Source of the DNA: Minisyncoccia bacterium
GTDB lineage: Bacteria > Patescibacteriota > Minisyncoccia > Phycocordibacterales > DATDWN01
Reading direction: 5' to 3'
DNA: 64,000 nt
Assembly: GCA_049297675.1 (NCBI GenBank)
Contig: JBAQUS010000004.1
Location: 13,188 to 77,187, forward strand
Of this stretch, positions 1 to 64,000 are shown piece by piece. The translations under genes and the position numbers were made by a program. Under the pieces are notes generated by a model, which ran no database searches, had not been told where the DNA came from, and saw nothing but the letters and a program-made list of their open reading frames with translations. The number at the start of each line of letters is the position of its first letter. Within the stretch, counting starts at the first letter, position 1.

Positions 1-813
1 AGTATATTCAACCCTGTCAACCTGTTCAGCTTTTGCTCGAGTAAGTCTCTCCAGCTGACTACTTGCATTTATCCCCTCGTCTGTAAGTCTTTGAATGATC
101 TGGATTTTTCCCTCGATTATTTTTGCTAAACTAAAGGCATCTTGGGTTTTAGTAGCTAACTGAGTTATCTCATCGTATGCCCTAAGAGCACTTGTCATAG
201 TCCTATCTATTGAATCTATTTTTTTCTTCAAAATCTCAATCTCACTTGTAAAATCCTCAACTTGCTTTTTTATTGTATATGTATTTTCTGAGAAATCTCT
301 AGGGTTAAGACTTTTTATTACCTCGACAACCTCTGGGACATTTTTGTGCAATACTTTGAACGTGTAGTTACAGCTCGTCTCAGACTCTGTGTTGTTTTCA
401 AAGACAACATAGGCTAGTGATTTGAGCTTCAAAATCTCCTGACAATCTCTCGACTTGTTTCTGGTTTCAATATTTGCGTTATAATCCGTCACTTCAAAAT
501 CTTCTGCTCCGTCACCTACCCCACCTCCACCACCGCCAACTGGTGGATATATCATGTTTCGAGTTGAAAGAGTAGGAGCGGATTTTTCATACATTTCATC
601 TGCATACGAATCATAGACAGGCATCTCAGCCATTCCACCATATCCAGGTGCTATTGAACTAACACTAGGATAACTTCCAGTAGTCAAAGTCGAAGGAAAA
701 CTAGAGTTAAAAAGATTATACGAGAAAACAATAACAAAAAGGCTTACGAACAGAACACCAAGAGCCTTAAGTACGTTTATGGGTGTGAAAGTGAAGTTTT
801 TAATGAAATCCAT
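1..813 (-). CDS. Hypothetical membrane/secreted protein, C-terminally truncated by the window edge (N-terminal TM, Gly-rich linker, coiled-coil-like region)
   Basis: Minus-strand ORF starting at ATG 811-813 (MDFIKNFTFTPINVLKALGVLFVSLFVIVFS...GGGGGVGDG...) runs off the window start. It is absent from the ORF track because no stop lies in the window. Confidence 0.35.
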   Translation of the reverse strand, partial: MDFIKNFTFTPINVLKALGVLFVSLFVIVFSYNLFNSSFPSTLTTGSYPSVSSIAPGYGGMAEMPVYDSYADEMYEKSAPTLSTRNMIYPPVGGGGGGVGDGAEDFEVTDYNANIETRNKSRDCQEILKLKSLAYVVFENNTESETSCNYTFKVLHKNVPEVVEVIKSLNPRDFSENTYTIKKQVEDFTSEIEILKKKIDSIDRTMTSALRAYDEITQLATKTQDAFSLAKIIEGKIQIIQRLTDEGINASSQLERLTRAKAEQVDRVEYT

Positions 814-841
814 AGGTAATTATATTATAATTATAATATCA

Positions 842-1969
842 CTATCTCCATTCTTTGACGATCTGGTGTTTTATAGAACCTATAACACCAACTGAAAGTA
901 ACATCATAATCACCTGGAAGATAAAACCGAAGAACGGAACTAATCCCAAAACCTTAAAGACGACGACACCAATAAATATTGTTTTCAAACTGATTTCCGT
1001 TTCATCTTTTTTAAAGTAACCATAAACCAAACTTCCGACAATTATAGGTGAGATTACCCATCCAAACAAAAGTAGAGAAACGAATGCTATTATCCCCATA
1101 AGCCCAAGTGGAGCTCCTATAATAGTCATAATCAAAAGAACTGAAAGTAGTGGTAATAGAAGTAGAATAAGTAAACCTCTTCCAATCTCAAGCATTGGAC
1201 GCTCCATTGCCTTACTTACAACTTCGCTACTGTATCGTTTCAAATTTAGCCCGATTACAGAAGCGGTAACAAATAGTGCCAGGAATTTCCCAATAACCCA
1301 TAGTGACAGAACTCCCAGGAGTACATCTTTAGGAATCTGCCTTTTAGTTTGAGGCTTAAATTCAATCTCTCCTAAAACTACTGCTCCATCCTCTTTTATT
1401 AGTTCACTATTGGCCTTGTATGACAACTTGCCTTTAATAATTGCTGATTTACCTAGAGTTACAGACTCAGCCATAATACTAATCTCGCCTTCAATCGGTG
1501 AATTAATATAAACTTCTCCTCCAGCAATTTTTACTTTCCCGGAAACCGGCGCGTCAATTCTGATGCTCCCCGCACCCACAGTGACATCCCCTCCTACACC
1601 ACTTCCTCCTATGGTAACCTGGCCACCGGCTATTACAACATCCCCAGAAACTTTTCCTTGTATAACAATATTGCCACCAGCTATGCGTAAGTCATCTAAT
1701 ACATTTGAGACCACAGTCACACTACCTCCGCCAGCCAAAAGATCTGCTCCGACCGTACCACTGACCAAAACATTTCCACCACCAACTATGAGATCTCCCG
1801 TTACTTCTCCCATGCTTGTAACACTTCCCCCACCCAAATAAGCATCTCCAGTAATTTTCTCCCCCGATCCGATAGTGGGCTGTTCTCCACCTCGAAACTC
1901 AGCACTAAAGGCAAGTAAAGGGATGAAAACAAACAAAATCGACAAGAAATAAAGATATGATTTTTTCAT
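842..1969 (-). CDS. Secreted bactofilin-like (beta-helical Gly-rich repeat) domain fused to a C-terminal multi-TM domain
   Basis: Signal peptide, then tandem repeats of the type GGxVxVxGxVxGDLxxAGGxVxV (bactofilin/DUF583-like), then about 4 hydrophobic helices. Confidence 0.5.
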   Translation of the reverse strand: MKKSYLYFLSILFVFIPLLAFSAEFRGGEQPTIGSGEKITGDAYLGGGSVTSMGEVTGDLIVGGGNVLVSGTVGADLLAGGGSVTVVSNVLDDLRIAGGNIVIQGKVSGDVVIAGGQVTIGGSGVGGDVTVGAGSIRIDAPVSGKVKIAGGEVYINSPIEGEISIMAESVTLGKSAIIKGKLSYKANSELIKEDGAVVLGEIEFKPQTKRQIPKDVLLGVLSLWVIGKFLALFVTASVIGLNLKRYSSEVVSKAMERPMLEIGRGLLILLLLPLLSVLLIMTIIGAPLGLMGIIAFVSLLLFGWVISPIIVGSLVYGYFKKDETEISLKTIFIGVVVFKVLGLVPFFGFIFQVIMMLLSVGVIGSIKHQIVKEWR

Positions 1970-2073
1970 GTTCTAATAGTTAATTTTAATGTTTATATTA
2001 TACACCCACATCTTTTTCATTCAAGACAAACCTAATCCCATGAATACCTGCAACAAATATGTAAAAATTCATT

Positions 2074-2095
2074 CCAAAATTCTCAAGAATTTTGG
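2074..2095. promoter_or_regulatory. 10-2-10 palindrome CCAAAATTCT-CA-AGAATTTTGG overlapping the arsR-like stop and upstream of the bactofilin-like gene; candidate ArsR operator
   Basis: Perfect inverted repeat. It shares the core AATTCTCAAGAATT with the palindrome at 2471-2508. Confidence 0.45.
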
Positions 2096-2454
2096 AATTC
2101 AGTTAAAAATTTGACAAATCTTTCTCCGTAAGGAGTTAGAGAGTGAACAACATTATGACCTTTATAATTTTTATTTATTAGTCCTGCGCCTGAAAGCCTA
2201 CGTAAATGTTCGGATATAGTTTTAAAATTGCCTTTTAGGCTTGACGCAATATTTTCAACACTTGCTCCCTTTTCTTTTGATACTAGAAGTAAAATGGCTA
2301 TTCTCCAATGATTTGCGATTCCTTTTAAGTGCCTTTCCATTTGTTTGGCTGTTTTTGGAACACGATAAAAAGATGCTCCTCCATTAGATGATTTTTTTGA
2401 TTTACTTTTTTTGAAGGCTAATCCCGCTCCCATAGATTGACAGCATCCTAGCAC
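2083..2454 (-). CDS. ArsR/SmtB-family winged-HTH transcriptional regulator
   Basis: HTH_20-like segment (HWRIAILLLVSKEKGASVENIASSLKGNFKTISEHLRRLSGAGLI). GTG start in the track; the true start may be an internal Met. Confidence 0.6.
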   Translation of the reverse strand: MLGCCQSMGAGLAFKKSKSKKSSNGGASFYRVPKTAKQMERHLKGIANHWRIAILLLVSKEKGASVENIASSLKGNFKTISEHLRRLSGAGLINKNYKGHNVVHSLTPYGERFVKFLTEFQNS

Positions 2455-2470
2455 AATTCCATATATTGTA

Positions 2471-2508
2471 AACTTATTCTTAAATTCTCAAGAATTTAAG
2501 AATAAGTT
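2471..2508. promoter_or_regulatory. 18-2-18 perfect palindrome AACTTATTCTTAAATTCT-CA-AGAATTTAAGAATAAGTT immediately upstream of the arsR-like gene; candidate autoregulatory operator
   Basis: Perfect inverted repeat 17 nt upstream of the GTG start at 2454. Same core and same CA spacer as the 2074-2095 palindrome. Confidence 0.5.
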
Positions 2509-2567
2509 ATATTTGGATATTTATAATGAATAATTCTGACTACAAAAATTTCGATACTGACGTTTAC

Positions 2568-2882
2568 TCACTTAAACTCGAAAACAATTTTTTTAAAATT
2601 TATTATTTTGCCTTTTTCGACTTCTATTTTCTCTTTCTTGTACAATGCCATCCTCTCTTTTCTGTGTTTATTGTCCGTCCAGAACTTGCCGTCAGTATAA
2701 ACTATCCTATGCCATGGGATTTTATGATTGCCCTCCTGCCAAGCCTTGTACAAAATGCCTGTGATACTTCTCGAAGCCATGCTTCCCCCACCCCCTGCCT
2801 TAGCAATTTTACCGTAAGTCGTCACTCTGCCTTTTGGAATAGACATTGCCAGTTTTACAACTCTTTCTGAAAAAGTTTGCAT
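2568..2882 (-). CDS. Alkyltransferase-like protein (ATL; MGMT-fold DNA-binding domain with Trp replacing the catalytic Cys)
   Basis: VTTYGKIAKAGGGGSMASRSITGILYKAWQEGNHKIPWHRIV. The PWHR motif stands where MGMT has PCHR. Confidence 0.55.
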   Translation of the reverse strand: MQTFSERVVKLAMSIPKGRVTTYGKIAKAGGGGSMASRSITGILYKAWQEGNHKIPWHRIVYTDGKFWTDNKHRKERMALYKKEKIEVEKGKIINFKKIVFEFK

Positions 2883-2898
2883 GATATTTAAAAAAATC

Positions 2899-3768
2899 TT
2901 ATTTAACTATCATTTCTAAAAATTTAGAAAGTGAGATGAATGCTGCAGCGGCTTTTTTGTGACCATTTCCTCCCAAAATCTGAGCCAAGGTCAAGGCGTT
3001 TGGCTCATGACCATCTCTTCCTCGAAAACTTATTTTGACAGTGTTACCACTTATTCCAAATATACCTACGGTTTTGTTTTGTTGGCTAGAGAGAATATTT
3101 CCTCCAACCGATCTCAAACCAGAGTCAATGTTGTAAACTGGGACTTCAAAATCACCTATTTTTATAGTAATTGGCAGTTTCTCGAGCTCTTTAGTCAGCC
3201 TCTTGTCTTCGTATATGGATATCATTCTACCCTTATCCTTTTTTTCATCTAAATCAGAATTTATCAAACCAGCTACAGCTTTTGAATCATTTTGAAATAT
3301 TGATAAATAATTCCCCATATCTTTTGTATCATCTCTGTATTTCAACTTAAACAAGTCAGCATCTTCAACCAGTTTTATTAGTTCTGGAACTTCATCATCA
3401 GGGAAAAAATATGACCATGATAATGATGCCCCCGACTTATCATTATCAAAAATGAAAGTGAAATTTTTGTTTTCAATCGCCAACTTTTCGTATTCTTCCT
3501 TTGCACCTATATGATGATCTATTGATGTAACCTTAAAACCTAGACTCAAAATTTCCTTAACGCCCAAAACATTATCAACTGTATAGACATCTGTGCCTTC
3601 ATCAATCAAAGACAAAATATTCTCCAACTCTTCCCTCGTGTGTGAGTGAGATAGTGGAAAAACTTTTGCCTCAGGAAATTTCCTCAAAACCACCGCTCCG
3701 GCAGTTGTCCCGTCATTGCAATCCTTATGATATATGGCTATTACTTTTTTCATGATTTTTTCCTCCAT
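2899..3768 (-). CDS. DHH/DHHA1 phosphoesterase (NrnA-like nanoRNase/pAp phosphatase)
   Basis: DHH motif (SIDHHIGA) and N-terminal Asp-rich motifs (HKDCNDGTTAG). C-terminal DHHA1 GGNGHKKAAAA. Confidence 0.65.
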   Translation of the reverse strand: MEEKIMKKVIAIYHKDCNDGTTAGAVVLRKFPEAKVFPLSHSHTREELENILSLIDEGTDVYTVDNVLGVKEILSLGFKVTSIDHHIGAKEEYEKLAIENKNFTFIFDNDKSGASLSWSYFFPDDEVPELIKLVEDADLFKLKYRDDTKDMGNYLSIFQNDSKAVAGLINSDLDEKKDKGRMISIYEDKRLTKELEKLPITIKIGDFEVPVYNIDSGLRSVGGNILSSQQNKTVGIFGISGNTVKISFRGRDGHEPNALTLAQILGGNGHKKAAAAFISLSKFLEMIVK

Positions 3769-3789
3769 CTTGGAGCAAAACCTGTAGAA

Positions 3790-4083
3790 CTACCAAACCT
3801 GGAATATTTCTCTTGAGCCGGTCAGGTACATCTCAGTATAACCCTTCATTTTCTCCATAGCCTTTTTCATTTCTTTTGTCGGATTTTTGTATTTTTCCCA
3901 ACTTTTTTCATAAGCTGTCAGATCTTTATATTTTGAAACCATAATCACTCTGTTATATTGACCAGTCATGTCGGTCATTATGTTGACCAGATTCTTGTCA
4001 CTAGCCATCACCCCTTTAAATAACTTAGCCATTTTCGAAGCATTACCAGGCTTACAAACAAATACATCATGTACGATAATCAT
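3790..4083 (-). CDS. Hypothetical small protein (97 aa)
   Basis: Clean ORF with good spacing to neighbours. No motif recognised. Confidence 0.3.
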   Translation of the reverse strand: MIIVHDVFVCKPGNASKMAKLFKGVMASDKNLVNIMTDMTGQYNRVIMVSKYKDLTAYEKSWEKYKNPTKEMKKAMEKMKGYTEMYLTGSREIFQVW

Positions 4084-4142
4084 AATTATTTTGGTTAATG
4101 ATAATTATTTATTATACACCTTTTAGATAAATACAAAGTGAA

Positions 4143-5330
4143 CTATATAAAAGTTAGTGCCTTACCAAGCTTTCCGGCTCTCCCTGTTCGTCCTATTCTA
4201 TGTATGTAGTCTTCATGCGTGCCCGGTACATCGAAGTTAATAACGTGGCTTACATTTGGAATGTCCAAGCCTCTTGCCGCCACGTCTGTTGCAACGAGTA
4301 CTTTAGTTTTGTTTGCTTTAAAATCATTTAGAGCTCTCTGTCTTTGAGTTTGGTTTTTATTTCCATGTATTGCTGTGGAAGAGACTCCTCTTTTTGAGAG
4401 CTCATCAGATAGTTTTTGAACACCATGTTTTGTTCTAGCAAAAACCAAAACCTTCTCGAATTCATCTTTTGAGAGTAATCCGTGTAACACATCAACTTTT
4501 GGCAAATCGTTAACCCGTACAACATCTTGATGAACATTTTTTGCAGTATCACCTGTTTTAACAGAAATTCTAACAGGATTATTCAAAAATTCAGAAATAA
4601 GTTTTTCGATCTCATTTGAGAGCGTTGCTGAAAAGAAAAGGGTTTGTCTTTCTTTTGGCATTTTAGACATAACAAGTCTCATGTCGTTTATAAAACCCAT
4701 GTCTAGCATCCTATCTGCTTCATCCAAAACCACAGATCTATAATTTGAAATATTCAGAACTCCTCTTTCCATTAAATCTTTTATTCTTCCGGGTGTACCG
4801 ATTACAAATTGATTGTGAAATCGTAGCTGTCTTATTTGCCCGCCAATAGGTACTCCTCCAACAGCACAAACCGAATGAATGCCTACATTGCCAACAAATC
4901 CTTTAAGTTCATCGTTTATCTGTACTGCCAGTTCACGTGTCGGAGCTATGATAAGAACCTGCTCATTGACACCGTTGTAAACTTTATGAATAAGCGGAAT
5001 AAGAAAAGCCGCAGTTTTGCCTGTACCTGTATTTGCAATTCCAACAATATCTCTGCCAGCTAAAATCTCTGGAATGGCACCGTCTTGAATAGGTGTAGGT
5101 GTTACGTAACCTTTTTTTATAATGTTACCCTTCAAACCTTCCACAATTTTAAAGTCAGCAAAACTATGCTTAGGCACGAATGGTATTTCCTTCGCTACTT
5201 CAACTTTAGTATTTATATATCTAGAGACATCAATGCTTTTTTGTGCAAATTTTCCTCTACCTCTACCTCTTCCATTAAATCGTGGACTGGAAAAACTTCC
5301 ACGTCCAAAATTTCCATTATTTCTGTACAT
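4143..5330 (-). CDS. DEAD-box ATP-dependent RNA helicase with N-terminal RGG-rich tail
   Basis: Motifs TGTGKT (Walker A), DEAD (VLDEADRMLDMGF), SAT and HRIGRTGR. Confidence 0.85.
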   Translation of the reverse strand: MYRNNGNFGRGSFSSPRFNGRGRGRGKFAQKSIDVSRYINTKVEVAKEIPFVPKHSFADFKIVEGLKGNIIKKGYVTPTPIQDGAIPEILAGRDIVGIANTGTGKTAAFLIPLIHKVYNGVNEQVLIIAPTRELAVQINDELKGFVGNVGIHSVCAVGGVPIGGQIRQLRFHNQFVIGTPGRIKDLMERGVLNISNYRSVVLDEADRMLDMGFINDMRLVMSKMPKERQTLFFSATLSNEIEKLISEFLNNPVRISVKTGDTAKNVHQDVVRVNDLPKVDVLHGLLSKDEFEKVLVFARTKHGVQKLSDELSKRGVSSTAIHGNKNQTQRQRALNDFKANKTKVLVATDVAARGLDIPNVSHVINFDVPGTHEDYIHRIGRTGRAGKLGKALTFI

Positions 5331-5706
5331 ATTATTTAGCGAATACTCGCTATAACCCTGAGCGTTATATTAAAATCTTGCTCCGACTCAAGGGTTTTAT
5401 GAAGGTCTAGCCTTCGCAATTAGAGAGTTAAAAGTCCCTGAAACCACTGAGATATTAAGTTATCCCACCATTATAGCAAATCCACATATTTTTGTCAAAT
5501 AAGCCGAAATAAACGCTTTGTTAGTAAATAAAAATGATATAATTCTTAACATACTTTGAACTATGAAACTCGACGAAAACACATGTTTTCTGGCGTATCT
5601 CGGAATGCGTGTAGCATGAGAGTTAAGGAAAATTTTCAGCAGAAAATTATTCCGGCACCATAAAATATGTGTTGAGTAAGAGTTTCATGTTCCATAACAA
5701 AAAACA

Positions 5707-6897
5707 ATGCAATTTGGTTATACCAACATCTTTCCCTACTTTGTAATCAGTGCCTTTATGGTCGCATTTTCTATTTTTGTGTTAAAAAGAAGTAGTTTTT
5801 TTCAAAAAATAGCCGAGGCTGAAGTATCTGAGAGATACGAAGCCTTGGATGGTTTACGTGGGTTTCTAGCTATCGGGGTTTTCTTTCAGCATGCTGTACA
5901 AAATTTCTCTTTCTTTCAAACTGGTGTTTGGGTAATCACCGACTCACGGTTTTACAGATTTTTAGGGGGAGAAGCTGTTATATTATTTTTCATTACCACA
6001 AGCTTTTTATATTGGACAAAACTGGTCTTAGTAAAAAGTCACGGTGAAAATCAAATGTTTCGGTTGTATCGAAGCCGGTTACTTAGATTAGCTCCTCTTT
6101 ATCTTTTTTCGGGACTATTGGTCAGTATTATTGCCCTGTATAATGTTGACTTCAGTATTATTTCAATAAGTGGTTTTTTTAGAGATATTTTTTATTGGCT
6201 AACACTTGGACTACACACCATCCAAAGCTTTAACGGCACTGACATAATACCTATCAATGCCGGAATACACTGGACACTAAGATACGAATGGGCATTTTAT
6301 CTCTTACTACCCCTAGTAGCATTTTTGATGAAAAATTCACTTGGTAAAATTGCTTCAGTTCTTATTTTGATAGGAATATTCTCCCTTCCCGACAGAGGAT
6401 ACTGGGCAATATTTCTTTTTGGCATTCTCTCCGCCTATATTGTAAGTTACTACCCATCTATTCCATGGTTTAAGAAAAATAATTGGTCAGCTTTGGTTCC
6501 ACTCGTGGGCCTGTTTCTTGTGTACTCAATAAATTACAAACCATACTCTTATGTTCAATATTTTATCAGTATGATAGTCTTTCTGTGTTTCGTATATGGC
6601 AACAATTTATTTGGATTGTTGAAAACGCCTTTCGCAAAATTTTTGAGCACTATTAGTTACAGTGTCTATCTTTTACATGGAATAGTCCTGTATATTGTTC
6701 TAAATATTGTAAACAAGTTCTATCCCGTAGCATCTCTTAGTCCGCTTCAGTATTGGACTGTCATTCTCTTTGCTGGAATAATAGTTATTGTTGTTTCGGC
6801 TCTATCTTATAGGTTCATTGAACACAGGTTCATAGAGAAAATCAAACTTGGTAAGAAAGGGTCGTCGCCTACACCTGTAATAGAAAAAGTTATTTGA
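5707..6897 (+). CDS. Membrane acyltransferase family 3 (OatA-like O-acyltransferase)
   Basis: Multi-TM protein with LDGLRGFLAIGVFFQH-type N-terminal motif. 4-nt overlap with the downstream M23 peptidase gene. Confidence 0.6.
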   Translation: MQFGYTNIFPYFVISAFMVAFSIFVLKRSSFFQKIAEAEVSERYEALDGLRGFLAIGVFFQHAVQNFSFFQTGVWVITDSRFYRFLGGEAVILFFITTSFLYWTKLVLVKSHGENQMFRLYRSRLLRLAPLYLFSGLLVSIIALYNVDFSIISISGFFRDIFYWLTLGLHTIQSFNGTDIIPINAGIHWTLRYEWAFYLLLPLVAFLMKNSLGKIASVLILIGIFSLPDRGYWAIFLFGILSAYIVSYYPSIPWFKKNNWSALVPLVGLFLVYSINYKPYSYVQYFISMIVFLCFVYGNNLFGLLKTPFAKFLSTISYSVYLLHGIVLYIVLNIVNKFYPVASLSPLQYWTVILFAGIIVIVVSALSYRFIEHRFIEKIKLGKKGSSPTPVIEKVI

Positions 6898-7910
6898 TTA
6901 TGCAACACCATATTCATCACAATCATAAAAGGAAAAGGAGAAAAGTTTTTTGGCTTGTCTCACTTTTGGTTATTTCAACTATTTTGATAGCAATGTATTT
7001 TAGCAATAAGGATTCACTCGTAGTAAACGAAAAAATTGCTGTTGCCACTACAACAAAAATAACAAAACCAAAAACAACAGTTAAACCTGAAAAAATCAAA
7101 CCACAGACAAATGGCGAAATGAGTATCTCCGTTTTTCCAGATTCTATTATGCAGGGAGAACCAGCTATTATAAAAGTAAATGGATTGTCATCGACAACAA
7201 ACGTAAAGTCTTTCACGTTCGACAGTCGCCCTCTTATCTTTTTTCTCTATGAGGATGAAGTTACAGCCTTTCTCGGTGTAGATCTAAACTATGCAACCGG
7301 TACTTTTCCACTTGTACTAACCATGAAAGACGGTAAGCAAATTCGTCAAGATTTTGTCATAAAGACACGCCCCGTGGTCAGAATTCCTTTTGATATTCCT
7401 GAAAAACTCGGCGGTAATACACCGCAGAGCGTCAAAATTCTTTTCGCAACACTTGCGCAGGAGGCAAAAATTGTTAACGCCATTCCAACCGGTTACACTA
7501 GACTCTGGACAGATAAATTTAGATCGCCATTAGACACTCCTATTGTTGTAGAAGATCCTTATGGCTACACAAGAATTACCGGAAACTCCACCATGCCTCA
7601 CAAAGGTACGGATATAAGAGCACCTATCGGCACCCCCGTCTATGCTATGAATCGCGGCTTGGTTAAATTTACAGACAATCTTCGCAACTACGGTAACACA
7701 GTGGTTATAGATCATGGACTGGGATTGCAAACTGTCTATATGCATCTTTCAGAAATTAAAGTAGCCAAAGACCAGATGGTAGAAAGAGGAGACATGATTG
7801 CCCTAAGTGGTGACACTGGTTATGTTCTAAACCCACATCTTCATCTGACAGTCAGAATTTGGGATATTTCCATAGACGCCATGAAATTTTTAGAACTTTT
7901 AGGTGAGTAA
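6894..7910 (+). CDS. M23/LytM-family metallopeptidase with N-terminal TM anchor
   Basis: HKGTDIRAPIGTPVYA (HxxxD), GNTVVIDHGLGLQTVYMHL and GDTGYVLNPHLHLTV motifs. Confidence 0.75.
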   Translation: MIMQHHIHHNHKRKRRKVFWLVSLLVISTILIAMYFSNKDSLVVNEKIAVATTTKITKPKTTVKPEKIKPQTNGEMSISVFPDSIMQGEPAIIKVNGLSSTTNVKSFTFDSRPLIFFLYEDEVTAFLGVDLNYATGTFPLVLTMKDGKQIRQDFVIKTRPVVRIPFDIPEKLGGNTPQSVKILFATLAQEAKIVNAIPTGYTRLWTDKFRSPLDTPIVVEDPYGYTRITGNSTMPHKGTDIRAPIGTPVYAMNRGLVKFTDNLRNYGNTVVIDHGLGLQTVYMHLSEIKVAKDQMVERGDMIALSGDTGYVLNPHLHLTVRIWDISIDAMKFLELLGE

Positions 7911-7928
7911 AATTATCTGAGTGTTAAT

Positions 7929-8855
7929 TTAATTCTTTTTTGACTCCATTAGGTCGTAAATCTCTCTTGAGAGTTTTTTCAGTGAAAATTCCTGCCAAGG
8001 CCACTTAGTTTTAGTAATGGTCAGAACAGCAATAGCATAATGTGAATTTTTACCTTCCACAACTCCTGCATCTCCACTATATTTAATAACAGCATAGCCT
8101 TTATTAAAAGCAGTTCTAATACCATGGTATATGTTCCATTTATATCCATTAATTACTAACCATCCTCCTTTACGGTAGTAACTCTTAAAATCTTTGAGAT
8201 TTAAACCACCCCTTCTGTCCCTGTTCCATCTTAGTAAATAGCTTTTTAATTTTTCTGATACCCACGGATTAACTAATTGTCCTTGCTCCACTTTATAGAA
8301 AAATTCAGCTAAATGACGTGCATTGGATACTGTAATCTTAGAAACACGATATTCACCTTCCTCTTTTAATCTGTCTAGGAACTTTCTAGTTACATCACTC
8401 CCATTCCATCCATTCGGTAAAATTATATTGTTATTAATATTTTCTCTATTGGCTATATCAATAAGTACATTTGAGGCGGTGTTATCACTCCTTGTAAGCA
8501 TGAGGTCTAAAAGGTAGTCTGTGGTGACTTTATCTCCTGTTTTAAGTAGAGGTCTATAATCTTTGTGGGTACATTTTGGGAAAAATCTTACGTTTTTATC
8601 AACCTCATTTACAAGAGTAATCTCTACGACATCTTCAAGTTTTCTCAAACCAGCATTTATTTGTCTCAATATTTCAGCTCCAACAAAAACCTTGTATATA
8701 CTTGCTGGGTAAATAAAGTGATCCATATTAAATCCAGCAATTTGTGCTTCAGGATTTTTTAAATCAATGATGGCCAAAGATATTTCGTTTGGTTTTGGAT
8801 GGAAATTTTCAACAATTTCTTTTATTTTTTGACTAAGTTGTAGATTTTCTTTCAT
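7929..8855 (-). CDS. Serine hydrolase of beta-lactamase/D-Ala-D-Ala carboxypeptidase fold
   Basis: SxxK (ASIYK) and SDN (RSDNTASN) motifs. Confidence 0.5.
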   Translation of the reverse strand: MKENLQLSQKIKEIVENFHPKPNEISLAIIDLKNPEAQIAGFNMDHFIYPASIYKVFVGAEILRQINAGLRKLEDVVEITLVNEVDKNVRFFPKCTHKDYRPLLKTGDKVTTDYLLDLMLTRSDNTASNVLIDIANRENINNNIILPNGWNGSDVTRKFLDRLKEEGEYRVSKITVSNARHLAEFFYKVEQGQLVNPWVSEKLKSYLLRWNRDRRGGLNLKDFKSYYRKGGWLVINGYKWNIYHGIRTAFNKGYAVIKYSGDAGVVEGKNSHYAIAVLTITKTKWPWQEFSLKKLSREIYDLMESKKN

Positions 8856-8961
8856 GCTTTTTAATCATTTCCATTTCAGGTAATATTGCTCCACTTCTCA
8901 TCCTAAACCTTTCATCATTAAATCTTCTTCCTGTGTCTACAAAACCAAGTTTGTTGGGAGT

Positions 8962-8982
8962 AGTGGACACCGAGTGTCCACT
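8962..8982 (-). terminator. Hairpin AGTGGACAC-CGA-GTGTCCACT downstream of the GNAT gene (minus strand), followed by a U-rich tract in the transcript
   Basis: 9-bp perfect stem. Position fits a rho-independent terminator. Confidence 0.45.
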
Positions 8983-9060
8983 ATTCGACTACATTTTATG
9001 GTTATTTTAGGATTTTGAACAGTAGTAGTGGGAATCCCCTCGCTTATTCGCTTAGACTGT

Positions 9061-9552
9061 TTAGAGCTCTATACGAAAAAATACTTGTGGTCCCCATTTT
9101 GATTCCAAGGGAAAACTTTTAATAATCCTCTCCTTATAATGCCTGGATATATTTTCAGCAAAGTCATTTGCAATAAGAGCATTTCTTTCTAGATATTTAA
9201 AGCCACGAATCTTTAATTCATTTTCCAATTTATCCATAATAACCCCGAGTAGACCCTTACCCCTATAATCTTTTTTAATCACCGTGTCCCACATCCATGC
9301 AGTTTCTCCAGGTAAGGCTGGACTACCAGATGTTTCTGGTTCCATTGGTTTAGCATAAGCAAAGCCAATTATTTCTTGATTATCAAGATTTTTTAATAAT
9401 ACAATGGTATTTTCAGAATTTATAAAATCTTTCTCCAGTTCATCTTCAGTAAAAGGATGTTGTTCAAAAGCCTCATTTTCCAAAGAAATAATAGAATCTT
9501 TTGTTTCATTCCAACTAGATTGGTTACTATTAAATACCTCTGCCAAAATCAT
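9061..9552 (-). CDS. GNAT-family N-acetyltransferase
   Basis: YRGKGLLGVIMDKLENELKIRGFKYLE acetyl-CoA-binding-type motif. Confidence 0.6.
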   Translation of the reverse strand: MILAEVFNSNQSSWNETKDSIISLENEAFEQHPFTEDELEKDFINSENTIVLLKNLDNQEIIGFAYAKPMEPETSGSPALPGETAWMWDTVIKKDYRGKGLLGVIMDKLENELKIRGFKYLERNALIANDFAENISRHYKERIIKSFPLESKWGPQVFFRIEL

Positions 9553-9601
9553 GTATACATTATATCAGTTTTATTCTGCTAATGTTTCTGTTTCGTTTAT
9601 T

Positions 9602-10666
9602 TTAATTTTCCCTCTTAGCTTCATTATTTGCTCTTTCAACCATAAATTTCACTGATTCATTCATATTAATATCCTGTATCTGAATACTAGGTCTCTTATT
9701 TTTAAAAACTCTATAAATCTCATCTGCAAAAGCTTGTCCAACCGTAGGAACTTTATCGTAATCCATAATAATCACCTTAAATTTCTCAAGACCAGAAAGA
9801 ACTCTGCGGGCTTGTGATCGAGATATGTGTACTCCGCCCATAACATACAATCTAACTCTTATTTCAGTTTTATCAAATCCGTAGTCACTATTTTCACCTA
9901 CGTTTGTATACTTTTTAAATATATCACTCAGATGATGTCTATCACCAACATTCACACGAAAAGTAACCTTCGTGCCCTGTTTCTGACCTTTGACTTTTTT
10001 AATAAAAATATCTTTTATTACATTATTAGCAATAAATTGATAACCATAACTATTTAGTATAAACTCGTCACCAATTTTCGAAGTGAAAAAAATACCCTCA
10101 CCGGAGTGAAGCTTAGGGGCTGTTGTAGTTTTACCTTTAAGTAAATCTTGTATAGCTTCAATTTCAGAGTGTAAGTGTTTTTTTTGCATAATATTTCTAA
10201 AAGCACCAATACCAAAGTCGTCAACAATGAAAGTTAAGACATTTTTATTAAGAGAAACAAATATCTTTATTTTCTTTGAAGTTGAGTGTTCAATGGCATT
10301 ATTTAGCATTTCGGAAAACGCATATTCAAAAATACTTTTTACATTTTCAGATATTTTTAACACTGGAAGAAATTGCTTTTCAATATCATTAAAAATTTTA
10401 TGTTCTTCTAAATTTTTATTTGTTAGGATTTTTGAGTATGAGTTTGGCGCAAGTTTTGTATTCTTTTGCAAAAATTCTTCAGTAGTATAAAAGGCTGATC
10501 GTGTTGAGCCAATCTTAATAATCATGTTTTCATACACCAAACTTGATAGAAGTTTTGAAACGTACTGCCTAGACACACCAAAAGGCTCAATAAAATCCGA
10601 AGACCTTACCGTTCCCTTTTCTTTTATCTCTTGTATTATTTTTGCTTTAGTAAGCATTGTAAACAT
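9602..10666 (-). CDS. Three-domain protein: N-terminal wHTH, GHKL-type (histidine-kinase-like) ATPase, C-terminal STAS-like (DUF4325-like) domain
   Basis: N box EMLNNAIEHS, D box IVDDFGIGAF, G-rich GEGIFF. C-terminal ARRVLSGLEKFKVIIMDYDKVPTVGQAFADEIYRVF. Confidence 0.5.
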   Translation of the reverse strand: MFTMLTKAKIIQEIKEKGTVRSSDFIEPFGVSRQYVSKLLSSLVYENMIIKIGSTRSAFYTTEEFLQKNTKLAPNSYSKILTNKNLEEHKIFNDIEKQFLPVLKISENVKSIFEYAFSEMLNNAIEHSTSKKIKIFVSLNKNVLTFIVDDFGIGAFRNIMQKKHLHSEIEAIQDLLKGKTTTAPKLHSGEGIFFTSKIGDEFILNSYGYQFIANNVIKDIFIKKVKGQKQGTKVTFRVNVGDRHHLSDIFKKYTNVGENSDYGFDKTEIRVRLYVMGGVHISRSQARRVLSGLEKFKVIIMDYDKVPTVGQAFADEIYRVFKNKRPSIQIQDINMNESVKFMVERANNEAKREN

Positions 10667-10725
10667 AATTGTAAACTAATGCTTTTCAATTGTCAACCAA
10701 TTGTCAACCAATTCTACATCCTCTG

Positions 10726-11328
10726 TTAAATCCAGTTATTTTCCGTTAGAAAACCCTTAACCTTCTCATATATTTTACGATGTCCTTCAGCATTGGGATG
10801 CAGACCATCATCAAAGTCCTCATTTTCAAGTAACCCTACATCTAGAAAAGGAACGTTGTTTTCTCTACAAACCTCTTCCATTATCTTGCTATATTTCTTT
10901 ATATTCTCATTTGTGTAATAAATAGGAATCCAAGGTACTGGGGTTGTTTTAGATTCATCACAGTTTTTCAAATCCATAAAAACAATTTTGTCAGTAATCT
11001 TTTTTGCTCTTTTGATTATTTCTTCAAGATTACTCCTGAATTTCTCTGGCTGAACCATAAAATTACCTGGTTTATCATAAGAAGCATCATTACCACCAGT
11101 TTGAAATATAATTGCATCAGCACCTCTTATCTTTGCTTCATTTTCAAATCTCTCCAAAATTGTCTCTGTTGTTCCTCCAGAAATACTTTGATTATATATT
11201 TCTACATAATCTTCGTCTCTTTTTGCAACATAAAACCAAAGACGATTTACCCATCCACCTTTTTCCATATCCCAAGCGCCCCAAGCTGTGCTATCTCCAA
11301 ATATACAAATAGATTCTGGCTTTTTCAT
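10726..11328 (-). CDS. SGNH/GDSL-family hydrolase
   Basis: GDSTAWG (block I), QTGGNDAS (block III), DGLHPN (DxxH block V). Confidence 0.7.
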   Translation of the reverse strand: MKKPESICIFGDSTAWGAWDMEKGGWVNRLWFYVAKRDEDYVEIYNQSISGGTTETILERFENEAKIRGADAIIFQTGGNDASYDKPGNFMVQPEKFRSNLEEIIKRAKKITDKIVFMDLKNCDESKTTPVPWIPIYYTNENIKKYSKIMEEVCRENNVPFLDVGLLENEDFDDGLHPNAEGHRKIYEKVKGFLTENNWI

Positions 11329-11413
11329 ATAGTTTCTAAAGGATAAATATCAATACCCCCGCAACATTTTCTTCAGTTTCTCCATGTCTAACTAAAAATA
11401 ATTTCATATAAAT

Positions 11414-11977
11414 TTATATATCTAAGTTAATTACTTTGTACTCATATTCCTTAAGAAATAAATTCTCTAAGTCTTGTGCTATATCTTTGAATACATCCTT
11501 ATATTCCTCTTTATAATGGGGAATGATTTTAAGAGGAAGAATACCAAGACCTTCCATTATTTGATTTGCACTTGGACTAAAGAAGAATCTACCAAATACA
11601 TTCGCACCAGCTGACTCTCCAGCTACGGTTTTTCCTTTCAATGAGTCTTTCAATTCAGGAAACTTTTTCAATGCCTCTAGTAGTTTTAGAGAAGTGCCAC
11701 CTTGAAAATATATAATATCCGCATATTTTACCTGTTCAATAAAAGACTCTTCATTCGCAACCTCAAAGTTAAGTTTCTCTTGGTGTTTATTTTGATTAAA
11801 TTCACCCTTAACTCTTTCTGTGGTGATATGTATTCGTTCAATATCTTTTGCAAAAGGAACAATCAAAACCTTTGCATTTTCAGGAGCATCTTTCAGGATT
11901 TCCTTATAGAAATCTGAATTATTCTCTTCTTGATTACCAGGAGTGAACCCCCCATGGAGAATAAACTTTGTTTTCAT
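11414..11977 (-). CDS. Peptidase S51 (dipeptidase E/cyanophycinase-like) family protein
   Basis: IIYFQGGTSLKLL and VAGESAGANVFG motifs typical of S51. Confidence 0.5.
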   Translation of the reverse strand: MKTKFILHGGFTPGNQEENNSDFYKEILKDAPENAKVLIVPFAKDIERIHITTERVKGEFNQNKHQEKLNFEVANEESFIEQVKYADIIYFQGGTSLKLLEALKKFPELKDSLKGKTVAGESAGANVFGRFFFSPSANQIMEGLGILPLKIIPHYKEEYKDVFKDIAQDLENLFLKEYEYKVINLDI

Positions 11978-12381
11978 ATAACTTTACCTAAATTACCATT
12001 CAAAATAATAGCGTCATAAGCCTGGAGTTCATCGTCAATGTATTTTTGATGTGGTAAAGAATTAAGAACAAAAATTTTCTTATCTCTATAATGAGCAAAC
12101 GCCATTTCAAGAAAAGTGCTAGCGCCAATATAATTTTCGATATCTCCTTTTGTATAATTACAGACTAATATAGCATCTGAGGCTTCAATTTTGTCTAAAT
12201 GTACTTTTGCTAAATTTAAACTTTTCTTTGCTTCCACACGACTCGAGCCATCTTCACTGAAATAATCTACATTTTCAACCTTTATTGGTCTGTACACTTC
12301 ATGACCATTGGCCTCAAGTTGTTTTTGAATTTCAATCATATTATCAAAAAACTTTATTGATCCACAAAGCGTAATTTTCAT
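11974..12381 (-). CDS. Nucleoside 2-deoxyribosyltransferase-like protein
   Basis: ITLCGSIKF N-terminus and ILVCNYTKGDIENYIGASTFLEMAFAHYRDKKIF resemble the NDT/PF05014 fold. 4-nt overlap with the upstream gene. Confidence 0.45.
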   Translation of the reverse strand: MKITLCGSIKFFDNMIEIQKQLEANGHEVYRPIKVENVDYFSEDGSSRVEAKKSLNLAKVHLDKIEASDAILVCNYTKGDIENYIGASTFLEMAFAHYRDKKIFVLNSLPHQKYIDDELQAYDAIILNGNLGKVI

Positions 12382-12384
12382 AAG

Positions 12385-12945
12385 TTATGATTTTAATCCG
12401 AATAATTTTTGACCCTCATCAAACAAATCGAGCATATCCTTCGAAAGAATGAGTGGGATAAACTTTTGTCTATCTTCTGGAGTAAGATTGTTTAGAGAAT
12501 CAATCTTCCAAGCTTCAAAGCCTATCGCTTTACCGGACTCGACCTGAAGGTCGCTGACCTTACCATCAAAAAGATAAACGTATTGTGAACGAATAGTATT
12601 ATTCGTAAGTTTTGTTACTTCATCAAAACTTTTCTTAAACATCTTTTTTACTAGCTTTAATTTTGAAAGATCTACATTAATTCCAGTTTCTTCTTTACAT
12701 TCTTTAACCGCTGTCTCATCATAAGTCATTTTTGGATCAACATGCCCACCAACAGTTGCATCAAGAAGATCTGGATATGTGTCTTTATCTTTTGCTCGAT
12801 GTTGGAAAACAATCTCCCTATCTGGAGTTATAAACCAAATATGAATTTCGCGATGCAATAATCCTTTTTCATGAACAGTTTTCCTTGGTTCAAGACCAAT
12901 TATTTCATCATTTTCATTTACAACTTCAAGCATTTCTTCTTTCAT
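12385..12945 (-). CDS. Nudix hydrolase
   Basis: Nudix box GGHVDPKMTYDETAVKECKEETGI. Confidence 0.7.
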   Translation of the reverse strand: MKEEMLEVVNENDEIIGLEPRKTVHEKGLLHREIHIWFITPDREIVFQHRAKDKDTYPDLLDATVGGHVDPKMTYDETAVKECKEETGINVDLSKLKLVKKMFKKSFDEVTKLTNNTIRSQYVYLFDGKVSDLQVESGKAIGFEAWKIDSLNNLTPEDRQKFIPLILSKDMLDLFDEGQKLFGLKS

Positions 12946-12960
12946 ATTTAGTATAATAAC

Positions 12961-12995
12961 AAAAAATCACCGAGTTGTATCGGTGATTTTTTGTC
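12961..12995 (-). terminator. Rho-independent terminator downstream of tRNA-Gln (A-run/hairpin/T-run, bidirectional in form)
   Basis: AAAAAATCACCGA-GTTGTA-TCGGTGATTTTTTGT. Near-identical copy at 33931-33968 downstream of tRNA-Trp. Confidence 0.7.
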
Positions 12996-13082
12996 TTGAA
13001 TACTGCACTCAGCAGGTATGCTATGTCGGAATAGGTACTTGAGCCATTTCGACCCTCCTCGGAGTCCGAAACTATCTCAAGC

Positions 13083-13156
13083 TGGCTGGGGGGGAAGGAA
13101 TCGGACCTTCATTAGAAGCTTCAAAGGCTCCTGTCCTACCATTAGACGACCCCCCA
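13083..13156 (-). tRNA. tRNA-Gln (anticodon UUG), CCA encoded
   Basis: Hand-folded cloverleaf: acceptor TGGGGGG/CCCCCCA, D-loop AATGGTAG, anticodon loop CTTTGAA, T-arm GAAGG-TCCGATT-CCTTC, 3' GCCA. Confidence 0.75.
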
Positions 13157-13436
13157 AATTTCTAGAATCAGGAAATCGGTCACAAATAATTTTCTGATGA
13201 AAATTTTCGCGACCCCGCCTCCTTCGTCTTCACTCAGTCCGGCCTTGCAAAAACATAACATGTTTTCTCACCCCTCTAAAGGCTTCAAAGGCCTCTGTTC
13301 TAGCGTGGGGCGTCTCCCAATATGCAATACAGTAACACTTTTTTTTGTCATCCTCAACTATTAGTCTAATCCAATTCACAATTACATACAAATATAAATT
13401 GATTAAACTTTAACTACTAATTAATTTACTTTGCTA

Positions 13437-13472
13437 TACACTTAACTTATGCTATAGCATAAGTTAAGTGTA
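13437..13472. promoter_or_regulatory. 36-nt perfect palindrome TACACTTAACTTATGCTA|TAGCATAAGTTAAGTGTA, 26 nt downstream of the PaaX-like gene stop
   Basis: Perfect 18+18 inverted repeat. Related to the palindrome at 14084-14130. Confidence 0.5.
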
Positions 13473-13498
13473 TGTAGTCTTAGTATAGTATTTTAAGT

Positions 13499-14071
13499 TC
13501 AATCGAGAGAAAGAGAAAATAATTTTCTAATTCTCTTATCACCTTCGATAGAATCTGCAATTATGTAAAGTAGATCCTTCCCTATTTTGAAATCAGCTTT
13601 CAGTAAATTAATAAAGTCCTCACAATCGTAAGGGTAAATCCAGACACTATCTTGTAATCTCAGAAAACCAACACTACTAAGAGTCAACCTGACCTTGTTT
13701 CTAAGAATTTTTCTTGTTTCGGGAATATCAAAAATGAGCATTCTCCATCTTTTATCCCATTTCTTTGGTTTGCTAATTTTCCAATCCCTTATTTCCATGC
13801 CTTCTAAATATTTTAGTCCCTTTTCAGTTATTCTTATTAACCCGTTCTCACGTCCTAAAAATCCATTTTGTAGCAATTTATCACGAGATCTAGCCATTAC
13901 TTCTCTCTGCCTCTTTATCGGCTTAAAACCTGCTTTCTCTAGATACTGAACGGCATTAGGAGCAAGCAGTGCGAGACTGACATACCCCGCTAACTTTACT
14001 GAGGTTAGTATTATTTTTTTGAGATCATTTCTTGCCTTCCTTTTTCTTGATTTATTCTCTATATCCCCCAT
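13499..14071 (-). CDS. PaaX-family-like transcriptional regulator (wHTH plus PaaX_C/Cas2-like C-terminal domain)
   Basis: WRMLIFDIPETRKILRNKVRLTLSSVGFLRLQDSVWIYP matches the PaaX C-terminal signature (W..v.fdvPe..R..lr..L...Gfg.l..svW). Confidence 0.5.
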   Translation of the reverse strand: MGDIENKSRKRKARNDLKKIILTSVKLAGYVSLALLAPNAVQYLEKAGFKPIKRQREVMARSRDKLLQNGFLGRENGLIRITEKGLKYLEGMEIRDWKISKPKKWDKRWRMLIFDIPETRKILRNKVRLTLSSVGFLRLQDSVWIYPYDCEDFINLLKADFKIGKDLLYIIADSIEGDKRIRKLFSLSLD

Positions 14072-14083
14072 TATTCGAATATA

Positions 14084-14130
14084 TCATATACACTTAACTA
14101 GTGCTATAGCACTGATTAAGTGTATATGAT
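14084..14130. promoter_or_regulatory. 47-nt near-perfect palindrome TCATATACACTTAACTAGTGCTA|TAGCACTGATTAAGTGTATATGA, 13 nt upstream of the PaaX-like start; candidate operator
   Basis: 23+23 inverted repeat with one dinucleotide swap. Shares ACACTTAACT...GCTATAGC...AGTTAAGTGT with 13437-13472. Confidence 0.5.
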
Positions 14131-14280
14131 AGTTACGTAATATGCGTTAGTGTGTCTAATTCGTGTGCTAATATGTTTGTCTAGGACTATCAATAATATA
14201 TTATGAATCTATAATCAGTTTATTTATTCTGCTATTATTACAAATGTTACTAATCCTTCGTAGAATTCAAGAAAACGATA

Positions 14281-14958
14281 ATGCAAACTAATGTGGACCA
14301 AGTAGAGAAATTAAAAAATAAATTAATTGGTAGTAGGATTTCAGGTTTAGCTCTAGACATAGATGAAACACTTGCAGATTCAAACACACATTGGTTCGAA
14401 AATATGTTTAAATTCCACGCACCAGAGGGACTGAATCTAAAGGACGTCATGAGTAAACATAAATTTGTGGAGGAGGTTCCTGAATGGTCTACTGTAGAAG
14501 CTTTTGAATTCATGCAGGAAATGCTCCATTCGGAAGAATTCAATGAGTCAGTTCCTCTAATTGAAGATTCTAACCATATTGTAAATAAAATAGACAAGCT
14601 AATTCCAATAGTTGCTTATATAACAGCAAGACCTAGCACTGTGATTAACGCCACAAATAGATGGCTAAAAAGACATGACTTTCCTGCGGTTGACTTGATA
14701 ACTCGCCCACATGACATACAAGCTACTGTAACTGATATTATAGACAGAAACAAATGGAAAGCGAAAATCCTAATTGATCTCTTTCCATATGTTTCAGGAA
14801 TTATCGATGACAACTTGCTATTAGCACAATCACTTGACGATCTAGGTTACAAAGGTACGCTCTATCTTTATGGAACCAAAACAACAAAGTTTGATCACAT
14901 GAATCATGTTATAACATGCCCTACATGGAATGATGTTTTAGATAATATAGTAAAATAA
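14281..14958 (+). CDS. HAD-superfamily hydrolase (5'(3')-deoxyribonucleotidase-like)
   Basis: Motif I LALDIDETLADS (DxDxT) near the N-terminus. Confidence 0.45.
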   Translation: MQTNVDQVEKLKNKLIGSRISGLALDIDETLADSNTHWFENMFKFHAPEGLNLKDVMSKHKFVEEVPEWSTVEAFEFMQEMLHSEEFNESVPLIEDSNHIVNKIDKLIPIVAYITARPSTVINATNRWLKRHDFPAVDLITRPHDIQATVTDIIDRNKWKAKILIDLFPYVSGIIDDNLLLAQSLDDLGYKGTLYLYGTKTTKFDHMNHVITCPTWNDVLDNIVK

Positions 14959-15005
14959 ATAAAAAAAATAATAATTACAATTGTCTTAATTTTACTAGGA
15001 AGTGA

Positions 15006-16025
15006 CTAACTATTTATAATATTTATAAGAGCAAGTTCAAGTGGAAGAGATGGAATATATGAGGTTCCCACTCTCTCATAAGAATTTAGAAGTTCAATAA
15101 GTGTTTTGGATGAAAAATCCCCTGAAGCTTTGGCTATTTTAGATACAAACTCAAATTCCTTTTCTGATAGTTTGTTTTTGACTGAATTTTCTGTCCCAAA
15201 GCGGACAAGTAATACTGCTCTGGTAGTTTGTAGTATTAGTTTCAAAAATACAGACATATCTATGTTTTGTGATACAGCTTTTTTTACTGCATTAAGTCCA
15301 TTTTCAAGTTTCTTTTCGCTAATTGACTCAAGTATTTCATGAACTAACTCAACAGATGGTGCTCCTGTAACAAGCCGGACTTCTTCTTCTGAAATTTTTT
15401 TGTCCTTTGTATAAGACAAGACTTTTTGTAAAATTCCTTGAGTATCACGAAAAGAACCATCTCCCAAAAGTGCGATGAGCTCGGCAGAAGAATCTTCAAT
15501 CGAATACCCTTCTTTTTTGGATATATTCAATGCAACCTTTTTCAATGTTTCTTCACTTGGTTTTTTGAAAGTAAAGACTTCACAGCGTGAGAGAACAGTT
15601 TCTGGAATTTTGTGCGTTTCCGTGGTGGCTAAAATGAAAACAACATGAGAGGGTGGCTCCTCCAAAGTTTTTAGTAGTGCATTTGAAGCGGACTTTGAGA
15701 GCATGTGAACTTCATCCAAAATGTAAACTTTGTATTTTGACTCAAAAGGTAATGTAAAAACTGATTCGTTCAGTGACCTAATATCATCTACTGAAGTATT
15801 TGAAGCGGCATCAATCTCATATATATCGTTTTGAGTTGTGCCAATTTCCTTTGCAAATATTCTGGCAACCGAAGTCTTACCGGTCCCCCTAGTACCAGAA
15901 AAAAGATAGGCGTGGGAGATGTTACCTGAGCCTACTTCAGCCTCTAAAACCTTTACAACATGGTCCTGACCAATAACATCTTTAAATTTTGCTGGGCGAT
16001 ATTTACGATATAGTGACTCTGACAT
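15006..16025 (-). CDS. dnaX: DNA polymerase III subunit gamma/tau (short form)
   Basis: YRPAKFKDVIGQDHVVKVLEA, Walker A GTRGTGKTS, ILDEVHML and sensor SRC motifs. Confidence 0.8.
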   Translation of the reverse strand: MSESLYRKYRPAKFKDVIGQDHVVKVLEAEVGSGNISHAYLFSGTRGTGKTSVARIFAKEIGTTQNDIYEIDAASNTSVDDIRSLNESVFTLPFESKYKVYILDEVHMLSKSASNALLKTLEEPPSHVVFILATTETHKIPETVLSRCEVFTFKKPSEETLKKVALNISKKEGYSIEDSSAELIALLGDGSFRDTQGILQKVLSYTKDKKISEEEVRLVTGAPSVELVHEILESISEKKLENGLNAVKKAVSQNIDMSVFLKLILQTTRAVLLVRFGTENSVKNKLSEKEFEFVSKIAKASGDFSSKTLIELLNSYERVGTSYIPSLPLELALINIINS

Positions 16026-16042
16026 GAAAGTAGTATAAACGA

Positions 16043-16069
16043 ATCAGACCGCGGAGTACACACGCGGTC
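16043..16069 (-). terminator. Hairpin CAGACCGCG-GAGTACACA-CGCGGTCTG between an upstream noncoding region and dnaX
   Basis: 9-bp perfect stem. Weak U-tract. Confidence 0.35.
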
Positions 16070-16500
16070 TGATAATCTGAATGCTGAACTACATAGGCGG
16101 CTTCTTCTCTACCCTGAGACCACGAAGTGTGTGATTACGTCGGAAACGCACCATTATGACATTTCCGTTTCGTTTGATGTATCTAAATGGAATATTGCGC
16201 TTTTTTGTGAAAACATGTGCAACACAATCCATTCTGGGGAAACTGGTTTTGAACACCAAAGGTGATCTCATGATGGCCCCCTGTTTCTAGTAGAACAGTA
16301 ACATTGTATTAAAAATAAAGTCAAACAATTTTGTGTAAAAAAACAAAGAGGTCTAGTGACCCCTTGAAACAGACAAAACAAAACTGAATAAAACGACTCG
16401 GTGCACAAAGCCCTCACCACCCCTGGTTATGGACAGCTTTGCGGAGAATCCCGCCGGACTGCCAATGCACCGAGTCAATTACACACTACTATAAAAAATA

Positions 16501-17493
16501 TTAGTCGTCAATTTTTTTAATATATTTTTCGATTACCTTTTCTACATCTAGGGAATTATTAGTTTCCATGAGTTTAATTCTTAACTCCTTTGCACTCCAT
16601 CCACTTAGATGAACATCAAAACCCGTCACATATGCTTTGAAATGTTTTTTCATAATTGAAAAATTTTTATGAGGTAGCATTTCTTCAAATAGTTTTGTGT
16701 GCTCAATCAGAATTTTCAGTTTTTCTTCTACATTAATTGGTAATTTCGATTCAGAAAAAAGCCATGGGTTTCCAAAAATAGCTCTTCCGAGCATTGCACC
16801 ATCACAACGATTCTCAAGACACTTTCTTCTAGCGTCCTCAATATCAATCAAGTCACCATTTCCAAAAATTAGAGTTTTACTTTTCTTACCATTTGAGTTT
16901 ACAAACGCATTTCGAATCTTAACAGCTCTTTTTACATGTTCCCATCTAGCTGGCACGAGTGACATCTCCTTTCGGGTACGTGCGTGAATTGTTATAACAG
17001 CAGGCTCCGCTTCAAGCAAAGTAGGTAGCCACGTTTCGAGTTCATTTTTATTGTATCCAATTCTAGTTTTGACAGAAACAGGAAGATCTCCCGCACCCCT
17101 CTTAGCTGACAAAATTAACTCTTGAGCAAGTTTTGGGTTTTTAATGAGTGCGGCACCAGCACCCTGCTTCTCAACACTTTTATCTGGACAACCAATATTT
17201 ATGTCCACTCCGTCAAAACCAAGTTCATTAGCTAATCTTCCAGCCTTCTCCATCATCTCAAGACTTGATGTAAAGAACTGAGCAACAATTGGTCTTTCAC
17301 TTTCATCAAAAGCTAAATCTTTTATTAATACATCATAGCCACCTTTAAACAAACCATCAGCAGAGACAAACTCAGTCCACATTACATCGGGTTTACCATA
17401 TTTTGCAATAATATACCTAAAGGCCGGATCAGTAACGTCCGCCATAGGTGCTAGAGTCATTATCGGTTTTTTAAGTTGATCCCAAAAACTCAT
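16501..17493 (-). CDS. dus: tRNA-dihydrouridine synthase
   Basis: LAPMADVTD, DINIGCP and ITIHARTR motifs. Start placed at MSFWDQ, overlapping the folD stop. The track ORF extends further 5'. Confidence 0.75.
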   Translation of the reverse strand: MSFWDQLKKPIMTLAPMADVTDPAFRYIIAKYGKPDVMWTEFVSADGLFKGGYDVLIKDLAFDESERPIVAQFFTSSLEMMEKAGRLANELGFDGVDINIGCPDKSVEKQGAGAALIKNPKLAQELILSAKRGAGDLPVSVKTRIGYNKNELETWLPTLLEAEPAVITIHARTRKEMSLVPARWEHVKRAVKIRNAFVNSNGKKSKTLIFGNGDLIDIEDARRKCLENRCDGAMLGRAIFGNPWLFSESKLPINVEEKLKILIEHTKLFEEMLPHKNFSIMKKHFKAYVTGFDVHLSGWSAKELRIKLMETNNSLDVEKVIEKYIKKIDD

Positions 17494-18290
17494 ATGTTTA
17501 AAAACAAACAAGATAAAGTTACCGGACCAACTCCCCCAGGAACAGGAGTCACGAGTAGAGCCTTTGGAAAACAATCTGGATCAACATCACCAACAATTTT
17601 TCCCTCTGACTCACTTGTTCCTGCGTCAATTAAGATCACTCCTTCCTTTATCATGTCGGGTTTAATAAAATGAGAATCACCAGCACCAGAAATAATAATG
17701 TCAGAAGTTTTAAGTAATTCATCTTTTTTTGTTGGATCAGTATTTTTATCTATTTGAGCATAGTTTATTTTCTTCATACTAAGCATGTTTGAAACAGGCT
17801 CACCCACCAATTTTCCAGAACCAATAATCAAAATTTTTTTGTCACTTAAATCAATACCGTGATATTTTATTATTTCTTCAACGGCTCTCGAAACAGGTGG
17901 GACTTTATCTGTTTGTCCTAACTTGTATTGTCTTTTAGCATTTTCACTTAGAACATCAATATCTAAATCAACTGGAACTAGATTTAAAACTTGATCAGTG
18001 TCAAGATTTTTAGGTAATGGAAGCTGTATAACAATACCAGAATAATTTCTCAATGTAATTTCATCAATAATTCTTTTTACATCTGTAAAAGTAACGTTCT
18101 CCGGATGTTCTGAAACAATTGCTTTAATACCCAAACCTTCAGCAAAACGACATTTCATATTTATAAACTGTCTACTACCTGGATCATTTCCAAATATAAT
18201 AAAGCAAACCTTCTTTTGAGAAGCTTTTGATAGATTATTTATTATTTGCTCTTTTAACAAAGAAGCGACTTGTTTTCCGTCAGCGATCAT
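17490..18290 (-). CDS. folD: Bifunctional methylenetetrahydrofolate dehydrogenase/cyclohydrolase
   Basis: C-terminal VTPVPGGVGPVT signature. NAD(P)-binding GSGKLVG. Confidence 0.7.
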   Translation of the reverse strand: MIADGKQVASLLKEQIINNLSKASQKKVCFIIFGNDPGSRQFINMKCRFAEGLGIKAIVSEHPENVTFTDVKRIIDEITLRNYSGIVIQLPLPKNLDTDQVLNLVPVDLDIDVLSENAKRQYKLGQTDKVPPVSRAVEEIIKYHGIDLSDKKILIIGSGKLVGEPVSNMLSMKKINYAQIDKNTDPTKKDELLKTSDIIISGAGDSHFIKPDMIKEGVILIDAGTSESEGKIVGDVDPDCFPKALLVTPVPGGVGPVTLSCLFLNI

Positions 18291-19165
18291 TATTCTCCCT
18301 TAAGTTTATAGAACAACTTATTACCATACCTCAAATCAATGTATTGTACAGGCAAATCCCCATCATTAGTTAAATTCAGATCTGGAGTTTTTAGTAAAGC
18401 CTCGAGATTATCATAAACTTTGGTGAGCGACTCGGCTGTGTCAAAATATATCTCCGTTCCACCAGAAAGAGTTAATGTAAACTCACCATTATCATTTCCG
18501 ACTATGTATAACGGATTTAGAGATAGCTCTTTGATTTTTGAAACAAAAATGTTTATGTCCCTAAACAAAGTGCTAGATGCCATATACTCCTTTCCTAAGA
18601 TAGATTCACCTGAAATTATTCCGTAATACTTAAAATAAGCGTCCCCGGAAAAATTTGGTGCCATGGCAAAAATAGTGCTATTTTGATCAATGAAATAACA
18701 ATTCTCCAAACTAGCAACCTCACTTATCACACCTTCAATTGTAGCATTATCCCTTCCAGGAACTGTGTTGCACCAAATAGCATAGGGCTTTCTCTCTCTA
18801 ATACTGACTATAAGTGTTTTAAAACCAGTTAATGAGATATCAATTTCTTCAATCCTTTTAAATGATTCCTTTAAATGATTATTTAAACCAGTCTTTGAGT
18901 ACCAAAAAAAGTTGTCTTTTGGAAAAAGCCACAGGTATGATCCTTCCAGATATTCTTTTGATTTTTTTCCTACTTCCTCCTCTGTCACTAAAACACCCCC
19001 AGAAAGCTTGATCTTTGATATTCGAAATTCAGAACGATGAGATATGTAGGAGAAGGCAGAAATAAAAATAATGACAAGCAAAACAGAAAGTCCTAATTTT
19101 ATCTGTCTTTGTTTTCTTTTTTTTCTTAAATATTCCTCTCTGTGTGTTAAATTGCTTATTGGCAT
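18290..19165 (-). CDS. Cell-division protein FtsQ/DivIB-like (TM plus POTRA)
   Basis: N-terminal basic tail, single TM, POTRA-like ISKIKLSGGVLVTEEEV...LIVSIRERKPYAIW. Immediately downstream of folD in the same orientation. Confidence 0.5.
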   Translation of the reverse strand: MPISNLTHREEYLRKKRKQRQIKLGLSVLLVIIFISAFSYISHRSEFRISKIKLSGGVLVTEEEVGKKSKEYLEGSYLWLFPKDNFFWYSKTGLNNHLKESFKRIEEIDISLTGFKTLIVSIRERKPYAIWCNTVPGRDNATIEGVISEVASLENCYFIDQNSTIFAMAPNFSGDAYFKYYGIISGESILGKEYMASSTLFRDINIFVSKIKELSLNPLYIVGNDNGEFTLTLSGGTEIYFDTAESLTKVYDNLEALLKTPDLNLTNDGDLPVQYIDLRYGNKLFYKLKGE

Positions 19166-19230
19166 GTGACTAATTTCAAATTTTAATGAGTGTTTTTTAG
19201 AAATTAAAAATTAGAAATTAGAAATTTAGA

Positions 19231-20502
19231 TTATTTTCTTGAAATAATTTTCCTCCCTCCCATGTAAGGCACTAGTACTTCAGGAATTTTTACGGAGCCA
19301 TCTGCCTGCTGATAATTCTCAATAATCATTATGAGTGGTCTACCAGAGAGAGCAGTATTGTTTAGAGAGTGAACAAATCTCATTTTCCCGTTGTCATCTT
19401 TGTAGCGAATATTTAGTCTCCTAGTTTGAAAATCATGGAAATACGAAGCTGAACCAGTTTCTCTATATGTATTCTCACTTGGAAGCCATACCTCGATGTC
19501 ATATTTTTTTACCTGACCTAATCCCAAATCACCTCCACAATTTGCTACAACATGATAAGGAAGTCCGAGTACTTCTGTCATTTCTTCAGTATTTCTTTGA
19601 ACCTCCTCATGTAATCTTACTGACTCCTCGTGACTTGCTTCACACAAAACAACCTGCTCAAACTTGTAAAATTCATGGACTCTTAGAATTCCTTTTGTAT
19701 CTTTTCCATGACTCCCCGCTTCTCTTCTGAATGAGTCAGAAAATGACAAAAACTTCATGGGTAAACTTTTCTTGTCTATTACTTCGTCCATAAAATAACC
19801 CATTGTGGCAACCTCTGCAGTTCCTGAGAGGTATTCTCCATCTTGAGTTTTGTACAAATCCTCCTCTCCCTGTGGAATGTATCCAGTTCCTAGTAATAAT
19901 TCACGTTTTAAAAGTGAAGGAACGATCATCGGAGTAAATCCACTTTTTTTTGCAAAAAAATCTTGAACAAATCTCCACAAGGCAAACTGCAGACTTGCTC
20001 CATCGCCTTTCAAAAAATACCCTCTAAACCCAGCGATCTTTGTCCCTCTTTCCAAATCAAGCATATCTAAGTTTTGCATAATCTCAATGTGACTTTTGGG
20101 AATAAAATCAAACTTTGGAATTTCTCCCCAAACTTTAACTTCCTTATTATCTTTATCATCCAACCCTTCTGGCACAGAAATATCTGGAACGTTAGGAACT
20201 GCAATCATCAGAGTCTGCCATTCATGCATTACTGTTTTTAGTTCCTCCTCCTCTTTTTGCATTTCTTGCTTAAGTGATTGCATTTTTACAATCATCTCAT
20301 TTTTTTCATTTTCATTACTAATATTTACAATTTTTTGACTTACTTCATTTTGCTCTGAACGTTTTTTTTCAACTGAGGTAAGCAAATCCTTTCTTTTATC
20401 ATCAACTAAAATAAGTTTATCAACATCAAAATCAAGGTGTTTTTTTTTGGCACCCATAACCACTGTATCTTTATTTTCTCGAATAAATTTAATATCTAGC
20501 AT
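19231..20502 (-). CDS. serS: Seryl-tRNA synthetase
   Basis: MLDIKFIRENKD N-terminus, coiled-coil arm, class II core motifs. Confidence 0.85.
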   Translation of the reverse strand: MLDIKFIRENKDTVVMGAKKKHLDFDVDKLILVDDKRKDLLTSVEKKRSEQNEVSQKIVNISNENEKNEMIVKMQSLKQEMQKEEEELKTVMHEWQTLMIAVPNVPDISVPEGLDDKDNKEVKVWGEIPKFDFIPKSHIEIMQNLDMLDLERGTKIAGFRGYFLKGDGASLQFALWRFVQDFFAKKSGFTPMIVPSLLKRELLLGTGYIPQGEEDLYKTQDGEYLSGTAEVATMGYFMDEVIDKKSLPMKFLSFSDSFRREAGSHGKDTKGILRVHEFYKFEQVVLCEASHEESVRLHEEVQRNTEEMTEVLGLPYHVVANCGGDLGLGQVKKYDIEVWLPSENTYRETGSASYFHDFQTRRLNIRYKDDNGKMRFVHSLNNTALSGRPLIMIIENYQQADGSVKIPEVLVPYMGGRKIISRK

Positions 20503-20537
20503 GATTCTATCAGTTTAACAAAATTTCACTAATATGA

Positions 20538-20592
20538 GAACCCCCGCAGAGGTTGGTAGAAAATGAACATTCTCTACCAAACTCATGCGGGG
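20538..20592 (-). terminator. Long nested hairpin (CCCCCGCA...TGCGGGGG with inner GGTTGGTAGA/TCTACCAAAC) between the small membrane ORF and serS
   Basis: Nested perfect and near-perfect stems overlapping the ORF stop. Confidence 0.5.
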
Positions 20593-20828
20593 GAAAACAA
20601 ACGAAACAAAAACAGTAGTCCACCTGAAAAAATTAACCAGACAGTAAGACCGGCCAGTAGCGAGACAACTAGGCTTATCACTACGGCCATGCAACCCATT
20701 ACAACTGCCTGATTATCTCCTCTTGACATATACTCTCGACCCTCCTCAGAGCCGATTATGTTTCGCATCGACGCCACAAAAACCAGAATCGCCACTACTG
20801 ACAGAAAAATGTAAGCCTTGGGTTCCAT
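20583..20828 (-). CDS. Small 2-TM membrane protein (81 aa)
   Basis: Two hydrophobic helices. Somewhat higher GC than the surroundings. Confidence 0.35.
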   Translation of the reverse strand: MEPKAYIFLSVVAILVFVASMRNIIGSEEGREYMSRGDNQAVVMGCMAVVISLVVSLLAGLTVWLIFSGGLLFLFRLFSPA

Positions 20829-20908
20829 ACTGCCTCCTTCTATATTTCAGCAGTTTTTAGTAATAAAATCAACTTCAAAGTCTCGGGAATTTGTGTACTA
20901 TTTAGTTC

Positions 20909-21763
20909 ATGATAATTAAGAACCTACCAAGAGAAGACTTTCCGCCCTTACTCCTCCAAATCAACGACCCGCCGAAGTCCTTGAGAATCGTCGGAGAATT
21001 ACCTAAAACCGAAAAATACTTGGCAGTGGTCGGCTCAAGAAAATACAGTGAGTATGGCAAAAATGTTTGTGAAAAACTTATCGAGGGACTTTCTGGATAC
21101 TCTATTACAATAGTATCTGGCTTGGCTCTTGGTATTGATTCAATCGGACACAGGTCGGCGATAAGAGCGGGACTCCCAACAATCGCTATCCCAGGGTCAG
21201 GTTTAGCAGAAGAAGTCCTGTATCCACACAGTCATAAAAATTTAGCAAAAGAGATCGTTGAGAAAGGCGGATGTTTGCTTTCTGAATTCCCTGATACTTA
21301 TCCATCTCTACCAAAAAATTTTCCTGAAAGAAACAGGATCATTGCTGGAATGTCACATGCTACCCTGGTTATTGAAGCGGAACTACAATCAGGTACACTC
21401 ATCACATCCAAACTAGCCACAGAATATAACAGGGACGTCTTTACAGTTCCAAATTCCATTTTTTCCAAAACATCTGAAGGTCCACACATGCTCCTGCGTC
21501 TTGGTGCAACACCAATAACACAGTCAGCAGATATTGTTTCAGCACTTGGGCTAACTCCCCACGATAACTTATTTCAAAAGAGAGATTATAAAAATTGTTC
21601 ATCTGATGAACATGAAGTCATTTCACTACTTTCTGAACCGTTTTCCCGCGATGAAATAATTCGTAAACTAGAAAAGCCTGTTTACGTAACTCAGACCATA
21701 CTAGCCACAATGGAGATCAAAGGACTAATAGAGGAAACAATGGGAGAAATACACTTAAAATAA
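20909..21763 (+). CDS. dprA: DNA processing protein DprA (Smf)
   Basis: LAVVGSRKYSEYG...IVSGLALGIDSIGHRSAIRAG Rossmann-like DprA core. Confidence 0.75.
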   Translation: MIIKNLPREDFPPLLLQINDPPKSLRIVGELPKTEKYLAVVGSRKYSEYGKNVCEKLIEGLSGYSITIVSGLALGIDSIGHRSAIRAGLPTIAIPGSGLAEEVLYPHSHKNLAKEIVEKGGCLLSEFPDTYPSLPKNFPERNRIIAGMSHATLVIEAELQSGTLITSKLATEYNRDVFTVPNSIFSKTSEGPHMLLRLGATPITQSADIVSALGLTPHDNLFQKRDYKNCSSDEHEVISLLSEPFSRDEIIRKLEKPVYVTQTILATMEIKGLIEETMGEIHLK

Positions 21764-21803
21764 ATTTCTAATTAACATAATTTCTAATTTCTAAATAAAA
21801 ACA

Positions 21804-22154
21804 ATGAACAACAACTCAAAATATGATCTCGAAGAGAGGACTGCAAAGTTTGGAGAAAATATAATAGTATTTTGTAAAGACTTGCCTAAAAATGAAATAA
21901 CCAAACCCTTAATCAATCAACTAATAAAATGTGGCACCAGTGTTGGTGCAAATTATTGCGAAGCAGACGATGCAGAGAGTAAAGCTGATTTTAAACATAA
22001 AATTGGAATTTGTAAAAAAGAAGCAAGAGAATCAAAACATTTCTTAAGAATGGTGGTTACAGCAGCACCAGAAACTAAATCGAGTGCAACAAAACTTTGG
22101 TTAGAGGCAAAAGAAATAAACTTAATTTTTAATTCGATATACAAAAAGTGCTAA
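21804..22154 (+). CDS. Four-helix-bundle protein (PF05635-like; 23S rRNA intervening-sequence-protein family)
   Basis: LINQLIKCGTSVGANYCEADDAESKADFKHKIGICKKEARESKHFLRMV. Confidence 0.55.
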   Translation: MNNNSKYDLEERTAKFGENIIVFCKDLPKNEITKPLINQLIKCGTSVGANYCEADDAESKADFKHKIGICKKEARESKHFLRMVVTAAPETKSSATKLWLEAKEINLIFNSIYKKC

Positions 22155-22266
22155 TTGAGTATTGTGACTTATTTAGAAATTAGGTTAATTAGAAATTAGA
22201 AATTTAAATATAAATTTGCTTTTTATAATATTTTTCTGTAATACTTAGTAAACAAAATAAAATAGT

Positions 22267-24516
22267 ATGAAATTACTTATTGTCGAATCCCCTGCCAAAG
22301 CTAAAACCATTTCAAAATATTTGGATGGCAAATATAAAGTGGTCGCATCTGTTGGTCATATTCGCGATTTGCCAAAATCAAACAAAAAAGCCATCGACAT
22401 CGAGGGTGGGTTTATTCCGCATTACGAAATATCCAAAGGTAAAGAACGTATTGTAAAAGAACTCCATGATCTTGCAGACAAAGCAGATGAGATACTTTTG
22501 GCAACTGACCCCGACCGAGAAGGCGAAGCTATCGCCTGGCATATTGCCCAAGCCACAAAGCTCAAAAATCCGAAGAGAGTAGTTTTTAACGAAATCACTA
22601 AAGAGGCAGTGACTGAAGCGGTAGAGCATCCTAGAAAGATAGATATGAATCTCAAGGAAGCACAGGAAGCAAGGAGAGTCTTAGATCGCTTAGTGGGTTA
22701 CGACCTATCCGGACTTATTTGGAAAAAGGTTCGTTACGGTCTGTCAGCTGGTAGAGTTCAATCCCCTGCTCTTCGAATAATAATGGAGCGTGAGCGTGAA
22801 ATCCGAGCTTTCAAACCTGAAGATTACTGGGTTATCTCCGCCTTAGTTTCCCCTACTTCGGATATAGGGGAAAAATTCACAACAATATGTGAGGAAGAGC
22901 CGAGAGATAAGAAGGAGTTTGAAAAAATTGTTGAGCTTACGGAAAAAGCCGGAAAGGAAAAAAGATGGAGAGTTGTAGATGTTAAAGAAACTGAAGCCAA
23001 AAAAACTCCAAAGCCTCCTTTTATTACTTCAACACTTCAGCAGTCAGCTTCTTCGAGACTAGGATTTTCTCCATCGAGAACAATGGGTATCGCTCAGAAA
23101 CTTTATGAAGCTGGATATATTACATACATGAGAACAGACTCTACAAATCTTTCAAATCAAGCTCTGGGAGATATTGGTCAAACTGTTGAGAAAAAATATG
23201 GAAAGGAGTTTTTACAAATTAGAAAATATGCAACAAAAAGTAAAAACGCACAGGAAGCCCATGAAGCTATCCGCCCAACACACTTTAGTGTAGAAAACGC
23301 CGGTCACAACGAAGAGCAGATAAAACTTTACAAACTTATATGGCAGAGGACCTTATCATCACAGATGGTTGATGCACAAATGATAAGAACAAAAATTTCA
23401 ACTAACGTTCACAATACTAATATACGAATTAATGCGAATGAAACGAATGAAAGTCAAATTCCGGACTTTTCAATAACTGGTTCGAGAGTTAAATCACCTG
23501 GGTGGCTTTTGGCAGATCCAGCCTCTCGTGGTGAAGAAGTGGAACTACCAAAAGTAGTGAAAGATGAAAAATTAGATTTAATAAAAATAAATACTGAGGA
23601 AAAACAAACCGAGCCACCAGGAAGATATTCGGAGGCTGGGCTAGTAAAGGAGCTTGAAAAAAGAGGTATCGGCAGACCTTCTACGTACGCATCAATCATT
23701 AAGACTTTGGAGGATAGAGGTTATGTTGAGAAAATAAACAAAGCTTTAGTGCCAACAGATACGGGTGATGTGGTTTCGTCTTTTCTTGAGGACAACTTCC
23801 CTACTTATATAAGTGATGATTTTACGGCACACATGGAAGATGATTTAGATGAGATAGCTCTAGGTAAGAAAGAGTACATCAAAACTCTAAGTGATTTTTA
23901 TAAACCATTTTCTAAGGAAGTTAAGAGCAAAGAAAAAATGGATAAAGTCACAAACATGGGTGATGCTGATCCGAAAATGAAATGCCCAACTTGCGGAGAC
24001 TCTATGATAATAAAACTTTCCAGAAATGGAAAATTTTTATCGTGTTCTCGATATCCTGAATGCGAGGGAGCACTGACGATGGATGGATTAGAGATAAAGA
24101 AAGATGAACCAATTGGTATCGACCCTGAGTCAGGACTGCAAGTTTTTATTCAAGTCGGGAAATATGGTCCATATGTTCAGTTGGGTGAAAGGGTGAAAGG
24201 AAAAGGAAGCAAGAAAGCATTGAAACCCAGGATGGCAAGCATCCCGAAAGAGAAACCTCTAAACGAAGTATCAATGGAAGATGCTATGAAATATCTCTCT
24301 CTTCCAAAAGTTTTAGGTTCACACCCAGAGACTGGTGAGACCATTACTGCAAATATAGGTCGCTTTGGGCCTTACATAGCTCATAATACCAAACCTAAAG
24401 CTGACTTCCGTTCGCTTAAAGTGGATGATGTTTACGAAATCGAGCTTCCTCGAGCACTAGAAATTCTGAAGGAAGAGAAAAAAAAGCGTGGATTTTTGAG
24501 AAAAAAGAAAGCTTAG
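22267..24516 (+). CDS. topA: DNA topoisomerase I
   Basis: MKLLIVESPAKAKTISKYL Toprim N-terminus, catalytic-Tyr region and C-terminal CPTCG zinc ribbon. Confidence 0.9.
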   Translation: MKLLIVESPAKAKTISKYLDGKYKVVASVGHIRDLPKSNKKAIDIEGGFIPHYEISKGKERIVKELHDLADKADEILLATDPDREGEAIAWHIAQATKLKNPKRVVFNEITKEAVTEAVEHPRKIDMNLKEAQEARRVLDRLVGYDLSGLIWKKVRYGLSAGRVQSPALRIIMEREREIRAFKPEDYWVISALVSPTSDIGEKFTTICEEEPRDKKEFEKIVELTEKAGKEKRWRVVDVKETEAKKTPKPPFITSTLQQSASSRLGFSPSRTMGIAQKLYEAGYITYMRTDSTNLSNQALGDIGQTVEKKYGKEFLQIRKYATKSKNAQEAHEAIRPTHFSVENAGHNEEQIKLYKLIWQRTLSSQMVDAQMIRTKISTNVHNTNIRINANETNESQIPDFSITGSRVKSPGWLLADPASRGEEVELPKVVKDEKLDLIKINTEEKQTEPPGRYSEAGLVKELEKRGIGRPSTYASIIKTLEDRGYVEKINKALVPTDTGDVVSSFLEDNFPTYISDDFTAHMEDDLDEIALGKKEYIKTLSDFYKPFSKEVKSKEKMDKVTNMGDADPKMKCPTCGDSMIIKLSRNGKFLSCSRYPECEGALTMDGLEIKKDEPIGIDPESGLQVFIQVGKYGPYVQLGERVKGKGSKKALKPRMASIPKEKPLNEVSMEDAMKYLSLPKVLGSHPETGETITANIGRFGPYIAHNTKPKADFRSLKVDDVYEIELPRALEILKEEKKKRGFLRKKKA

Positions 24517-24549
24517 TAACTTTCCTTTAAAGTTATATAATTATATCTT

Positions 24550-25953
24550 GTGAATGATCTAAAAGAAATAACCTCTTTGATGCTAAATCCGACGGAGAAT
24601 GATATTTCTCTTGTCGAAAAAGCCTTTAGTTTTGCTAAAAAGGCTCATGAAGGTAGTATGAGAAAAAGTGGTGAACCTTATTTTAACCATGTTTTTGGCA
24701 CCGCGAAAAATATTGCTGAGATTGGCATGGGAGCTACCACAATAGCTTCTGGACTTTTGCATGACACTATTGAGGACACAAAAGTAACCGAGGAGGAAAT
24801 CGAGAGAGAATTCGGAAGTGAGATATTGTTCCTAGTTGAAGGTGTAACCAAGCTCGGTAAATTGAAATATCACGGTACTGAGAGATATAACGAGAGTCTA
24901 AGAAAGCTTTTTGTGGCAACTTCAAAAGATATTAGGGTTCTTATCATAAAACTCTGTGACAGGCTTAATAATATGCAAACTCTTTCTGCCATTCCGAAGG
25001 AGAAACAAATTCGTATTGCTAAAGAAACTCTTGAGATATATGCACCTATCGCCTACCGGCTGGGCATAAAGAAACTCCAGAGAGATCTAGAGGACACTTC
25101 TTTCGGCTACGTATATCCAAAAGAATATGAGGAAATAAAAAAGATTTTGAATGTAAAGAAGAACGAAGTCGAGAAACATCTTGATAAATTTCAAAAGTCA
25201 TTAAAAAAGGAGTTGGCAAAAAACGATATTACAGATTTTAAGATTGATTACAGAGTAAAAAGCCTATACTCACTTTATAAAAAATTACAAAAATACAAAT
25301 GGAATGTTGAATCAGTTTACGATATTTCAGCCATTCGCATAACTGTTCCAGAGATTTCCGATTGTTATAGAGTTTTAGGAGTAGTTCACGGATCATGGAG
25401 ACCACTTCCTGAGAGAATAAAAGACTACATTGCATCCCCTAAGCTAAACGGGTATAGATCGATACACACGACTATTTTCACAGGAGATGGTGGAATTATA
25501 GAGGTCCAGATCCGAACTGAGGAGATGCATAAGGAAGCGGAGTACGGTATCGCTTCTCATTTATCGTACAAGCAAGGAGGAAAATCCGCCACTGGCTGGA
25601 TAAAAGACTTGATAGAATATCAAAAAGAAGCTGGCGACGAATTCATTGAAAACATAAAGACTGACTTTTTCGAGGAGAGAATTTTTATTTTCACCCCCAT
25701 AGGAGACGTCATGGACCTACCCAAAGGCTCATCAGTTATAGACTTTGCCTATGCTGTTCACACTGATATTGGAGACCACATGTCGGGGGCAAAAATAAAC
25801 GGTAAATTTGTGGCAATCACTACCACGCTTCAAAACGGCGACAGGGTTGAGATAGAAACCAAAAAATCCGCCAAGCCAAGCTCCAAGTGGCTAGAGTTCT
25901 GCAAGACTACCGTTGCCCGTCGAAAAATCCAACATTCACTCGAGAGAAAATAA
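24550..25953 (+). CDS. Small RelA/SpoT homolog (HD hydrolase plus (p)ppGpp synthetase plus TGS; no ACT)
   Basis: HD motif LLHDTIEDT, synthetase motif GYRSIHT, and TGS-like C-terminus. GTG start. Confidence 0.8.
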   Translation: MNDLKEITSLMLNPTENDISLVEKAFSFAKKAHEGSMRKSGEPYFNHVFGTAKNIAEIGMGATTIASGLLHDTIEDTKVTEEEIEREFGSEILFLVEGVTKLGKLKYHGTERYNESLRKLFVATSKDIRVLIIKLCDRLNNMQTLSAIPKEKQIRIAKETLEIYAPIAYRLGIKKLQRDLEDTSFGYVYPKEYEEIKKILNVKKNEVEKHLDKFQKSLKKELAKNDITDFKIDYRVKSLYSLYKKLQKYKWNVESVYDISAIRITVPEISDCYRVLGVVHGSWRPLPERIKDYIASPKLNGYRSIHTTIFTGDGGIIEVQIRTEEMHKEAEYGIASHLSYKQGGKSATGWIKDLIEYQKEAGDEFIENIKTDFFEERIFIFTPIGDVMDLPKGSSVIDFAYAVHTDIGDHMSGAKINGKFVAITTTLQNGDRVEIETKKSAKPSSKWLEFCKTTVARRKIQHSLERK

Positions 25954-25961
25954 TCACTACA

Positions 25962-26041
25962 CAAAATTTCTTTCTCACTATTTATTTTTCCAGACCGCAT
26001 AAATCCTTGGTAGGATTTTGCTTAGCCTCGGCACTCTAAGA
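25962..26041 (+). other. Conserved 80-nt noncoding element, copy A (candidate structured RNA, 3'-UTR element or terminator/attenuator)
   Basis: Shares CAAAATTTCTTTCTCAC...TTTTTCCAGACCGCATAAA-[hairpin]-TTTTGCTTAGCCTCG....TCTAAGA with 63919-63998. The internal hairpin covaries (AAATCCT/AGGATTT here). Confidence 0.5.
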
Positions 26042-26414
26042 GACTCATCAAAGGATTACCTTTGTGATTCTCTAAAGTGCCTGCGGAGTCTTCCGAAGAG
26101 TTCACACTGACTACTGCGTCGGATATAAGACTTCGCATGCTAAACCTCCCTGTTCTTGCAAAAGGATACCAATCAAATCTAGTTTTGTCAAAAAATATTT
26201 TACAAATAAATAAACGAAGACTCCCATCGCTTGTTCACAATTGTGGCAAAAAATTCTCACAATGAGAACATGATGAATAAAATCTCGTTGACTTGTAATT
26301 TTTTCAGAATATGTCGGAAGCCGAAGAGACCGAGACTTAAAGGAAAATTTCAGCAGAAATTTATCATGGTTCTGAAAAAATTATAAGGAAAAAGAGATTT
26401 TGTAATTGAAGTTT

Positions 26415-27461
26415 TTATATGCTGAAGTTTTTGATGGAGTATAATTCTTCATCACTGCTATTTTCATCTCGAGACTTCTCTAGAGGTGTTCGGTCGTCCA
26501 TTTCCTTTAGGTCGCTTATAGTAAGGTCAACTGCAGTTGAGTCGTTAATATAGTTTGGAACATTTTCGTTTTTTGGGGGAATGGGATTTTCTACAATATG
26601 TTTATCTAACATTTCTGTGCCAGTCATTTTTTGATTGGATTTTATAAGTTCGAGAATTTGATGGAGGTCTTCGTTTGAGAAATAATCTATAAGAATTTTC
26701 CCGCCATTTTCTCTTTTCTCGATCGAAACCCTTGTTCCTAGTGTCTCTGTTAGTCTCTCTTCCATCTCCTGCGTTTCAGGATCTAGTGTAGCTCCCTTCT
26801 TTTTTATTTTGTCATAGGCAATCCTCCTACCAATTGCTTCGGTTTCCCTAACGGTCAATTTTTTATACATTATTTCCTTAAACAGTGTTTGTTGTTCGTC
26901 TGGTCTGTCACCCAGCATCATGAGGGGTCTTGCATGACCCTCTGTGATCTTGCCTTGAGAGATAGCATCTAGAATCTCCTTGGGAAGGGCTAAGAGCCTT
27001 ACGGAGTTTGAAACATATTCACGGCTCTTTCCAACTTTCTTGCCAATCTCATGGTGTTTAAAACCAAACTCATCAATAAGTCTTTGAAAAGCTCTGGCTC
27101 TATCAACAGGATTTAGATCCTCTCTTTGGATATTTTCTATTATTGCTAACTCAAGCTTCAATAAATCATTTTCTTCATCCCCTACTTTTATAAGTGCAGG
27201 CACTTGAGAAAGCCCGGCTATCTTCGATGCTCGAAGTCGTCTTTCGCCCGCTATGAGTTCATACTGAACATCGAGTCCTCCATCTTCTTTTTGAATCTCC
27301 TTTCGAGTGACAACGAGTGCTTGCAAAACTCCGTACTGCCTTATTGAATCTGCAAGAGACTGGAGTTCAGCTTCGTTAAATTCCCTTCTAGGTTGAAAGG
27401 GGTTAGGAATTATTTTGTCTACATCTATCCAGAAAATTGAATCCTTATAAAACTGGGACAT
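26415..27461 (-). CDS. parB: ParB/Spo0J chromosome-partitioning protein
   Basis: ParB box LIAGERRLRAS plus an HTH region. Confidence 0.8.
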   Translation of the reverse strand: MSQFYKDSIFWIDVDKIIPNPFQPRREFNEAELQSLADSIRQYGVLQALVVTRKEIQKEDGGLDVQYELIAGERRLRASKIAGLSQVPALIKVGDEENDLLKLELAIIENIQREDLNPVDRARAFQRLIDEFGFKHHEIGKKVGKSREYVSNSVRLLALPKEILDAISQGKITEGHARPLMMLGDRPDEQQTLFKEIMYKKLTVRETEAIGRRIAYDKIKKKGATLDPETQEMEERLTETLGTRVSIEKRENGGKILIDYFSNEDLHQILELIKSNQKMTGTEMLDKHIVENPIPPKNENVPNYINDSTAVDLTISDLKEMDDRTPLEKSRDENSSDEELYSIKNFSI

Positions 27462-27535
27462 AAAATAGTTAAAGTTTGTAAAGTTATAAAGTTTGTAAAG
27501 TTATGAGATCATTTTATCACATAAGAAAATCTGGC

Positions 27536-28672
27536 TCAATCAAAATCTCCGACTAGTTCTGGCTCTATCCTAAGCCTTATTCCAAATTCTTTATACACTT
27601 TTTCTGACACCTCTTTTGAAAGATTGTAAATATCCTTGGCCTTAGCACGACCAGTAAAGTTATTTATTACCCCAGCATGACTCTCTAAAATCTTTGCACC
27701 CCCTCTGGATTTTCCTCTGTAGCCAAGTATCTCCACAAACAATCCTGGTGTAACTTTCATACCCTGCTTAACCCTAAATACACTTTTTTTGTCTACCATT
27801 TCTTGTGCCTTTTTATTGTGACCCATCTTTCTTAATTTATGAATTATTGAATCGAATGTTTTTGAATTTACGGATTTGGCATTCCAGAAACTGCCGACAG
27901 AACCATTCTTAGGACTGCCGGGAAATGGAAATTTGTTATCTCTTACTGAAATAATTGCCATCCTCAATGTTTTTAAACTAGGAATAATTTTAGGATGATT
28001 CTCAAAGTACTTCTTTAGATCGTTGTATTCAAAATTTAGTTTTCCTTTTTTCCATAATCGAAAGACTATACTTGTTACAACATATTTATTTTTATATTTT
28101 CTAGGATCATTTAAACAACTTTTTCTATAAGAAAATTTTATTTCTTTTCTGGATAAGATTTTCTCTTTTAGGGTTTTTCTATTTATTACTTTCACAAAAA
28201 CAACACTACTTGAAACTTCCTGACCGTATGCGCCTATATTCTGGACAACTGAAGCACCAACAGTTCCAGGAATATGTGAGAGATTTTCAACTCCATATAG
28301 TTTCTGATTTACTGAAAACTTAGCAAAATCATCCCAAATTTCACCGGAAAAAACCTCATAATCCCTATACTTACTACTCTCTCTCACAACCTTCACACCT
28401 CTCAAATTTACTTTTATAACTAATCCAGAAAAACCACTATCTGAAACAATAATATTACTTCCTCCCCCAAGAATAAAAACTGGAACTCTTTTTTCTTTTG
28501 CAAAAATTAAAGCCATTTTTAGTTCAGCGAGACTAGATACTGATGCAAAAAACCTTGCTTTACCTCCTACATGCATGCTTGTTAGAGGTTTAAGACTATG
28601 ATTTTCTTTAATCTTCATATTCAGCCCAAATATACCATATATGATATAATCGCCAACGTGGAAAAAACTCAA
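27536..28672 (-). CDS. murB: UDP-N-acetylenolpyruvoylglucosamine reductase
   Basis: FAD-binding LGGGSNII motif. The start is probably the internal Met (MKIKENHS). Confidence 0.7.
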   Translation of the reverse strand: MSFFHVGDYIIYGIFGLNMKIKENHSLKPLTSMHVGGKARFFASVSSLAELKMALIFAKEKRVPVFILGGGSNIIVSDSGFSGLVIKVNLRGVKVVRESSKYRDYEVFSGEIWDDFAKFSVNQKLYGVENLSHIPGTVGASVVQNIGAYGQEVSSSVVFVKVINRKTLKEKILSRKEIKFSYRKSCLNDPRKYKNKYVVTSIVFRLWKKGKLNFEYNDLKKYFENHPKIIPSLKTLRMAIISVRDNKFPFPGSPKNGSVGSFWNAKSVNSKTFDSIIHKLRKMGHNKKAQEMVDKKSVFRVKQGMKVTPGLFVEILGYRGKSRGGAKILESHAGVINNFTGRAKAKDIYNLSKEVSEKVYKEFGIRLRIEPELVGDFD

Positions 28673-29980
28673 AAAAACACAGACGATTTTGAGATAGAGG
28701 GCGGGAGAAAACTTTCTGGAACAATAAAAACTAACTACTCCAAAAACGGTGCAATGGGTCTTTTTTGCGCATCTCTTTTAAACAAAAGTACTACTATTCT
28801 TCATGGAATTCCTAGGATAGAGGAAATCGCTAGAGCAATGGAGATATTTGAAAGCATTGGGGTAAAAACCGAATGGATAGCAAAAAATTCTGTAAAAATC
28901 ACACCGCCGAAAAGATTTAAACTCCACAATATAAATATGAAATCTGCTGGGAGAATACGATCGGTGCTTATGATGATCGGTTCACTTATCCATTCTGAAA
29001 AAAAATTTAAAATTCCTCATGAAGGTGGATGCAAAATGGGTCAGAGAACAATCGCTGCGCACAGGTTCGGACTAGAATCCCTCGGAGTAAAAATTGTTAC
29101 CAAAGAATCATATTATGAGATAAGTCGTGGAAACCTTAAACCTGGAGAGATAGTGATGTATGAAGCTAGCGACACAGCTACAGAAAACTTGCTTATGGCA
29201 TCTTCACTTATACCAGGTAAAACCACTATAAAGTTTTGCCCATCAAACTATCAGGTTCAGGAGATTTGTTTTTTTCTGGAAAAATGTGGAGTAAAGATAG
29301 AAGGTATCGGAACAACCACACTAACAGTTCACGGCATAAAAAGAATAAACAAAAAAATCGAGTATCACAATAGTGAAGACCCTATTGAATCCATGATGTT
29401 TATTTCCTCCGCTATCGTTACAAAATCAAAACTAAAAATAACACGATGTCCTATTGATTTTCTTTCTCTAGAACTCCTGAAGTTAGAAAAAATGGGTTTA
29501 AAATTTTTAAAATCAAAGGAATACACTTCAGAAAATGGAAGAACCAAACTTGTCGATATTACAGTTTACCCATCAAAGCTTAAGGCTTTGTATGACAAAA
29601 TTCACGCCTCAGCCTACCCAGGAATAAATTCAGACAATCTTCCTTTCTTTGTGCCTATCGCCACACAAGCTAAGGGAACGACTCTTATTCACGATTGGAT
29701 GTGGGAAAACCGAGCTATATACTTTACAGAACTGAATCGCCTCGGAGCCAATATTGTCTTAGCCGATCAGCATAGGGTTTTTGTAAACGGCCCGACGGAA
29801 CTCAAAGCTAATCAGGTTATTTGTCCACCAGCCCTCAGGCCTGCCATGATAGTTTTCGTAGCAATGCTAGGAGCAAAGGGCACATCAATTCTAAGAAATG
29901 TATACTCTATAAAGCGCGGATACGAGAACGTAGCAGAGAGACTAAATGTAATCGGCGCAAAAATAAAACTATTGGAGTAA
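28598..29980 (+). CDS. murA: UDP-N-acetylglucosamine 1-carboxyvinyltransferase
   Basis: EIEGGRKLSGTIKTNYSKNGAMGLFCASLL plus the EPSP-synthase-like fold. The track start overlaps murB, so the true start is probably slightly later. Confidence 0.75.
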   Translation: MIFFNLHIQPKYTIYDIIANVEKTQKNTDDFEIEGGRKLSGTIKTNYSKNGAMGLFCASLLNKSTTILHGIPRIEEIARAMEIFESIGVKTEWIAKNSVKITPPKRFKLHNINMKSAGRIRSVLMMIGSLIHSEKKFKIPHEGGCKMGQRTIAAHRFGLESLGVKIVTKESYYEISRGNLKPGEIVMYEASDTATENLLMASSLIPGKTTIKFCPSNYQVQEICFFLEKCGVKIEGIGTTTLTVHGIKRINKKIEYHNSEDPIESMMFISSAIVTKSKLKITRCPIDFLSLELLKLEKMGLKFLKSKEYTSENGRTKLVDITVYPSKLKALYDKIHASAYPGINSDNLPFFVPIATQAKGTTLIHDWMWENRAIYFTELNRLGANIVLADQHRVFVNGPTELKANQVICPPALRPAMIVFVAMLGAKGTSILRNVYSIKRGYENVAERLNVIGAKIKLLE

Positions 29981-29985
29981 AAGCA

Positions 29986-30273
29986 CTATTTTATTTCATC
30001 TTTTTTCACAATACCAGCCTCCCTAAGTGTGTCGATTTCCGCAGAAACAGTGGTATCATACACTGATTCATCGTTAGCTTTTTTTTTAACTGTAGCAGAC
30101 AAACTATCTTCTGACACGTATAAATAGTACAAGTTTGGTTCGTATATAAGATGTTTTATTGCAGAACTAAATGCACCTAAAATACTCTCTTCTGACTCCA
30201 TTGGACCTTCAAGTTCAGACTGGATTTGATCTGGTTTCAATTCCTCTATATTCCTTATTTGTTCATTATTCAT
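29986..30273 (-). CDS. Hypothetical acidic protein (95 aa)
   Basis: Clean ORF following the murA stop. No motif recognised. Confidence 0.3.
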   Translation of the reverse strand: MNNEQIRNIEELKPDQIQSELEGPMESEESILGAFSSAIKHLIYEPNLYYLYVSEDSLSATVKKKANDESVYDTTVSAEIDTLREAGIVKKDEIK

Positions 30274-30298
30274 ATCTTTCTATTTTAACATAAAAACT

Positions 30299-30384
30299 TG
30301 GTGCCGGGAGAGAGAATCGAACTCTCAATGGATTGCTCCGCACGATTTTGAGTCGTGTGCGTCTACCAATTCCGCCATCCCGGC
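30299..30384 (-). tRNA. tRNA-Leu (anticodon CAA), long variable arm, CCA encoded
   Basis: Acceptor GCCGGGA/TCCCGGC, D-loop AATTGGTAGA, anticodon loop CTCAAAA, T-arm GAGAG-TTCGATT-CTCTC. Confidence 0.8.
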
Positions 30385-30464
30385 ATTTGTAAAATAAATA
30401 TATCACAAGTCTTAAAAAAGTTCAGGGTCAGCTCTCGCTAACCCTTAAACATCTTATAATTATC

Positions 30465-30887
30465 TCACTCTTTCCTTCTTCTCCGCAATTTCTTGTTGAG
30501 TGAATTGATCTCAGAAACTATCTCGGGCTTCATGCAATTGATCGAAGAGACTCTCAAGACAAGGCCACGAATTCCAGGACCAGCATTTGACGTCCCCTTT
30601 TGCTCTTGATTCCAGCTAAAGATCATGCCCACTTGAGCATGTGGACCCCTTTGCTTTAACATTATCCCACTAACAACTATTACCGCTTGACGTGATGCAT
30701 CCTCAAGTCTTTTGAGACTGGGAAGATTAAGTAGTGGACTTTCAATTCTTTCCTCAAAGATTCGAACTACAGCCACTTTCTGCCCCCTCCTACTTCCTAT
30801 CCAAACTGCATTGAGCAGTTTAGTTAGAATCGACTTGTTCAAAACATCCTGTGACTCAATTTTCTTGATCATTTTTCCTCCAATCAA
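30465..30887 (-). CDS. Hypothetical protein (140 aa), basic C-terminus
   Basis: ORF only. Confidence 0.3.
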   Translation of the reverse strand: MIGGKMIKKIESQDVLNKSILTKLLNAVWIGSRRGQKVAVVRIFEERIESPLLNLPSLKRLEDASRQAVIVVSGIMLKQRGPHAQVGMIFSWNQEQKGTSNAGPGIRGLVLRVSSINCMKPEIVSEINSLNKKLRRRRKE

Positions 30888-30930
30888 CGTTGCGGGAATC
30901 TACAATCCATTGTAAAGTATCTCTTAATTT

Positions 30931-31845
30931 ATGAAAAAATCAAGTGTTAAAAATGGACTTCCGAAAGTCCTTGTTATTCTCGGACCAACTTCAATGGGAA
31001 AAAGTGACCTAGCTGTTAGGCTTGCAAAAAAATTTAATGGTGAAATTATTTCCGCTGACTCAAGACAGGTTTATAAAGGACTAAACATTGGCACTGGAAA
31101 AATCACAGAAAAGGAAATGCTAGGTGTCCCCCATCATCTCCTGGACGTGGTTTCTCCTAAAAAAATTTTTTCTGTGTCAGATTTTCAAAAAATAGCAATC
31201 GAGAGAATCGAGAATATTTTATCAAGAGGTAAACTGCCCATAATCTGTGGCGGTACTGGATTTTATATCGACTCAATCGTCCACGGCATAGTTTTACCAG
31301 AAGTTCCACCAAATCCTAAATTGAGAAAAATCTTAGAGAAAAAAAGTCTGGAGGAATTAGTAAAAATATTAAAAAAATTAGACAAAAATAGACTGGAAAA
31401 TATTGATCAAAAAAACAAAGTCAGGTTAATCCGTGCTATTGAGATAGCAAAAAGTCTTGGTAAAGTACCAAAAGTTAAAAAGGAGGAAAGTAAGTATGAT
31501 TTTTGCCAAATAGGACTGAGGATTGATGACTATAATTTGAAAAAAAAGATTCGTAACAGGCTATTTTTGAGAATAAAAAAAGGAATGATAAAAGAAGCTG
31601 AAAATATTCACAAAAATGGGCTCACATACAAGCGAATGAAAGAGCTCGGTCTTGAATATAGGTTTTTAACTGACTTTTTAGAGAAGAAAATTACAAAAGT
31701 GGAATTGTTTAAAAAAATTATGGATGGAAATTGGAACTATGCCAAGAGACAAGTAACTTGGTTTAAAAGAGATGAAAAAATAAAGTGGTTCAAACCCACA
31801 GAGGAAAACTCAATTAAAAGAACTGTGGAAAAATTTTTGACATAA
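30931..31845 (+). CDS. miaA: tRNA dimethylallyltransferase
   Basis: P-loop GPTSMGKS plus ISADSRQVYKGLNIGTGKIT. Confidence 0.85.
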   Translation: MKKSSVKNGLPKVLVILGPTSMGKSDLAVRLAKKFNGEIISADSRQVYKGLNIGTGKITEKEMLGVPHHLLDVVSPKKIFSVSDFQKIAIERIENILSRGKLPIICGGTGFYIDSIVHGIVLPEVPPNPKLRKILEKKSLEELVKILKKLDKNRLENIDQKNKVRLIRAIEIAKSLGKVPKVKKEESKYDFCQIGLRIDDYNLKKKIRNRLFLRIKKGMIKEAENIHKNGLTYKRMKELGLEYRFLTDFLEKKITKVELFKKIMDGNWNYAKRQVTWFKRDEKIKWFKPTEENSIKRTVEKFLT

Positions 31846-31884
31846 ATTCGTAACACATATAAAATCAAAAAGGAGGTCTTCAGA

Positions 31885-32433
31885 ATGAAGTTGCCGACTG
31901 TATCAGCGAATACTATCGTCCGAAGTTGGGATGGTAGACTAGTCATTGTCAAACACAAACAGAAAGCCTACGACATTAGGCTCGAATGTCCGTGGGGTCT
32001 GCCAGGAGGTGGACTTGAAGACGGTGAAACTCCAATCGAAAATGCGATAAGAGAAACGAGACAAGAGATTGGAGTGGATATCAAAGCTCCAAAACTCATC
32101 GGAACGTTCATCCAGAGAGTTAGGGATGACGAAGCTCCGGGTGGCTTCGTCAGTGGCGTACTCCACCTTTTTGTATCAATTGAGTCAGATTTGGAAGGAA
32201 GGATCAGATGGGAAGGATGTGACGAAATAGAGGAGATTGCCCTTCTTGCACCCAAATCCATCTGCGAAAAACGACAGGAGATCGGACTCGGCTACTTTCG
32301 CATGATTCTCAAGTACATGAGATGCATCGACGGTGCTGACAGGTACGGATTCCAAAACCTCCGACTGTCCTTACCTGTTGAGTATCCACGATTCGGACTA
32401 AAAGACAAAGACCAACTTGTTCTTCAGACTTAA
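31885..32433 (+). CDS. Nudix hydrolase (compositionally atypical, about 48-50% GC)
   Basis: Nudix box GGGLEDGETPIENAIRETRQEIGV. GC clearly above the neighbours. Hairpin GGGGTGTGCC...GGCACGCCCC after the stop. Confidence 0.65.
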   Translation: MKLPTVSANTIVRSWDGRLVIVKHKQKAYDIRLECPWGLPGGGLEDGETPIENAIRETRQEIGVDIKAPKLIGTFIQRVRDDEAPGGFVSGVLHLFVSIESDLEGRIRWEGCDEIEEIALLAPKSICEKRQEIGLGYFRMILKYMRCIDGADRYGFQNLRLSLPVEYPRFGLKDKDQLVLQT

Positions 32434-32617
32434 GGGGTGTGCCAGTAATCTCGGCACGCCCCTTAAAATTTTACATGAAATTTAATATGAATTAGTGTAG
32501 ATTAATATATATGAATCCCGTTAGAAGTTGTAATATAAAACAATTCTTGAGAAATAATTATCAACTAGATTTAATTTTTGTACCAAAGAGTTAACAGCTA
32601 CTGGTACTTCTAACGGG

Positions 32618-33295
32618 ATGAAATCTGTGATACTTTGTGCAGGCGAAGGAACGAGAATGAGACCACTTACCTTTACTTTGCCTAAACCACTCATTGACGT
32701 ATCTGGCAAAACAATAATTGAAAGAATTTTAGAGTCTCTTCCAGAGGAAATCGATGAAGTTATTTTGGTTGTGGATTATTTGAGAGAGAAAATCATATCT
32801 CATCTTGTAGAAAACTTTTTAGGAAGAAAAATAAGCTATGCCATTCAAGGAGAAAAAAGGGGTACATTTGGTGCACTACTTAGTGCAAAAAATTTTATAG
32901 AGGAAAATGAAAGATTTCTTGTTCTAAATGGTGATGACATACATGATAAGTTTGAGTTAAGAGAATATTTAAAACACCCAAGAAGTTTCGGTATACAGAA
33001 AATGATAATGCCAAACTATTATAGTGTTTCAGTGGATGAGAACAAACATGTTATTGGTTTTGCCAAACAAACAGATAAGGAAAAACTATATGGAACCTTT
33101 GTCGCAACTGGAGCTTATGTTTTGGATTCAAATATATTTAAACATCCTGGAGTGATAGTTTTTGGCGGAGAATTAGGGCTTCCTCAAACTATTCTTGCCC
33201 AAAAAGACTACCCTATCAATGCAGTAGTCACAGAAAGGTGGGTACCTATAAACTCGTTTGAGGATCTAGAAAAAGCTAAAAAAATATTTTCTTAA
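32618..33295 (+). CDS. Sugar-phosphate nucleotidyltransferase (NTP_transferase family)
   Basis: ILCAGEGTRMRPLT (GxGTRxxP) N-terminal motif. Confidence 0.7.
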   Translation: MKSVILCAGEGTRMRPLTFTLPKPLIDVSGKTIIERILESLPEEIDEVILVVDYLREKIISHLVENFLGRKISYAIQGEKRGTFGALLSAKNFIEENERFLVLNGDDIHDKFELREYLKHPRSFGIQKMIMPNYYSVSVDENKHVIGFAKQTDKEKLYGTFVATGAYVLDSNIFKHPGVIVFGGELGLPQTILAQKDYPINAVVTERWVPINSFEDLEKAKKIFS

Positions 33296-33401
33296 TTTAC
33301 AGACGATCTTGTCCTGTGTGAATCCACTCTTTTCTGGATCATGAGTTTCCTAAATAGCACTATCTCCAAATATGCAAATTCATTCTGGTTTTTTCATACT
33401 T

Positions 33402-33917
33402 TCATTTTAAGATCTTGTAATGTAGCTGGATCGTATCCTCATTAAGTTTGTTAACTTCCATAAGTTTTAGATCGTATTCAAAATCAGCCTCAGAAAAAAC
33501 TTTTATTCCTTTTCCAAATATCAATGGTTCAACATCTAAATAAATCTCATCTATTAAGTTTTCTTTAAGAAAAGAACTATTTAATTGACCTCCTCCAGCC
33601 ACAAACGCTGTTTTAAAGTTTTTTGTTTCTAATAAATTCAATATATCTTTTGGTGACTTTTTTGTAATCAAAACATTGTCACCCCATTTATTTTCTATCT
33701 CCTGGTTAGATACTACAATATTCAAAGCATCTGGAAATGGAAAATATCCATACTTAGAAGTTTCTATATATGTATTTTTACCCATTATTGTATTTCCTGC
33801 TGATTTACTATGTTCGTAAAATCCTTTCAAGTCTTCTTCTTAAGTAAACTCTGAATTACCATTTTCTCTAGCAATATAACCATTAGCAGATATTCCCATA
33901 TAGATAATTGTCTTCAT
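33402..33917 (-). pseudogene. Dihydrofolate reductase-like (RibD_C/DHFR fold) gene interrupted by a single in-frame TAA (33840-33842, minus strand)
   Basis: N-terminal fragment MKTIIYMGISANGYIARENGNSEFT (33843-33917), then TAA, then in frame EED-L-KGFYEHSKSAGNTIMGKNTY... The track ORF begins at a TTG at 33830. Confidence 0.55.
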
Positions 33918-33930
33918 AATCATCATAATA

Positions 33931-33968
33931 ACAAAAAATCACTGATTTGTATCGGTGATTTTTTGTCT
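33931..33968 (-). terminator. Rho-independent terminator downstream of tRNA-Trp (copy of the 12961-12995 element)
   Basis: AAAAAATCACTGA-TTTGTA-TCGGTGATTTTTTGT. Confidence 0.65.
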
Positions 33969-34030
33969 CAAATATTGCTTTACTTTCTCGCAAAAACGTC
34001 ACATTGACGCGTCTCGTGCGACGCTCGACT

Positions 34031-34104
34031 TGGCGGGGGGTGGAAGAATCGAACTCCCGACAACGGTTTTGGAGACCGTAGTTATACCACTTAACTAACC
34101 CCCC
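34031..34104 (-). tRNA. tRNA-Trp (anticodon CCA), CCA encoded
   Basis: Acceptor GGGGGGT/ACCCCCC, anticodon arm ACGGT-CTCCAAA-ACCGT, T-loop GTTCGATTC. Confidence 0.75.
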
Positions 34105-34162
34105 AGATTTACAAAATATAGCAAAAAAACGCCTGATTGGCGAATAAAAAAACAAAATATAG

Positions 34163-35296
34163 CTAAATAACTATCCTCTCTATTAGTGGATTAAGTCGAG
34201 TAACAAATTCATAGTTTGTAGTTCCAGATACTTCTGCTAATTCATTTACTAAAACAGACAAACTGCCGGATCTACCCAAGAGAATAACTTCATCAAAAAT
34301 TTTTGCATTTTTTACATCTGTAACATCTACAACTATCATATCCATTGAAACTCTCCCTAAAACTTTGCAAAATTTATTTCCTATTATTACAACCCCTTTG
34401 CTTGAAAGACTTCTGGAATATCCATGCCAGTAACCAATAGGAATAATAGCAATTTTGGAGTCTCTTTTTAATTTTTCGGTTAGATCATATCCGACGCCAC
34501 TACCTTTTGGAACGTTTTTTATCTGGGAAATAATACTTTTCCAAGTTAACACAGGTTTAAGTATTACTTTATTTTTGTAATATTCTTCGATTTTTTTCGA
34601 TGGCCACAAACCGTAAATACCGATACCAATTCTAAGCATATCCATTTTATTACTTATAAGTATCGCTCCGCTTGTGGATTGACTATGAGTAATAAAATTT
34701 TTAAACCTAGCTTCTTTAAAAAAGTCGACGGCTATTTGGAATTTTTTTACCTGCAGCTCCGTCTGAGTTTTATCATCAGGATCTTTGGCTGAGGAAAAAT
34801 GCGTGTAAATCCCTTCTAACTTTATATTTTTTGATACTTTAATTAGCTCAATTACTTTTGGAATTTCCTCTAGAAAAAAACCTTGTCTGTGCATGCCTGT
34901 ATCAACTTTGACGTGAACGTTAATTTTTTCCTTAGACTTTCTAAGTTTATTTAAAGATTCGAAATCAGAAACGGTAATAGAAACACGATTCTTTATGGCC
35001 TCCTTAACTCTATCCGGAAGTGTAAAACCTAAAACAAGTATTGGTTTTCTTATCCCATTTTCTCTCAAAGCACTTGCTTCAACAATAGAATCCACTCCTA
35101 AAAAATCCACAGCAAGGTTTTGAAGTATACTAGAAATTGTGAGAAGTCCGTGACCATAAGCGTTTGATTTAACCACTCCCATGAGTTTCATTCCTTTAGC
35201 AATTTTTCTAAAAGTTTTGTAGTTACTTTTTATCGCCTTTTCGTCAATTTCAATCCAAGTTCTTAGCTTTTTTTTAATATTTACTGATTTAATCAT
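34163..35296 (-). CDS. alr: Alanine racemase
   Basis: PLP-lysine motif VVKSNAYGHG. Confidence 0.8.
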   Translation of the reverse strand: MIKSVNIKKKLRTWIEIDEKAIKSNYKTFRKIAKGMKLMGVVKSNAYGHGLLTISSILQNLAVDFLGVDSIVEASALRENGIRKPILVLGFTLPDRVKEAIKNRVSITVSDFESLNKLRKSKEKINVHVKVDTGMHRQGFFLEEIPKVIELIKVSKNIKLEGIYTHFSSAKDPDDKTQTELQVKKFQIAVDFFKEARFKNFITHSQSTSGAILISNKMDMLRIGIGIYGLWPSKKIEEYYKNKVILKPVLTWKSIISQIKNVPKGSGVGYDLTEKLKRDSKIAIIPIGYWHGYSRSLSSKGVVIIGNKFCKVLGRVSMDMIVVDVTDVKNAKIFDEVILLGRSGSLSVLVNELAEVSGTTNYEFVTRLNPLIERIVI

Positions 35297-35316
35297 TTAA
35301 TATTATGTTGAAAGTA

Positions 35317-35340
35317 AAAAAACGCTATTAAGCGTTTTTT
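35317..35340. terminator. Bidirectional hairpin AAAAAACGCT-ATTA-AGCGTTTTTT between rpmG and alr
   Basis: 10-bp perfect stem flanked by A- and T-runs. Confidence 0.6.
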
Positions 35341-35494
35341 ACTTTTTTGCCTCTTTGAAAGCAACTCTCTTACGGAGTTTTTTGCTGTACTTTTTGAGTT
35401 CGATTTTTCTCTCGACTTTTTTCTTGTTTTTCCTGGTCCAGTATACTTCCCCAGATTCTTTATTTCGAAGTGGTATTAATCTATCTTGTGACAT
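35339..35494 (-). CDS. rpmG: 50S ribosomal protein L33 (no Cys zinc ribbon)
   Basis: Hand translation: MSQDRLIPLRNKESGEVYWTRKNKKKVERKIELKKYSKKLRKRVAFKEAKK. RBS AAGGT 8 nt upstream. Too short for the ORF track. Confidence 0.75.
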   Translation of the reverse strand: MSQDRLIPLRNKESGEVYWTRKNKKKVERKIELKKYSKKLRKRVAFKEAKK

Positions 35495-35861
35495 AGTACC
35501 TTGAGATTAATATAAAATTAGAGAAAATGCAAGGAGACCAACCCGTTCGGATTGGCCTCTAGAAATCACAAACCATCGTCTGGAAAAACTCCTGGCAGTA
35601 TGAGCTGAATACTTCTGACAAATTTCTCGTACTCAGTAATGAATACATAGGAAATTCCTATGTAAGTGCCGTACGAAAAAATCCCAAGCAGTTGGGATTT
35701 GTTTCGTCGTGTGCGCCGGGTTGGAATTTCTCCCTCGCCTCTCAAGTTTGCCGTCGCAAACTCTCGGGCTGGTCACCGACTCGCGTTCGGCTTTTACTAA
35801 AGCCGAAATCGCTCCGTCGTTCGAATCCAACACGCAAAGCATGCTTTGCTCCGGCACACAC

Positions 35862-35880
35862 GAAAAAATCCCTTGCGGGA
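35862..35880 (-). terminator. Hairpin AAATCCC-TTGC-GGGATTT followed by a U-run, downstream of tRNA-Tyr
   Basis: 7-bp stem plus T-tract in the minus-strand reading. Confidence 0.55.
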
Positions 35881-35889
35881 TTTGTCGTG

Positions 35890-35972
35890 TGCGCCGGGTT
35901 GGATTCGAACCAACGAAGCCCGAGGGCGACAGATTTACAGTCTGTTGTGATAGACCACTCCACCACCGACGC
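35890..35972 (-). tRNA. tRNA-Tyr (anticodon GUA), long variable arm, CCA not encoded
   Basis: Acceptor GCGTCGG/CCGGCGC, anticodon arm ACAGA-CTGTAAA-TCTGT, T-arm GTTGG-TTCGAAT-CCAAC. Confidence 0.75.
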
Positions 35973-36027
35973 AACAGTTAGAGAATATCATAAAGCAACA
36001 CAATTTCAAATTTTTATATTCACAAAC

Positions 36028-38712
36028 TTACGCCATAGTAGATTCTGGAATGAAGCTTTCTGAAACAAATGAGCCGTTTCTTCCCTTCTTTACGTTGAAA
36101 TTAAACTCACCTCCCTTTAAATCAACATGAATTGTTCCGCCTTTTGAAATGCCTTTGCTGACCATGAGGGATGCAATGGGTGTTAGAATTTTGGACTGAA
36201 TCAGACGCTTCAGAGGTCTCGCCCCATATTGTGGGTTATAACCCTCTTTTGCTAGATGCTCTATAACGGAATTTGAAAACACCAGCTTTATTTCTTTTTG
36301 CAAGAGTCTATCTTTGACTTGTTCTACCTGAATATTAACAATTTCTGCTATGGCTTCTTTGGATAAAATATCAAATATTATTATCTCATCCAATCTGTTT
36401 AAAAATTCTGGTCTAAAGTGATCCTTAAGAGCTGACATGACATTAGTTTTGGCATTTTCATAATTTGCCTTCTCTCCACTACCAGAGGCAAAACCGATTT
36501 TCTCCATTTTGTCTATGAATCTCGAGCCAATATTTGATGTCAAAATAATAACTGTATTTCTAAAGTTTACCACCCTGCCCTTTGAGTCTGTTAGTTTGCC
36601 ATTATCAAGCACCTGAAGCAGAATATTGAAAACCTCTGGATGAGCCTTTTCTATCTCGTCGAAAAGAATAACCGAATATGGTCTGTGTCGAACCATTTCC
36701 GTAATGGTTCCTCCTTCATCATGACCTACATAACCTGGTGGAGCACCTATAATTTTTGAAACTGAGTGCTTTTCCATAAACTCCGACATATCGATACGTA
36801 TAAGAGCTTTGTCGTCGTCGAACATAAATTGGGCAAGAGCTTTAGTAAGCTCGGTCTTTCCAACCCCTGTTGGACCAAGAAAAAGAAAAGATCCTATTGG
36901 TCTGTTGGGGTCAGAAATCCCAACCCTACTTCTCTTTATAGTATCCGAAATCTTCTGCACTGGTTCGTTTTGACCGACTATTCTTTTCGTTAAGACTTCT
37001 TCCATTCTGCCAAGCTTTTCTGCCTCTTCCTCTAGCATTCTAGTAACTGGAATTCCTGTCCATTTTGAAACTATAGTTGCAATATCGTTTTCAGTTATTT
37101 CTTCTTTCAAAATTCTTCTTGACGATTGAAGTTTTTTTAATCGCTTTAACTTGCCATCTAGTTCTTTCTCAAGCGCCGGAATTTTACCATAGCGAATCTC
37201 AGCAGCACGTGAAAGGTCCGTTCTAGCCTCTGCGCTATCTGCCTCTAACCTCAAACTCTCAAGTTGTTTCTTTATTGATTTAATATCATTAACTGTTTCT
37301 TTCTCGTTATTCCATTTGAGCTCTATCTCACTAATGTCTTCCTTCAAATCGGCAACACTTTTTTCTATCTCCTTTAATCGTGTCTTTGATTTTGTGTCAG
37401 TCTCTTTTTTTAAGGCTTCTTGCTCGATCTGGAGCTTGACGATTTTTGAGTGAGCAGTCTGCAGAACTGGAGGTTTGTTCTCTAGTGCTATTTTTAAGTA
37501 GGATGAAGCTTCATCAATAAGATCGACTGCCTTGTCCGGTAAAAATCTATCAGAAATATATCTTGCTGAAAGATTTACAGCAGAAACTATTGCCTCGTCT
37601 GTGATATGAACTCCATGATACAGTTCATACTTCTCCTTAAGCCCTCGTAAAATAGTTACAGCATCATCGATAGAAGGTTCATTTACGTAAACTGGCTGGA
37701 AACGTCTTGTCAGAGCTGGATCTTTCTCGATATGCTTTTGGTACTCCTTAAGTGTCGTAGCTCCAATTGCTCTTAACTCTCCACGAGCCAAAGCAGGCTT
37801 CAGCATGTTTGAGGCATCAAGCGACCCTTCAGCCGCACCTGCTCCGACAATAGTATGAATTTCATCAACAAAAAGAACTATTTTGCCGTCAGCTCTCTCG
37901 ACTTCTTTCAAAATATTTTTAAGTCTTTCCTCAAACTCACCTCTATATTTTGTTCCAGCAATAAGAAGTCCTAGATCAAGTGAAACTAGCTCTTTATCCC
38001 TCAAAGATTCTGGCACTTCCCCCATAGACATTCTTGTAGCCAGTCCTTCAACAATGGCAGTCTTTCCCACACCAGCTTCGCCAATAAGTATCGGATTATT
38101 TTTTGTTCTTCGAGAGAGAATTTGTATTATCCTACCTATTTCATCATCTCTTCCTATAACAGGATCAAGTTTGTTTTGTTGGGCAAGTTTAGTAAGTGAC
38201 CTAGTATACTTTGAAAGAGCCTTAAATTTTTTCGGAGCCTCACTTTCAACAGTTTTAGCACTTCGAATATCTTCTAAAACCTTCAAAACCGCATCCTTGT
38301 TTATTTTAAATTTCAAAAGTAAATCTCTTGCTGAACTTTGAACTTCCGTAAGTGAAAGAAAAAGGTGTTCTGTCGATACAAACTCATCTTTCAGGCTAGA
38401 TGCTTCTTTTGCTGAAATTTCTATGGTCTGTGCCAAATCAGGTGTGAGATAAATCTGATACGAAGCAGATAAGGTTTGTCCGGCCTCAGTACCTTCTATG
38501 AGCTCAAGAAGTGAGTCCGTCAGTAATATTGTATCAATCTCCATTCTGTCCAATATAGAGGCGACTATACTCTCTTCCTGAAGAATAAGCGCTGTCAAAA
38601 GATGGTTGGTATTAACATGATTTTGACCACGTTCAATAGCCAGCTCATGAGCCTTTCTTATAGCTTCTTTAGCCTTTGTGGTAAATTTCCCAAATGGTGG
38701 CATGCTGTTCAT
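36028..38712 (-). CDS. clpB: ATP-dependent chaperone ClpB
   Basis: Two AAA+ modules (GEAGVGKTA and GPTGVGKTE Walker A), coiled-coil middle domain, Clp N domain. Confidence 0.9.
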
Positions 38713-38750
38713 TACACCACTATATCAGAAATTATTGCAAAATCAAAAAT

Positions 38751-39599
38751 TTATTGAGTTACAGTTTTCTTTTCGGATACTGTCTCAGTAAGACTATTTA
38801 GCTCATTTTTTAATACTGAAATTGGTGTAAAAATCCTAGTTTCGTTGTTTGAAAGTTTTATCCCAACAACATCACCAGAGAGATTAAATATCGGACTACC
38901 AGATACCATATCCCTTGAAGTAATATCAGTATTTATACTTGATATAACTTTTACTGTTGAAGTCCCAACACCAGAATCTTTGGTTGAAAGTGATGTAACT
39001 CTGCCTACTGTGACCGAGTTATCCGAAGTACCACCAAGACCTATAAGAGTCTGCCCGAGCTTAACTTCTGCTTCTGATATTACACTCGGCTCTAGATTTA
39101 TTTCCGATTTCTCAGGTAGGTTAGCTAGAAATAAAATAAAGTTTGTCTGTTTATCAATACCTTGGGGAATAATTTCAACAACTTCCCCATCGCTTAGTTC
39201 CGCAGAATATTTGTTTGTCTTCAAAACAGTTTTTCTGTCAGTAGCTATGCCCCCTCCGCCAATTATTATTCCTATCCCGTAAAAACTAGCCTCTTCTGTG
39301 AAAGGATTTCTCTCCCTTATCCTGACAACACTTTTTAAATTTTTGTTGATCGAATCTATTATTCTGTCTTCTTCCTTAACTACAACAGTAGTTATCTCCT
39401 TTTGGTTCGACTGAATGATGGACGGCGTTGCTGGCACGATCGTCTCAACAGTCTTTTCCACAATACTGTTTATGTTTCGTGTTATTTCTATCGGAGCCTC
39501 TTGAAGAAGAGCATTAGTCATTATTCCTGTGGCAATCGAGGTGACAAAACTAACAAGAAGTGTCAGCAGTACAATCTGATTTTTGTTAAGGTCCTCCAT
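38751..39599 (-). CDS. Trypsin-like serine protease (HtrA/DegP-like S1 family, no PDZ), membrane anchored
   Basis: N-terminal TM. GxSGSP-type active-site region DMVSGSPIFNLSGDVVGI. Confidence 0.55.
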   Translation of the reverse strand: MEDLNKNQIVLLTLLVSFVTSIATGIMTNALLQEAPIEITRNINSIVEKTVETIVPATPSIIQSNQKEITTVVVKEEDRIIDSINKNLKSVVRIRERNPFTEEASFYGIGIIIGGGGIATDRKTVLKTNKYSAELSDGEVVEIIPQGIDKQTNFILFLANLPEKSEINLEPSVISEAEVKLGQTLIGLGGTSDNSVTVGRVTSLSTKDSGVGTSTVKVISSINTDITSRDMVSGSPIFNLSGDVVGIKLSNNETRIFTPISVLKNELNSLTETVSEKKTVTQ

Positions 39600-39629
39600 A
39601 TATGCTGCATAATATCATTTCTTTTTATA

Positions 39630-40778
39630 ATGGTAAACGACTACATTTATGATAGTATAAAATGTATGAGTTTTGAATTACATACAATTGAAAATCCGAG
39701 TAGTCGAGATGACCAAGGTCACTTAAGTAGAAAGTTGGAAAAAATTAATCCTGGGAGAGACAGGGTTGAGGCTTTTAGAGTAGCCCGAGAAAGAATTCTC
39801 GGTAACCCTGATCTATACGAGAAATTTATAAAAGGCTTCATAAAAAGCAGTGATTCAATCCCTGTTGAGCTTGCCAGTGTACAAAATGAATTTCTATCAA
39901 ACTGTGTTGAATTATCTGATCAAGAGATAGACTCTCTGGTTAGACAATTCAACAAGGGATTAGCAGATTATCTAATAAAAAATTATGCAAAATTAGGAAT
40001 AGACTCGCAAAGAAAGGAGCATCTACTTTCTTCTCTTGATAGCCTTGGGATGAATTCAGTAGGAATAATTAGTGCAGTTGAATACATTAGGTCCAGAAAA
40101 AAACTATTCGAATTGGGTCCTGAACAGGATTATGGTTTTTATTTCGAGGATAGTCTAGATGCTAGATATAAAATTGATCTAATTGAAGTTTTATATTTGG
40201 ACGGGAAAGTAAATTCAATGAATTTAGTACAAATTAAATCGCGTAAACCCGATGACAACGAGATAGAAAAAATATTAGATGACCATAGGAGTTGGGTAGC
40301 AAGTTCTATGATGGATTTAGAGACTTTTGAGAGAGAATACACTGACGGTATTCCTGATAATTTGACTATAGAAATCATGTTAGAAAATGCTCAAGATGTC
40401 GAGGATTTACTTGTGGATGTCTGTACTGATCCAGACGGATTTAAACCTGATAAATTCATTGAAAAATTAGATCTGGGAAATCTAAATAACAAACAAAAAG
40501 CGTGGTTGCTACTTAAATACGGAAAAATCATGATTGAAAAAATTGCTAGTGCTGTCAAAAACCAAGTTCTTGATGCTAATCAAGCTGAAGAAATACTAGG
40601 AGCACTTAGCAAACTAACAAATAAAGTTATTGCAAAAGCAAAACTTCCAAAAAATTTTTCAACAGTAAGAAATATAAACTCAGTAATTGCTGTTGGTCCT
40701 GAGATTATTCGTGAAGAAAGAATACATGGAGATAGTATTTCAGACATACATAAAAAAGTTGTCGGTCTAAGTAATTGA
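39630..40778 (+). CDS. Hypothetical protein (382 aa), no recognisable domain
   Basis: Start placed at ATG 39630 to avoid overlap with the protease gene (the track ORF starts at 39402). Acidic, helical-looking sequence. Confidence 0.4.
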   Translation: MVNDYIYDSIKCMSFELHTIENPSSRDDQGHLSRKLEKINPGRDRVEAFRVARERILGNPDLYEKFIKGFIKSSDSIPVELASVQNEFLSNCVELSDQEIDSLVRQFNKGLADYLIKNYAKLGIDSQRKEHLLSSLDSLGMNSVGIISAVEYIRSRKKLFELGPEQDYGFYFEDSLDARYKIDLIEVLYLDGKVNSMNLVQIKSRKPDDNEIEKILDDHRSWVASSMMDLETFEREYTDGIPDNLTIEIMLENAQDVEDLLVDVCTDPDGFKPDKFIEKLDLGNLNNKQKAWLLLKYGKIMIEKIASAVKNQVLDANQAEEILGALSKLTNKVIAKAKLPKNFSTVRNINSVIAVGPEIIREERIHGDSISDIHKKVVGLSN

Positions 40779-40819
40779 TAAATAGACCAAATAATGATAT
40801 AAAATAAGTGGAGTCAGAC

Positions 40820-40969
40820 ATGAAAAAATCATCCTTACCTGGTCTTAAATCAATATCAGTGAATAATAAACCCACGGATAGAGGAGTGGCTAAGGTCAGG
40901 CTTGAAAAGGCGCGTGCTGAGTTCGAACGTCGCTTAGATCGTGTATTGAACGAAGGTAAGAAAAAGTGA
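40820..40969 (+). CDS. Small basic protein (49 aa) co-oriented after the 382-aa hypothetical
   Basis: MKKSSLPGLKSISVNNKPTDRGVAKVRLEKARAEFERRLDRVLNEGKKK. GGAG RBS. Followed by hairpin GGGTTACTACCA...TGGTGGTAGCCC plus a T-run (40973-41012). Confidence 0.35.
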   Translation: MKKSSLPGLKSISVNNKPTDRGVAKVRLEKARAEFERRLDRVLNEGKKK

Positions 40970-41008
40970 GGGTTACTACCAGTATGCCTTGGTGGTAGCC
41001 CTTTTCGT

Positions 41009-42217
41009 TTATTTAAAAATCTTTTTCAAGACAGAAACAAGCTCATCAATATCCCTCTTTGTGCTTTCCCTTCCTAGAGTAAACCGAAGAGAAGACATTT
41101 TGCATTCCTCCTTTCCGAGAGCCTCAACCACATACGAAGATGAATCCTCTTTTAGTGTTCGACAAGACGATGAGTATGAAGCTGAAATCCCTGCGACATC
41201 TAGTGAGATGACCCCAAACTCTGCATCCAAACCCGGAAAACAAATATTAATGTTGTTTGGAAGTCTTTCCTCCTTTGAGCCATTTAGACTAGTCTTCGGA
41301 AAGGTATTGAGAATTTTCTCAATTTCATAATCTCTAATTTCTTTAAGTCTAGTGGATTCGCTTTCTTTCATTTTTTCTGCAATTTCCAATGCCTTAGCAA
41401 ATCCTATTGCACTTGAAACGTTCTCCGTGCCACTCCTAAGCCCTCCCTCTTGTCCTCCGCCGAAAATAATAGGTGATATTTCTACTCCATTCTTTACAAA
41501 CAGAACTCCAGTGCTTCTCGGACCATAAATTTTAATGCCATCAAGTGTCATCATATCCACACCAAGTTTCAAAACGTTTACATCGAGATAAAGTGGTGCT
41601 TGGCAGGCATCTGTATGAAAATAAGGATACTCGGTGTTGTTCTTTATCCTAAAATCCTTAATCACTTTGCTGATTTCCTTTATTGGTTGGATTGTTCCAA
41701 TCTCATTGTTTGCGTACATTATTGAAACCAGAACAGTCTCTTTTTTTATTGCATCTCTTATGTCCTTAATTGAAACTAATCCCTCGGAATTTACTGAAAG
41801 TTTTGTCACCTCTCCTCCTCTTTTTTCTATTTCACTAAAAACTTCCAGGACAGACGGATGCTCGATTTGTGAAGTAATGAAATGTGGTCTAGAAATAAAA
41901 CTTTTGCTTTTTTCAAAAACTCCTAAAATAGTCATATTGTTTCCCTCAGTCCCACCACTGGTGAAATAAATAGATTTACTTTGAGTGCTTAGAATTTCTG
42001 CAACCTTTCTTCTAGCTTTTTCAAGATTTTCCTTTGCCGTAATTGCCTGACTGTAAAGTGCAGAAGGGTTAGCAAAAATTTTCTCTTCATATTCACGCAT
42101 TACTCTCACTACTTCCTTGTCTATGGGAGTGGTCGATGCATAATCTAAAAAAATCCTCTCTTTTTTACCTAATAAATTAAATAAATTCATGATTTTATGA
42201 TACAGATTATTTTGCAA
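41009..42217 (-). CDS. Cysteine desulfurase (class V aminotransferase, NifS/IscS-like)
   Basis: SGGTEGNNM, FHTDACQAP and GIKIYGPRSTGVLFV motifs. Confidence 0.75.
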   Translation of the reverse strand: MQNNLYHKIMNLFNLLGKKERIFLDYASTTPIDKEVVRVMREYEEKIFANPSALYSQAITAKENLEKARRKVAEILSTQSKSIYFTSGGTEGNNMTILGVFEKSKSFISRPHFITSQIEHPSVLEVFSEIEKRGGEVTKLSVNSEGLVSIKDIRDAIKKETVLVSIMYANNEIGTIQPIKEISKVIKDFRIKNNTEYPYFHTDACQAPLYLDVNVLKLGVDMMTLDGIKIYGPRSTGVLFVKNGVEISPIIFGGGQEGGLRSGTENVSSAIGFAKALEIAEKMKESESTRLKEIRDYEIEKILNTFPKTSLNGSKEERLPNNINICFPGLDAEFGVISLDVAGISASYSSSCRTLKEDSSSYVVEALGKEECKMSSLRFTLGRESTKRDIDELVSVLKKIFK

Positions 42218-42240
42218 ATGACAACAAATTATGACATACT

Positions 42241-42717
42241 ATGGAAATGTCATTTGATCTACTAACTATAATTTATATTACTTTAGTAATACTTGTAGTT
42301 TTAGTTGGATGGATTATAAGACTTGAAATAAAGTTAGGAAGGCTACTTTTGGGTAAAAATGCCAAAACGCTTGAAGACAGCATCTTTTTTGCCAAGGATA
42401 ATCTTGAAAAACTTAACAATTTCGAGAAGAAAACTTTGGAAAATTTCTCCCAAATGGAGAAGAAACTTAAAAGAAGCGTGCAGGCTGTTGAAACAATCCG
42501 TTTTAATCCCTTTAAAGGAAATGGGGATGGTGGAAGTCAGAGTTTTTCCACTTCTTTTTTATCTGAAGACGGAAACGGAGTGGTCATTTCCAGTCTATAT
42601 TCAAGAGATAGGGTCAGTATTTTTTCGAAACCACTTCAAAAGTTTGAGAGTAGTTTCGAACTAACGGGTGAAGAAAAAGAAGTGGTAGAAAATTCTAAGA
42701 AAGTTTTAGTAAATTAA
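42241..42717 (+). CDS. DUF4446-like small membrane protein
   Basis: N-terminal TM, coiled-coil segment, C-terminal RFNPFKGNGDGGSQSFSTSFLSEDGNGVVISSLYSR motif. Confidence 0.4.
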   Translation: MEMSFDLLTIIYITLVILVVLVGWIIRLEIKLGRLLLGKNAKTLEDSIFFAKDNLEKLNNFEKKTLENFSQMEKKLKRSVQAVETIRFNPFKGNGDGGSQSFSTSFLSEDGNGVVISSLYSRDRVSIFSKPLQKFESSFELTGEEKEVVENSKKVLVN

Positions 42718-42751
42718 TGCCAGATGGTCATGAACCAGCCCAAACACTGCT

Positions 42752-44257
42752 ATGAAAACAGAAAATCAAAATTCAGAAAAGCGTGGTCCTATCGTGGCTG
42801 TAATGGGTCATATTGATCATGGCAAGTCAACTCTCCTCTCTTTCATAAGAAAAAGTACTAAGCCTCTAGATGAAGCCGGAGGTATCACTCAACACATTTC
42901 TGCCTATGAAGTCCCCCACACAGACAAGGAGGGAAAAACAAGGAATATAACTTTTCTCGATACTCCTGGTCACGAGGCGTTTTCGGGAATAAGAAAAAGA
43001 GGGGCAAAAGTGGCTGATATAGCTGTTCTTGTTGTATCTGCAGAAGATGGAGTGAAACCTCAAACAAAAGAGGCACTGGAATCCATAAAGAACAGCAAAA
43101 CTCCATTCATTGTTGCTATAAATAAAATAGACAAGCCAGATGCAAACATAGAGAGAACTAAACAAAGTCTGGCAGAAAATGAAATTTATATTGAGGGATA
43201 TGGAGGAGATGTTCCATGTGTAAACATTTCAGCGAAGAACGGTGATGGCGTTGAAGATCTATTGGATATGATTATTCTAATTTCTGAACTTGAAAATCTT
43301 TCAGGAAACCCAGATGAAAACGCAGAAGGAATAGTAATAGAAAGTAATAGAGACTCCAAAAAAGGAATCTCTTCGACTTGTATAATAATTGATGGCAAAA
43401 TTCAAAAAGGAATGTATATTACTTCAGGAACCTCGAGTTCACCGGTTAGGATTATTGAAAACTTTCTTGGAAAACAAGTTGAATCAGCTCAATTTCCAAG
43501 CCCAGTAAAAATTATCGGTTGGGATTCGCTTCCAGAGGTTGGCGATAGTTTCCATGTTTGGAAAACAAGGGAAGAAGCAAGAGAAGCTGTACAGAAAGAG
43601 GTGGAAAATAAAAGCTCTAAGTCAATAAGTGGTGAGGACCTCAAATGTGAAAATTCCATAGCAATTGTAGTCAAGGCGGATACGGGTAGCAGTCTTGAAG
43701 CTATGATTGGTGAAATAAATAAACTTAGGCTTGAAAAAATATGTCCGGAAATTATTGCCTCAGGAATAGGAAATATTTCTGAAAATGATGTGAGACTTGC
43801 CGATGGTGGAAATAAAAAGGCTATTGTTGTTGGTTTCAATGTTGATACCGATTCTCTAGCAAAAAACTTATCGGAAAGAAACGGAACTCAAATAAAAACT
43901 TTCAACATTATTTATAAAATGAGTGAATGGTTAAGTAAGCTACTTATTGAAAACACGCCAAAGGAAAAAGTCTCTGAGAGCGTTGGTGTGGCTAAAATTT
44001 TGAAGATTTTTAGTAAAGTTCGTGACAAACAGATTGTCGGTGGGAAGGTTGAGAAAGGTAAAATCGATCTTGGCTCTCAAGTAAAAATTTTAAGGAGAGA
44101 GGCTGAAATTGCAGAAGGCAAAATAAGAGAGCTTCAAAGCCAGAAAAATCAAGTCAGTGAAGTCGTTGAGGGTAAAGAATTTGGAGCAATGATAGAATCA
44201 AAAATCGAAATAGTGCCGGGAGATAGGATTGAATGTTTTATTATTGTTGAAAAATAA
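42752..44257 (+). CDS. infB: Translation initiation factor IF-2 (short, G-domain-first form)
   Basis: GHIDHGKSTLL, DTPGHEAF, NKID G motifs. Beta-barrel domains follow. Confidence 0.85.
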   Translation: MKTENQNSEKRGPIVAVMGHIDHGKSTLLSFIRKSTKPLDEAGGITQHISAYEVPHTDKEGKTRNITFLDTPGHEAFSGIRKRGAKVADIAVLVVSAEDGVKPQTKEALESIKNSKTPFIVAINKIDKPDANIERTKQSLAENEIYIEGYGGDVPCVNISAKNGDGVEDLLDMIILISELENLSGNPDENAEGIVIESNRDSKKGISSTCIIIDGKIQKGMYITSGTSSSPVRIIENFLGKQVESAQFPSPVKIIGWDSLPEVGDSFHVWKTREEAREAVQKEVENKSSKSISGEDLKCENSIAIVVKADTGSSLEAMIGEINKLRLEKICPEIIASGIGNISENDVRLADGGNKKAIVVGFNVDTDSLAKNLSERNGTQIKTFNIIYKMSEWLSKLLIENTPKEKVSESVGVAKILKIFSKVRDKQIVGGKVEKGKIDLGSQVKILRREAEIAEGKIRELQSQKNQVSEVVEGKEFGAMIESKIEIVPGDRIECFIIVEK

Positions 44258-44580
44258 TGAGTAACAGAAATCAAAGACTAAGTGAAATTCTAAGAGATTT
44301 AGGTGCCCGTTTTCTGCTTCTTAATGGAAACAAATCCTCGCTTTTAACCGTGACAAAATTGGAATTAACAAGGGATGGAAAAAATGCTACTATTTTCTTT
44401 ACGGTTTTTCCAAATAGTTTTGAAAAAACTGCTCTTGAGTTTGCCAAGAGAAAAAGAAGTGATTTTAGAGAATTCGTTAAGGAAAATTCAAAACTAGGAC
44501 ACCTCCCCCAGTTTGATTTTGAAATTGATCTAGGAGAGAAAAACCGTCAAAAAATTGACGGATTATTAAATGAAAAATGA
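44257..44580 (+). CDS. rbfA: Ribosome-binding factor A
   Basis: Overlaps the infB stop. RLSEILRDLGARFLLLNG...LLTVTKLELTRDGKNATIFFTVF is a KH-like RbfA pattern. Confidence 0.7.
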   Translation: MSNRNQRLSEILRDLGARFLLLNGNKSSLLTVTKLELTRDGKNATIFFTVFPNSFEKTALEFAKRKRSDFREFVKENSKLGHLPQFDFEIDLGEKNRQKIDGLLNEK

Positions 44581-44650
44581 CCTAGTCGCCAAGTGGTAAG
44601 GCAAAGCTCTGCAAAAGCTTTATACGGCGGTTCGATTCCGCCCTAGGTCT
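44579..44650 (+). tRNA. tRNA-Cys (anticodon GCA)
   Basis: Acceptor GACCTAG/CTAGGTC, anticodon arm AAGCT-CTGCAAA-AGCTT, T-arm GGCGG-TTCGATT-CCGCC, discriminator U. Confidence 0.75.
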
Positions 44651-44719
44651 CCCTAAAACATTTACACAGTAAGTGTTTGGGTGAACAATTCATCCAGAGA
44701 GTTGTTGTAACCAAATTTT

Positions 44720-44801
44720 GCTCGGGTGGCGGAACTGGTATACGCGTTCGACTTAAAATCGAATCCCGAAAGGGGTATGGGTTCGATTCCCATCCCGAGC
44801 A
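44720..44801 (+). tRNA. tRNA-Leu (anticodon UAA), long variable arm
   Basis: Acceptor GCTCGGG/CCCGAGC, anticodon arm TTCGA-CTTAAAA-TCGAA, T-arm ATGGG-TTCGATT-CCCAT. Confidence 0.75.
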
Positions 44802-44850
44802 CAAAATTGAAATAAACTAAAATTAATGTTATAAATTTAAAGTAAAATTT

Positions 44851-44923
44851 GCGCCTATAGCTCAGCTGGTAGAGCAGATCCCTCTTAAGGATAAGGTCCC
44901 AGGTTCGATCCCTGGTGGGCGCA
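44851..44923 (+). tRNA. tRNA-Lys (anticodon CUU)
   Basis: D-arm TAGCTCAGCTGGTAGAGCA, anticodon loop CTCTTAA, T-arm CCAGG-TTCGATC-CCTGG, acceptor GCGCCTA/TGGGCGC. Confidence 0.7.
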
Positions 44924-44999
44924 CAAGCCGAAATAATCTAAACTGCTTTAGATTATTTCGGACTTGTGCGCAACCAGAATATACCTTTAGGTGATTCTG
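44919..44999. repeat. Two consecutive strong hairpins after tRNA-Lys: 44919-44972 (about 24-bp stem; the outer arm reuses the tRNA 3' end) and 44963-44999 (10-bp stem)
   Basis: GCGCACAAGCCGAAATAATCTAAA-CTGC-TTTAGATTATTTCGGACTTGTGCGC, then CAACCAGAAT...ATTCTGGTTG. CTTGTGCG recurs at 45016-45023. Confidence 0.5.
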
Positions 45000-45119
45000 G
45001 TTGAGGTTTCGGGCTTGTGCGTTATTAAAACATGTTTACTAAATAGTTTGAATCGTGGTTTCAAATTTGTGTGTGAAAGTAAGATAGCAATATAATGTTT
45101 TAGTTTCAAGTTAACAATT

Positions 45120-45203
45120 GGGCGAGTGGCGTAACAGTAGCCGCGCCAGTCTTAGGAACTGGTCCCGTAAGGGGTGGAGGTGCGATTCCTCTCTCGCCCA
45201 CCA
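45120..45203 (+). tRNA. tRNA-Leu (anticodon UAG), long variable arm, CCA encoded; atypical D-loop
   Basis: Acceptor GGGCGAG/CTCGCCC plus ACCA, anticodon arm CCAGT-CTTAGGA-ACTGG. The D-loop lacks the usual GG. Confidence 0.6.
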
Positions 45204-45491
45204 ATAAGGAACTAAAGGGTTCTGAATGCGAACCCAAGCGGAACGCCCGAAGGGCGTGCCAAGGATTTTCGCCTGATTCTGCAAGAGAATTCGGGAATTT
45301 TGGTGTGCAAGCGTGCAAGGTTTTTTCGTCGAGACGCAGGTTCGAGCCAAAGATTTCTTTGGCATAGACCTTTTTAGTAAAAAGATCTGAATCAGAAGCG
45401 ATTCTGTCCAATGATTCCGCGTCTTTTAGCCATTGTTGGAAAGGTGCGAGCCAATCATTCTACTTGTGTGAAAGAGAGGTCATTTCTCATC

Positions 45492-45515
45492 TGTCAAACA
45501 TCCGATGTTTGACAG
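45492..45515. repeat. REP-like palindrome TGTCAAACATC-C-GATGTTTGACA (copy 1, rayT1-associated)
   Basis: Perfect palindrome with 11-nt arms, 41 nt beyond the rayT1 stop. Confidence 0.6.
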
Positions 45516-45555
45516 TAAGTTAGGGGTAGATTATTACCGAAAATGTTAAAACTTT

Positions 45556-46215
45556 TTATACTTCAAAAGTTTTGGTGTCAGCTTTTACCCCGCTATTTTT
45601 TACAAATTTATAATATTCATATTTATCCTCAAATTGGTCTAATACTACTTCCCTTTTTAATATTTCCTTCCAACGATTTTCTGTAACGTAATCCTGATAG
45701 CTAGACCACTCATATTTTTCTGGATTATTACTCCAATGTGAAAGCTCTTTTGGATTTAAATGAACATACGCAGATAAATGTAGTAGTTGTTCATTACTTT
45801 CAACATGAACTGCTTTATACGGACCTTCAAAAAGATGCCCCGAAATTTTATATTTAGTATTGAAGTATTTTGTATACGAGTTAAGTACACGTTGCATATA
45901 TTTCCCAGTTCCACCTTCTTCATTTTCACGAACTATTAGATGAAAATGGTTAGTCATCATCGCAAAAGAAACTAGGTCAACGTATCTTTTCGAAATTATC
46001 TTTTCGTAATCATCACTGTTAATGTCAAACATCCGATGTTTGACATAATTCGAGATCATTCTTGAAACTTGAGGAAAAATAACATTTGCTTGAAAGTATA
46101 AAATGAGAAATAAAAATCTAATTCTATCTCTATCATCCTTGAAGATGATTTTCTTCCCAACTCCCCGATTATATATATGATAGTGTTCCCCAATTTCAAT
46201 ATTATCTCTTCTCAT
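45556..46215 (-). CDS. IS200-like Y1/HUH transposase, RayT (REP-associated tyrosine transposase)-type, paralog 1
   Basis: YHIYNRGV N-terminus, HUH motif HFHLIV, and Y-containing C-terminal helix (GPYKAVHVE). REP palindromes on both sides. Homologous to 54366-55043. Confidence 0.65.
   Translation of the reverse strand: MRRDNIEIGEHYHIYNRGVGKKIIFKDDRDRIRFLFLILYFQANVIFPQVSRMISNYVKHRMFDINSDDYEKIISKRYVDLVSFAMMTNHFHLIVRENEEGGTGKYMQRVLNSYTKYFNTKYKISGHLFEGPYKAVHVESNEQLLHLSAYVHLNPKELSHWSNNPEKYEWSSYQDYVTENRWKEILKREVVLDQFEDKYEYYKFVKNSGVKADTKTFEV
46022..46046. repeat. REP-like palindrome ATGTCAAACATC-C-GATGTTTGACAT (copy 2) lying inside the rayT1 coding sequence
   Basis: 12-nt arms. Encodes VKHRMFD in rayT1; the same peptide is read from the opposite strand because of the palindrome. 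Confidence 0.55.
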
Positions 46216-46240
46216 AACCTCTCATCCTACATGGACAACT

Positions 46241-46277
46241 ATCCATCTGTCAAACATCGGATGTTTGACAGATGGAT
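46241..46277. repeat. REP-like extended palindrome ATCCATCTGTCAAACATC-G-GATGTTTGACAGATGGAT (copy 3; centre inverted relative to copies 1 and 2)
   Basis: Perfect palindrome with 18-nt arms, 26 nt upstream of the rayT1 start. Confidence 0.6.
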
Positions 46278-46367
46278 AAGATCGATTATTAGAAAGGCTT
46301 GTGATTTTTTTAAAATCGATCTTGTTGCAAATAACGGCTTAATGGTGGGGGTTTTTTGACGACACCC

Positions 46368-46401
46368 TTGACTTGACTTTTGGATTTAATTGTGATAGAA
46401 T
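46368..46401 (+). promoter_or_regulatory. Near-consensus sigma-70 promoter: TTGACT (x2, overlapping), 17-nt spacer, extended -10 TGaTAGAAT
   Basis: Read directly: -35 TTGACT at 46373-46378, 17 nt, TG at 46393-94, TAGAAT at 46396-46401. It sits at the left edge of the high-GC block. Confidence 0.55.
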
Positions 46402-46499
46402 GGTGAGCAGAACGGGAGCGGCAATTCTTGCCCCTTTCGTCGCTCCTTGACACTCTAGTTTTTAGTTTACAAGCGCTTAAATGCGCAGAAGAGGTTAGC

Positions 46500-48038
46500 A
46501 TGTTTTACACTATCGCAATTTCCGTTCTCGTTGCAGTGACAATCTCGGTCCTGATCGTCGTCGGTTGGCTTATCTTCCGTGTCGTACAGACACGGAGGAG
46601 GACACCAGTCATTCATGATTGGGCGCGGAGGGATGATAGTCGCGAGACGACACCCTCCCCGACTCCTACCACGACATCCGGAATTGATGTCGACCTCACA
46701 CTGAATCCTCCCCGCCATACTCCGAAAGGAAATAGCGGAAGAGAACCCGAACCGTTGCCTCCATGTAAATGGAAAAAAGGCACGTTTCGTATCATCTACT
46801 GGGCGGTAATAATTCCGCTCGGAATGATATCTGTCTTCGTTCTGGAGTGGGGTATCCTATCGGGTCTGCCACTCACGTGGAATACCCTGTTGGAATTCAA
46901 CGCAACTTCAGTTGGGCTGACCCTTGTTGTTCTCTGGGTAGCCTACTTCTTGGACACATTCAAGATCGTCAAGTTCAATGAACTCGGCGGTCGTGTGGTA
47001 CTTGGTAGTTTCGAGTCCTACTCTGACGGGATAACTCTCGCACCGAGATGGATTACCGATCTGGTCAAGGTAACGAGAGCAACTGAAGAACTTGATCAAC
47101 CTCACAGTGACCCGTCAAAAATTTTCTGGGGAGACCTAAGCAAACTTCCAGACGGGAAAATCCCGGACGGTATGGTACTACCAATTCGTGTGCCATTCCT
47201 CCAGAGGTCAAGCGATGAAGACTTCGAAGTTCGCTGGCCACTTGAAACAGGAGAGGTCAAAACCAGAATTACAAAGGGCTATGACCTTCTTAGTGCAACG
47301 GATGCTCCTGTCGAGTATTCGATCGGAATCAGATTCATCGACATCCAACGTGTTATCGTTCGACTCAGGTCACTCAAAGCAGCCTACGACTTGGCAACAG
47401 ACTATGCAGAGACGCTCATAACGGGCACTTTGCAGAAAATGTCCGCTGCCGAAGCCCAAGTACTGAAACAGGAAATTTCAGTACATCTTGAGGAACAGAC
47501 GGACAACCGTGTTTTCCAATCGTACGGCTTCGTGATCGACTTCGTGACTTTGAAGTCAATCGGGACTTCGCACACAATCGCGGAATCGCGAGCGCAGGCG
47601 GCAGCAGCTGTCAACCTTGCGAATAAAACGGTTAGAGACGCAAAAGCTACAGCTAAGGCAACCGAACTTCAAGGTGCTTCTGTGGCTGGAGCTGAATTGG
47701 CACTACTCAACGCGAGGTCAGTAGGACTACGCAACATCGTCGACGCTGCGACTTCACGGTCAGGGGGAGTTGAACTCGCCAAAGCTATGGAAGCGGCACG
47801 CGCTATTCAGTTTGGCGCAGATTCGACAGTTGTTGTCCCAGGTGGAAACACTGGGGACGGTCTCGGACTCTTTGGCGCAGCGGTCGGTACAGCAATTAGT
47901 GCTTCGGCCGCACTTGGGAGAAAACCAGCTGGTGAAAAAGCTCTAACAGAGACCCAACCAGCACAACCAACAACTACTACAACACCCCCTGCACGTGGCG
48001 ACAGACGTGGCCATAAGAAAGGGGGTAAGAGGAGTTAG
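46500..48038 (+). CDS. SPFH/band-7 (stomatin/HflK/C-like) membrane protein, high-GC
   Basis: ATG 46500 with RBS GAAGAGG (the track ORF starts at an upstream TTG). TM helices, then VKFNELGGRVVLGSFESYSDGITLAPRWITDLVKV, then YGFVIDFVTLKSIG...AESRAQAAAAV...AEL coiled coil with Ala/Glu-rich tail. About 55% GC. Confidence 0.55.
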   Translation: MFYTIAISVLVAVTISVLIVVGWLIFRVVQTRRRTPVIHDWARRDDSRETTPSPTPTTTSGIDVDLTLNPPRHTPKGNSGREPEPLPPCKWKKGTFRIIYWAVIIPLGMISVFVLEWGILSGLPLTWNTLLEFNATSVGLTLVVLWVAYFLDTFKIVKFNELGGRVVLGSFESYSDGITLAPRWITDLVKVTRATEELDQPHSDPSKIFWGDLSKLPDGKIPDGMVLPIRVPFLQRSSDEDFEVRWPLETGEVKTRITKGYDLLSATDAPVEYSIGIRFIDIQRVIVRLRSLKAAYDLATDYAETLITGTLQKMSAAEAQVLKQEISVHLEEQTDNRVFQSYGFVIDFVTLKSIGTSHTIAESRAQAAAAVNLANKTVRDAKATAKATELQGASVAGAELALLNARSVGLRNIVDAATSRSGGVELAKAMEAARAIQFGADSTVVVPGGNTGDGLGLFGAAVGTAISASAALGRKPAGEKALTETQPAQPTTTTTPPARGDRRGHKKGGKRS

Positions 48039-48040
48039 TC

Positions 48041-49396
48041 ATGCCTATCGTCGCAATCGTTATCGTACTCCTCTTTCTCGTCTTCGGACGAAGGAAAGGA
48101 AACGATAGCAAATACATTCGAGAGTCAGAGGTCGTTGATACCAAGCCAAATGGTAAAACAGAGACGGAAAAACACACTCTGTGGTGGCACGTCGGCCACT
48201 ACAAACTCGTGTGGCTACAGCACTGGAGGAGGTCAACAACCCTCCGTGTCTCCGCCGGACTGCTTGCTTTCGGGCTGGGAGTCTGGATCTTCCCTCTAAC
48301 GAGGGAATGGTGGAGTTCGCAGTGGGTTAGCTTCGGCCTTTACCTAATTGCCGCTCTGGCCATTATCTGCCTTGGGTTCATGTTGGGCCCGGCGCAGAAA
48401 GTGCCGTTCGAGTACAGGCTCCGGCCTTTATTGCTCATCATTGGAATTGCGATCGCAGTCTACGGACTCGGTGCGAACACCAAGTTCGGTCAGAGCACCT
48501 GGTCGTGGATCGCCTCTCACTTCGGGAGAACAGATGGAAACATCGGTCTAACTCCAGAGGAGACAGCTGACCTACCGGACGGGTTCGTCGAGAGCGACAA
48601 TCCGAACCACTGGTCAAACCACGTCACCGATGAAAATCGTGATGTGGTCAACATGGTCCGGGCTGCCGTCCAGAGCGAACTTGTCCCAACCCATTGGGAC
48701 CTCGCCATGCAGATCTGCGGTATGGAATCGGCATGGTTTCGTCAGTTCGATGAGGACGGTAATGTTCTCAGAAACGTCAAAAACAATGACGGGTCAATCG
48801 ACTACGGAGTCTGTCAGATCAACTCCATATGGATGAAAAAGTCCAAGGAGTTGGGAGATGGTTTCCGGATCGACGGGCCGGCTGACGAAAACATTCGAAT
48901 GGCCATGTGGATCTGGACGAATCCAGAAACACGTGGGCCACGCGAGTGGACCGGTACGTACAACACAGCTCTTGCTGTTGTCCGCAATGCGCGGACAACG
49001 CCAGAGACTGTGAACGCACGTCGAACTCCAGAGAGGTCACCGGCTGAACAGGAGACTGTTCAGGCTGGGATCGCACTGGTCTCACAAACTGAGCCAATTC
49101 ACCAGCAACGCAACCCACAAAGAGAGGTGTCTGTCACAGCCATGTTTCCAGGATGGGTCACCGACAAGTCCTCCATGACCTGCGACCTCGAAGAGGACGC
49201 AGAAATCGAGGCGGTCGGTGAGCCTGGAATATTTTACTGGAGTGACACAAACTTCAGTACGAACATCCTAAAGCCTGGAGAAACTGCTTCACTTGCTGGA
49301 TTCAAATGCGTTGCAGTCAGATACTTTTCCCCAACGTTTGGGGGAAAACTGACTGAGGGTCAGAGCCCTTACGCAATCGTGAGACGATACAAATAA
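48041..49396 (+). CDS. 4-TM membrane protein with a lysozyme-like (C-type lysozyme/SLT-like) catalytic domain; possible VirB1-like peptidoglycan hydrolase
   Basis: MQICGMESAWF...DGSIDYGVCQINSIWMKK parallels hen lysozyme AKFESNF...DGSTDYGILQINSRWW (catalytic Glu and Asp regions). RBS AGGAG. About 55% GC. Confidence 0.55.
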   Translation: MPIVAIVIVLLFLVFGRRKGNDSKYIRESEVVDTKPNGKTETEKHTLWWHVGHYKLVWLQHWRRSTTLRVSAGLLAFGLGVWIFPLTREWWSSQWVSFGLYLIAALAIICLGFMLGPAQKVPFEYRLRPLLLIIGIAIAVYGLGANTKFGQSTWSWIASHFGRTDGNIGLTPEETADLPDGFVESDNPNHWSNHVTDENRDVVNMVRAAVQSELVPTHWDLAMQICGMESAWFRQFDEDGNVLRNVKNNDGSIDYGVCQINSIWMKKSKELGDGFRIDGPADENIRMAMWIWTNPETRGPREWTGTYNTALAVVRNARTTPETVNARRTPERSPAEQETVQAGIALVSQTEPIHQQRNPQREVSVTAMFPGWVTDKSSMTCDLEEDAEIEAVGEPGIFYWSDTNFSTNILKPGETASLAGFKCVAVRYFSPTFGGKLTEGQSPYAIVRRYK

Positions 49397-49429
49397 ACTA
49401 GAGTTAGAGAGGAGTACACATGTTCGCAT

Positions 49430-49466
49430 GAGGCCGTTACCCGATAAGGGAACGGCCTCTTTTTAT
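49430..49466 (+). terminator. Rho-independent terminator of the high-GC operon (GAGGCCGTT...AACGGCCTC plus TTTTT)
   Basis: 9-bp stem with an extra CCC/GGG inner extension and a T-run. Confidence 0.65.
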
Positions 49467-49492
49467 GCATGATGATATATAAAATTTCTCTA

Positions 49493-49525
49493 CAGAAAAC
49501 CGCTCAAGTTGTGAGCGGTTTTCTG
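49493..49525 (-). terminator. 14-bp hairpin CAGAAAACCGCTCA-AGTTG-TGAGCGGTTTTCTG, downstream of the pilin array (minus strand)
   Basis: Perfect stem. U residues lie partly within the stem. Confidence 0.5.
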
Positions 49526-49536
49526 TGACTAACTTG

Positions 49537-49827
49537 TTAATAGTTTCGTATTATAGCGTTGACTGCTGCGTTATTAGGTGCCACCCCGAAAGTGTTAAGG
49601 ACGAAGTGAACCAACCCATAAACCGAAAACATTATGACCATTCCCACTATTCCCCAGACCATGGAATCTCTGGACTCCTTTCTGGTATTTCCTTTATCGT
49701 CTGCATCAGAAGATAAAAACTTGATGGCCCCCCATACAAAGTACAGAAAGGCTATAGCAAACATGAGGAAAATCAATGGATTCAGTATAACGTTTGCTAC
49801 ATTACGTAGAAAAGGAACAATAGTCAT
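49537..49827 (-). CDS. TrbC/VirB2-like pilin paralog 1 (no signal peptide; two hydrophobic helices)
   Basis: FVWGAIKFLSSDADDKGNTRKESRDSMVWGIVGMVIMFSVYGLV conserved core shared with paralogs 2-7. Confidence 0.45.
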   Translation of the reverse strand: MTIVPFLRNVANVILNPLIFLMFAIAFLYFVWGAIKFLSSDADDKGNTRKESRDSMVWGIVGMVIMFSVYGLVHFVLNTFGVAPNNAAVNAIIRNY

Positions 49828-49852
49828 GTACTAGTTTCGTTAACTAGACTGA

Positions 49853-50206
49853 TTACAGACCTGTAACTGTTGGAACTGTACCAGTTGTGATGTTTTGAAC
49901 ACCAAATGTAGATTGTAACCATGCAACCAATCCGTAGATTGAGATCATGACTGCTATTGCAATCACACCCCAAATCATCTGGTTTCTACCTGCCTCCTGT
50001 GCCTTAGGATCCCCAGCTGAACGTAGGAATGTAACCAAGCCCCAGAAGAAGAACACTATCGCTAGACCGAAAACTATAGGGATAAGTGTTCTAACTGTTG
50101 TTGCAATGAAAGTAAGAAGTGCTTGCAAACCTGTTAAGTTTGGAGTCTGGGCGAAAGCCAAGACTGGAGCAAGAAAAGATCCTACTGAAATGACAATTTT
50201 TTTCAT
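49853..50206 (-). CDS. TrbC/VirB2-like pilin paralog 2 (signal peptide ending AFAQ)
   Basis: Signal peptide, then FFFWGLVTFLRSAGDPKAQEAGRNQMIWGVIAIAVMISIYGLVAWL. Confidence 0.5.
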   Translation of the reverse strand: MKKIVISVGSFLAPVLAFAQTPNLTGLQALLTFIATTVRTLIPIVFGLAIVFFFWGLVTFLRSAGDPKAQEAGRNQMIWGVIAIAVMISIYGLVAWLQSTFGVQNITTGTVPTVTGL

Positions 50207-50311
50207 TTTTTTGTTAATATTACGATTAATAATGCTATTATAGTACTTTTTAAAAATAATGCAAGTCCTCGGTCAAATAGACTCTGTGGATTAGTTTACT
50301 TCCAGTTATAC

Positions 50312-50689
50312 TTAGTTTGGACTAAAACATGTTTCAAAGTTAGTACAAGACTCAATACTAAAGACATTTCCAAGAAATGCCACTATTCCAAATAATGATA
50401 GAATGATGAACATGCCTATAATACCCCATAACATCCTTTGTTTTCCTTCCTCACGGGATTTAGAATCACCAGAATTTAGTACAAATTGTGCCACACCCCA
50501 TATAAAGAAAAGCAAAGCAACACTGCCTAGGATTGGTACTAATATATCAACTAAATCCTTAAATTCCTGAGCAAAAGTCTGAATAGTTTGAGCCGAAAGA
50601 ATGGTTGGAAAAATAGACCAAGACAAAGACACTACAAAAAATATTCTGCTGGTGTAACCATGAGAAAATATAAATTTTCTTACCATCAA
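50312..50689 (-). CDS. TrbC/VirB2-like pilin paralog 3 (signal peptide ending LSAQ)
   Basis: FFIWGVAQFVLNSGDSKSREEGKQRMLWGIIGMFIILSLFGIVAFL. Confidence 0.5.
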   Translation of the reverse strand: MMVRKFIFSHGYTSRIFFVVSLSWSIFPTILSAQTIQTFAQEFKDLVDILVPILGSVALLFFIWGVAQFVLNSGDSKSREEGKQRMLWGIIGMFIILSLFGIVAFLGNVFSIESCTNFETCFSPN

Positions 50690-50711
50690 AATAGTTAATG
50701 TTACAAAATTA

Positions 50712-51071
50712 TTATAAAGAAGTACAGATCATTGACCCGATTGGACACCCTGTTTGTGGTATCCCTAGAGCAGTATTTATAAATGCCACTATTCCGAATA
50801 TAGACATTATTACGAACATACCAACTACACCCCATATCATCCTTTGTTTTCCCTCTTCTCTCAGTTTGGTATCGCCAGCATTTAGAATAAATGTAGCTAC
50901 ACCCCACATAAAGAACATAAAAGCCAAACCGAAGACGATGGGTATAAGAAGTCGAACTATATTTCCGAATTCAGTCACTAGTGTTCTTACCACGGCTAGA
51001 CTCTGGGCAAAAATAAAAACAGGAAATAAAAGTTGTGGTGCATAAATTAAAAATTTTAGATTTTTCTTCAT
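50712..51071 (-). CDS. TrbC/VirB2-like pilin paralog 4 (signal peptide ending FAQ)
   Basis: FFMWGVATFILNAGDTKLREEGKQRMIWGVVGMFVIMSIFGIVAFI. Confidence 0.5.
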   Translation of the reverse strand: MKKNLKFLIYAPQLLFPVFIFAQSLAVVRTLVTEFGNIVRLLIPIVFGLAFMFFMWGVATFILNAGDTKLREEGKQRMIWGVVGMFVIMSIFGIVAFINTALGIPQTGCPIGSMICTSL

Positions 51072-51140
51072 ATTTTTTATTTATTTCTATTTATTACTAT
51101 CAGTTATGCATTATAATACATACAACACAAAAGTACAAGG

Positions 51141-51524
51141 CTAAAATCTAATGAAAACAAAGGCAGGATCAGCATCAGTAGAGCCATTCAACCCTACAGC
51201 GTTTATAACAACACCAATGATTGCTCTTACAGATAGTAGGACAAATAAAGCAATTGTTCCCCAAAGCATATATTTTCTTCCATTTTCTATTTCCGTTTTA
51301 TTTCCAGATCGAATAAAAAATTTAGAAAGACCCCAAATAAATACTAAAACAGCTAAAGAAAGAAAGGCTGGCAGGATTGTGTTGTAAATAAGTTCTCCTG
51401 TGGTGAAGGCGGCATCTCCAAATGTGCCACCCGGAGGTATAAGTTGGGCATAAGCAATAATCGGAAAAACACTGACAACAAGGTTTGAAATGAACCTGTA
51501 GTGCTTTAAAAAAAAAGTTTTCAT
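51141..51524 (-). CDS. TrbC/VirB2-like pilin paralog 5 (signal peptide ending AYAQ)
   Basis: VFIWGLSKFFIRSGNKTEIENGRKYMLWGTIALFVLLSV. Confidence 0.45.
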   Translation of the reverse strand: MKTFFLKHYRFISNLVVSVFPIIAYAQLIPPGGTFGDAAFTTGELIYNTILPAFLSLAVLVFIWGLSKFFIRSGNKTEIENGRKYMLWGTIALFVLLSVRAIIGVVINAVGLNGSTDADPAFVFIRF

Positions 51525-51536
51525 TATTGATAAATT

Positions 51537-51899
51537 TTAACCAACAGTGATTAGTTGACTAACCGTATTTCTAACCAGCTCTGATATGGCCACAGCTCCG
51601 AGGAGAATTCCTCCGCCTATGAGAGCCCAGAGAAGTCTCTGTTTTGCCTCGCCAAGTTTTTTCTCATTACCTTGGGCAGTTACAAAAGTAAAGCCTGCAT
51701 AAATAATGTACATTACAACCACCACGGCTCCTATAGGCAAAACCACGTTGTTAAGGAGTGCAGTTAAAATATCAATGAGATTGCTTCCTGCTTTGGTGGC
51801 CGGATTGGTAATGGTAATATTTTGAGCGAACAAAACTACTGGCAAAATAATATTAGCGAGTATCAGAAGAATTTTTGTGTATTTTTTATATATTTTCAT
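51537..51899 (-). CDS. TrbC/VirB2-like pilin paralog 6 (signal peptide ending LFAQ)
   Basis: MYIIYAGFTFVTAQGNEKKLGEAKQRLLWALIGGGILLGAVAI. Confidence 0.45.
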   Translation of the reverse strand: MKIYKKYTKILLILANIILPVVLFAQNITITNPATKAGSNLIDILTALLNNVVLPIGAVVVVMYIIYAGFTFVTAQGNEKKLGEAKQRLLWALIGGGILLGAVAISELVRNTVSQLITVG

Positions 51900-51903
51900 A
51901 TTA

Positions 51904-52314
51904 TTAACCTAGAAAAGTTGGAATATTATCATCTAATAATGCTGTGGTGATAAGTCTAACTAACACCCAGGCGATTATTATAATAGCAATACCCTGTACA
52001 ACTTTAAGAAGCATACCCGCGGCTTTTGCCCGCTCCGAAGCACTCTCTCCACCCATCATAAACCTAAAGCCAGCCCAAGCGATAACTATAACAGAAAAAC
52101 CTAGGGCAAACTTAGTTCCTTCGTTTGTCACTCGTCTTACGGCTCTTATCAGGTCATCAAATGTACACTCTCCTGCTATCCCACCAACTCCGGGACACTC
52201 GTAAACAAACTGGGCATGGCTTACTAGTGGTGTAAAAAGAAAAAGAAAAACAAGAAACAGGAGAATTTTTGATGCCAAATTATTTAAAAATGTACTTCTC
52301 ATTTTGTTAAACAT
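51904..52314 (-). CDS. TrbC/VirB2-like pilin paralog 7 (signal peptide ending SHAQ; Cys pair in the mature N-terminus)
   Basis: VIAWAGFRFMMGGESASERAKAAGMLLKVVQGIAIIIIAWVLV. Confidence 0.45.
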   Translation of the reverse strand: MFNKMRSTFLNNLASKILLFLVFLFLFTPLVSHAQFVYECPGVGGIAGECTFDDLIRAVRRVTNEGTKFALGFSVIVIAWAGFRFMMGGESASERAKAAGMLLKVVQGIAIIIIAWVLVRLITTALLDDNIPTFLG

Positions 52315-53603
52315 TATGATTTGATTAGAGCAGTCAGTTCTGTTTCCGCTCTGTTTAAGGCATCAGATGCTCTAGACCTTCCACTAGTTATGCTCTCAAT
52401 CATATCACGAAACAGATTTGAAGTTGCCTGTGGTTCAGGATCAATCCACGACCTGGAGATTAAGGCAGAATCATAGAATACTTGCATGTGAGCCTCTGGA
52501 GGCTTCACAGAAAGCATGTCTCTTCTTACAGGAGGTAGGTTTGTAATGCCACCTATTCCCTTTATAGCTTCGACCTCTGTCAGAGCGTTTAGGGCTATAA
52601 AGGAGGCCTGGATATTTTTGGATTGCTTTACAATGGATATACCGTAGAGATGTCCGAAAACTACTTTCTTTTTGCTATCTCTTATTTGTGGAACCGAAGT
52701 GACACCGTAATTTAGATTTGGATTTTTTTGTTGAATACCAACTAGCTCACTAGCAAAACCAAAATAAATAGCCAAATTTCCGGAGAGAAAGAAGTTGGAT
52801 GAAGATGGAAGGGACCTATTCCAGGAATATGAGACAAGGTTTGGATTAGAAAATTGGATGTAAAAATCTGTTGCTGACTGGCTCGGAGTCCTAGGATATC
52901 CGAACTGAAGGTTAAGCACTGTATCAAGCCCATTTTCCTCCCTCTGTATTATTGGTGTTCCAGCTTGGAGCATGAGCATTATGAGTAACTCCTTGGCACT
53001 TGTGATATTTCTCCATTCACCGAAAGCTATAGTTGATTGAGAAATATTGGCCTGACCGTCTTTTTTGGTGATCTTTGGAACCAAGTCTGGAATCTCGTCC
53101 CAGTATTTAGGAGGGGACGCAATAAAGTTGCTGGAGAATAAGTCTCTATTCCAATACATAACCATGGGATCAATAATGAATGGCAAAGCTAATATGCCTT
53201 CTGGAGTAAGAAACAATTCCCCTTCTTCTATAAACCTGTCCTTGAAATCCCTCTCTGGATAAAATTCCGATGGTATTGGATAAAGTTTATTTCTATTTTT
53301 GTAAACCAAATCCTCTCTAAGAATAACTATGTCTGGCCCTCTACCTTCTGCCAGAGCCTCGACAAAGTCTCTATCAAAATCTGATGGGTCCTTTCTGACA
53401 TACATCACTCTTATGTTTTTATTTCCAGAAAGTGACGAAGCTATATAAGCATTTGTAAATGCATCGTCCGAAATAGTTCCCCATGCGACTAGACCAGCAG
53501 ATACATTTGCTGTACCGGTATTTTTACTCAAGGCAAAAACCATAATACCTGCAACTATGGCCACAGAGAAGACGGCTATGACAGCTATTTTAAACGTACT
53601 CAT
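52314..53603 (-). CDS. ABC-transporter extracellular solute-binding protein, family 1 (MalE-like), TM-anchored
   Basis: N-terminal TM anchor. VMYVRKD...ALAEGRGPDIV, MYWNRDLF and WIDPEP motifs typical of SBP_bac_1. Stop/start overlap with pilin 7. Confidence 0.55.
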   Translation of the reverse strand: MSTFKIAVIAVFSVAIVAGIMVFALSKNTGTANVSAGLVAWGTISDDAFTNAYIASSLSGNKNIRVMYVRKDPSDFDRDFVEALAEGRGPDIVILREDLVYKNRNKLYPIPSEFYPERDFKDRFIEEGELFLTPEGILALPFIIDPMVMYWNRDLFSSNFIASPPKYWDEIPDLVPKITKKDGQANISQSTIAFGEWRNITSAKELLIMLMLQAGTPIIQREENGLDTVLNLQFGYPRTPSQSATDFYIQFSNPNLVSYSWNRSLPSSSNFFLSGNLAIYFGFASELVGIQQKNPNLNYGVTSVPQIRDSKKKVVFGHLYGISIVKQSKNIQASFIALNALTEVEAIKGIGGITNLPPVRRDMLSVKPPEAHMQVFYDSALISRSWIDPEPQATSNLFRDMIESITSGRSRASDALNRAETELTALIKS

Positions 53604-53640
53604 ATTCGCTGATTATAACAAGAAATCATTTTTTCTAAAA

Positions 53641-54168
53641 TTACATCTTCTTAAAGATTAATCCGTAGTGATGTGCTCCGGCGGAAATTTCCCTGTCTAT
53701 ACTAAAGCCCTGCTTTTCAAAAAGCTCTTTGGCTTTTGGTTTTTTAACAACATCGATCGGTTTTGGACCAATTCCACCGAATGAATCTGACCAGTCTATT
53801 ACCAATACCCTTCCCCCGGGTTTTAAAATTCTTTTGGCCTCTTTTATTGCCCCGACTTTATCATCTAGCTGAAAAAGAAGATTGCAAATAAAAACCAGAT
53901 CAACAGAAGAATCCCTAAGTTTTGCTCCATTTGGCTTTTCGACATTACCCCATACTACTTCTATGTTATAAAGGCCTTCTTTTGTTGAGTTATTTTTCAA
54001 TCTGGTCAGTAGCTCTTTATCTACGTCAATAGCGTAAACCCTACCAGTTGAAATGAGCGCCCTTGAAGCAGCCATGGAGTAATGTCCCGAGCCAGAACCA
54101 AAATCTGCAATATCCATCCCGGCCTGTATTCCACACTGCTCTATGTTTTTTATTGGATCGGAGAACAT
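53641..54168 (-). CDS. Class I SAM-dependent methyltransferase
   Basis: Motif I VADFGSGSGHYS. Post-I acidic residue (YAIDVD). Motif II-like LVFICNLLF. Confidence 0.65.
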   Translation of the reverse strand: MFSDPIKNIEQCGIQAGMDIADFGSGSGHYSMAASRALISTGRVYAIDVDKELLTRLKNNSTKEGLYNIEVVWGNVEKPNGAKLRDSSVDLVFICNLLFQLDDKVGAIKEAKRILKPGGRVLVIDWSDSFGGIGPKPIDVVKKPKAKELFEKQGFSIDREISAGAHHYGLIFKKM

Positions 54169-54341
54169 TGGCTAGTTATGAAGTTGAAAGTAAAAAGTTA
54201 GAAGTAATACAAACAGTATACTAACAAAATTACGTGCTATTTATTATACAACCAAAAAACCAAATCAACACTATAGTTGTTCACAAATTAGAGTTTAAAT
54301 TTTGTTAATTTTATATAAGGACTCAATATAAAAAACCTGTT

Positions 54342-54362
54342 TTACTAGGGTAACCCTAGTAA
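54342..54362. repeat. REP-like palindrome TTACTAGGG-TAA-CCCTAGTAA (rayT2-associated, downstream side), followed by TTACTAGTAA
   Basis: Perfect 9-3-9 palindrome 4 nt beyond the rayT2 stop. Confidence 0.6.
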
Positions 54363-54365
54363 TTA

Positions 54366-55043
54366 CTAGTAACTATCTTTATATTCTAACCAATCAGTTA
54401 TATTATCATTAAAATCAAAGATACTTGAAAAATACTCAGGGAAATTAGTTTTGTCTAAAATCATACCCGCTTCCCTCTTTTGTCCGACATAATCTAAATA
54501 ACTAGAACAATCATAATTCGATAGAAATTTTTTAGCTTTACTAATGTTTTTTATTCCAGATTCTTTCCAGTCATATTCAATTAATTTAACTGGATTAAGA
54601 TGAATGTAAGAAAATAAATATTTCAAATATTCATCAGAGTCAGCATGTTCTGCTTTATATGTACCCTGAAACAACGAACCCACTCTATCATTTAATTTAT
54701 TAAAGTAGGTAGAATAGCCCGTAGTCAATTTTTCCATAAACATAGCTGTACCGCCCTCAACAATTTCTCTAACAAGAATATGAAAATGATTTGGCATTAA
54801 AACCCATGCTCCTATTGCAACGAGTTGCTCGCCCCTGTTAATATCTTTCAATGGTAAGTCTATTGTTGTGCTGTACCTATAAGGAAGAGTATTGTTTGCA
54901 AGATATAAGAGTCTAATAAATCTCTTATAATCATTCTGTGAAATAAAAATATCGCGCTTTTCAACTCCTCGATTATATATATGGTAAAACTCGCCTTCAG
55001 ATATGACTATTTTTCTTTGCATAGAAGCACTATATACTAACAA
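54366..55043 (-). CDS. IS200-like Y1/HUH transposase, RayT-type, paralog 2
   Basis: FYHIYNRGV, HUH motif HFHILV, GTYKAEHAD and YIHLNP motifs. Homologous to 45556-46215. Flanked by its own palindromes. Confidence 0.65.
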   Translation of the reverse strand: MLVYSASMQRKIVISEGEFYHIYNRGVEKRDIFISQNDYKRFIRLLYLANNTLPYRYSTTIDLPLKDINRGEQLVAIGAWVLMPNHFHILVREIVEGGTAMFMEKLTTGYSTYFNKLNDRVGSLFQGTYKAEHADSDEYLKYLFSYIHLNPVKLIEYDWKESGIKNISKAKKFLSNYDCSSYLDYVGQKREAGMILDKTNFPEYFSSIFDFNDNITDWLEYKDSY

Positions 55044-55046
55044 CTC

Positions 55047-55077
55047 TCATCTTACTAGGGTAACCCTAGTAAGATGA
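55047..55077. repeat. REP-like palindrome TCATCTTACTAGGG-TAA-CCCTAGTAAGATGA (rayT2-associated, upstream side)
   Basis: Perfect 14-3-14 palindrome 4 nt upstream of the rayT2 start. Same core as 54342-54362. Confidence 0.6.
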
Positions 55078-55084
55078 AATTTTG

Positions 55085-55125
55085 ATACCATGAAGCCCTG
55101 AGACTTCATGGTCCCAGGGCTGTTA
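55085..55125 (-). terminator. Overlapping hairpins (AGCCCTG...CAGGGCT and CCATGAAG...CTTCATGG) downstream of the small high-GC ORF
   Basis: Two perfect 7-8-bp stems. Confidence 0.4.
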
Positions 55126-55133
55126 CCTGCTTT

Positions 55134-55343
55134 TTATTCTTCCTTCTCAGGTTTTTGTGGTGTGAAAGTGACAGAACCTGGGAGTTGACCTGAGGCACGT
55201 CTTTGCTGACGCACGGCTTCTTTGTAAAGTAGACATTGACGGTCAGCCTCAGCAGCATCACCACGTTCCCGTGCTTCTGACGCTCTGCACATACGAGTGA
55301 GCCACTCTGGGTTTGGTTCTGGATCAGTACCACGATTCGCCAT
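55134..55343 (-). CDS. Small hypothetical protein (69 aa), high GC (about 52%), co-oriented downstream of gyrA
   Basis: MANRGTDPEPNPEWLTRMCRASEARERGDAAEADRQCLLYKEAVRQQRRASGQ... Strong RBS GAGGAGG 7 nt upstream of the ATG. Confidence 0.4.
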   Translation of the reverse strand: MANRGTDPEPNPEWLTRMCRASEARERGDAAEADRQCLLYKEAVRQQRRASGQLPGSVTFTPQKPEKEE

Positions 55344-55372
55344 GATTAACCTCCTCAAATTTTCCACATACA

Positions 55373-57841
55373 TTATAAACAAATAAGTGAGGCAATACTA
55401 TCTCCTTCGCGGAGTTTCATGATACGGACACCTTGAGTTTGACGACCAAGAACTGGGATTTCTTTGCTGTCCACTCGGATGACTTGTGATTTTTTAGATA
55501 TTGCCACAATTTCACCTTCAACACTAGCAAAAACTTTAGCGGAAATCAGACTACCTGTTTTTGGAGTAACTTTGGCAGTTTTTATTCCCGAGCCACCGCG
55601 GTTTTGGATTTTGTATTCATCAATATCTGTGCACTTGCCATACCCGTTTGCAGAGATGACCATAACGTTTGCATTGTCTAGATCATTTGGAACTGTCTCA
55701 GCAGAAATAATCTCATCACCCTTTTTTAGTTTAATAGCCCGCACTCCCATAGCGGTTCTTCCCATCTCACGAATATCTGATTCTTTGAAATGAATGGCCT
55801 GTCCCTTGCTTGTTACAACGATAACTGTATCTTTTTTTCTAGTAAATGAAGCTGAGATGAGTGCGTCACCGTCATCTAGCTTTATTGCAATAATACCCGA
55901 AATTCGTACATCGTGAAAACTAGCAGTGGCTACTTTTTTTACTGAGCCTTGTTTAGTAACCATCATTGTTGAAGACTCTTCGCCCTTAACTTTCTTTGGC
56001 ATTGGCAAAATAGAAGTGATTTTCTCACCTTCTGAAAGTGGTAAAAAGTTCATGATTGATTTCCCACGAGTAGCCCTGCGTCCCTCTGGAATGTCATACA
56101 TTTTTGTCTGATAAACTTTTCCTCTGTTAGTAAAGAAAAGCAAATCGGAGTGAGTAGAAGTTATGAGTAGATTTGTAACAAAGTCTTCTTCTTTTGTGTC
56201 CAGGTCAATCACCCCGACTCCCCCACGTTTTTGTTTTCTAAACTCATCTGGATTGGTTCGCTTTATGTATCCACCAGCGGTCAATACTAGCGCGTTTTCC
56301 TCATCAGGAACGAGATCTTCGACGGAAAGTACTTGTGCTCCACCCTTTATTATTTTTGTGCGCCTCTCGTCACCATATTTTTCCTTAATATCTTCCGACT
56401 CTTTTTTTATTATTAAAATAACTTTCTTTGGAGAGTTTAATATGGACTTTAGTTCCTCAATCATAATCTGCACTGCCTTGAGTTCATCCTCTATCTTCTT
56501 TCTCTCAAGTCCGGCCAAACGTGAAAGCTTCATTTCCAAAATAGCATTGGCTTGAATTGACGAGAATTTAAACTCTTTCATCAATCTCATGTGAGCCTCG
56601 GGAGTATCTTTGGAAGATTTGATGAGTTTAATAATGGCATCAATATGATCGAGTGCTTTTTTCAATCCCAAAAGAATATGCTCTCTTTCCAGTGCTTTTT
56701 TGAGATCAAACTCTGTTCGTCTTTTTATTACTGTTACTCTGTGAGAAATAAATTCCTCCAAAATATCTTTTAGGGAGACTGTCTCTGGTATCCCTTTTAC
56801 GAGACCAACCATATTGTAATGAAAAGTGTCTTCGAGTTGAGTATGTTTATATAAATAATTCAGAACTGTTTGAGGATGAGCTGTACCTTTTAACTCAATA
56901 ACTATTCTTATATCTTTTGCAGACTCATCACGAATGTCTTTTATTCCCTCGACTTTTTTCTCCTTGTGAAGATCAACTATTTTTAATATTAGGTCAGCCT
57001 TGTTTACTCTAAATGGTAGCGAAGTAATAACGATTTGATACTGTCCAGATTTTGTCTCAACAACTTCTGCCATACCACGCACAACTACACCACCTTTTCC
57101 TGAAGAATAAGCATGATGCATGTCCTTAGCTCCAAAAGCTATTGCTCCTATCGGAAAATCTGGACCTTTGACGAACTGCAGAAGATCCTCTGTTGTAGCA
57201 TCTTTATTATCTGCCAAATGGATAACCGCATCCATCACTTCGTTTAGGTTATGAGGCGGAATATTTGTTGCCATTCCAACGGCAATACCTAGTGTGCCGT
57301 TTAGAAGCAAGTTAGGTACAGCGGTTGGCAAAACTTTCGGCTCCTTTTTTGTGCCGTCGTAATTTGGCACAAAATCAACAGTTTCTTTTTCAATATCGTG
57401 CAGAAGTTCGGATGCCAATTTAGTCATTTTTGCCTCCGTATAACGCATGGCTGCCGCATTGTCTCCATCAATCGAACCAAAATTTCCCTGACCTAATATG
57501 AGAGGGTAACGCATAGTAAAATCCTGCGCCATCTTAACCATTGAATCATAAACTGCTACATCACCATGCGGGTGATAATTTCCCAAAACTTCTCCGACTA
57601 CCGCAGCAGATTTTCTGGATTTGGCACCAGATGTCAATCCGAGTTCTGACATAGCAAAAAGAATTCTCCTATGCACAGGTTTTAGTCCATCACGAACATC
57701 TGGTAATGCACGATCGGTAATAACAGACATTGCATAATCTATAAAAGATGTCTTCATCTCAGAAGTTATTTCCTGCGAGATAACATTTTTTACAGCTAAA
57801 GCCGAATTGGTCTCTTCTGGATTATTTTTTTTACCTGACAT
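55373..57841 (-). CDS. gyrA: DNA gyrase subunit A
   Basis: [23 protein letters not shown], catalytic-Tyr region and C-terminal beta-pinwheel repeats. Confidence 0.9.
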
Positions 57842-57905
57842 TTAGGTGGTAAGTTAAATTAATCAGTGGATTATAGCACAACAAAAAGGCAAATTCAAAG
57901 CTTTT

Positions 57906-58274
57906 TTAATCGGAGGAAGGATTATTTTCTATTAGTAAATCTGAGGTACTAGAGGTATTTTTTGGAATATTTTCTGAATTGTTTTGAACGTAAGTCTCAG
58001 AACCAGACAAACCACCTAGAGAATTTTTAAAATTTGCCACCTCTCCTCCAAATGTCAAAAGGGATGAATAAACCAAATCAGAAAATGCCGATAAAGGACT
58101 TGGTTCACTATTTATGGCCTCAATGTCTCTTTTCTCTTGTTCCCTAAAACTGGGATATATAACAATTGCCCACATAAGCAAGATTATCCCAGAAAAAGTA
58201 ACAGCAATAAGTAAAGCAATTTTTTTTCTTATTTTATGGGGTTTTTCTCTTAATCTCTCAATGAGGTTGAGCAT
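57906..58274 (-). CDS. Hypothetical single-TM membrane protein (122 aa)
   Basis: One TM helix. No motif recognised. Confidence 0.3.
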   Translation of the reverse strand: MLNLIERLREKPHKIRKKIALLIAVTFSGIILLMWAIVIYPSFREQEKRDIEAINSEPSPLSAFSDLVYSSLLTFGGEVANFKNSLGGLSGSETYVQNNSENIPKNTSSTSDLLIENNPSSD

Positions 58275-58322
58275 TTAATAGTTATAAAGTTTAAAGTAGA
58301 AAGTTATAAAGTTGGTATTAAA

Positions 58323-58958
58323 TCAGATGGATTCGAGGACTAGTACGTCGCCTTCCTTGCCTTCTAGATCTTTTCTTTTGACAGTCAGTTTGTCGACAGG
58401 TTTTATTCCTTCCTCACCAGACTCCTTTAGAAATTTTTTCAATGAATCTTTTTCACCTACTTCCTCAAAATGACTAGGAATTATTATTTTTGGTTCAAAC
58501 TGCACAGCCACCTTGTGAGCTACAGCGGGATCTAAGACATCTCCACCACCTATTGGCACAAAAAGAATATCCACGCCGTCGATTCCCTCCTTTGTCTCAG
58601 AGGATAATTCCTTCTCTGAAAGTGCTCCAAGAAAACAAAGACTTATTCCCTCAAGTGAGACAGTATATATCGTGTTAATCCTTTCCTTGCCTCCGTAGTT
58701 GGACTTTGATAAAAAACCTTTTATGAAAACGCCAGAGACTTCATACTCACCCGGACCGTTTATAAGAAATGATTCCTTTTCTCCACGAGAAGTTGAGTCA
58801 GAGCCGTTGTGCTCCGGAGAATTGAGGGAAACAAGAGTAATGTCGCTTCCAAAACTCTTGCCTTTTATTTCGGAGTCCTTGGAAATTGGATTAACAGCAA
58901 TGGTGGTCTCACCAAAAGAAACCTTAAAAAAATCCGCTCCGTGGTATGTGATTATCAT
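58323..58958 (-). CDS. Metallo-beta-lactamase-fold hydrolase (UPF0173-like)
   Basis: MIITYHGADFFKVSFGETTIAVNP resembles the MKITWLGHACF...ILIDP N-terminus of MBL-fold UPF0173 proteins. Confidence 0.45.
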   Translation of the reverse strand: MIITYHGADFFKVSFGETTIAVNPISKDSEIKGKSFGSDITLVSLNSPEHNGSDSTSRGEKESFLINGPGEYEVSGVFIKGFLSKSNYGGKERINTIYTVSLEGISLCFLGALSEKELSSETKEGIDGVDILFVPIGGGDVLDPAVAHKVAVQFEPKIIIPSHFEEVGEKDSLKKFLKESGEEGIKPVDKLTVKRKDLEGKEGDVLVLESI

Positions 58959-59017
58959 AACGTTAGTCTAACAGAAAAATTTATTTTTTCAAACTGAGAA
59001 ATTTCAAAATTAAATTT

Positions 59018-59055
59018 CTTAACAGGTACTTGGCGGTTTAACCGCCAAGTACCTA
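59018..59055 (-). terminator. 15-bp hairpin AGGTACTTGGCGGTT-TAA-CCGCCAAGTACCT downstream of the small zinc-ribbon ORF
   Basis: Perfect long stem, with a U-rich segment after it on the minus strand. Confidence 0.5.
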
Positions 59056-59220
59056 AGAATTTTGAAAGTTATTTATTTGACTACTCAGTTGTAGAAATCA
59101 GTCGTAGAAAATAAAGCGAGGACTCCCCTCGCTTACTCGCTTAAAATACTTAGAGAAACAGAAAACCCGCCGACCGATGCCGACGGGTTTCATAATCGTC
59201 GCTTGAGGTGATTTCCATTG

Positions 59221-59472
59221 TCAGTACGAATCGCTCATTGTTTTCCACCCGCAATATGTACAAGTTGAGTAGACAAACGTGTACATCTTGTCTTCAGTAT
59301 TACGTGCCTCCTGGCTAATCTTTCTAGAAAAGCACTCAGGGCACGACTTGATTTTGAGGGACGGGGGAACTCCAATCCCAAGACCCTTCGACAAATCTTC
59401 GATCAAATCTCTGACGATGCTCATGGTTGAAACCTCCGCAACCATTATACACCCAAACACAACGCTTGTCAA
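59221..59472 (-). CDS. Small zinc-ribbon protein (CPEC...CTYC), start uncertain
   Basis: CxxC...CxxC pairs. Moderately higher GC. Confidence 0.35.
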   Translation of the reverse strand: MTSVVFGCIMVAEVSTMSIVRDLIEDLSKGLGIGVPPSLKIKSCPECFSRKISQEARNTEDKMYTFVYSTCTYCGWKTMSDSY

Positions 59473-59585
59473 GATGGTAAAAATGTGTTACTTCTGTATA
59501 CTGTTTGGGTATTTTACAAGCAGAGTCTAAAAGGAGTTAAACCATCACATTTGTGTAATCCCCTAGGTGTCACCTAGGGGAAAAT

Positions 59586-60740
59586 GTGATAGCCTCCTCT
59601 CTAAAATACTCAAGAATACTAATGTCAAGAAAAATAAAGGAGGAAGTTAAGAGCGAAGCGCTTGAAAAAGAAGCCAAGCAAAAGGAGGAGGGGGTAATGT
59701 CAAAAATGCTAAACGACGACATGATCCCCCCGGGAATTGATGATGTTGTCGAAGGAAAAGTCATAGGAATTGAAAAATCAAAAGTTTACATAGATATTCC
59801 CCCATTCGGTACGGGAATCATTTTCGGTAAGGAATATATAAACGCAAGAGACATTATAAAAAAAATAAATGTTGGTGATTCTGTTGCTGGAAAAGTAATA
59901 TCACTTGGAAACACGGAAGGCTACATTGAAATTTCCCTTAAGGAAGCTCGTCAGGCACTTATATGGTCTGAAGCAGAAGATGCAATAAGGGATAAGAAAG
60001 TTTTTGAACTCTCAGTCACAGAAGCAAATAAGGGTGGTCTTATACTTTCATGGCAAGGTATTTCAGGATTTCTACCAGCCTCACAACTGAAAACCGAACA
60101 CTACCCAAGAGTTTCCGATGGCGATAAAGACAGAATCCTAGAGGAGCTTAAGAAACTTGTTGGTCAGAGAATTTCCGTAACCATAATCGGAGCCAGTCCA
60201 AAAGAGGGAAAACTTATTTTCTCTGAAAAAAGTCCGGAGCAGAAAAATAAAGACTACATTATCGGAAAGTACGAGCTTGGTGAGGAAGTTGCTGGAGAAG
60301 TAACTGGTATGGTTGACTTCGGAGTTTTCGTAAAGCTTGAGGAGGGACTGGAAGGTTTGGTACACATATCAGAAATTGATTGGGCGCTAGTAGAGAATCC
60401 GAAGCTTATGTTTCATATTGGCGAAAAAGTCAGAGTAAAAATAATTGAAATAAAGGATGGGAAGATTTCCCTTTCAATAAAGGCTCTCAAAGAAAATCCT
60501 TGGAAAGATGCAGAAAAGAAATACAAAAAAGACGACATTGTGGATGGTGTGGTTATTAAGTTCAATAAACACGGAGCTCTAGCATCCATAGAAGAAGGCA
60601 TTGCAGGCTTGGTTCATATTTCAGAGTTCGGAAGTGACCAAACACTACATGAAAAACTTGAGCTAGGTAAGAACTACAAGTTCAAGATTAGTATGTTCGA
60701 CTCAAAGGAACAGAAAATGACATTAAATTTTGTAGGATAA
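59586..60740 (+). CDS. rpsA: 30S ribosomal protein S1 (multiple S1 domains)
   Basis: Repeated S1/OB motifs (GKVIGIEKSKVYIDI, VTGMVDFGVFVKLEEGLEGLVHISEI, GVVIKFNKHGALASIEEGIAGLVHISE). The true start is probably a downstream Met. Confidence 0.7.
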   Translation: MIASSLKYSRILMSRKIKEEVKSEALEKEAKQKEEGVMSKMLNDDMIPPGIDDVVEGKVIGIEKSKVYIDIPPFGTGIIFGKEYINARDIIKKINVGDSVAGKVISLGNTEGYIEISLKEARQALIWSEAEDAIRDKKVFELSVTEANKGGLILSWQGISGFLPASQLKTEHYPRVSDGDKDRILEELKKLVGQRISVTIIGASPKEGKLIFSEKSPEQKNKDYIIGKYELGEEVAGEVTGMVDFGVFVKLEEGLEGLVHISEIDWALVENPKLMFHIGEKVRVKIIEIKDGKISLSIKALKENPWKDAEKKYKKDDIVDGVVIKFNKHGALASIEEGIAGLVHISEFGSDQTLHEKLELGKNYKFKISMFDSKEQKMTLNFVG

Positions 60741-61306
60741 TCTCCACTCTACTAGTGGCATGAAGGGCGACCTTGTGGGTCGCCCTTTGGCACGAATACT
60801 TACTTCGTCCTGATAACTGCCTCTAGAATTTTTACGAGAGATTGCTTGGCAGTAGAAATGACTTCGGCAGCTTCGTTGCTTGTGACCTGATCCGACCTTC
60901 GCCAGGTTGGAGGGTGAGACAAGAGAGACTTGGATGATTCTTGTGAACTACCTCTCCTCCACATTTTTTCGATTTCTTGATGTGACATATTTCCCCCTAT
61001 CTTTCCTCAACTCCAAAACGTCTCAGGACTATACCATGGAAATTTTCTATTCTCCCCCATGATTTAGGGTCAAGTGTGAGAGTAGTCAAGAATGCCATCT
61101 CATACGAGGAAAAGCCAATTTCTACTACTTTCCACTCGCCTACAGACGATCTAGGGTCAGGAATGTAGTAAAAGAGTATTACTGGATCACTCTGAGACTC
61201 ACTAGAACGAGAATTCATACACATTTTCACCCTCCTCAGGATGAAGTTCTGACATAGACTATGCCACAACATAACACCAAAAACAAGGGAGTCTAACGAT
61301 TTAGAT

Positions 61307-61894
61307 TCAATTAAACCCTGTCATGGTTTTCTCCAGTCCCATAGTGACGAAAGTCTCTAATGACTCGTTTACTTTCTTTGATAACTTTTTCAGTTCCTTA
61401 ATTTCCTCGTCCTTAAACTTTCCTAATATAACTTTTGTTACAGCTTCATCACCACTTGGTTTTTTGATTTTTCCGCTAGAGGTCACAGGCGAAATCCCAA
61501 CACGAATACGTGCAAATTTTTCTGTTTTGACAGCCTTTATTATTGATTCCAGTCCCTTGTGTCCGCCGGAAGATTTGTTAAAGGAAATTTTAGATTTTCC
61601 AAAAGATAAATCGAGATCATCGTATATCACAACCATTTTTTCTGCTCCCTTAATACTAGATACAAGATTCTTTATGCTACTCCCTGATTTATTCATGAAA
61701 GTTTCTGGCAAAACAAGAGTCACAGGTGATTTACCCACTTTTACCTTAGCCAATGTAGCATTCTGCTTTTTATCAAAATTCCACTCTGCATCAAGGGTCT
61801 TTCCAAACCATGTGAGGAGCATCCGTCCAGTGTTATGACGAGTGTCTTTGTATTCTTCTCCCGGATTACCAAGACCTACAAAAATATATGACAT
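61307..61894 (-). CDS. pth: Peptidyl-tRNA hydrolase
   Basis: IFVGLGNPGEEYKDTRHNTGRMLL N-terminal signature. Confidence 0.8.
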   Translation of the reverse strand: MSYIFVGLGNPGEEYKDTRHNTGRMLLTWFGKTLDAEWNFDKKQNATLAKVKVGKSPVTLVLPETFMNKSGSSIKNLVSSIKGAEKMVVIYDDLDLSFGKSKISFNKSSGGHKGLESIIKAVKTEKFARIRVGISPVTSSGKIKKPSGDEAVTKVILGKFKDEEIKELKKLSKKVNESLETFVTMGLEKTMTGFN

Positions 61895-62016
61895 TTGATT
61901 ATCTTAGCATAAGATAATCAAAAATTTCCAATTACTAATTTCTAATTGCTAATTACTAAAATTACGTGTCTAAGTTTAAAAATTATAAATTTGAAATTAA
62001 AAATTAACTTTTTCTA

Positions 62017-62652
62017 TTGTGTCAAACGAGCTTTGCTTGTATACTTCTTTTTATGAATTCTGAAAATCCAGATAAAATTGTTGTTGAAAAAAATCAGGAA
62101 AAGAAAAGTACTTGGAAAGACATTGTCAAAGAAATAGTTATTTTTGTAATCATTGCTTTTGGTATTGTCTTACCTTTTAGAATGTATGTGGCTGAGCCGT
62201 ATTTAGTTGATGGCAGGTCAATGGATCCGACATTTAAAACAGGAGACTATCTGATAGTCAACAAAATACTTTACAGATACAAGACTCCAGAAAGAAATAC
62301 AGTTCTAGTCTTCAAATACCCAAACGATCCCAAAAAAAGCTTTATAAAAAGAGTGATTGGGCTTCCTGGTGAGACTGTAGAAATCAAGGGCAACACTGTC
62401 ACAATAAAAAACAAGGAAAATCCAGAGGGTTTGGTTTTAGACCAATCTTATGTTATACATACCTCTCAACAGGATATTAAGAGGGTGCTCTCCGAAGATG
62501 AATATTTTGTTATGGGAGATAATAGAACTGAAAGCTTTGACTCGAGAGCTTGGGGTCCGCTTAACAAAAAATACGTATCTGGTGAGCCACTTATTAGGCT
62601 TTGGCCACTAAATAAAATTGAACTTTTGCCAGGCATTTTGCAAGTTAAGTAA
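62017..62652 (+). CDS. lepB: Signal peptidase I
   Basis: Box B SMDPTF (catalytic Ser), box D/E GDNRTESFDSR. Confidence 0.8.
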   Translation: MCQTSFACILLFMNSENPDKIVVEKNQEKKSTWKDIVKEIVIFVIIAFGIVLPFRMYVAEPYLVDGRSMDPTFKTGDYLIVNKILYRYKTPERNTVLVFKYPNDPKKSFIKRVIGLPGETVEIKGNTVTIKNKENPEGLVLDQSYVIHTSQQDIKRVLSEDEYFVMGDNRTESFDSRAWGPLNKKYVSGEPLIRLWPLNKIELLPGILQVK

Positions 62653-62674
62653 TTAGGCAAGTAATTAGAAAAAG

Positions 62675-63910
62675 ATGACAAAAAAATTAGGAAAAAACTC
62701 CGGTGAAAAGCAGTCTAAATCGCACTTAGAGAGTGTTACTGATAAGGTTGGTGAAACAGCAATTCACTATGGATTTACGGTTGTCAGACCTCCCCAAATA
62801 ACATCTGATGATATTTCAAAGTATAAACAATTCAAAGAATCCGATCACTACGGTGACGCACTAGAAAAAATAGCTTTGACTCGCTGGTATATAGAAAACA
62901 GACTTGAAACAGAAGCCCAACCTATTACAATTCATTATAAACGGCCTCTTCTGGGAGGACACTTAAAGAAAAAACCAAACATTGAGATGTATGGCTTTGA
63001 AGTAATGGGTAACACCAAAGCTACTTCTGAAGCTCTGATTTTAAAAACCATTTTGGCAGTTTTAGACGATTTGGGATATAGGGATTTGTATTTAGACATA
63101 AATAGTATAGGTGACAGAGAATCTATTTCAAGATTTGAAAGAGAGCTTCAGTCATACTTTAGAAAAAATCAACACATACTACCAGCCAAACTACGTAATG
63201 ATTTTAAAAAGAATCATTACTCTTTTGTCATAGAAAACCACCCTGAATCAAAAGAGTTTTTAAAAAATGCTCCACAAACCGTCGGCACTCTCTCTGAAGC
63301 AGGCCGTCTTCACTTTAAAGAAGTTTTAGAGTCAATTGAAGCTTTTGACGTGTCCTACAAAATTAAGCCACACGCAATAGCAAGCAAACATTATGCTTCC
63401 TATACAATATTTGAAGTTAGACAAATTTCAGAGAAAAAAGAGGAGGATGGAATCCTTTTGGCTTACGGTTACAGATACAACCACTTGGCCAAGAAAATAG
63501 GAGGAAAAAAGGATATATCAAGTGTCGGTGGCACAATCCTTGTAAAAAAGCACCCCTCATTTACAAAAAAAGTAGCTATAAAAAATATAAAGAAACCAAG
63601 ATTTTACTTGGTTCAGCTAGGCTCCATTGCTAAACTAAAAGTTCTAAACGTTGTTGAAATGCTTCGTAAAAATAAAATCGGCGTTTATCACTCTATAACT
63701 AAAGACAAAATCACGGGACAACTAAATGGGGCTGAATACATGAAAGCCTCTCACGTTCTCATAATGGGTCAGAAGGAAGCCATAGAAAACAGTATCGTTG
63801 TCAGAAACCTAATAAACCGAGAACAAGAAACTGTCTCACTTGAGAAACTACCTGAGTTTTTAAAAAGTTTGGATAAAGATGAGGTAAAGAAGAAAAAGAT
63901 GAAGAAATAG
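62675..63910 (+). CDS. Histidyl-tRNA synthetase-like protein (HisRS/HisZ family; divergent catalytic motifs, typical HGTP anticodon-binding domain)
   Basis: GYRYNHLAKKIGGKKDISSVGG resembles HisRS motif 3 (GGRYD...G). C-terminal FYLVQLGSIAKLKVLNVVEMLRKNKIGV...VLIMGQKEAIENSIVVRNL is anticodon-binding-like. Confidence 0.5.
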   Translation: MTKKLGKNSGEKQSKSHLESVTDKVGETAIHYGFTVVRPPQITSDDISKYKQFKESDHYGDALEKIALTRWYIENRLETEAQPITIHYKRPLLGGHLKKKPNIEMYGFEVMGNTKATSEALILKTILAVLDDLGYRDLYLDINSIGDRESISRFERELQSYFRKNQHILPAKLRNDFKKNHYSFVIENHPESKEFLKNAPQTVGTLSEAGRLHFKEVLESIEAFDVSYKIKPHAIASKHYASYTIFEVRQISEKKEEDGILLAYGYRYNHLAKKIGGKKDISSVGGTILVKKHPSFTKKVAIKNIKKPRFYLVQLGSIAKLKVLNVVEMLRKNKIGVYHSITKDKITGQLNGAEYMKASHVLIMGQKEAIENSIVVRNLINREQETVSLEKLPEFLKSLDKDEVKKKKMKK

Positions 63911-63918
63911 TTGATTTT

Positions 63919-63998
63919 CAAAATTTCTTTCTCACCAAATCTTTTTCCAGACCGCATAAAAGTTTGCTAACTTTTTGCTTAGCCTCGAAAATCTAAGA
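63919..63998 (+). other. Conserved 80-nt noncoding element, copy B (truncated by the window end)
   Basis: Same conserved blocks as 25962-26041. Internal hairpin AAAAGTT/AACTTTT covaries with copy A. Confidence 0.5.
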
Positions 63999-64000
63999 AA

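Follow-up and report, generated by a model that had tools for sequence, protein, structure and literature searches.

The question raised by this locus is whether two homologous genes on one strand, 8.8 kb apart and beside four tRNA genes, delimit a mobile segment of the chromosome. The first-pass annotation of the window (the whole 64-kb stretch of Minisyncoccia DNA analysed here) took both for RayT-like Y1 transposase genes, each with its own REP palindrome family, bounding a 9.6-kb accessory island. Comparison with relatives points elsewhere: the window probably holds two independent one-gene units of ~0.75 kb, each consisting of a RayT-like HUH/Y1 gene with its own hairpin 5' and 3'. The features are as follows.

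44579-45203, plus strand: four tRNA genes, Cys(gca), Leu(taa), Lys(ctt) and Leu(tag) (ARAGORN and Rfam)
45204-45490: spacer of 288 nt, 44% GC, within the variable segment, no homology to relative locus L130
45491-45515: palindrome 1, copy 3' of RayT1, 12-nt arms, 1-nt loop; ssDNA fold -10.4 kcal/mol, z -5.9
45556-46215, minus strand: RayT1, putative HUH/Y1 nuclease gene, 219 aa; function predicted from profile and fold
46022-46046: palindrome 1, copy inside the RayT1 frame, encoding V58-K-H-R-M-F-D64
46240-46278: palindrome 1, copy 5' of RayT1, 19-nt arms; ssDNA fold -18.2 kcal/mol
46373-46460, plus strand: leader hairpin and promoter-like site (TTGACT-17-TAGAAT) preceding the GC-rich operon, also conserved in L130
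46500-49396, plus strand: GC-rich two-gene operon, 50-56% GC
49537-52314, minus strand: seven small membrane proteins of T4SS_pilin type in an array (Pfam PF18895)
52314-53603, minus strand: solute-binding protein (SBP; SBP_bac_1, 54 bits), adjoining gyrA in relatives
53641-54168, minus strand: class I SAM methyltransferase
54341-54363: palindrome 2, copy 3' of RayT2; TAA loop, arms perfect over 9 nt, two outermost bases mismatched
54366-55022, minus strand: RayT2, putative HUH/Y1 nuclease gene, ATG start, 218 aa; NHFH, YIHLNP, CSSYLDY
55047-55077: palindrome 2, copy 5' of RayT2, 14-nt arms, perfect at 55051-55073; ssDNA fold -13.2 kcal/mol, z -7.5
55134-55343, minus strand: 69-aa GC-rich ORF at the gyrA-SBP junction
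55373-57841, minus strand: gyrA, conserved right border, with SBP directly next in relative loci L012, L017 and L050

RayT1 and RayT2 are 38% identical across 193 aa (E 6e-34) and have the motifs YHIYNRGV, NHFH, YKA and HLNP in common. In RayT1, NHFH comprises residues 89-92, Y150 lies within YVHLNP and the tail reads WSSYQDY. RayT2 has an alternative TTG start (54366-55043, 225 aa), while public gene callers take the ATG start. Alignment to Pfam Y1_Tnp (PF01797), which had been named as a check on the two proteins, placed both narrowly above the gathering cut-off of 23 bits (30.1 bits for RayT1; 23.8 bits for RayT2, which barely clears it). Scores against the NCBIfam RayT equivalog NF047646 were 27.8 and 40.3 bits, respectively, far under its 80-bit cut-off. 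N89-H-F-H92 and Y150 are invariant across a 21-sequence family alignment, as is Y[VI]HLNP. The AF2 model of RayT1 (pLDDT 85.9) displays an RRM-like fold in which strand 90-97 carries HFH and helix 141-156 carries Y150. Structural similarity search of this model using Foldseek returned PDB entries 4ER8, 2XM3 and 2VJV, the top match being 4ER8, E. coli RayT with its REP hairpin (E 1.4e-5; TM 0.66 on target), which ranks ahead of ISDra2 and IS608 TnpA. Beyond residue 173 the model contains short helices only, and no Pfam match to a C-terminal HTH-like domain (Bac_DnaA_C, HTH_23, HTH_28) was found at E <= 0.01. RayT1 has 1,256 homologs, of which those with names come from CPR bacteria, and RayT2 has at least 7,908. 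RayT2 homologs at 64-65% identity occupy other genomic contexts, each with its own flanking hairpins, and many homologs lie on contigs of ~1 kb. The profile scores, the closeness of the model to 4ER8 and the class-2 motif Y..NP support the assignment of RayT1 and RayT2 as predicted RayT-like HUH/Y1 enzymes of a very large CPR-wide family. The initial description of two homologous Y1 genes on one strand with shared motifs was sound, as was that of the four tRNA genes on the left flank.

As had been proposed, a different palindrome brackets each of the two genes, and possession of a private palindrome is the rule across the family. Palindrome 1 reads TGTCAAACATC[C/G]GATGTTTGACA and starts at 45492, 46023 and 46248; the first of these agrees with the earlier annotation, while the other two correct 46022 and 46241, the 19-nt-arm form of the last beginning at 46240. 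Palindrome 2 had been described as perfect in both copies, which holds for the copy at 55047, whereas the copy at 54341-54363 is perfect in its 9-nt arms only; an extra TTACTAG half-site follows the latter. A stable ssDNA hairpin is predicted for all five palindrome copies (-7 to -18 kcal/mol). The right arm of the 5' palindrome 1 copy constitutes a TTGACA -35 box, with TAGGAT 18 nt on, in a promoter-like arrangement. The palindrome feet read TGTC..., CTTAC... and alike, and no GT[AG]G foot tag was found in the window palindromes or in relatives' copies. Within the window, palindrome 1 has no further match at <= 3 mismatches (0/100 shuffles reach the observed), palindrome 2 has no other copy and the RayT2 gene contains no in-gene palindrome. 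Neither palindrome recurs elsewhere in the 64 kb, and relatives show only low-copy solo copies, in contrast to BIME-like abundance. Thus, the REP part of the reading rests on relatives.

Among 80 relative loci, chosen by protein patterns alone, a perfect hairpin with a stem of >= 9 bp was present within 130 bp upstream of the RayT gene in 48/78 loci and downstream in 36/79, compared with 2.3% of 7,911 control windows. In 25/34 loci, upstream and downstream arms agreed in all of their inner 8 nt, the mean agreement being 6.9/8 observed vs 3.2/8 permuted. Across loci, 43 different arms were recorded; the hairpins match within a locus and differ between loci. Comparison of the upstream and downstream copies revealed no rule of loop orientation (13 same, 8 inverted). 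Extra hairpin copies are rare and mostly intergenic, numbering 14 in ~809 kb of relatives' flanks (~1 per 58 kb). In JGI metagenomes, exact palindrome 1 occurs 39 times, 17 times at RayT genes and 11 times clearly solo. In 74/74 loci the RayT gene has a higher AT content than the DNA on either side, and its GC content follows that of the host (r = 0.81). Paralogs within one genome are 38% identical in the window and 52-71% in other genomes, P0098 was found in one context in 8 contigs, and RayT orthologs adjacent to S1 are ~70% identical to one another, with gyrA at 66-73% versus the window. Judged from these comparisons, RayT genes appear to behave as single-copy and largely vertical elements.

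The palindrome 1 copy inside RayT1 lies in frame, in a low-confidence flexible loop of the model ahead of the HUH strand; the first-pass annotation listed this copy but made no mention of its location within the coding sequence. Across the family, 71.6% of cells at this site are paired, vs 34-51% with slid partners, and double-sided changes number 51 vs 24 (0/500 shuffles). The covarying changes alter residues: CAT/ATG to CAC/GTG exchanges M for V and GTC/GAC to GTT/AAC exchanges D for N, and peptide variants at the site include VKSSAFN and VQSRALD. In 12/38 loci (1.6 expected), the in-gene arm is the same as the flank arm of its own locus. The position of the in-gene copy is constant, at codons ~57-64, with no added length relative to relatives lacking it. 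A few distant members have a second in-gene site, close to the Y motif (+442 to +468).

The island itself is contradicted by synteny. In relatives without RayT genes at these places, gyrA, SBP and the pilin array (with the GC-rich two-gene operon) are contiguous. In L012, L017 and L050 the order S1-lactamase_B-gyrA-SBP-pilins is uninterrupted, with a gyrA-SBP gap of 17-46 nt. L130, whose SBP is 84% identical, carries tRNA-Lys/Leu(tag), a GC-rich Band_7 plus SLT operon (SLT faint), seven pilins and no RayT. Homologous pilin arrays follow SBP in L012, L017, L050, L060 and L130. On this evidence from gene order, the ~8 kb between RayT1 and RayT2 is conserved chromosome and not a mobile island. 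The interval is syntenic with gyrA, S1 and tRNA-Lys/Leu in RayT-free relatives and is conserved there in composition as well as in synteny, an outcome named beforehand, alongside palindromes unique in the genome, as refuting a mobilised or recombination-assembled island. The operon described as compositionally foreign does have 50-56% GC and raised GC3 (0.48 and 0.60 vs 0.27-0.36 in core genes); in L130, however, its slot has an equal excess of GC, and the slot is rich in GC in L012, L017 and L060 too; by its conserved position beside the pilin array in relatives the operon is not cargo. Likewise, the operon, pilins, SBP and methyltransferase listed as cargo do lie between the two genes, but the first three belong to the conserved synteny. 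They represent chromosomal core of this Minisyncoccia/Paceibacteria lineage, not RayT-mobilised cargo. What varies among relatives is confined to the RayT units and small neighbouring genes; the methyltransferase is found at the gyrA-SBP site only where RayT is also present (window and L060).

The units occupy two variable intergenic junctions, one between tRNA-Leu(tag) and the GC-rich operon promoter and the other between gyrA and SBP. At the left junction, tRNA-Lys and tRNA-Leu(tag) are conserved with L130 at the nucleotide level; the homology ends at 45203 and resumes at ~46340, the left-side variable part lying only in between. The variable spot is bounded on the left by the conserved tRNA cluster and, since homology resumes there, on the right by the operon promoter region. 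The spacer at 45204-45490 has no Rfam match at gathering score (best sub-threshold E ~0.1). The gyrA-SBP junction holds RayT genes of three lineages, 31-32% identical (window, L018 and L060), in either orientation, and in L018 it carries a 0.7-kb RayT unit only. That one junction is occupied independently by three lineages argues for mobility of the whole unit, more IS-like than a domesticated RayT.

A composite island, delimited and mobilised by the two paralogs and their palindromes or assembled by recombination, is therefore very improbable. The common strand and tRNA-flanked position of the paralogs and the foreign-like GC and GC3 of 46.3-49.4 kb would agree with it, as would the CPR genome H14-bin043_1, where two RayT paralogs also lie on one strand, ~22 kb apart. 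Against these stand not only the relatives in which the supposed cargo adjoins gyrA, S1 and tRNAs (L012, L017, L050, L130) and the operon slot that keeps its GC excess, but also the ends themselves. Their hairpins are unrelated and their enzymes 38% identical, so the RayT1 and RayT2 units cannot form a matched end pair for one enzyme; the outer borders contain no integrase ORF and no direct repeats; the gyrA-SBP junction of L018 contains nothing but the single RayT unit; and no empty site for the whole block was found, as relatives keep SBP, pilins and the GC-rich operon by gyrA and the tRNA cluster.

A nearer rival is that the window holds two autonomous IS200-like elements, whose hairpin-gene-hairpin units transpose whole via a single-stranded circle and landed independently at two permissive intergenic sites. 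The small unit size (~0.75 kb), the hairpins at both ends, the lack of a passenger gene, the presence or absence of single units at gyrA-SBP in three unrelated lineages and either orientation, close homologs in unrelated contexts, the AT-richness of the gene and the many homologs on ~1 kb contigs are all in its favour. We nevertheless regard it as unlikely, because identical multi-copy sets were not seen (paralogs at 38-71%, P0098 in a single context), the divergence among S1-adjacent orthologs is similar to that of gyrA from its counterpart in the window, solo hairpins and an in-gene copy are foreign to IS200, no relatives were found in IMG/VR viral contigs and the catalytic motif is Y..NP (class 2), not the Y...Q of IS200 (table in PMC6006769). 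The palindromes could instead be ordinary operators, bidirectional terminators or mRNA stabilisers unrelated to nuclease activity. The copy 5' of RayT1 coincides in part with a promoter-like site, the 55047-55077 copy matches a terminator-like scan on both strands, and perfect dyad symmetry would suit dimeric dsDNA-binding proteins too. This has little probability, given that one sequence recurs 5', 3' and in-gene and changes in step between loci, that solo copies lie far from any RayT gene, that the T tract is absent from most hairpin copies and that the nearest solved structure is a RayT bound to such a hairpin.

The preferred reading, two independent RayT-hairpin units, is built on the observed architecture, covariation, synteny and presence or absence of units at junctions. 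E. coli RayT, whose structure is solved, and TnpA of IS200/IS608 bind and cut cognate hairpins in single-stranded DNA. By analogy, we infer hairpin cleavage, copying and autoregulation: the enzyme would bind and cut its cognate hairpin once the DNA is single-stranded, and the flanking, in-gene and few solo copies would be both products and substrates of its activity. This would preserve identity among the copies of one locus and let hairpin and enzyme diverge in step from lineage to lineage. Since an arm of the 5' palindrome 1 copy is the -35 box, binding or extrusion would probably feed back on RayT1 expression. Alternatively, the solo copies may be what is left after a gene was lost by recombination between its identical flanking copies, and not products of dispersal. 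Further points against the preferred reading are the NF047646 scores far under the cut-off, the missing GTAG tag, the lack of a loop-orientation rule and the published survey's failure to find REP-like sequences around subclass 2.1 genes (PMC6006769). A further reading, which we offer tentatively as a possibility, is that CPR/Patescibacteria harbour an undescribed, very large, low-copy REP-RAYT-type system in which the hairpin is written into the nuclease frame as a working cis element. The in-gene hairpin, at its fixed pre-HUH site, would be kept identical to the flanking copies, so that a DNA-level constraint would dictate 7-8 protein residues; its role may be self-limitation, autoregulation or that of a donor for hairpin replacement, and streamlined genomes would maintain the system in very few copies.

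In REPtrons, of the E. coli yafM type, a RayT/TnpA-REP gene is reportedly flanked by cognate REPs (Nunvar 2010, Ton-Hoang 2012, Messing 2012). The window units resemble them in the HUH/Y1 enzyme with class-2 Y..NP, the fold nearest 4ER8, the own palindrome family of each gene and the mostly single-copy, vertical behaviour. In contrast with REPtrons, the hairpins here are perfect short-looped dyads without GT[AG]G (those of the RayT1 clade having a TGT...ACA foot), copies are very few (0 outside the genes in 64 kb vs hundreds), and the proteins, of ~220 aa, score 28-40 bits vs 80 and carry NHFH instead of DHLH as HUH motif. Two paralogs per genome, each with its own palindrome family, have been described for REPtrons (PMC6006769). 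A second relationship is with TIRtrons (TIRYT), which correspond to subclass 2.1 of TnpA-Y1 and to Group 1 of Bertels (Di Nocera 2013, PMC3733652; Quentin 2018, PMC6006769; Bertels 2017, PMC5581495). The subclass 2.1 signature of NH[YF]H, FQ, Y[IV]HLNP and SS tail was recognised by eye from Table 1 of PMC6006769, the FQ position reading LFEGPY and LFQGTY in the window proteins and FQ in most homologs. The lengths are also similar (218-219 aa vs a ~238-aa median), as is behaviour between that of an IS and a housekeeping gene. TIRtron inverted sequences are likewise unrelated to GTAG REPs, some being wholly self-complementary and some forming moderately abundant families. They differ, however, in a TIR consensus of GGGGWSAS, as opposed to the perfect hairpins found here at set distances from the gene and, additionally, inside it, and the long C-terminal HTH (DnaA_C-like) domain of subclass 2.1 is not evident here. 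Host range also differs, being CPR/Patescibacteria here, and full-text searches of a limited collection of papers found nothing linking RAYT- or IS200-type genes to CPR/Patescibacteria. The published survey reported no REP-like sequences around subclass 2.1 genes (PMC6006769), so earlier Y1 surveys gave no REP-like hairpins for proteins of this motif signature, whereas hairpins are present here.

In subclass 2.4, REPs are inserted in frame inside tnpA-REP (Quentin 2018, PMC6006769). The likeness lies in a cognate palindrome within the enzyme's CDS, in a peripheral or flexible region and with the frame intact; the window family differs in the fixed pre-HuH site, the lack of added length and the base-by-base covariation with the flanks. 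IS200 (subclass 1.1) TnpA, of ~150 aa with Y...Q, occurs in several near-identical copies per genome at 99% identity (PMC6006769). The units share with IS200 a one-gene ~0.7 kb layout, hairpins near the ends, predicted Y1 ssDNA chemistry and no target duplication, but have Y.HLNP, single divergent copies and solo hairpins.

Thousands of CPR RayT-like genes follow one strict plan, in which a perfect hairpin of the gene's own stands on its 5' and 3' sides and often within it as well. Such natural enzyme/hairpin pairs, including two unrelated pairs in one genome, constitute a specificity panel for how HUH/Y1 nucleases read ssDNA hairpins and for enzyme-target co-evolution, and the in-gene copy is a clear case of nucleic-acid structure constraining protein sequence. 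Among the neighbours, the first gene of the GC-rich operon encodes a 512/536-aa membrane protein without detectable relatives, a search having found only itself, and the second a membrane protein of 451 aa that bears a lytic-transglycosylase-like motif. For this operon, 25 relatives were counted among 1.84e9 representatives.

The two homologous HUH/Y1 nuclease genes reported on one strand by the first-pass annotation, termed RayT1 and RayT2, and the four tRNA genes that it placed at their left flank are all present. Rfam detected tRNAs only.

44579-45203: four tRNA genes (ARAGORN and Rfam)
45556-46215, minus strand: RayT1, 219 aa
54366-55022 or 54366-55043, minus strand: RayT2, 218 or 225 aa

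RayT1 and RayT2 share 38% identity (E 6e-34) and the motifs YHIYNRGV, NHFH, YKA and HLNP. Both pass the Pfam Y1_Tnp model (gathering score 23 bits), RayT1 with 30.1 bits and RayT2, barely, with 23.8 bits, and score far short of the cut-off of 80 bits of the NCBIfam RayT equivalog (27.8 and 40.3 bits, respectively). The AlphaFold model of RayT1, built from 21 homologs, is confident (pLDDT 85.9, pTM 0.85) and places HFH on a strand and Y150 on a helix. A fold search with this model revealed that the closest solved structure is 4ER8, the E. coli RayT in complex with a REP hairpin (E 1.4e-5), followed by the TnpA proteins of ISDra2 and IS608 (both ~1e-3); sequence search of the PDB returned ISDra2 only marginally (E ~0.5). 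Read by eye against the published table, the motif signature of RayT1 and RayT2, proteins of ~220 aa, matches TnpA-Y1 subclass 2.1, with key motifs NHFH, FQ, Y[VI]HLNP and an SS tail (Quentin et al. 2018, Table 1, PMC6006769). This subclass is the counterpart of the Group 1 of Bertels and of most of Di Nocera's TIRYTs. The signature differs from that of the E. coli-type subclass 2.2, and Y[VI]HLNP stands in place of the Y...Q motif of IS200. Searches retrieved 1,256 homologs of RayT1 (E <= 1e-5) and at least 7,908 of RayT2 (E <= 1e-10), the named ones belonging almost throughout to CPR bacteria; a literature search combining RAYT or IS200 with Patescibacteria/CPR found nothing relevant among the papers covered. 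No more RayT genes were found elsewhere in the 64-kb window beyond chance.

Each gene is accompanied by its own hairpin family. Palindrome 1, TGTCAAACATC[C/G]GATGTTTGACA, occurs in three exact copies at 45492, 46023 and 46248, and palindrome 2, with the core TTACTAGGG-TAA-CCCTAGTAA, in two copies at 54341 and 55051; all are predicted to fold into stable single-stranded DNA hairpins. No further copy of either was found in the whole 64 kb at up to 3 mismatches, the arrangement was not reproduced by any shuffle, and half-sites and degenerate copies were not enriched over chance in the window. The middle copy of palindrome 1, unremarked in the earlier annotation, lies in frame inside RayT1 and codes for V58-K-H-R-M-F-D64. 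The right arm of the RayT1 5' hairpin constitutes a consensus TTGACA, with TAGGAT 18 nt further on and then the start codon region; since this arm doubles as a putative -35 element, occupancy or extrusion of the hairpin would probably modulate transcription of RayT1 itself.

The pairing of gene and palindrome extends well beyond the window. At least 80 loci of relatives' genomes (L006-L085, the source MAG not among them) were collected by a protein-pattern scan with one genome per species and no role for DNA repeats in the choice. Of the loci listed, 48 of 78 have a perfect hairpin (stem of at least 9 bp, within 130 bp of the gene) on the upstream side and 36 of 79 have one on the downstream side, compared with 2.3% of control windows from the same loci (n=7,911). 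The upstream arms comprise 43 distinct sequences among these loci, and the inner 8 nt of the upstream and downstream arms of one locus are the same in 25 of the 34 listed (mean match 6.9/8, against 3.2/8 when permuted). Among RayT2-type genes, L120 carries AATACATAGGAC.c.GTCCTATGTATT twice, 51 nt ahead of the start and 21 nt past the stop, and L117 a hairpin core, CTAGGGTtACCCTAG, akin to palindrome 2. A private palindrome per gene, as had been proposed for the window, is thus the norm of the family, RayT2-type genes included. The reading of the two genes as RayT-like with cognate palindromes holds with the qualification that they are subclass 2.1/TIRYT-like, lack the GTAG tag and have hairpins at low copy number. 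No orientation rule for the hairpin loops exists among the loci listed, so IS-type (direct) and REPtron-type (inverted) layouts are indistinguishable by loops. Iterated single arms, or half-sites, often lie beside full hairpins (L006 +677, L008 +676/+723, L075 +712, L117 upstream, L120 downstream), and in the window a TTACTAG half-site directly follows the 3' copy of palindrome 2 (54364-54375); they are reminiscent of repeated binding sites or of products of slippage. Another CPR genome (JBBTTI010000001.1) contains two RayT paralogs, L052 and L056, 72% identical, on the same strand and ~22 kb apart, which have one hairpin family in common (GTTAGACGC); one of the two has a solo copy 1.4 kb away.

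The in-gene copy was analysed in a codon alignment of 47 unselected RayT1-clade genes, in which a 9-bp stem spans codons 58-64. Standard pairs occupy 71.6% of cells, compared with 34-51% with slid partners, and double-sided changes number 51 against 24 in shuffled data (0 of 500 shuffles). Compensatory changes at this stem cut across coding constraint: CAT/ATG to CAC/GTG turns Met into Val, GTC/GAC to GTT/AAC turns Asp into Asn, and the peptide swaps along with the hairpin (VKHRVFD, VKSSAFN, VQSRALD). Conservation of VKHRVFD purely for protein reasons was rejected, because third codon positions change in step with non-synonymous substitutions in the opposite arm. The hairpin is present in about 27 of the 47 genes; the others have unrelated sequence of equal length at the same spot, so the hairpin replaces sequence and adds no length. 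In 12 of 38 loci listed, 9 nt or more of the in-gene arm match the locus's own flanking arm exactly, where chance predicts 1.6 (maximum 6 in 1,000 permutations). In the AlphaFold model, V58-D64 lies in or beside residues 52-59, a loop ahead of the HUH strand and the sole internal segment of low confidence. A few distant members have a hairpin copy near the Y motif too (+442 to +468), and a hairpin in frame inside the gene has a precedent in the REPs within tnpA-REP of subclass 2.4 (Quentin 2018, PMC6006769).

Dispersal in the manner of BIMEs, which the first-pass annotation had proposed to check by a genome-wide count, was not observed: the 64-kb window has no extra copies, and the relatives examined have solo copies at low number. 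Their flanks contain 14 further hairpin copies per ~809 kb among the loci listed, mostly intergenic and just beyond a gene end, some paired or with extra half-sites. JGI metagenomes, scanned with exact palindrome 1 as a proxy for a genome-wide count in the source organism, returned 39 occurrences on 31 contigs, 17 at RayT1-type genes and 22 elsewhere; 11 of these 22, separated by over 800 bp from either end of their contig, are truly solo, and one of the 11 adjoins a tRNA. Low-copy dispersal is thus real for the family, well under classical REP/BIME abundance. As a perfect palindrome is a direct and an inverted repeat at once, solo copies could be scars of gene deletion by recombination between two flanking copies.

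These units do not delimit an island. The first-pass annotation had suggested that the two RayTs bound or mobilise 45.5-55.1 kb as an island, which is not supported: the interval is syntenic in relatives and variable only at two junctions, and the solute-binding protein (SBP), the array of seven T4SS_pilin-type genes and the GC-rich operon (two genes, 46500-49396) keep their positions in relatives lacking RayT at these sites, only the RayT units and small neighbouring genes being variable. The hairpins of RayT1 and RayT2 are unrelated, so no single enzyme would meet a matched pair of ends, and neither an integrase ORF in the interval nor direct repeats at its borders were found. Exact-protein matches come from the same population alone (the Minisyncoccia, Patescibacteria/CPR, MAG GCA_049296155.1; Logan runs SRR28011701, SRR28011830, SRR28011841), and three independent Logan assemblies span the entire RayT2-to-RayT1 interval. 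At 49412-49419 two NCBI MAG contigs meet with an 8-nt overlap (62,628 + 20,598 - 8 = 83,218, which equals the longest contig with these proteins); the MAG apparently broke where GC content jumps, between two convergent terminators, and the join, spanned by three independent Logan assemblies, looks real. Three Logan contigs from different runs end at ~44890-44897, inside tRNA-Lys, where the assembly graph could break on a tRNA that co-occurring relatives share.

The left junction was defined by comparison with L130 (GCA_021733565.1), a locus without RayT. Its order is tRNA-Gly, tRNA-Lys(ctt) and tRNA-Leu(tag), then unrelated genes spanning 3.6 kb, then a Band_7 gene (390 aa) and an SLT-like gene (483 aa), both at 51-55% GC against 36%, followed by seven convergent pilins and an SBP 84% identical to that of the window. 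Nucleotide homology stops at the tRNA-Leu 3' end (45203) and restarts at ~46330-46350, within the promoter-leader region of the GC-rich operon; the left variable segment thus extends from 45204 to ~46340 and comprises a 288-nt spacer plus the RayT1 unit. The promoter-like TTGACT-17-TAGAAT and the leader hairpin GGAGCGGCAATTCTTGCCCCTTTCGTCGCTCC (46373-46460) are ~80-90% conserved with L130 4197-4307, and the first genes behind them are unrecognisably different (536 aa in the window, 390-aa Band_7 in L130), which could represent a regulatory leader conserved ahead of a hypervariable gene.

Of the cargo described as compositionally foreign, 46.3-49.4 kb is indeed odd (50-56% GC against 37% for the window; GC3 of 0.48 and 0.60 against 0.27-0.36), and the pilin array, SBP and methyltransferase have background composition. 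The same slot, convergent on the pilin array, lies 10-15 GC points over background in L012, L017 and L060; the foreign-looking GC content thus belongs to an operon of fixed position and is conserved with it. Across five related genomes, window included, the slot exceeds its own genome by 10-18 GC points (window 46300-49400; L012 9500-11075; L017 17000-18369; L060 14500-16000; L130 4500-7000) and codes for fast-evolving membrane proteins, SPFH-like and lytic-transglycosylase-like. The window's GC-rich proteins had no significant match in Pfam or PHROGs (best Band_7, E 0.25); the SLT-like motif was recognised only by eye and via the relative P0244. No homolog was detected for the first protein (536 aa); the second gene has 25 relatives in 1.84 billion representatives, one of them, 47% identical, in L130.

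The other variable junction lies between gyrA and SBP. The order S1, lactamase_B, gyrA, SBP is kept in L012, L017, L018, L024, L030, L050 and L060, the pilin array comes next after SBP in the loci long enough (L012, L017, L050, L060), and gyrA stop and SBP start are 17-46 nt apart in L012, L017 and L050. Three genomes carry genes at this small variable spot.

Window, 53641-55372: 69-aa ORF, RayT2, methyltransferase
L060, 9173-11246: ORF with an HD-phosphohydrolase-like motif (by eye), RayT, methyltransferase
L018, 13316-14034: RayT gene only, opposite strand

The L018 gene is flanked by TGTCAAAGAC.c.GTCTTTGACA, beginning 5 nt past the gyrA stop. The three junction RayTs share 31-32% pairwise identity, whereas in the same loci gyrA is ~67% identical to that of the window and S1-adjacent RayT orthologs are ~70% identical among themselves, pointing to three separate RayT lineages. 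The junction is a recurrent landing spot in either orientation, and a methyltransferase is present there solely in the window and L060, each time accompanied by a RayT. The 69-aa ORF (55134-55343), between gyrA and the RayT2 5' hairpin, has 51% GC and a GC1 of 0.69, has no family match and is predicted by public gene callers too. The SBP start in several relatives, ATGTC[AC]AA(G/T)TTTCA (L012 ~6440, L017 ~13520, L050 ~10105, L024 ~19575), is similar to TGTCAAA..., the foot found in RayT1-clade hairpins such as the one just upstream in L018, which may be coincidence or a hint of target preference.

Whether the RayT units move as wholes, as insertion sequences do, or are long-resident, domesticated genes is a question on which the evidence is mixed. 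Mobility is favoured by the unit-sized presence or absence at the gyrA-SBP junction, by homologs 65-68% identical in unrelated genomic contexts, and by composition, the RayT-type gene being AT-richer than its flanks in all 74 listed loci (L006-L085) with enough flank (mean 7.4 points, against +0.8 +/- 3.6 for random 650-bp windows). Long residence is favoured by gene GC that tracks host GC among the loci listed (r = 0.81), by RayTs beside the S1 3' end in L012, L017, L023 and L050, those compared (L012, L017, L050) being ~70% identical with different hairpins, by within-genome paralogs that are 38-71% identical and never near-identical, by protein cluster P0098, on eight contigs in a single context, and by the zero relatives of RayT-type proteins among IMG/VR viral contigs. 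Beside the window's own S1 gene no RayT remnant was found, only two small ORFs. Intermediate behaviour like that of the RayT1/RayT2 family has been reported for Group 1 RAYTs (Bertels et al. 2017, PMC5581495).

The RayT1 and RayT2 units are close to the known REPtron/TIRtron, as a variant. By analogy with RayT and IS608 TnpA, each enzyme would recognise its private hairpin in single-stranded DNA, cutting or joining at the hairpin's foot. Enzyme activity or inter-copy conversion may keep all copies uniform, those flanking the gene, those inside it and the occasional solo ones, with enzyme and hairpin drifting together. The CPR-wide RayT-hairpin architecture and the covarying in-frame hairpin are, in our view, the publishable aspects of this system.

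One more private palindrome family, with no relation to the RayT hairpins, flanks a PaaX-like regulator gene (13499-14071, minus strand) at 13436-13473 and 14069-14144; its sequence is ATACACTTAACTxxTGCTA..., and one flank has perfect arms of 19 nt, the other an imperfect dyad of 42 nt.

Follow-up and report, generated by a model that had tools for sequence, protein, structure and literature searches.

Organization and base composition of the A-B operon

Positions 46373-49466 of the window (the whole 64-kb stretch of DNA that was analysed) form a single sigma-70-type transcription unit of 51-53% GC, surrounded by a Minisyncoccia genome of ~36% GC. The unit carries two genes, designated A and B, and the locus comprises the following features:

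44579-45203: tRNA cluster
45556-46215: IS200/RAYT-like gene, just upstream of A-B
46373..46401, + strand: sigma-70-type promoter, TTGACT-N17-TAGAAT with an extended -10 TG (consensus scan)
46402..46499, + strand: 5' leader of ~98 nt, with a conserved hairpin motif at 46406-46458 (alignment and folds)
46500..48038, + strand: gene A, WAX44_00830, 512 aa (Pfam, AlphaFold model, Foldseek, hydropathy scan)
48041..49396, + strand: gene B, WAX44_00835, 451 aa (homologue profile against PDB, Pfam on homologues, hydropathy scan)
49430..49466, + strand: intrinsic terminator of the A-B operon, a hairpin at 49430-49459 followed by TTTTTAT (fold energy)
49496..49522, - strand: second hairpin, AAAACCGCTCA-AGTTG-TGAGCGGTTTT, read directly from the sequence
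49537..52314, - strand: seven VirB2-like pilin genes (PF18895, T4SS_pilin), converging on the A-B operon (Pfam)
52314..54168, - strand: head of the pilin operon, encoding a TM-anchored SBP_bac_1-like protein (429 aa) and a small SAM-methyltransferase (175 aa) (Pfam)

The promoter matches the consensus at 10 of 12 positions and is unique within the 64-kb window. Its core, CTTGACTTTT-N11-TGATAGAAT, is kept in more than 20 syntenic loci, so that both the consensus scan and cross-locus conservation confirm the textbook promoter (TTGACT-N17-TGaTAGAAT) reported in an earlier note on this DNA. As the pattern is frequent in Clostridia too, we regard it as a generic strong promoter. The close spacing of the two genes, each with a Shine-Dalgarno site, was verified by direct reading of the sequence: the stop codon of gene A occupies 48036-48038, the ATG of gene B lies at 48041, and the Shine-Dalgarno motifs AGGAG and GAAGAGG can be seen. 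Downstream of gene B, the canonical terminator of the earlier note folds at -25.4 kcal/mol (z = -5.3), and was overlooked by a pattern scanner solely because its stem is bulged. A GC hairpin followed by a T run is also found 3' of gene B in the related loci L001, L002, L005 and L009. The second hairpin, on the opposite strand, is likely to be the terminator of the converging pilin operon.

Beyond the features described in the earlier note, comparative alignment points to a conserved, structured 5' leader RNA. A 5-bp covarying outer stem and an inner GGC/GCC hairpin that is invariant and has an AUUC loop are followed by GYUCYUUG and then by the Shine-Dalgarno sequence. The covariance model of the leader, R1, gave one match per locus in 17 loci, including three outside the training set, and matched no non-Patescibacteria contig among ~100 contigs with the same promoter pattern. 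Leader pair counts were 88% paired, versus 25-63% when slid. No Rfam match was found for the leader.

The jump in GC content from ~35% to ~55% that had been noticed across 46380-49440 was confirmed. In 400-nt windows, GC was 0.31-0.33 until 46399, 0.48-0.565 across 46400-49399, and 0.44 and then 0.35 past 49400; among 1-kb bins of the whole 64-kb window, the A-B block alone exceeded 0.45. GC3 was 0.48 in gene A and 0.60 in gene B, compared with 0.306±0.064 (maximum 0.46) in the 63 other ORFs, and GC1 and GC2 were elevated in A and B as well. Four-fold sites in A and B were nearly uniform (A.27-.30, C.22-.27, G.20-.21, T.25-.28), whilst those of housekeeping genes were not (A.33, C.13, G.12, T.41). 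The GC-rich stretch corresponds to the extent of the transcript, running from just past the -10 element to the terminator.

The proteins encoded by genes A and B

Gene A is predicted to encode three TM segments (residues 7-25, ~98-120 and ~133-151 in a hydropathy scan), together with a disordered loop rich in Pro and Thr, an SPFH domain, a long coiled-coil helix and a basic tail of low complexity. The Band_7 model (PF01145) that the earlier note expected to match falls below its curated cut-off of 23.6 on gene A itself (E = 0.23, 11.9 bits). A full HMMER search returned 92 relatives, and Band_7 matches 47 of the 50 that were aligned at E < 0.01 (best E 2e-17). The AlphaFold model (pLDDT 79) has strands in residues 154-279, helices in 282-340 and one more helix at 358-418, corresponding to an SPFH beta/alpha domain and a 60-residue helix. 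When this model was compared with the PDB by Foldseek, the top 35 matches were all SPFH cage proteins (best E 6e-11), with HflK/C, prohibitin, stomatin, erlin, flotillin and QmcA as the best fold matches. The alpha/beta fold, the long coiled-coil helix that follows it and the N-terminal membrane anchor are all present in the model, and we conclude from relatives and predicted fold that gene A encodes a divergent SPFH/Band-7 membrane protein, in agreement with the earlier proposal.

Gene B was proposed to encode a lysozyme-like protein with four TM segments, and profile matches, Pfam matches to homologues and a hydropathy scan all bear this out. The four TM segments are accompanied by a lysozyme-like domain at residues ~180-320 and a beta-rich, variable C-terminal domain. 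Charges flanking the TM segments place the C-terminal part outside the membrane by the positive-inside rule, and the lysozyme-like domain would accordingly face outward. Within this domain E229-S230, D254, G256, Q259-I260 and a TYN motif are invariant, and the catalytic motifs of the GH23/SLT family occur in the right order (E229-S230, G256...Q259-I260-N and T306-Y-N, invariant or nearly so in seven family members). A profile of seven gene B homologues matches C-type (GH22) lysozymes as its best PDB hit, at E ~1e-6 over the columns of the catalytic Glu and Asp, and aligns E229-S230 with Glu-Ser and D254 with Asp52. The match includes the Glu35-Ser36, Asp52-Tyr-Gly and Gln-Ile-Asn columns but extends over only ~80 residues (about 65-90 aligned residues, against ~125 in a full GH22 domain), and the family alignment has no conserved cysteine columns, unlike GH22 lysozymes with their four disulfides. 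GH22 is, to our knowledge, otherwise an animal family. The Pfam SLT model (PF01464) matches four of the seven homologues at E < 1 (best E 2.3e-5) and is a precomputed match on one homologue; Lys matches three of the seven. Gene B itself matches no Pfam model above threshold, SLT included, and shows a weak IagB motif match at residues 247-272. The structure model of gene B was unusable (pLDDT 41), and the lysozyme fold is consequently assigned from sequence profiles and motifs; these would place the domain best between GH22 and GH23 in the lysozyme-like superfamily.

The A-B operon resembles the SPFH-partner operons HflK/C-FtsH, QmcA-YbbJ and FloA/FloT-NfeD: an SPFH protein that is anchored in the membrane at its N-terminus and has a long coiled-coil helix shares its transcript, with translational coupling, with a multi-pass partner bearing a beta-rich C-terminal domain. 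Unlike the partners in HflK/C-FtsH and NfeD operons, B is neither an NfeD protein nor a protease (no NfeD or peptidase match; PF01957 is absent from gene B and six homologues at E < 1), and most members carry a lysozyme-like domain. The SPFH gene comes first, the reverse of the order in NfeD-SPFH pairs. Further differences from SPFH-partner operons are the divergence of A, which is too great for Pfam to call it in this genome, the association of the locus with pilin arrays, and its anomalous composition.

Compared with the hydrolases of type III and IV secretion systems, B shares the pattern Glu-Ser...N-x-D-G-S-x-D-Y-G-x-x-Q-I-N...Y-N with VirB1, IagB/IpgF and P19. It is membrane-anchored like the monoderm proteins PrgK, TraG-pIP501 and TcpG, and its gene adjoins VirB2-like genes. 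However, B has four TM helices rather than one, has no CHAP, LytM or NlpC domain, carries a conserved Asp where lysozyme C has Asp52, and is not encoded beside virB4. A survey of Patescibacteria with a VirB1 HMM, which B escaped, reported VirB1 to be missing from most VirB2-bearing genomes (PMC12102498).

Conservation and divergence of the locus

The succession of promoter, leader, A, B, five to seven convergent VirB2-like pilin genes, SBP-like gene and small methyltransferase gene was found in ~23 Patescibacteria contigs. Every A-family match that was looked up with enough contig flank has the arrangement; A, B, pilins, SBP-like gene and methyltransferase are present in L001, L002, L009, L010, L025, L037, L038, L091, L132, L133, L135, L137, L138 and L139, and the promoter, a GC-rich block and pilins in L080 and L112. 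In the ~23 contigs the pair keeps the same promoter, leader and position, while the upstream flanks differ. The pilin array is present at all related loci, and the SBP-like protein shows 56-84% amino-acid identity between loci. The link with a pilin system suggested by the earlier note is therefore well founded, given the seven adjoining PF18895 genes and the retention of the arrangement. Arrays of 2-11 VirB2-like genes occur widely in Patescibacteria, and in S. epibionticum, the one species tested, the pilins proved essential (PMC12102498, PMC10633639). No ORF in the 64-kb window has the size or family expected of VirB4 or another T4SS ATPase, and no candidate for VirB6 or a coupling protein was found there, so that the pilin genes are the sole link to a T4SS.

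Genes A and B diverge, or are swapped, much faster than their flanks. Between the window and L001, amino-acid identity is 95% for pilin-2, 84% for the SBP-like protein and 43% for B, and gene A gave no BLASTP match. At the DNA level, only the promoter-leader region and the B catalytic core align (72-79%), with flanks at 73%. The catalytic core of B thus tracks the flanks, whilst gene A and both ends of B are hyperdivergent or have been replaced in place. A-family clusters are nearly all singletons. Judged from BLASTP identities of 25-40%, gene A of the window clusters with its counterparts in L009 and L025, and that of L001 with those in L132, L037 and L002, a grouping incongruent with the flanks that suggests in-place replacement of A alleles among Patescibacteria lineages. 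No imperfect repeat of any part of A or B, as a diversity-generating retroelement would require, occurs elsewhere in the 64-kb window. The B-type genes of L091 and L139 lack the lysozyme-like domain, and peptidoglycan cutting is thus not a universal role of the pair.

Across 17 measured loci, the GC content of A and B together was 0.494±0.037, compared with 0.374±0.040 (range 0.33-0.50) in the flanks. It was at or above flank GC in all 17 (Wilcoxon 1.5e-5), and its regression on flank GC had a slope of -0.03 (p = 0.88). All AT-rich contigs among the ~23 show the anomaly, which is not seen where the genome is at 0.42-0.50 GC.

Origin and possible function of the A-B module

The presence of A-B at the same spot beside pilins in at least 20 related genomes, at ~50% GC throughout, indicates a conserved, fast-changing part of the cell-surface apparatus and not a one-off import. 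The most plausible reading, which we favour with some reservation, is that A-B is the local representative of a chromosomal module shared across Patescibacteria: a conserved, mosaic and rapidly turning-over envelope module of a pilin/T4SS-like apparatus. The divergence most likely stems from allelic diversity that has persisted for long at a locus facing the surface or the host, with alleles replaced by recombination, and allele exchange, recombination-associated GC bias or both would hold up the GC level; cassette exchange, recombination-linked GC bias and nucleotide-level selection are the candidate causes of the ~50% GC.

Hypervariable surface loci of atypical GC content at a fixed chromosomal site are known from O-antigen/rfb clusters and the pilA-accessory gene alleles of Pseudomonas. 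As in these loci, A-B lies between conserved flanks and has deep, flank-incongruent alleles, every one of them off the composition of its genome. It differs from them in having a GC-rich anomaly within AT-rich genomes, in comprising only two genes, and in spanning class-level lineages of a phylum rather than strains of a species.

A bolder version, which we hold only tentatively, is that the phylum-wide module has a composition decoupled from its host genomes, either as a private gene pool that distant Patescibacteria lineages continually exchange at one fixed, pilin-linked site or through a locus-specific GC-raising process (recombination-driven conversion and selection on the transcript are examples), and that it is tied to the epibiont-host interface, is controlled by the new structured leader RNA and supplies the "missing VirB1". 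A-B has ~50% GC and near-uniform four-fold sites in genomes of 33-50% GC, and turns over faster than any neighbouring gene.

It is also conceivable, if rather unlikely, that A-B is a vertically inherited core module whose ~50% GC is maintained by selection acting directly on DNA or RNA, its extreme divergence reflecting ordinary positive selection. Such selection could act on mRNA stability or structure, on avoidance of AT-rich signals, or on slow translation via rare GC-ending codons, the last serving membrane insertion and a low dosage of a wall-cutting enzyme. The independence of A-B GC from genome GC, the coincidence of the GC-rich stretch with the transcript, the tight expression control suggested by the strongly conserved promoter and structured leader, and the divergence of the B catalytic core at the flank rate would all fit. 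However, the shift extends beyond GC3 to GC1 and GC2 and thereby to amino-acid composition, for which a DNA-level bias is a more typical explanation than codon selection, and the A allele groups cut across flank relationships.

The earlier note had described A-B as horizontally acquired. A two-gene island recently acquired from a ~55% GC donor, landed beside the tRNA cluster and transposase and not yet ameliorated, is improbable: the atypical composition at all codon positions, the upstream tRNA cluster and IS200/RAYT-like gene and the incongruent A alleles are what such an event would leave, but the pair, promoter and leader hold the same position in every related contig examined despite differing upstream flanks, with the GC anomaly in all the AT-rich ones. 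Furthermore, A-B has no mobility gene of its own, and neither an integrase nor direct repeats were found at it; the RAYT-like gene, which has palindromes of its own and is missing from the other loci, is a separate, lineage-specific element; and no A or B homologue was found outside the pilin-locus context, or beyond Patescibacteria, in searches of 5.8 and 1.8 billion proteins, GTDB genomes, JGI metagenomes, phages and plasmids. Conserved synteny, a finding of the kind that the earlier note had named as grounds for refutation, contradicts a recent genomic island, and what stands of the claim is the replacement among Patescibacteria lineages that the A alleles suggest.

A domesticated phage- or ICE-derived lysis or superinfection-exclusion cassette, also raised in the earlier note, is more doubtful still. 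The combination of a membrane-anchored muramidase and a membrane partner is reminiscent of holin/endolysin or exclusion pairs, and the composition is atypical, but neither protein is matched by a PHROGs family at a meaningful E-value, tblastn against 50,697 phage and 72,556 plasmid records and PADLOC gave no matches, no locus has phage, integrase or conjugation genes beside A-B, and the pair keeps a fixed place in the chromosome, near gyrA. Far more speculative, and scarcely credible, is the idea that A-B is built for expression in, or delivery to, a host of different composition.

For the conserved envelope module that we favour, we propose the following mechanism. The strong promoter and structured leader would drive two translationally coupled membrane proteins from an operon converging on the pilin array. 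Held by its four-helix anchor, B may expose its lysozyme-like domain outside the membrane, as the positive-inside rule suggests, and cut peptidoglycan locally; its target would be the cell's own wall, for passage of a pilin/T4SS-like structure, and possibly also the wall of the epibiont's host cell. Gene A, of the HflK/C-stomatin-prohibitin type, may oligomerize on the membrane and confine, stabilize or gate B, by analogy with SPFH cages and their partner membrane proteins. The positive-inside rule would put the SPFH domain of A in the cytoplasm and the enzyme domain of B outside, and a simple cage around the enzyme may therefore be the wrong picture.

With its anomalous GC content and its textbook promoter and terminator, A-B has the look of a classic island although it is a conserved locus, and island callers would mislabel it in every genome. 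The fixed ~50% GC of such fast-evolving genes offers a clean natural case for studying how local base composition is determined in bacteria. A large part of bacterial diversity belongs to the Patescibacteria, which grow attached to other microorganisms. The conserved and previously unrecognized lysozyme-like membrane protein that, with its SPFH partner, is encoded beside their pilin arrays represents a concrete candidate for how pilin structures cross the cell wall, and a candidate, too, for attack on the wall of the host.

The A-B operon and its products

Genes A and B (WAX44_00830 and WAX44_00835) of this Minisyncoccia (Patescibacteria/CPR) metagenome-assembled genome are annotated as hypothetical proteins. 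Our analysis shows that the pair constitutes a single operon, with a strong promoter, a terminator and translational coupling between the two genes.

Features of the A-B module (window coordinates)
46373-46401 (+): sigma-70-type promoter, TTGACT-N17-TAGAAT with an extended -10 TG, from a consensus scan
46406-46458 (+): leader motif, inside the leader at 46402-46499, from cross-locus conservation and a covariance model
46500-48038 (+): gene A, 512 aa, SPFH protein
48041-49396 (+): gene B, 451 aa, 4-TM protein with lysozyme-like motifs
49430-49466 (+): terminator, from folding (-25.4 kcal/mol, z = -5.3)

The ATG of gene B lies 2 nt past the stop codon of gene A (48036-48038), and both genes carry good Shine-Dalgarno sequences. 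The TG-extended promoter, the canonical terminator and the close spacing of two genes with Shine-Dalgarno sites had all been proposed in an earlier note on this DNA, and each was recovered here. The promoter pattern by itself is unspecific, being abundant in Clostridia in a search of public genomes, and was useful only once joined to the leader motif or to R1, a covariance model of that motif.

We also observed a perfect inverted repeat (AAACTCTAGTTT / AAACTAGAGTTT) connecting the leader and the stop codon of gene B, through which the mRNA ends could pair. It is 10 nt long in the window (46452-46461 and 49395-49404) and 13 nt long in L001, a contig from a closely related genome (4296-4308 and 6941-6953). 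As the repeat is confined to these two lineages, it was rejected as a defining trait of the module.

Gene A is shown to encode a protein of the SPFH fold, in agreement with the earlier note. The match of gene A by itself to Pfam Band_7 was sub-threshold (E = 0.23), and no homologues were detected by word-indexed protein search. The family could be reached only by searching 1.84 billion representatives exhaustively with HMMER; this yielded 92 relatives, and 47 of the 50 that were aligned matched Band_7. In an AlphaFold model built on the alignment of relatives (pLDDT 79), the N-terminal helix is followed by a disordered loop and two more membrane helices, after which come an alpha/beta domain and a helix of 60 residues. 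Every top PDB match to this model belongs to the SPFH cage proteins (HflK/C, prohibitin, stomatin, erlin, QmcA and flotillin; E from 6e-11). Almost all 90%-identity clusters of the family (P0006-P0096) are singletons among 15 billion proteins, so the family is extremely diverse, thinly sampled, or both. Neither A nor B had a useful match in PHROGs, NCBIfam or PADLOC.

Gene B has four hydrophobic segments, and the charges flanking them suggest that the C-terminal two-thirds of the protein is extramembrane, on the outer side. Homologues were limited to four clusters in a word-indexed search of 5.8 billion proteins, and pattern searches of GTDB genomes and JGI metagenomes gave no match. Comparison of the cluster homologues with the B-type genes read at related loci defined the invariant positions of the family: E229-S230, Q235, D254, G256, I260, W264, N284, G299, W303 and T306. 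The family profile matches C-type lysozymes in the PDB (E about 1e-6) over the catalytic Glu-Ser and Asp-Tyr-Gly columns, 4/7 and 3/7 family members match Pfam SLT and Lys, and residues 247-272 of gene B itself weakly match the T3SS lytic transglycosylase IagB. Structure prediction from four sequences reached only pLDDT 41, so the assignment of a lysozyme-like domain is drawn from sequence; the previous description of gene B as a lysozyme-like 4-TM protein is correct. Two B-type genes of related genomes, in contigs L091 (258 aa) and L139 (2556-3326), keep the four TM helices and a C-terminal beta-rich domain, and lack the lysozyme-like domain.

Obligatory linkage to VirB2-like pilin arrays

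The A-B module was found on ~23 distinct Patescibacteria contigs, with the pilin array visible in 17 of them. Gene order and orientation are constant: the promoter, A and B converge on five to seven PF18895 pilin genes, accompanied by a TM-anchored SBP_bac_1-like gene (~430 aa) and a methyltransferase gene (175 aa), often with gyrA next. This order holds for every B homologue and for every A-family match on contigs with sufficient flank; the linkage of A-B to VirB2-like pilin arrays is shown to be obligatory. A promoter-pattern search of public genomes revealed more Patescibacteria loci of the same architecture, with MAG labels that include Paceibacterota, Parcubacteria and "Saccharibacteria", and a metagenome search with the promoter-plus-leader pattern contributed four further loci. 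Upstream of gene A, the window carries tRNAs and a RAYT-like gene, and other contigs carry pyruvate kinase, HisRS, a sigma factor or other genes; this variability indicates that the module is linked to the pilin side. No T4SS ATPase gene was found nearby in the window.

The earlier note had interpreted the operon as horizontally acquired. The recurrence of the same pair in the same pilin-linked order across related genomes argues against a recent island, and wide conservation in relatives is what the note itself had named as a refutation. The suggestion of a phage- or ICE-derived module fared no better: neither PHROGs and PADLOC nor the phage and plasmid collections searched gave a match, and A-B has no mobility genes of its own and no direct repeats at its sides. 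Two IS200/RAYT-like Y1 transposase genes (45556-46215 (-) and 54366-55043 (-)) bracket the whole A-B-pilin-SBP-methyltransferase locus. The palindrome CTGTCAAACATCCGATGTTTGACAG occurs around the first (45488-45515, 46019-46046 and 46244-46271) and TTACTAGGGTAACCCTAGTAA around the second (54342-54362 and 55052-55072). A composite transposon was rejected, because the two genes are 38% identical, have separate palindromes and are both missing where other genomes carry the syntenic locus.

Several other features of the locus were recorded. The methyltransferase gene that heads the pilin operon (53641-54168 (-)) shows 60-74% amino acid identity between distant loci and matches the PADLOC model mad2 (E = 1e-21), which probably represents generic methyltransferase/domain similarity; the pilins are a possible substrate. 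A 164-nt direct repeat of 74% identity (50375-50538 and 50781-50944) lies between adjacent pilin paralogues, as expected if the array grew via tandem duplication. Directly after tRNA-Leu(tag) there is a non-coding stretch of ~47% GC (45203-45480), overlapped by a spurious 101-aa ORF, in which no gene or RNA was called save for a weak permuted-tmRNA match (E = 0.05).

The 5' UTR of the operon is ~100 nt long and contains, in order, a covarying 5-bp stem, a GGC/GCC hairpin, the motif GYUCYUUG and the Shine-Dalgarno sequence. The inner hairpin, with its AUUC loop, is invariant. R1, trained on 12 loci, gave exactly one match per locus in 17 loci, including three untrained ones (E ≤ 1e-9), and zero matches in the non-Patescibacteria contigs among ~100 with the promoter pattern. 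Pairing was preserved in 88% of cells, compared with 25-63% when partners were slid. Covariation is modest: both partners are altered in two pairs, and 1/500 shuffles reached the observed score. RNAalifold on a MAFFT alignment of the leaders recovered the invariant inner hairpin only, and Rfam contained no match. We consider the leader, whose conserved motif is specific for this operon in Patescibacteria, a candidate new cis-regulatory or stabilizing RNA.

Base composition and mosaic evolution of the module

The GC jump described in the earlier note was confirmed: GC content rises from 0.31-0.33 to 0.48-0.565 over about 46400-49400 and then drops back, and no other 1-kb bin of the 64-kb window exceeds 0.45. 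All codon positions are shifted (GC1/GC2/GC3 of 0.58/0.48/0.48 in A and 0.54/0.45/0.60 in B), with GC3 of the other window ORFs at 0.306±0.064. Four-fold degenerate sites are near-equimolar in A and B, compared with T 0.41 and C+G 0.25 in housekeeping genes. Since GC3 and four-fold sites are shifted as well, amino acid composition was rejected as the sole source of the GC level.

Across 17 loci, A+B GC was 0.494±0.037 (range 0.43-0.55) and flank GC 0.374±0.040 (range 0.33-0.50). Module GC equalled or exceeded flank GC in all 17 (Wilcoxon 1.5e-5) and did not follow it (regression slope -0.03, p = 0.88); four additional loci showed the same pattern. The anomaly is absent from L138 and L139, contigs of genomes with 0.42-0.50 GC. 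The GARP/FYMINK amino acid ratio, our proxy for the composition of the whole A family, had a median of 1.11 in the 92 representatives vs 0.68 in other window genes. The composition anomaly is a property of the module rather than of this genome.

Two further deviations were noted. GC3 tends to be raised (0.39-0.48) in the pilin gene nearest B (49537-50206 (-), and its equivalents in three other contigs, L002, L009 and L133), with 0.25-0.30 in deeper array genes, as if the composition of the GC-rich unit spilled over in a short gradient. After A-B, a NUDIX hydrolase gene (31885-32433 (+)) is a second and milder outlier, with GC 0.47 and GC3 0.45, where GC3 averages 0.31 in the window.

The window and L001 are close relatives, with 84% amino acid identity in the SBP-like protein and 95% in pilin-2, whereas identity falls to 43% between the B proteins, and BLASTP finds no match between the two A proteins. 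In a DNA comparison of these two loci, the promoter-leader (79%) and the B catalytic core (72%) are the only segments that align inside the unit, about equal to the flanks (73%). Contig L009 is also close (pilin-2 83-84%), with A 33% identical to that of the window; its A is nearer to that of the distant contig L025 (36%) than to that of L001, which groups with the A proteins of contigs L132, L037 and L002 (29-36%). With a core at flank-like identity and A and the B ends far lower, the module is a mosaic, in which the core evolves at a normal rate and A and the B termini are hyperdivergent or replaced in place. A diversity-generating retroelement was rejected as the source of this variation, as no template/variable repeats were present in the window.

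A and the B termini have turned over many times at a constant ~50% GC, so the composition is no relic of a single un-ameliorated transfer, and must be maintained. Among the candidate causes, we rank first allele exchange within a Patescibacteria-wide pool, with recombination-associated GC bias possibly added. Selection at the nucleotide or RNA level is ranked second, and a single foreign origin third.

Possible function in the cell envelope

Among 3,035 Patescibacteria genomes covered by a published survey, 383 assemblies carried VirB2-like arrays, with 2-11 genes each, and the survey concluded that VirB1 is absent from most VirB2-bearing genomes (PMC12102498). The pilins of S. epibionticum are essential (PMC10633639). 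In our analysis, the sole annotated SPFH protein of S. epibionticum lies at another genome site. Our literature search found no paper on the A-B pair or its composition.

The A-B pair is akin to SPFH-partner operons and to the specialized peptidoglycan hydrolases associated with secretion systems. We propose that gene B cuts peptidoglycan where the pilin/T4SS-like structure is assembled, and possibly acts on the host cell too. By analogy with SPFH proteins that act with operon partners, gene A would oligomerize and scaffold or gate B. Three points temper this model: the enzyme domain is missing from the B-type genes of L091 and L139, the window has no T4SS ATPase close by, and the SPFH domain of A is predicted to be cytoplasmic, on a different side from the enzyme domain of B. 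The turnover of A and B may mirror selection at an interface exposed to host or phage. Taken together, A-B is an envelope operon that belongs to the pilin locus of Patescibacteria and is conserved, compositionally autonomous and quick to evolve.

What the first reader, a model, noticed from the sequence alone, without database searches (positions are those of the whole stretch)
49537..52314. Seven tandem TrbC/VirB2-like pilin paralogs without any T4SS ATPase or channel gene in the vicinity
Seven consecutive co-oriented small ORFs (96-136 aa) share one architecture. Each has a signal peptide ending in A-x-A/FAQ, a variable 25-35 aa segment, hydrophobic helix 1 and a short charged loop. The loop carries the conserved motif [FW]WG...F.....GD.K..E.G.[KR]..[MLI][IL]WG. 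Each then has hydrophobic helix 2. This is the VirB2/TrbC pilin layout. The first copy lacks the signal peptide. The paralogs are highly diverged in the mature N-terminal segment, which suggests diversification of a surface-exposed region (antigenic or adhesive variation). No VirB4, VirB11 or VirD4 genes are present. Only a solute-binding protein and a methyltransferase follow.
Basis: partly seen in the sequence, partly recalled or inferred. Interest (0 to 1): 0.7.

Follow-up and report, generated by a model that had tools for sequence, protein, structure and literature searches.

The report
Conserved VirB2-like pilin operon, Patescibacteria
Seven neighbouring small genes in an ultrasmall (Patescibacteria) bacterium encode conjugation-type pilin-like membrane proteins, a kind of gene array already described for this phylum. 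The new point is that the set is an ancient, fixed-order operon rather than a rapidly varying cassette.

Summary
Seven co-oriented minus-strand ORFs (49537-52314; 96-136 aa) all match the T4SS pilin models PF18895 and/or PF04956. Six have signal peptides, and all have two hydrophobic helices around a charged loop. No VirB4, VirD4, VirB6 or VirB11 gene lies in the 64-kb window or within ±10 kb of the array in 27 related loci.

The source is a Minisyncoccia (Paceibacteria-type Patescibacteria) MAG. VirB2-like pilin arrays of 2-11 genes are already published for this phylum (PMC12102498, PMC10633639), so this is a new member of a known kind.

What I add:
- The array belongs to a conserved block: gyrA, methyltransferase, membrane-anchored solute-binding protein, then 5-7 pilins.
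- Positions 1, 2, the penultimate and the last have position-specific orthologues across species.
- The last, signal-peptide-less pilin is conserved (14/14 six-gene arrays), so it is not a truncation.
- The seventh gene here comes from a P4/P5 duplication.
- dN/dS against a close relative is 0.05-0.24.

This argues against an antigenic-variation cassette and for a fixed multi-subunit set. That set is probably assembled by an unlinked T4SS (inferred).

A GC-rich convergent gene next to the array encodes a lysozyme/SLT-like membrane protein, a possible VirB1 analogue.

The parts
53641..54168 (-). Class I SAM methyltransferase (175 aa), a conserved upstream neighbour of the SBP-pilin operon
   Evidence: Pfam Methyltransf_11/25/31. 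Homologue directly upstream of the SBP in 21 related loci, with gaps mostly -8 to +37 nt.
52314..53603 (-). Membrane-anchored family-1 solute-binding protein (429 aa). Its stop codon overlaps the start of pilin P1 (TAATG).
   Evidence: PF01547/PF13416 and a distant MalE-like match. An SBP homologue sits directly upstream of the first pilin in 23 of 24 related loci that have at least 400 nt of upstream sequence; the gap is at most 10 nt in 17 of the 22 loci where it could be measured. No ABC permease or ATPase lies nearby.
51904..52314 (-). Pilin P1 (136 aa): longest N-terminal exposed segment with a Cys pair; position-1 class
   Evidence: PF18895 23.2 bits (below cut-off) and TrbC 16.9 bits. 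Best hits in other loci are at position 1 in 19/19. Orthologues pass PF18895 at 36-54 bits, and one carries an IPT/TIG domain. At least two Cys occur in all 14 position-1 orthologues, exactly two in 11.
51537..51899 (-). Pilin P2 (120 aa): TrbC/VirB2-like; position-2 class
   Evidence: PF04956 TrbC 30.8 bits, above the gathering score of 27.9. NF045849 34.6 bits. Best hits at position 2 in 21/22.
51141..51524 (-). Pilin P3 (127 aa): labile middle class
   Evidence: PF18895 25.8 bits. Top hits are at position 3. Only 50% identical to its L036 orthologue.
50712..51071 (-). Pilin P4 (119 aa): one of a duplicated pair with P5
   Evidence: PF18895 38.8 bits. 46% identical to P5. A 164-nt direct DNA repeat at 74% identity links 50375-50538 and 50781-50944. 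P4 and P5 both hit position 4 of six-gene arrays among their strongest matches, though P4's two top hits are at position 5.
50312..50689 (-). Pilin P5 (125 aa; TTG start, or ATG one codon later): duplicate partner of P4
   Evidence: PF18895 45.1 bits.
50207..50311 (-). 105-nt intergenic gap before P6, containing a perfect TATAAT. Possible internal promoter for P6-P7 (inferred).
   Evidence: Sequence read. A gap of roughly 90-130 nt recurs in the middle of the array in nearly all related loci, though in most six-gene arrays it lies one gene further upstream, before position 4. The promoter scan did not list a site here.
49853..50206 (-). Pilin P6 (117 aa): most conserved member, with a short classical signal peptide (..AFA|Q). 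Candidate major subunit (inferred).
   Evidence: PF18895 35.1 bits. 95% identical to its L036 orthologue, dN/dS 0.05 and the lowest dS at 0.46. Best hits at the penultimate position in 17/22. A-Q after the hydrophobic stretch in 11/14 orthologues.
49537..49827 (-). Pilin P7 (96 aa): conserved class without a signal peptide; always last in the array
   Evidence: PF18895 31.2 bits. The last gene starts at HMM position about 20-38 in nearly all arrays. No signal peptide in 14/14 six-gene arrays. Best hits at the last position in 17/22.
49494..49524 (-). 13-bp hairpin (AGAAAACCGCTCA / TGAGCGGTTTTCT) just after the P7 stop. Likely terminator of the operon.
   Evidence: Read from the sequence. Not listed by the consensus scan because the T run lies inside the extended stem.
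48041..49396 (+). Convergent GC-rich gene (451 aa): N-terminal TM segments plus a lysozyme/SLT-like domain. Possible VirB1-type wall hydrolase; the association is positional and its function is inferred.
   Evidence: The profile of 8 position-equivalent proteins hits C-type lysozymes at the catalytic Glu and the D-x-G-x-x-Q-I-N region (E 1.2e-3). The L036 orthologue (39% identical) passes PF01464 SLT at 24.3 vs 21.3 bits. GC 0.53 and GC3 0.60.
46428..48038 (+). Convergent GC-rich gene (536 aa), membrane protein of unknown family. Included only as a positional neighbour.
   Evidence: No Pfam or NCBIfam hit. The ORF at the same position in L036 is SPFH/Band_7 (45.5 bits), but there is no detectable similarity to the window protein.

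Best explanation
The region is the pilin part of a conserved operon in a Minisyncoccia/Paceibacteria-type Patescibacteria genome. The gene order is (methyltransferase), membrane-anchored solute-binding protein, then a fixed set of ancient VirB2/TrbC-like pilin paralogues. The canonical set appears to be six; here there are seven because the fourth was duplicated.

Shown:
- family membership
- the layout of signal peptide plus a two-helix hairpin with a charged loop
- tight operon packing
- conserved synteny next to gyrA
- position-specific orthology
- purifying selection
- absence of T4SS ATPase and channel genes nearby

Inferred mechanism:
- P1-P6 are inserted by Sec and cut by signal peptidase I after ..A, leaving Gln at +1.
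- P7 inserts without cleavage.
- All sit in the membrane as N-out/C-out hairpins with the charged loop in the cytoplasm.
- A VirB4-type T4SS encoded elsewhere in the genome extracts them and assembles a pilus-like surface structure of defined mixed composition.
- P6 is the abundant core subunit. P1, which has the long Cys-containing or domain-bearing N-terminus, and the other members are specialised or minor subunits.
- The structure serves contact with, or exchange with, the host cell of this presumably epibiotic bacterium.
- The adjacent lysozyme/SLT-like membrane protein may play the VirB1 role.
For: Family membership:
- Pfam PF18895 for all seven, four of them above cut-off, and PF04956 above cut-off for P2.
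- NCBIfam Mycoplasma-ICE pilin-like NF045849 for all seven, below cut-off.
- Hydropathy and signal-peptide layout.
- The AlphaFold model is a two-helix hairpin with pLDDT about 90 over the core.

Source and conservation:
- The source is named a Minisyncoccia MAG.
- 27 related loci show the same block LacB3 - GyrA - MT - SBP - 5-7 pilins, with tight gene spacing.
- Positional orthology holds.
- The signal-peptide-less last member is conserved.
- dN/dS is 0.05-0.24. P6 is 95% identical to its orthologue and has the lowest dS.
- P1-class fusion to an IPT/TIG domain in L028 supports an exposed N-terminus.

Neighbour: the convergent gene is lysozyme/SLT-like.

Literature:
- 441 VirB2-like arrays of 2-11 genes occur in Patescibacteria, with mean identity 25%. 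Pilins lie near virB4 in only 1,135 of 1,948 assemblies (PMC12102498).
- In Southlakia epibionticum, six divergent VirB2-like pilins are essential for epibiotic growth, and a lysozyme homologue lies in the T4SS cluster (PMC10633639, PMC12857230).
Against: - No VirB4, VirB6, VirD4 or VirB3 gene lies in the 64-kb window or within ±10 kb in 27 related loci.
- I could not check whether this genome has a T4SS at all.
- Sequence and fold searches against solved structures did not retrieve T4SS pilins. They returned only generic helical hairpins.
- P1 and P3 are below the Pfam cut-offs.
- Heteromeric assembly, the major-subunit role of P6 and any role for the SBP are inferences.
- Single-ORF fusions of 2-16 pilin domains exist in this family. 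These are awkward for a classical homopolymeric pilus.
Confidence: 0.6

Rival explanations
1. Variation cassette. The paralogues are interchangeable alternative pilins. Their exposed segments diversify to evade recognition or to fit different host strains.
For: - Paralogues are only 11-46% identical.
- N-terminal and C-terminal tails are more variable than the core: 71% and 55% vs 81% identity to L036.
- Middle positions 3-4 are evolutionarily labile, with duplications and fusions.
- P3 and P5 are only 50-58% identical to their L036 orthologues.
Against: - Positions 1, 2, penultimate and last are position-specific orthologues across species.
- The gene number is nearly constant at 5-7.
- dN/dS is below 0.25 for every gene and about 0.2 for the tails.
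- No silent cassettes, invertible elements or repeats suited to recombination were found. The only long repeat is the P4/P5 duplication.
Confidence: 0.15
2. T4SS-independent envelope complex. The hairpin proteins form a defined hetero-oligomeric membrane assembly together with the co-translated solute-binding protein, for example an uptake conduit or envelope scaffold, and do not form a pilus.
For: - The array is never next to T4SS genes in 28 loci.
- The SBP is translationally coupled to P1 and is present in 23 of 24 loci.
- No ABC permease or ATPase is available for the SBP.
- The 1:1 gene set is fixed, and polyproteins with 2-16 fused pilin domains exist.
Against: - Homology is to conjugative pilins.
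- In Saccharibacteria a comparable six-pilin array sits inside the essential T4SS cluster.
- Unlinked pilin genes are common in Patescibacteria genomes that do have VirB4.
- There is no direct evidence of any SBP-pilin contact. The one apparent fusion (L011) is an artefact of masked N bases.
Confidence: 0.15
3. Decaying remnant of a lost conjugative element or T4SS: non-functional leftovers.
For: There are no T4SS machinery genes nearby, and the last copy lacks a signal peptide.
Against: - All seven ORFs are intact.
- Strong purifying selection acts on them.
- Order and synteny are conserved across many species.
- The signal-peptide-less member is conserved in 14/14 arrays.
- The sequence is identical in four assemblies.
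Confidence: 0.02

Closest known systems
VirB2-like pilin arrays of Patescibacteria (Quinonero-Coronel et al. 2025, PMC12102498; the six essential pilins in the Southlakia epibionticum T4SS cluster, Wang et al. 2023, PMC10633639)
   Same: - Tandem PF18895/PF04956 genes in a Patescibacteria genome.
- 2-11 genes per array.
- Low identity within an array (published mean 25%, maximum 54%; here 11-46%).
- A canonical number of six, matching the Southlakia array.
   Different: - This array is not in or near a T4SS cluster. It sits in a gyrA - methyltransferase - SBP block that is conserved in Paceibacteria-type genomes.
- The published text I read mentions neither the SBP coupling, nor the position-specific orthology, nor the conserved signal-peptide-less last member (term search).
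[quoted passage not shown]
TrbC/VirB2 conjugative pilins of Gram-negative T4SS (Pfam PF04956)
   Same: - A signal peptide, then two hydrophobic helices around a short charged loop.
- A mature size of about 75-100 aa.
- P2 passes the family model.
- Predicted cleavage leaves Gln at +1, as I recall for Agrobacterium VirB2. This rests on my own knowledge and was not tested.
   Different: - Normally a single gene sits directly upstream of virB3-virB4. Here there are seven paralogues and no machinery genes.
- The organism is a monoderm.
- Cyclisation and pilus formation are unknown.
Pilin-like proteins of monoderm conjugation systems (Mycoplasma ICE Mbov_0395 family NF045849; PrgF of pCF10, bioRxiv 10.64898/2025.12.18.695078)
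   Same: They are small two-helix VirB2-like proteins from the MPF-FATA class, the class from which the Patescibacteria T4SS is thought to derive. All seven window proteins hit NF045849.
   Different: The hits are below the curated cut-off (best 34.6 vs 40 bits). Those systems carry one pilin gene inside a conjugation cluster.
VirB2 paralogue amplification in Bartonella and Anaplasma (antigenic variation model cited in PMC12102498)
   Same: Several diverged VirB2 paralogues lie in tandem.
   Different: Here the paralogues are ancient, ordered and under purifying selection. Only P4/P5 look like a recent duplication.

Membership tests
T4SS pilins (Pfam PF18895 T4SS_pilin / PF04956 TrbC-VirB2) | Match to the family HMM above the curated gathering score | tested here: met
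   - P4-P7 pass PF18895 at 31.2-45.1 bits (cut-off 26.6).
- P2 passes PF04956 at 30.8 bits (cut-off 27.9).
- P3 (25.8) and P1 (23.2) fall just below.
- Position-1 orthologues in other loci pass at 36.5-54.2 bits.
T4SS pilins (Pfam PF18895 T4SS_pilin / PF04956 TrbC-VirB2) | N-terminal signal peptide, then two hydrophobic helices separated by a short charged loop | tested here: met
   Hydropathy segments and ..A-Q ends in six of seven; P7 has the two helices only. The model is a helix-loop-helix with a high-confidence core. No SignalP or TMHMM was available, so cleavage sites are read from the sequence.
T4SS pilins (Pfam PF18895 T4SS_pilin / PF04956 TrbC-VirB2) | Fold or sequence similarity to experimentally solved T4SS pilins | tested here: inconclusive
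   - The profile against PDB sequences gave no pilin, only chance hits at E of 0.14 or worse.
- Foldseek gave nothing at E of 0.001 or better.
The fold is too simple to discriminate.
T4SS pilins (Pfam PF18895 T4SS_pilin / PF04956 TrbC-VirB2) | Encoded with T4SS machinery (VirB4, VirB3, VirB6, coupling protein) | tested here: not met
   None in the 64-kb window, in about 5 kb beyond its left end, or within ±10 kb in 27 related loci. The rest of the genome could not be searched.
T4SS pilins (Pfam PF18895 T4SS_pilin / PF04956 TrbC-VirB2) | Polymerises into an extracellular pilus | not testable with these tools
   This needs multimer modelling, proteomics or cryo-ET.
Patescibacteria VirB2-like pilin arrays (PMC12102498) | Two or more adjacent PF18895/PF04956 genes in a Patescibacteria genome, with low identity within the array | tested here: met
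   Seven adjacent genes at 11-46% identity. The source is named Minisyncoccia bacterium. Related loci are Parcubacteria/Paceibacteria MAGs.
Patescibacteria VirB2-like pilin arrays (PMC12102498) | The genome also encodes a Patescibacteria-clade VirB4 | not testable with these tools
   Only the window and short flanks are accessible. The paper reports 2,474 virB4 genes in 3,035 genomes, so presence is likely but not shown.
Antigenic-variation pilin cassettes (Bartonella/Anaplasma type) | Recent lineage-specific amplification | tested here: not met
   The best hit falls at the same array position in 98, 100, 91 and 80% of comparisons for positions 1, 2, 5 and 6. Only P4/P5 are a local duplication.
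Antigenic-variation pilin cassettes (Bartonella/Anaplasma type) | Diversifying selection on exposed segments | tested here: not met
   Pooled dN/dS is 0.19 for the N-terminal segment, 0.22 for the C-terminal tail and 0.08 for the core. Caveats: one pairwise comparison, dS near saturation, and no site-level test.
SBP-dependent ABC importer | The SBP is encoded with a permease and an ATPase | tested here: not met
   The SBP is PF01547/PF13416. No permease or ABC ATPase lies in the window or in the related loci.

The most novel reading that the evidence does not exclude
The six-class pilin set does not build a conventional T4SS pilus. Instead it forms a defined hetero-oligomeric envelope structure that works with the co-translated, membrane-anchored solute-binding protein, and perhaps with the adjacent lysozyme-like enzyme, as a host-tapping uptake device. 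It would operate independently of, or only loosely coupled to, VirB4. This would be a repurposing of the VirB2 hairpin, consistent with the existence of single-chain polyproteins of up to 16 pilin domains.
Probability: 0.12. Interest if true: 0.75.

Novelty: new member of a known kind. Interest (0 to 1): 0.35.

Why it matters
Patescibacteria make up a large share of uncultured bacterial diversity and appear to live on other cells. In the one species tested, the T4SS and its pilin array are essential, yet their function is unknown.

This locus shows that in Paceibacteria-type genomes the pilin set is an ancient operon with a fixed order. It is coupled to a solute-binding protein and separated from the T4SS machinery. 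That shifts the working model from interchangeable variants for different hosts to a multi-subunit structure of defined composition. It also names concrete candidates to test:
- P6 as the core subunit
- P1 as the domain-bearing subunit
- P7 as a leaderless member
- the SBP and the lysozyme-like neighbour as partners

The finding itself is not a new kind of system.

Tried and rejected
1. The search for related loci with the seven-paralogue alignment failed because no stretch was conserved enough. It worked with a closer alignment.
2. Exact look-ups of several window proteins failed because the called starts differ. Walking beyond the window gave only about 5 kb on the left and nothing on the right, so the genome's T4SS could not be located.
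4. An apparent SBP-pilin fusion in L011 is an artefact of a masked run of N bases.
5. I first read the GC-rich 46.4-49.4 kb stretch as a recent island inserted between two IS200-like genes. I rejected this because GC-rich convergent ORFs sit at the same position in at least 16 related loci.
6. The guess that the 536-aa ORF is SPFH/Band 7 is not supported for the window protein itself. The ORF at the same position in L036 is Band_7.
7. The consensus promoter scan found no more sites than shuffled sequence does (20 vs 18.1). Promoter statements therefore rest on reading the sequence only.


Full report
**1. What is there**

The window has seven co-oriented minus-strand ORFs between 49537 and 52314. 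I number them in the direction of transcription:

| Name | Coordinates | Length |
|---|---|---|
| P1 | 51904-52314 | 136 aa |
| P2 | 51537-51899 | 120 aa |
| P3 | 51141-51524 | 127 aa |
| P4 | 50712-51071 | 119 aa |
| P5 | 50312-50689 | 125 aa |
| P6 | 49853-50206 | 117 aa |
| P7 | 49537-49827 | 96 aa |

- All seven hit Pfam PF18895 (T4SS_pilin). P4-P7 score above the gathering cut-off. P2 passes PF04956 (TrbC/VirB2) at 30.8 vs 27.9 bits. P1 and P3 fall just short.
- NCBIfam gives sub-threshold hits of all seven to NF045849, the pilin-like conjugal transfer protein of Mycoplasma ICEs.
- Hydropathy shows an N-terminal signal-like segment ending in ..A-Q in P1-P6, then two hydrophobic helices. 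P7 has only the two helices.
- The paralogues are 11-46% identical.
- Gaps between genes are 4-105 nt.
- A 13-bp hairpin follows the P7 stop, and a second hairpin with a T run serves the convergent gene.
- The same array is found in four independent assemblies.

**2. Surroundings**

Pfam scans of about 50 ORFs of at least 120 aa in the window gave only housekeeping genes. Examples are GyrA, TopA, ClpB, IF-2, SerRS, RelA/SpoT, DprA, ParB, MurB, signal peptidase I and S1. No VirB4, VirD4, VirB6 or VirB11 was found.

Directly upstream, with its stop overlapping the P1 start (TAATG), lies a membrane-anchored family-1 solute-binding protein (52314-53603). A small SAM methyltransferase (53641-54168) lies before that, and gyrA further up.

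Downstream and convergent are two GC-rich ORFs, 48041-49396 and 46428-48038. Each of two IS200/Y1-like ORFs (45556-46215 and 54366-55043; 38% identical) is bracketed by its own palindromes.

**3. Source and related loci**

The protein database names P4 as a hypothetical protein of a 'Minisyncoccia bacterium' MAG. Minisyncoccia is a class of Minisyncoccota, i.e. Patescibacteria/CPR.

A scan of species-representative genomes returned 27 loci, all from Parcubacteria/Paceibacteria-type MAGs. I called ORFs in these loci and searched them with an HMM built from the paralogues. Nearly every locus has 5-7 tandem pilin genes, the last one short.

Clustering the neighbours shows a conserved block:

- Lactamase_B_3, a small ORF, GyrA, methyltransferase, SBP, pilins, two convergent ORFs, then often IF-2.
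- An SBP homologue is directly upstream of the first pilin in 23 of 24 loci with enough upstream sequence.
- MT-SBP-P1 spacing is mostly -8 to +37 nt.
- No VirB4-like gene appears among the large ORFs of these loci.

The family is very large: 47,305 clusters at 50% identity match the profile at E of 0.001 or better.

**4. The paralogues are old and ordered**

For the window genes, the best hits in other loci fall at these positions:

- P1: position 1 in 19/19.
- P2: position 2 in 21/22.
- P6: penultimate position in 17/22.
- P7: last position in 17/22.
- P3: its strongest hits are at position 3.
- P4 and P5: both hit position 4 of six-gene arrays among their strongest matches, although P4's two top hits are at position 5.

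P4 and P5 share a 164-nt DNA repeat at 74% identity, so they are a local duplication. The close relative L036 also has it.

Across 14 six-gene arrays, the best hit lies at the same position in 98, 100, 50, 28, 91 and 80% of comparisons for positions 1-6. The ends of the array are therefore fixed classes and the middle is labile.

Class features are conserved:

- Position 1 is the longest and carries at least two Cys in every array (exactly two in 11 of 14).
- Position 5 (the P6 class) has a short signal peptide ending A|Q in 11/14.
- Position 6 (the P7 class) lacks a signal peptide in 14/14.

In L028 the position-1 pilin carries an IPT/TIG domain in front of the pilin domain. This fits an exposed N-terminus.

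**5. Selection**

I compared each gene with its orthologue in the close relative L036.

| Measure | Result |
|---|---|
| Whole-gene dN/dS | 0.05-0.24 |
| Pooled dN/dS, signal peptide | 0.42 |
| Pooled dN/dS, N-terminal segment | 0.19 |
| Pooled dN/dS, core | 0.08 |
| Pooled dN/dS, C-terminal tail | 0.22 |
| P6 | 95% identical, lowest dS (0.46) |
| P3 and P5 | 50-58% identical |

dS is near saturation for most genes and this is a single comparison. It therefore excludes relaxed or gene-wide positive selection, but not site-specific selection.

**6. Interpretation**

The family assignment (VirB2/TrbC-like pilins) and the absence of nearby T4SS machinery are supported. The proposed ongoing antigenic diversification is not.

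The best reading is a fixed, multi-subunit pilin set co-expressed with an SBP. A T4SS encoded elsewhere would assemble it. That last step is inferred from the literature:

- Most Patescibacteria genomes encode VirB4.
- Pilins are near virB4 in only 1,135 of 1,948 assemblies.
- 441 arrays of 2-11 genes have been described, with mean identity 25% (PMC12102498).
- In Southlakia epibionticum, six divergent pilins inside the T4SS cluster are essential (PMC10633639, PMC12857230).

The recurring intergenic gap in the middle of the array (105 nt with a perfect TATAAT before P6 here), the high conservation of P6 and its low dS suggest that P6 is the abundant subunit. This is inference only.

Fold and sequence searches against solved structures could not confirm or deny similarity to known pilins, because the fold is a plain helical hairpin.

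**7. The neighbour**

The 451-aa convergent protein aligns with position-equivalent proteins of seven other loci around an invariant Glu and a D-x-G-x-x-Q-I-N motif.

- The profile hits C-type lysozymes at E 1.2e-3.
- The L036 orthologue passes PF01464 SLT.

A VirB1-type wall hydrolase function is plausible. The Southlakia T4SS cluster also contains an essential lysozyme homologue. The 536-aa protein remains unassigned.

**8. Unexplained**

The two convergent genes have GC 0.51-0.53 and GC3 0.48-0.60. Other window genes have GC3 of mostly 0.25-0.36.

The ORFs at the same position are GC 0.50-0.57 in at least 16 related loci whose overall GC is 0.37-0.48. These proteins diverge far faster than the pilins: 39% identity or none against L036.

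A positionally conserved, fast-evolving, persistently GC-rich module in AT-rich genomes has no explanation here.

**9. Verdict**

This is a new member of a published kind (Patescibacteria VirB2-like pilin arrays).

The details I add are operon structure, SBP coupling, positional orthology, a conserved leaderless member and a lysozyme-like neighbour. I did not find the SBP or gyrA association in a term search of PMC12102498. I read only matched passages of the papers consulted, so the other details may be described elsewhere.

Interest is moderate to low for the finding as stated.

Noticed in passing
window 46428-49396 (+); same position in L005-L010, L012, L016, L018-L020, L026, L030, L031, L036: The two ORFs convergent on the pilin array are strongly GC-rich (GC 0.51-0.53, GC3 0.48-0.60, against GC3 of mostly 0.25-0.36 elsewhere in the window). 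The ORFs at the same position are GC 0.50-0.57 in at least 16 related AT-rich genomes, yet they diverge much faster than their neighbours. One MAG contig breaks exactly at this boundary. The cause is unknown.
   Followed up: partly
P0012 (820 aa), P0011 (336 aa), P0027 (1775 aa); L011 8954-9889, L014 8574-9311, L029 8943-9746: Single ORFs carry 2-16 tandem pilin domains, with a signal peptide only on the first. These are pilin 'polyproteins'. Two-domain fusions occur at the middle positions of related arrays. They are hard to reconcile with a simple homopolymeric pilus unless the chains are processed.
   Followed up: partly
L028 7752-8534: The position-1 pilin carries an N-terminal IPT/TIG (Ig-like) domain (PF01833, 37.5 bits). 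This suggests that the class can display adhesin-type domains.
   Followed up: partly
window 45488-46274 and 54342-55072: Two IS200/Y1-transposase-like ORFs (219 and 225 aa, 38% identical) are each flanked by their own perfect palindromes (CTGTCAAACATCCGATGTTTGACAG and TTACTAGGGTAACCCTAGTAA). They look like minimal IS200/IS605- or REP-associated units. They lie on either side of the MT-SBP-pilin-GC-rich block, but similar ORFs are only sporadic in related loci.
   Followed up: partly
window 52314-53603: The solute-binding protein has an N-terminal membrane anchor, and no ABC permease or ATPase lies anywhere in the 64-kb window. It is an orphan SBP translationally coupled to the first pilin.
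   Followed up: partly
window 49853-50206 (P6) vs L036 3155-3508: P6 has a much lower synonymous divergence (dS 0.46) than the other six pilins (1.1-2.4) and the highest GC among them. Possible causes are codon-usage constraint from high expression or recent exchange.
   Followed up: no
window 39402-40778 (+), 842-1969 (-), 2899-3768 (-), 18290-19165 (-), 14281-14958 (+): Several sizeable ORFs have no Pfam family above threshold. The ORF at 39402-40778 has only a weak NLBH hit. The ORF at 842-1969 is listed as DUF8173 in the contig look-up.
   Followed up: no
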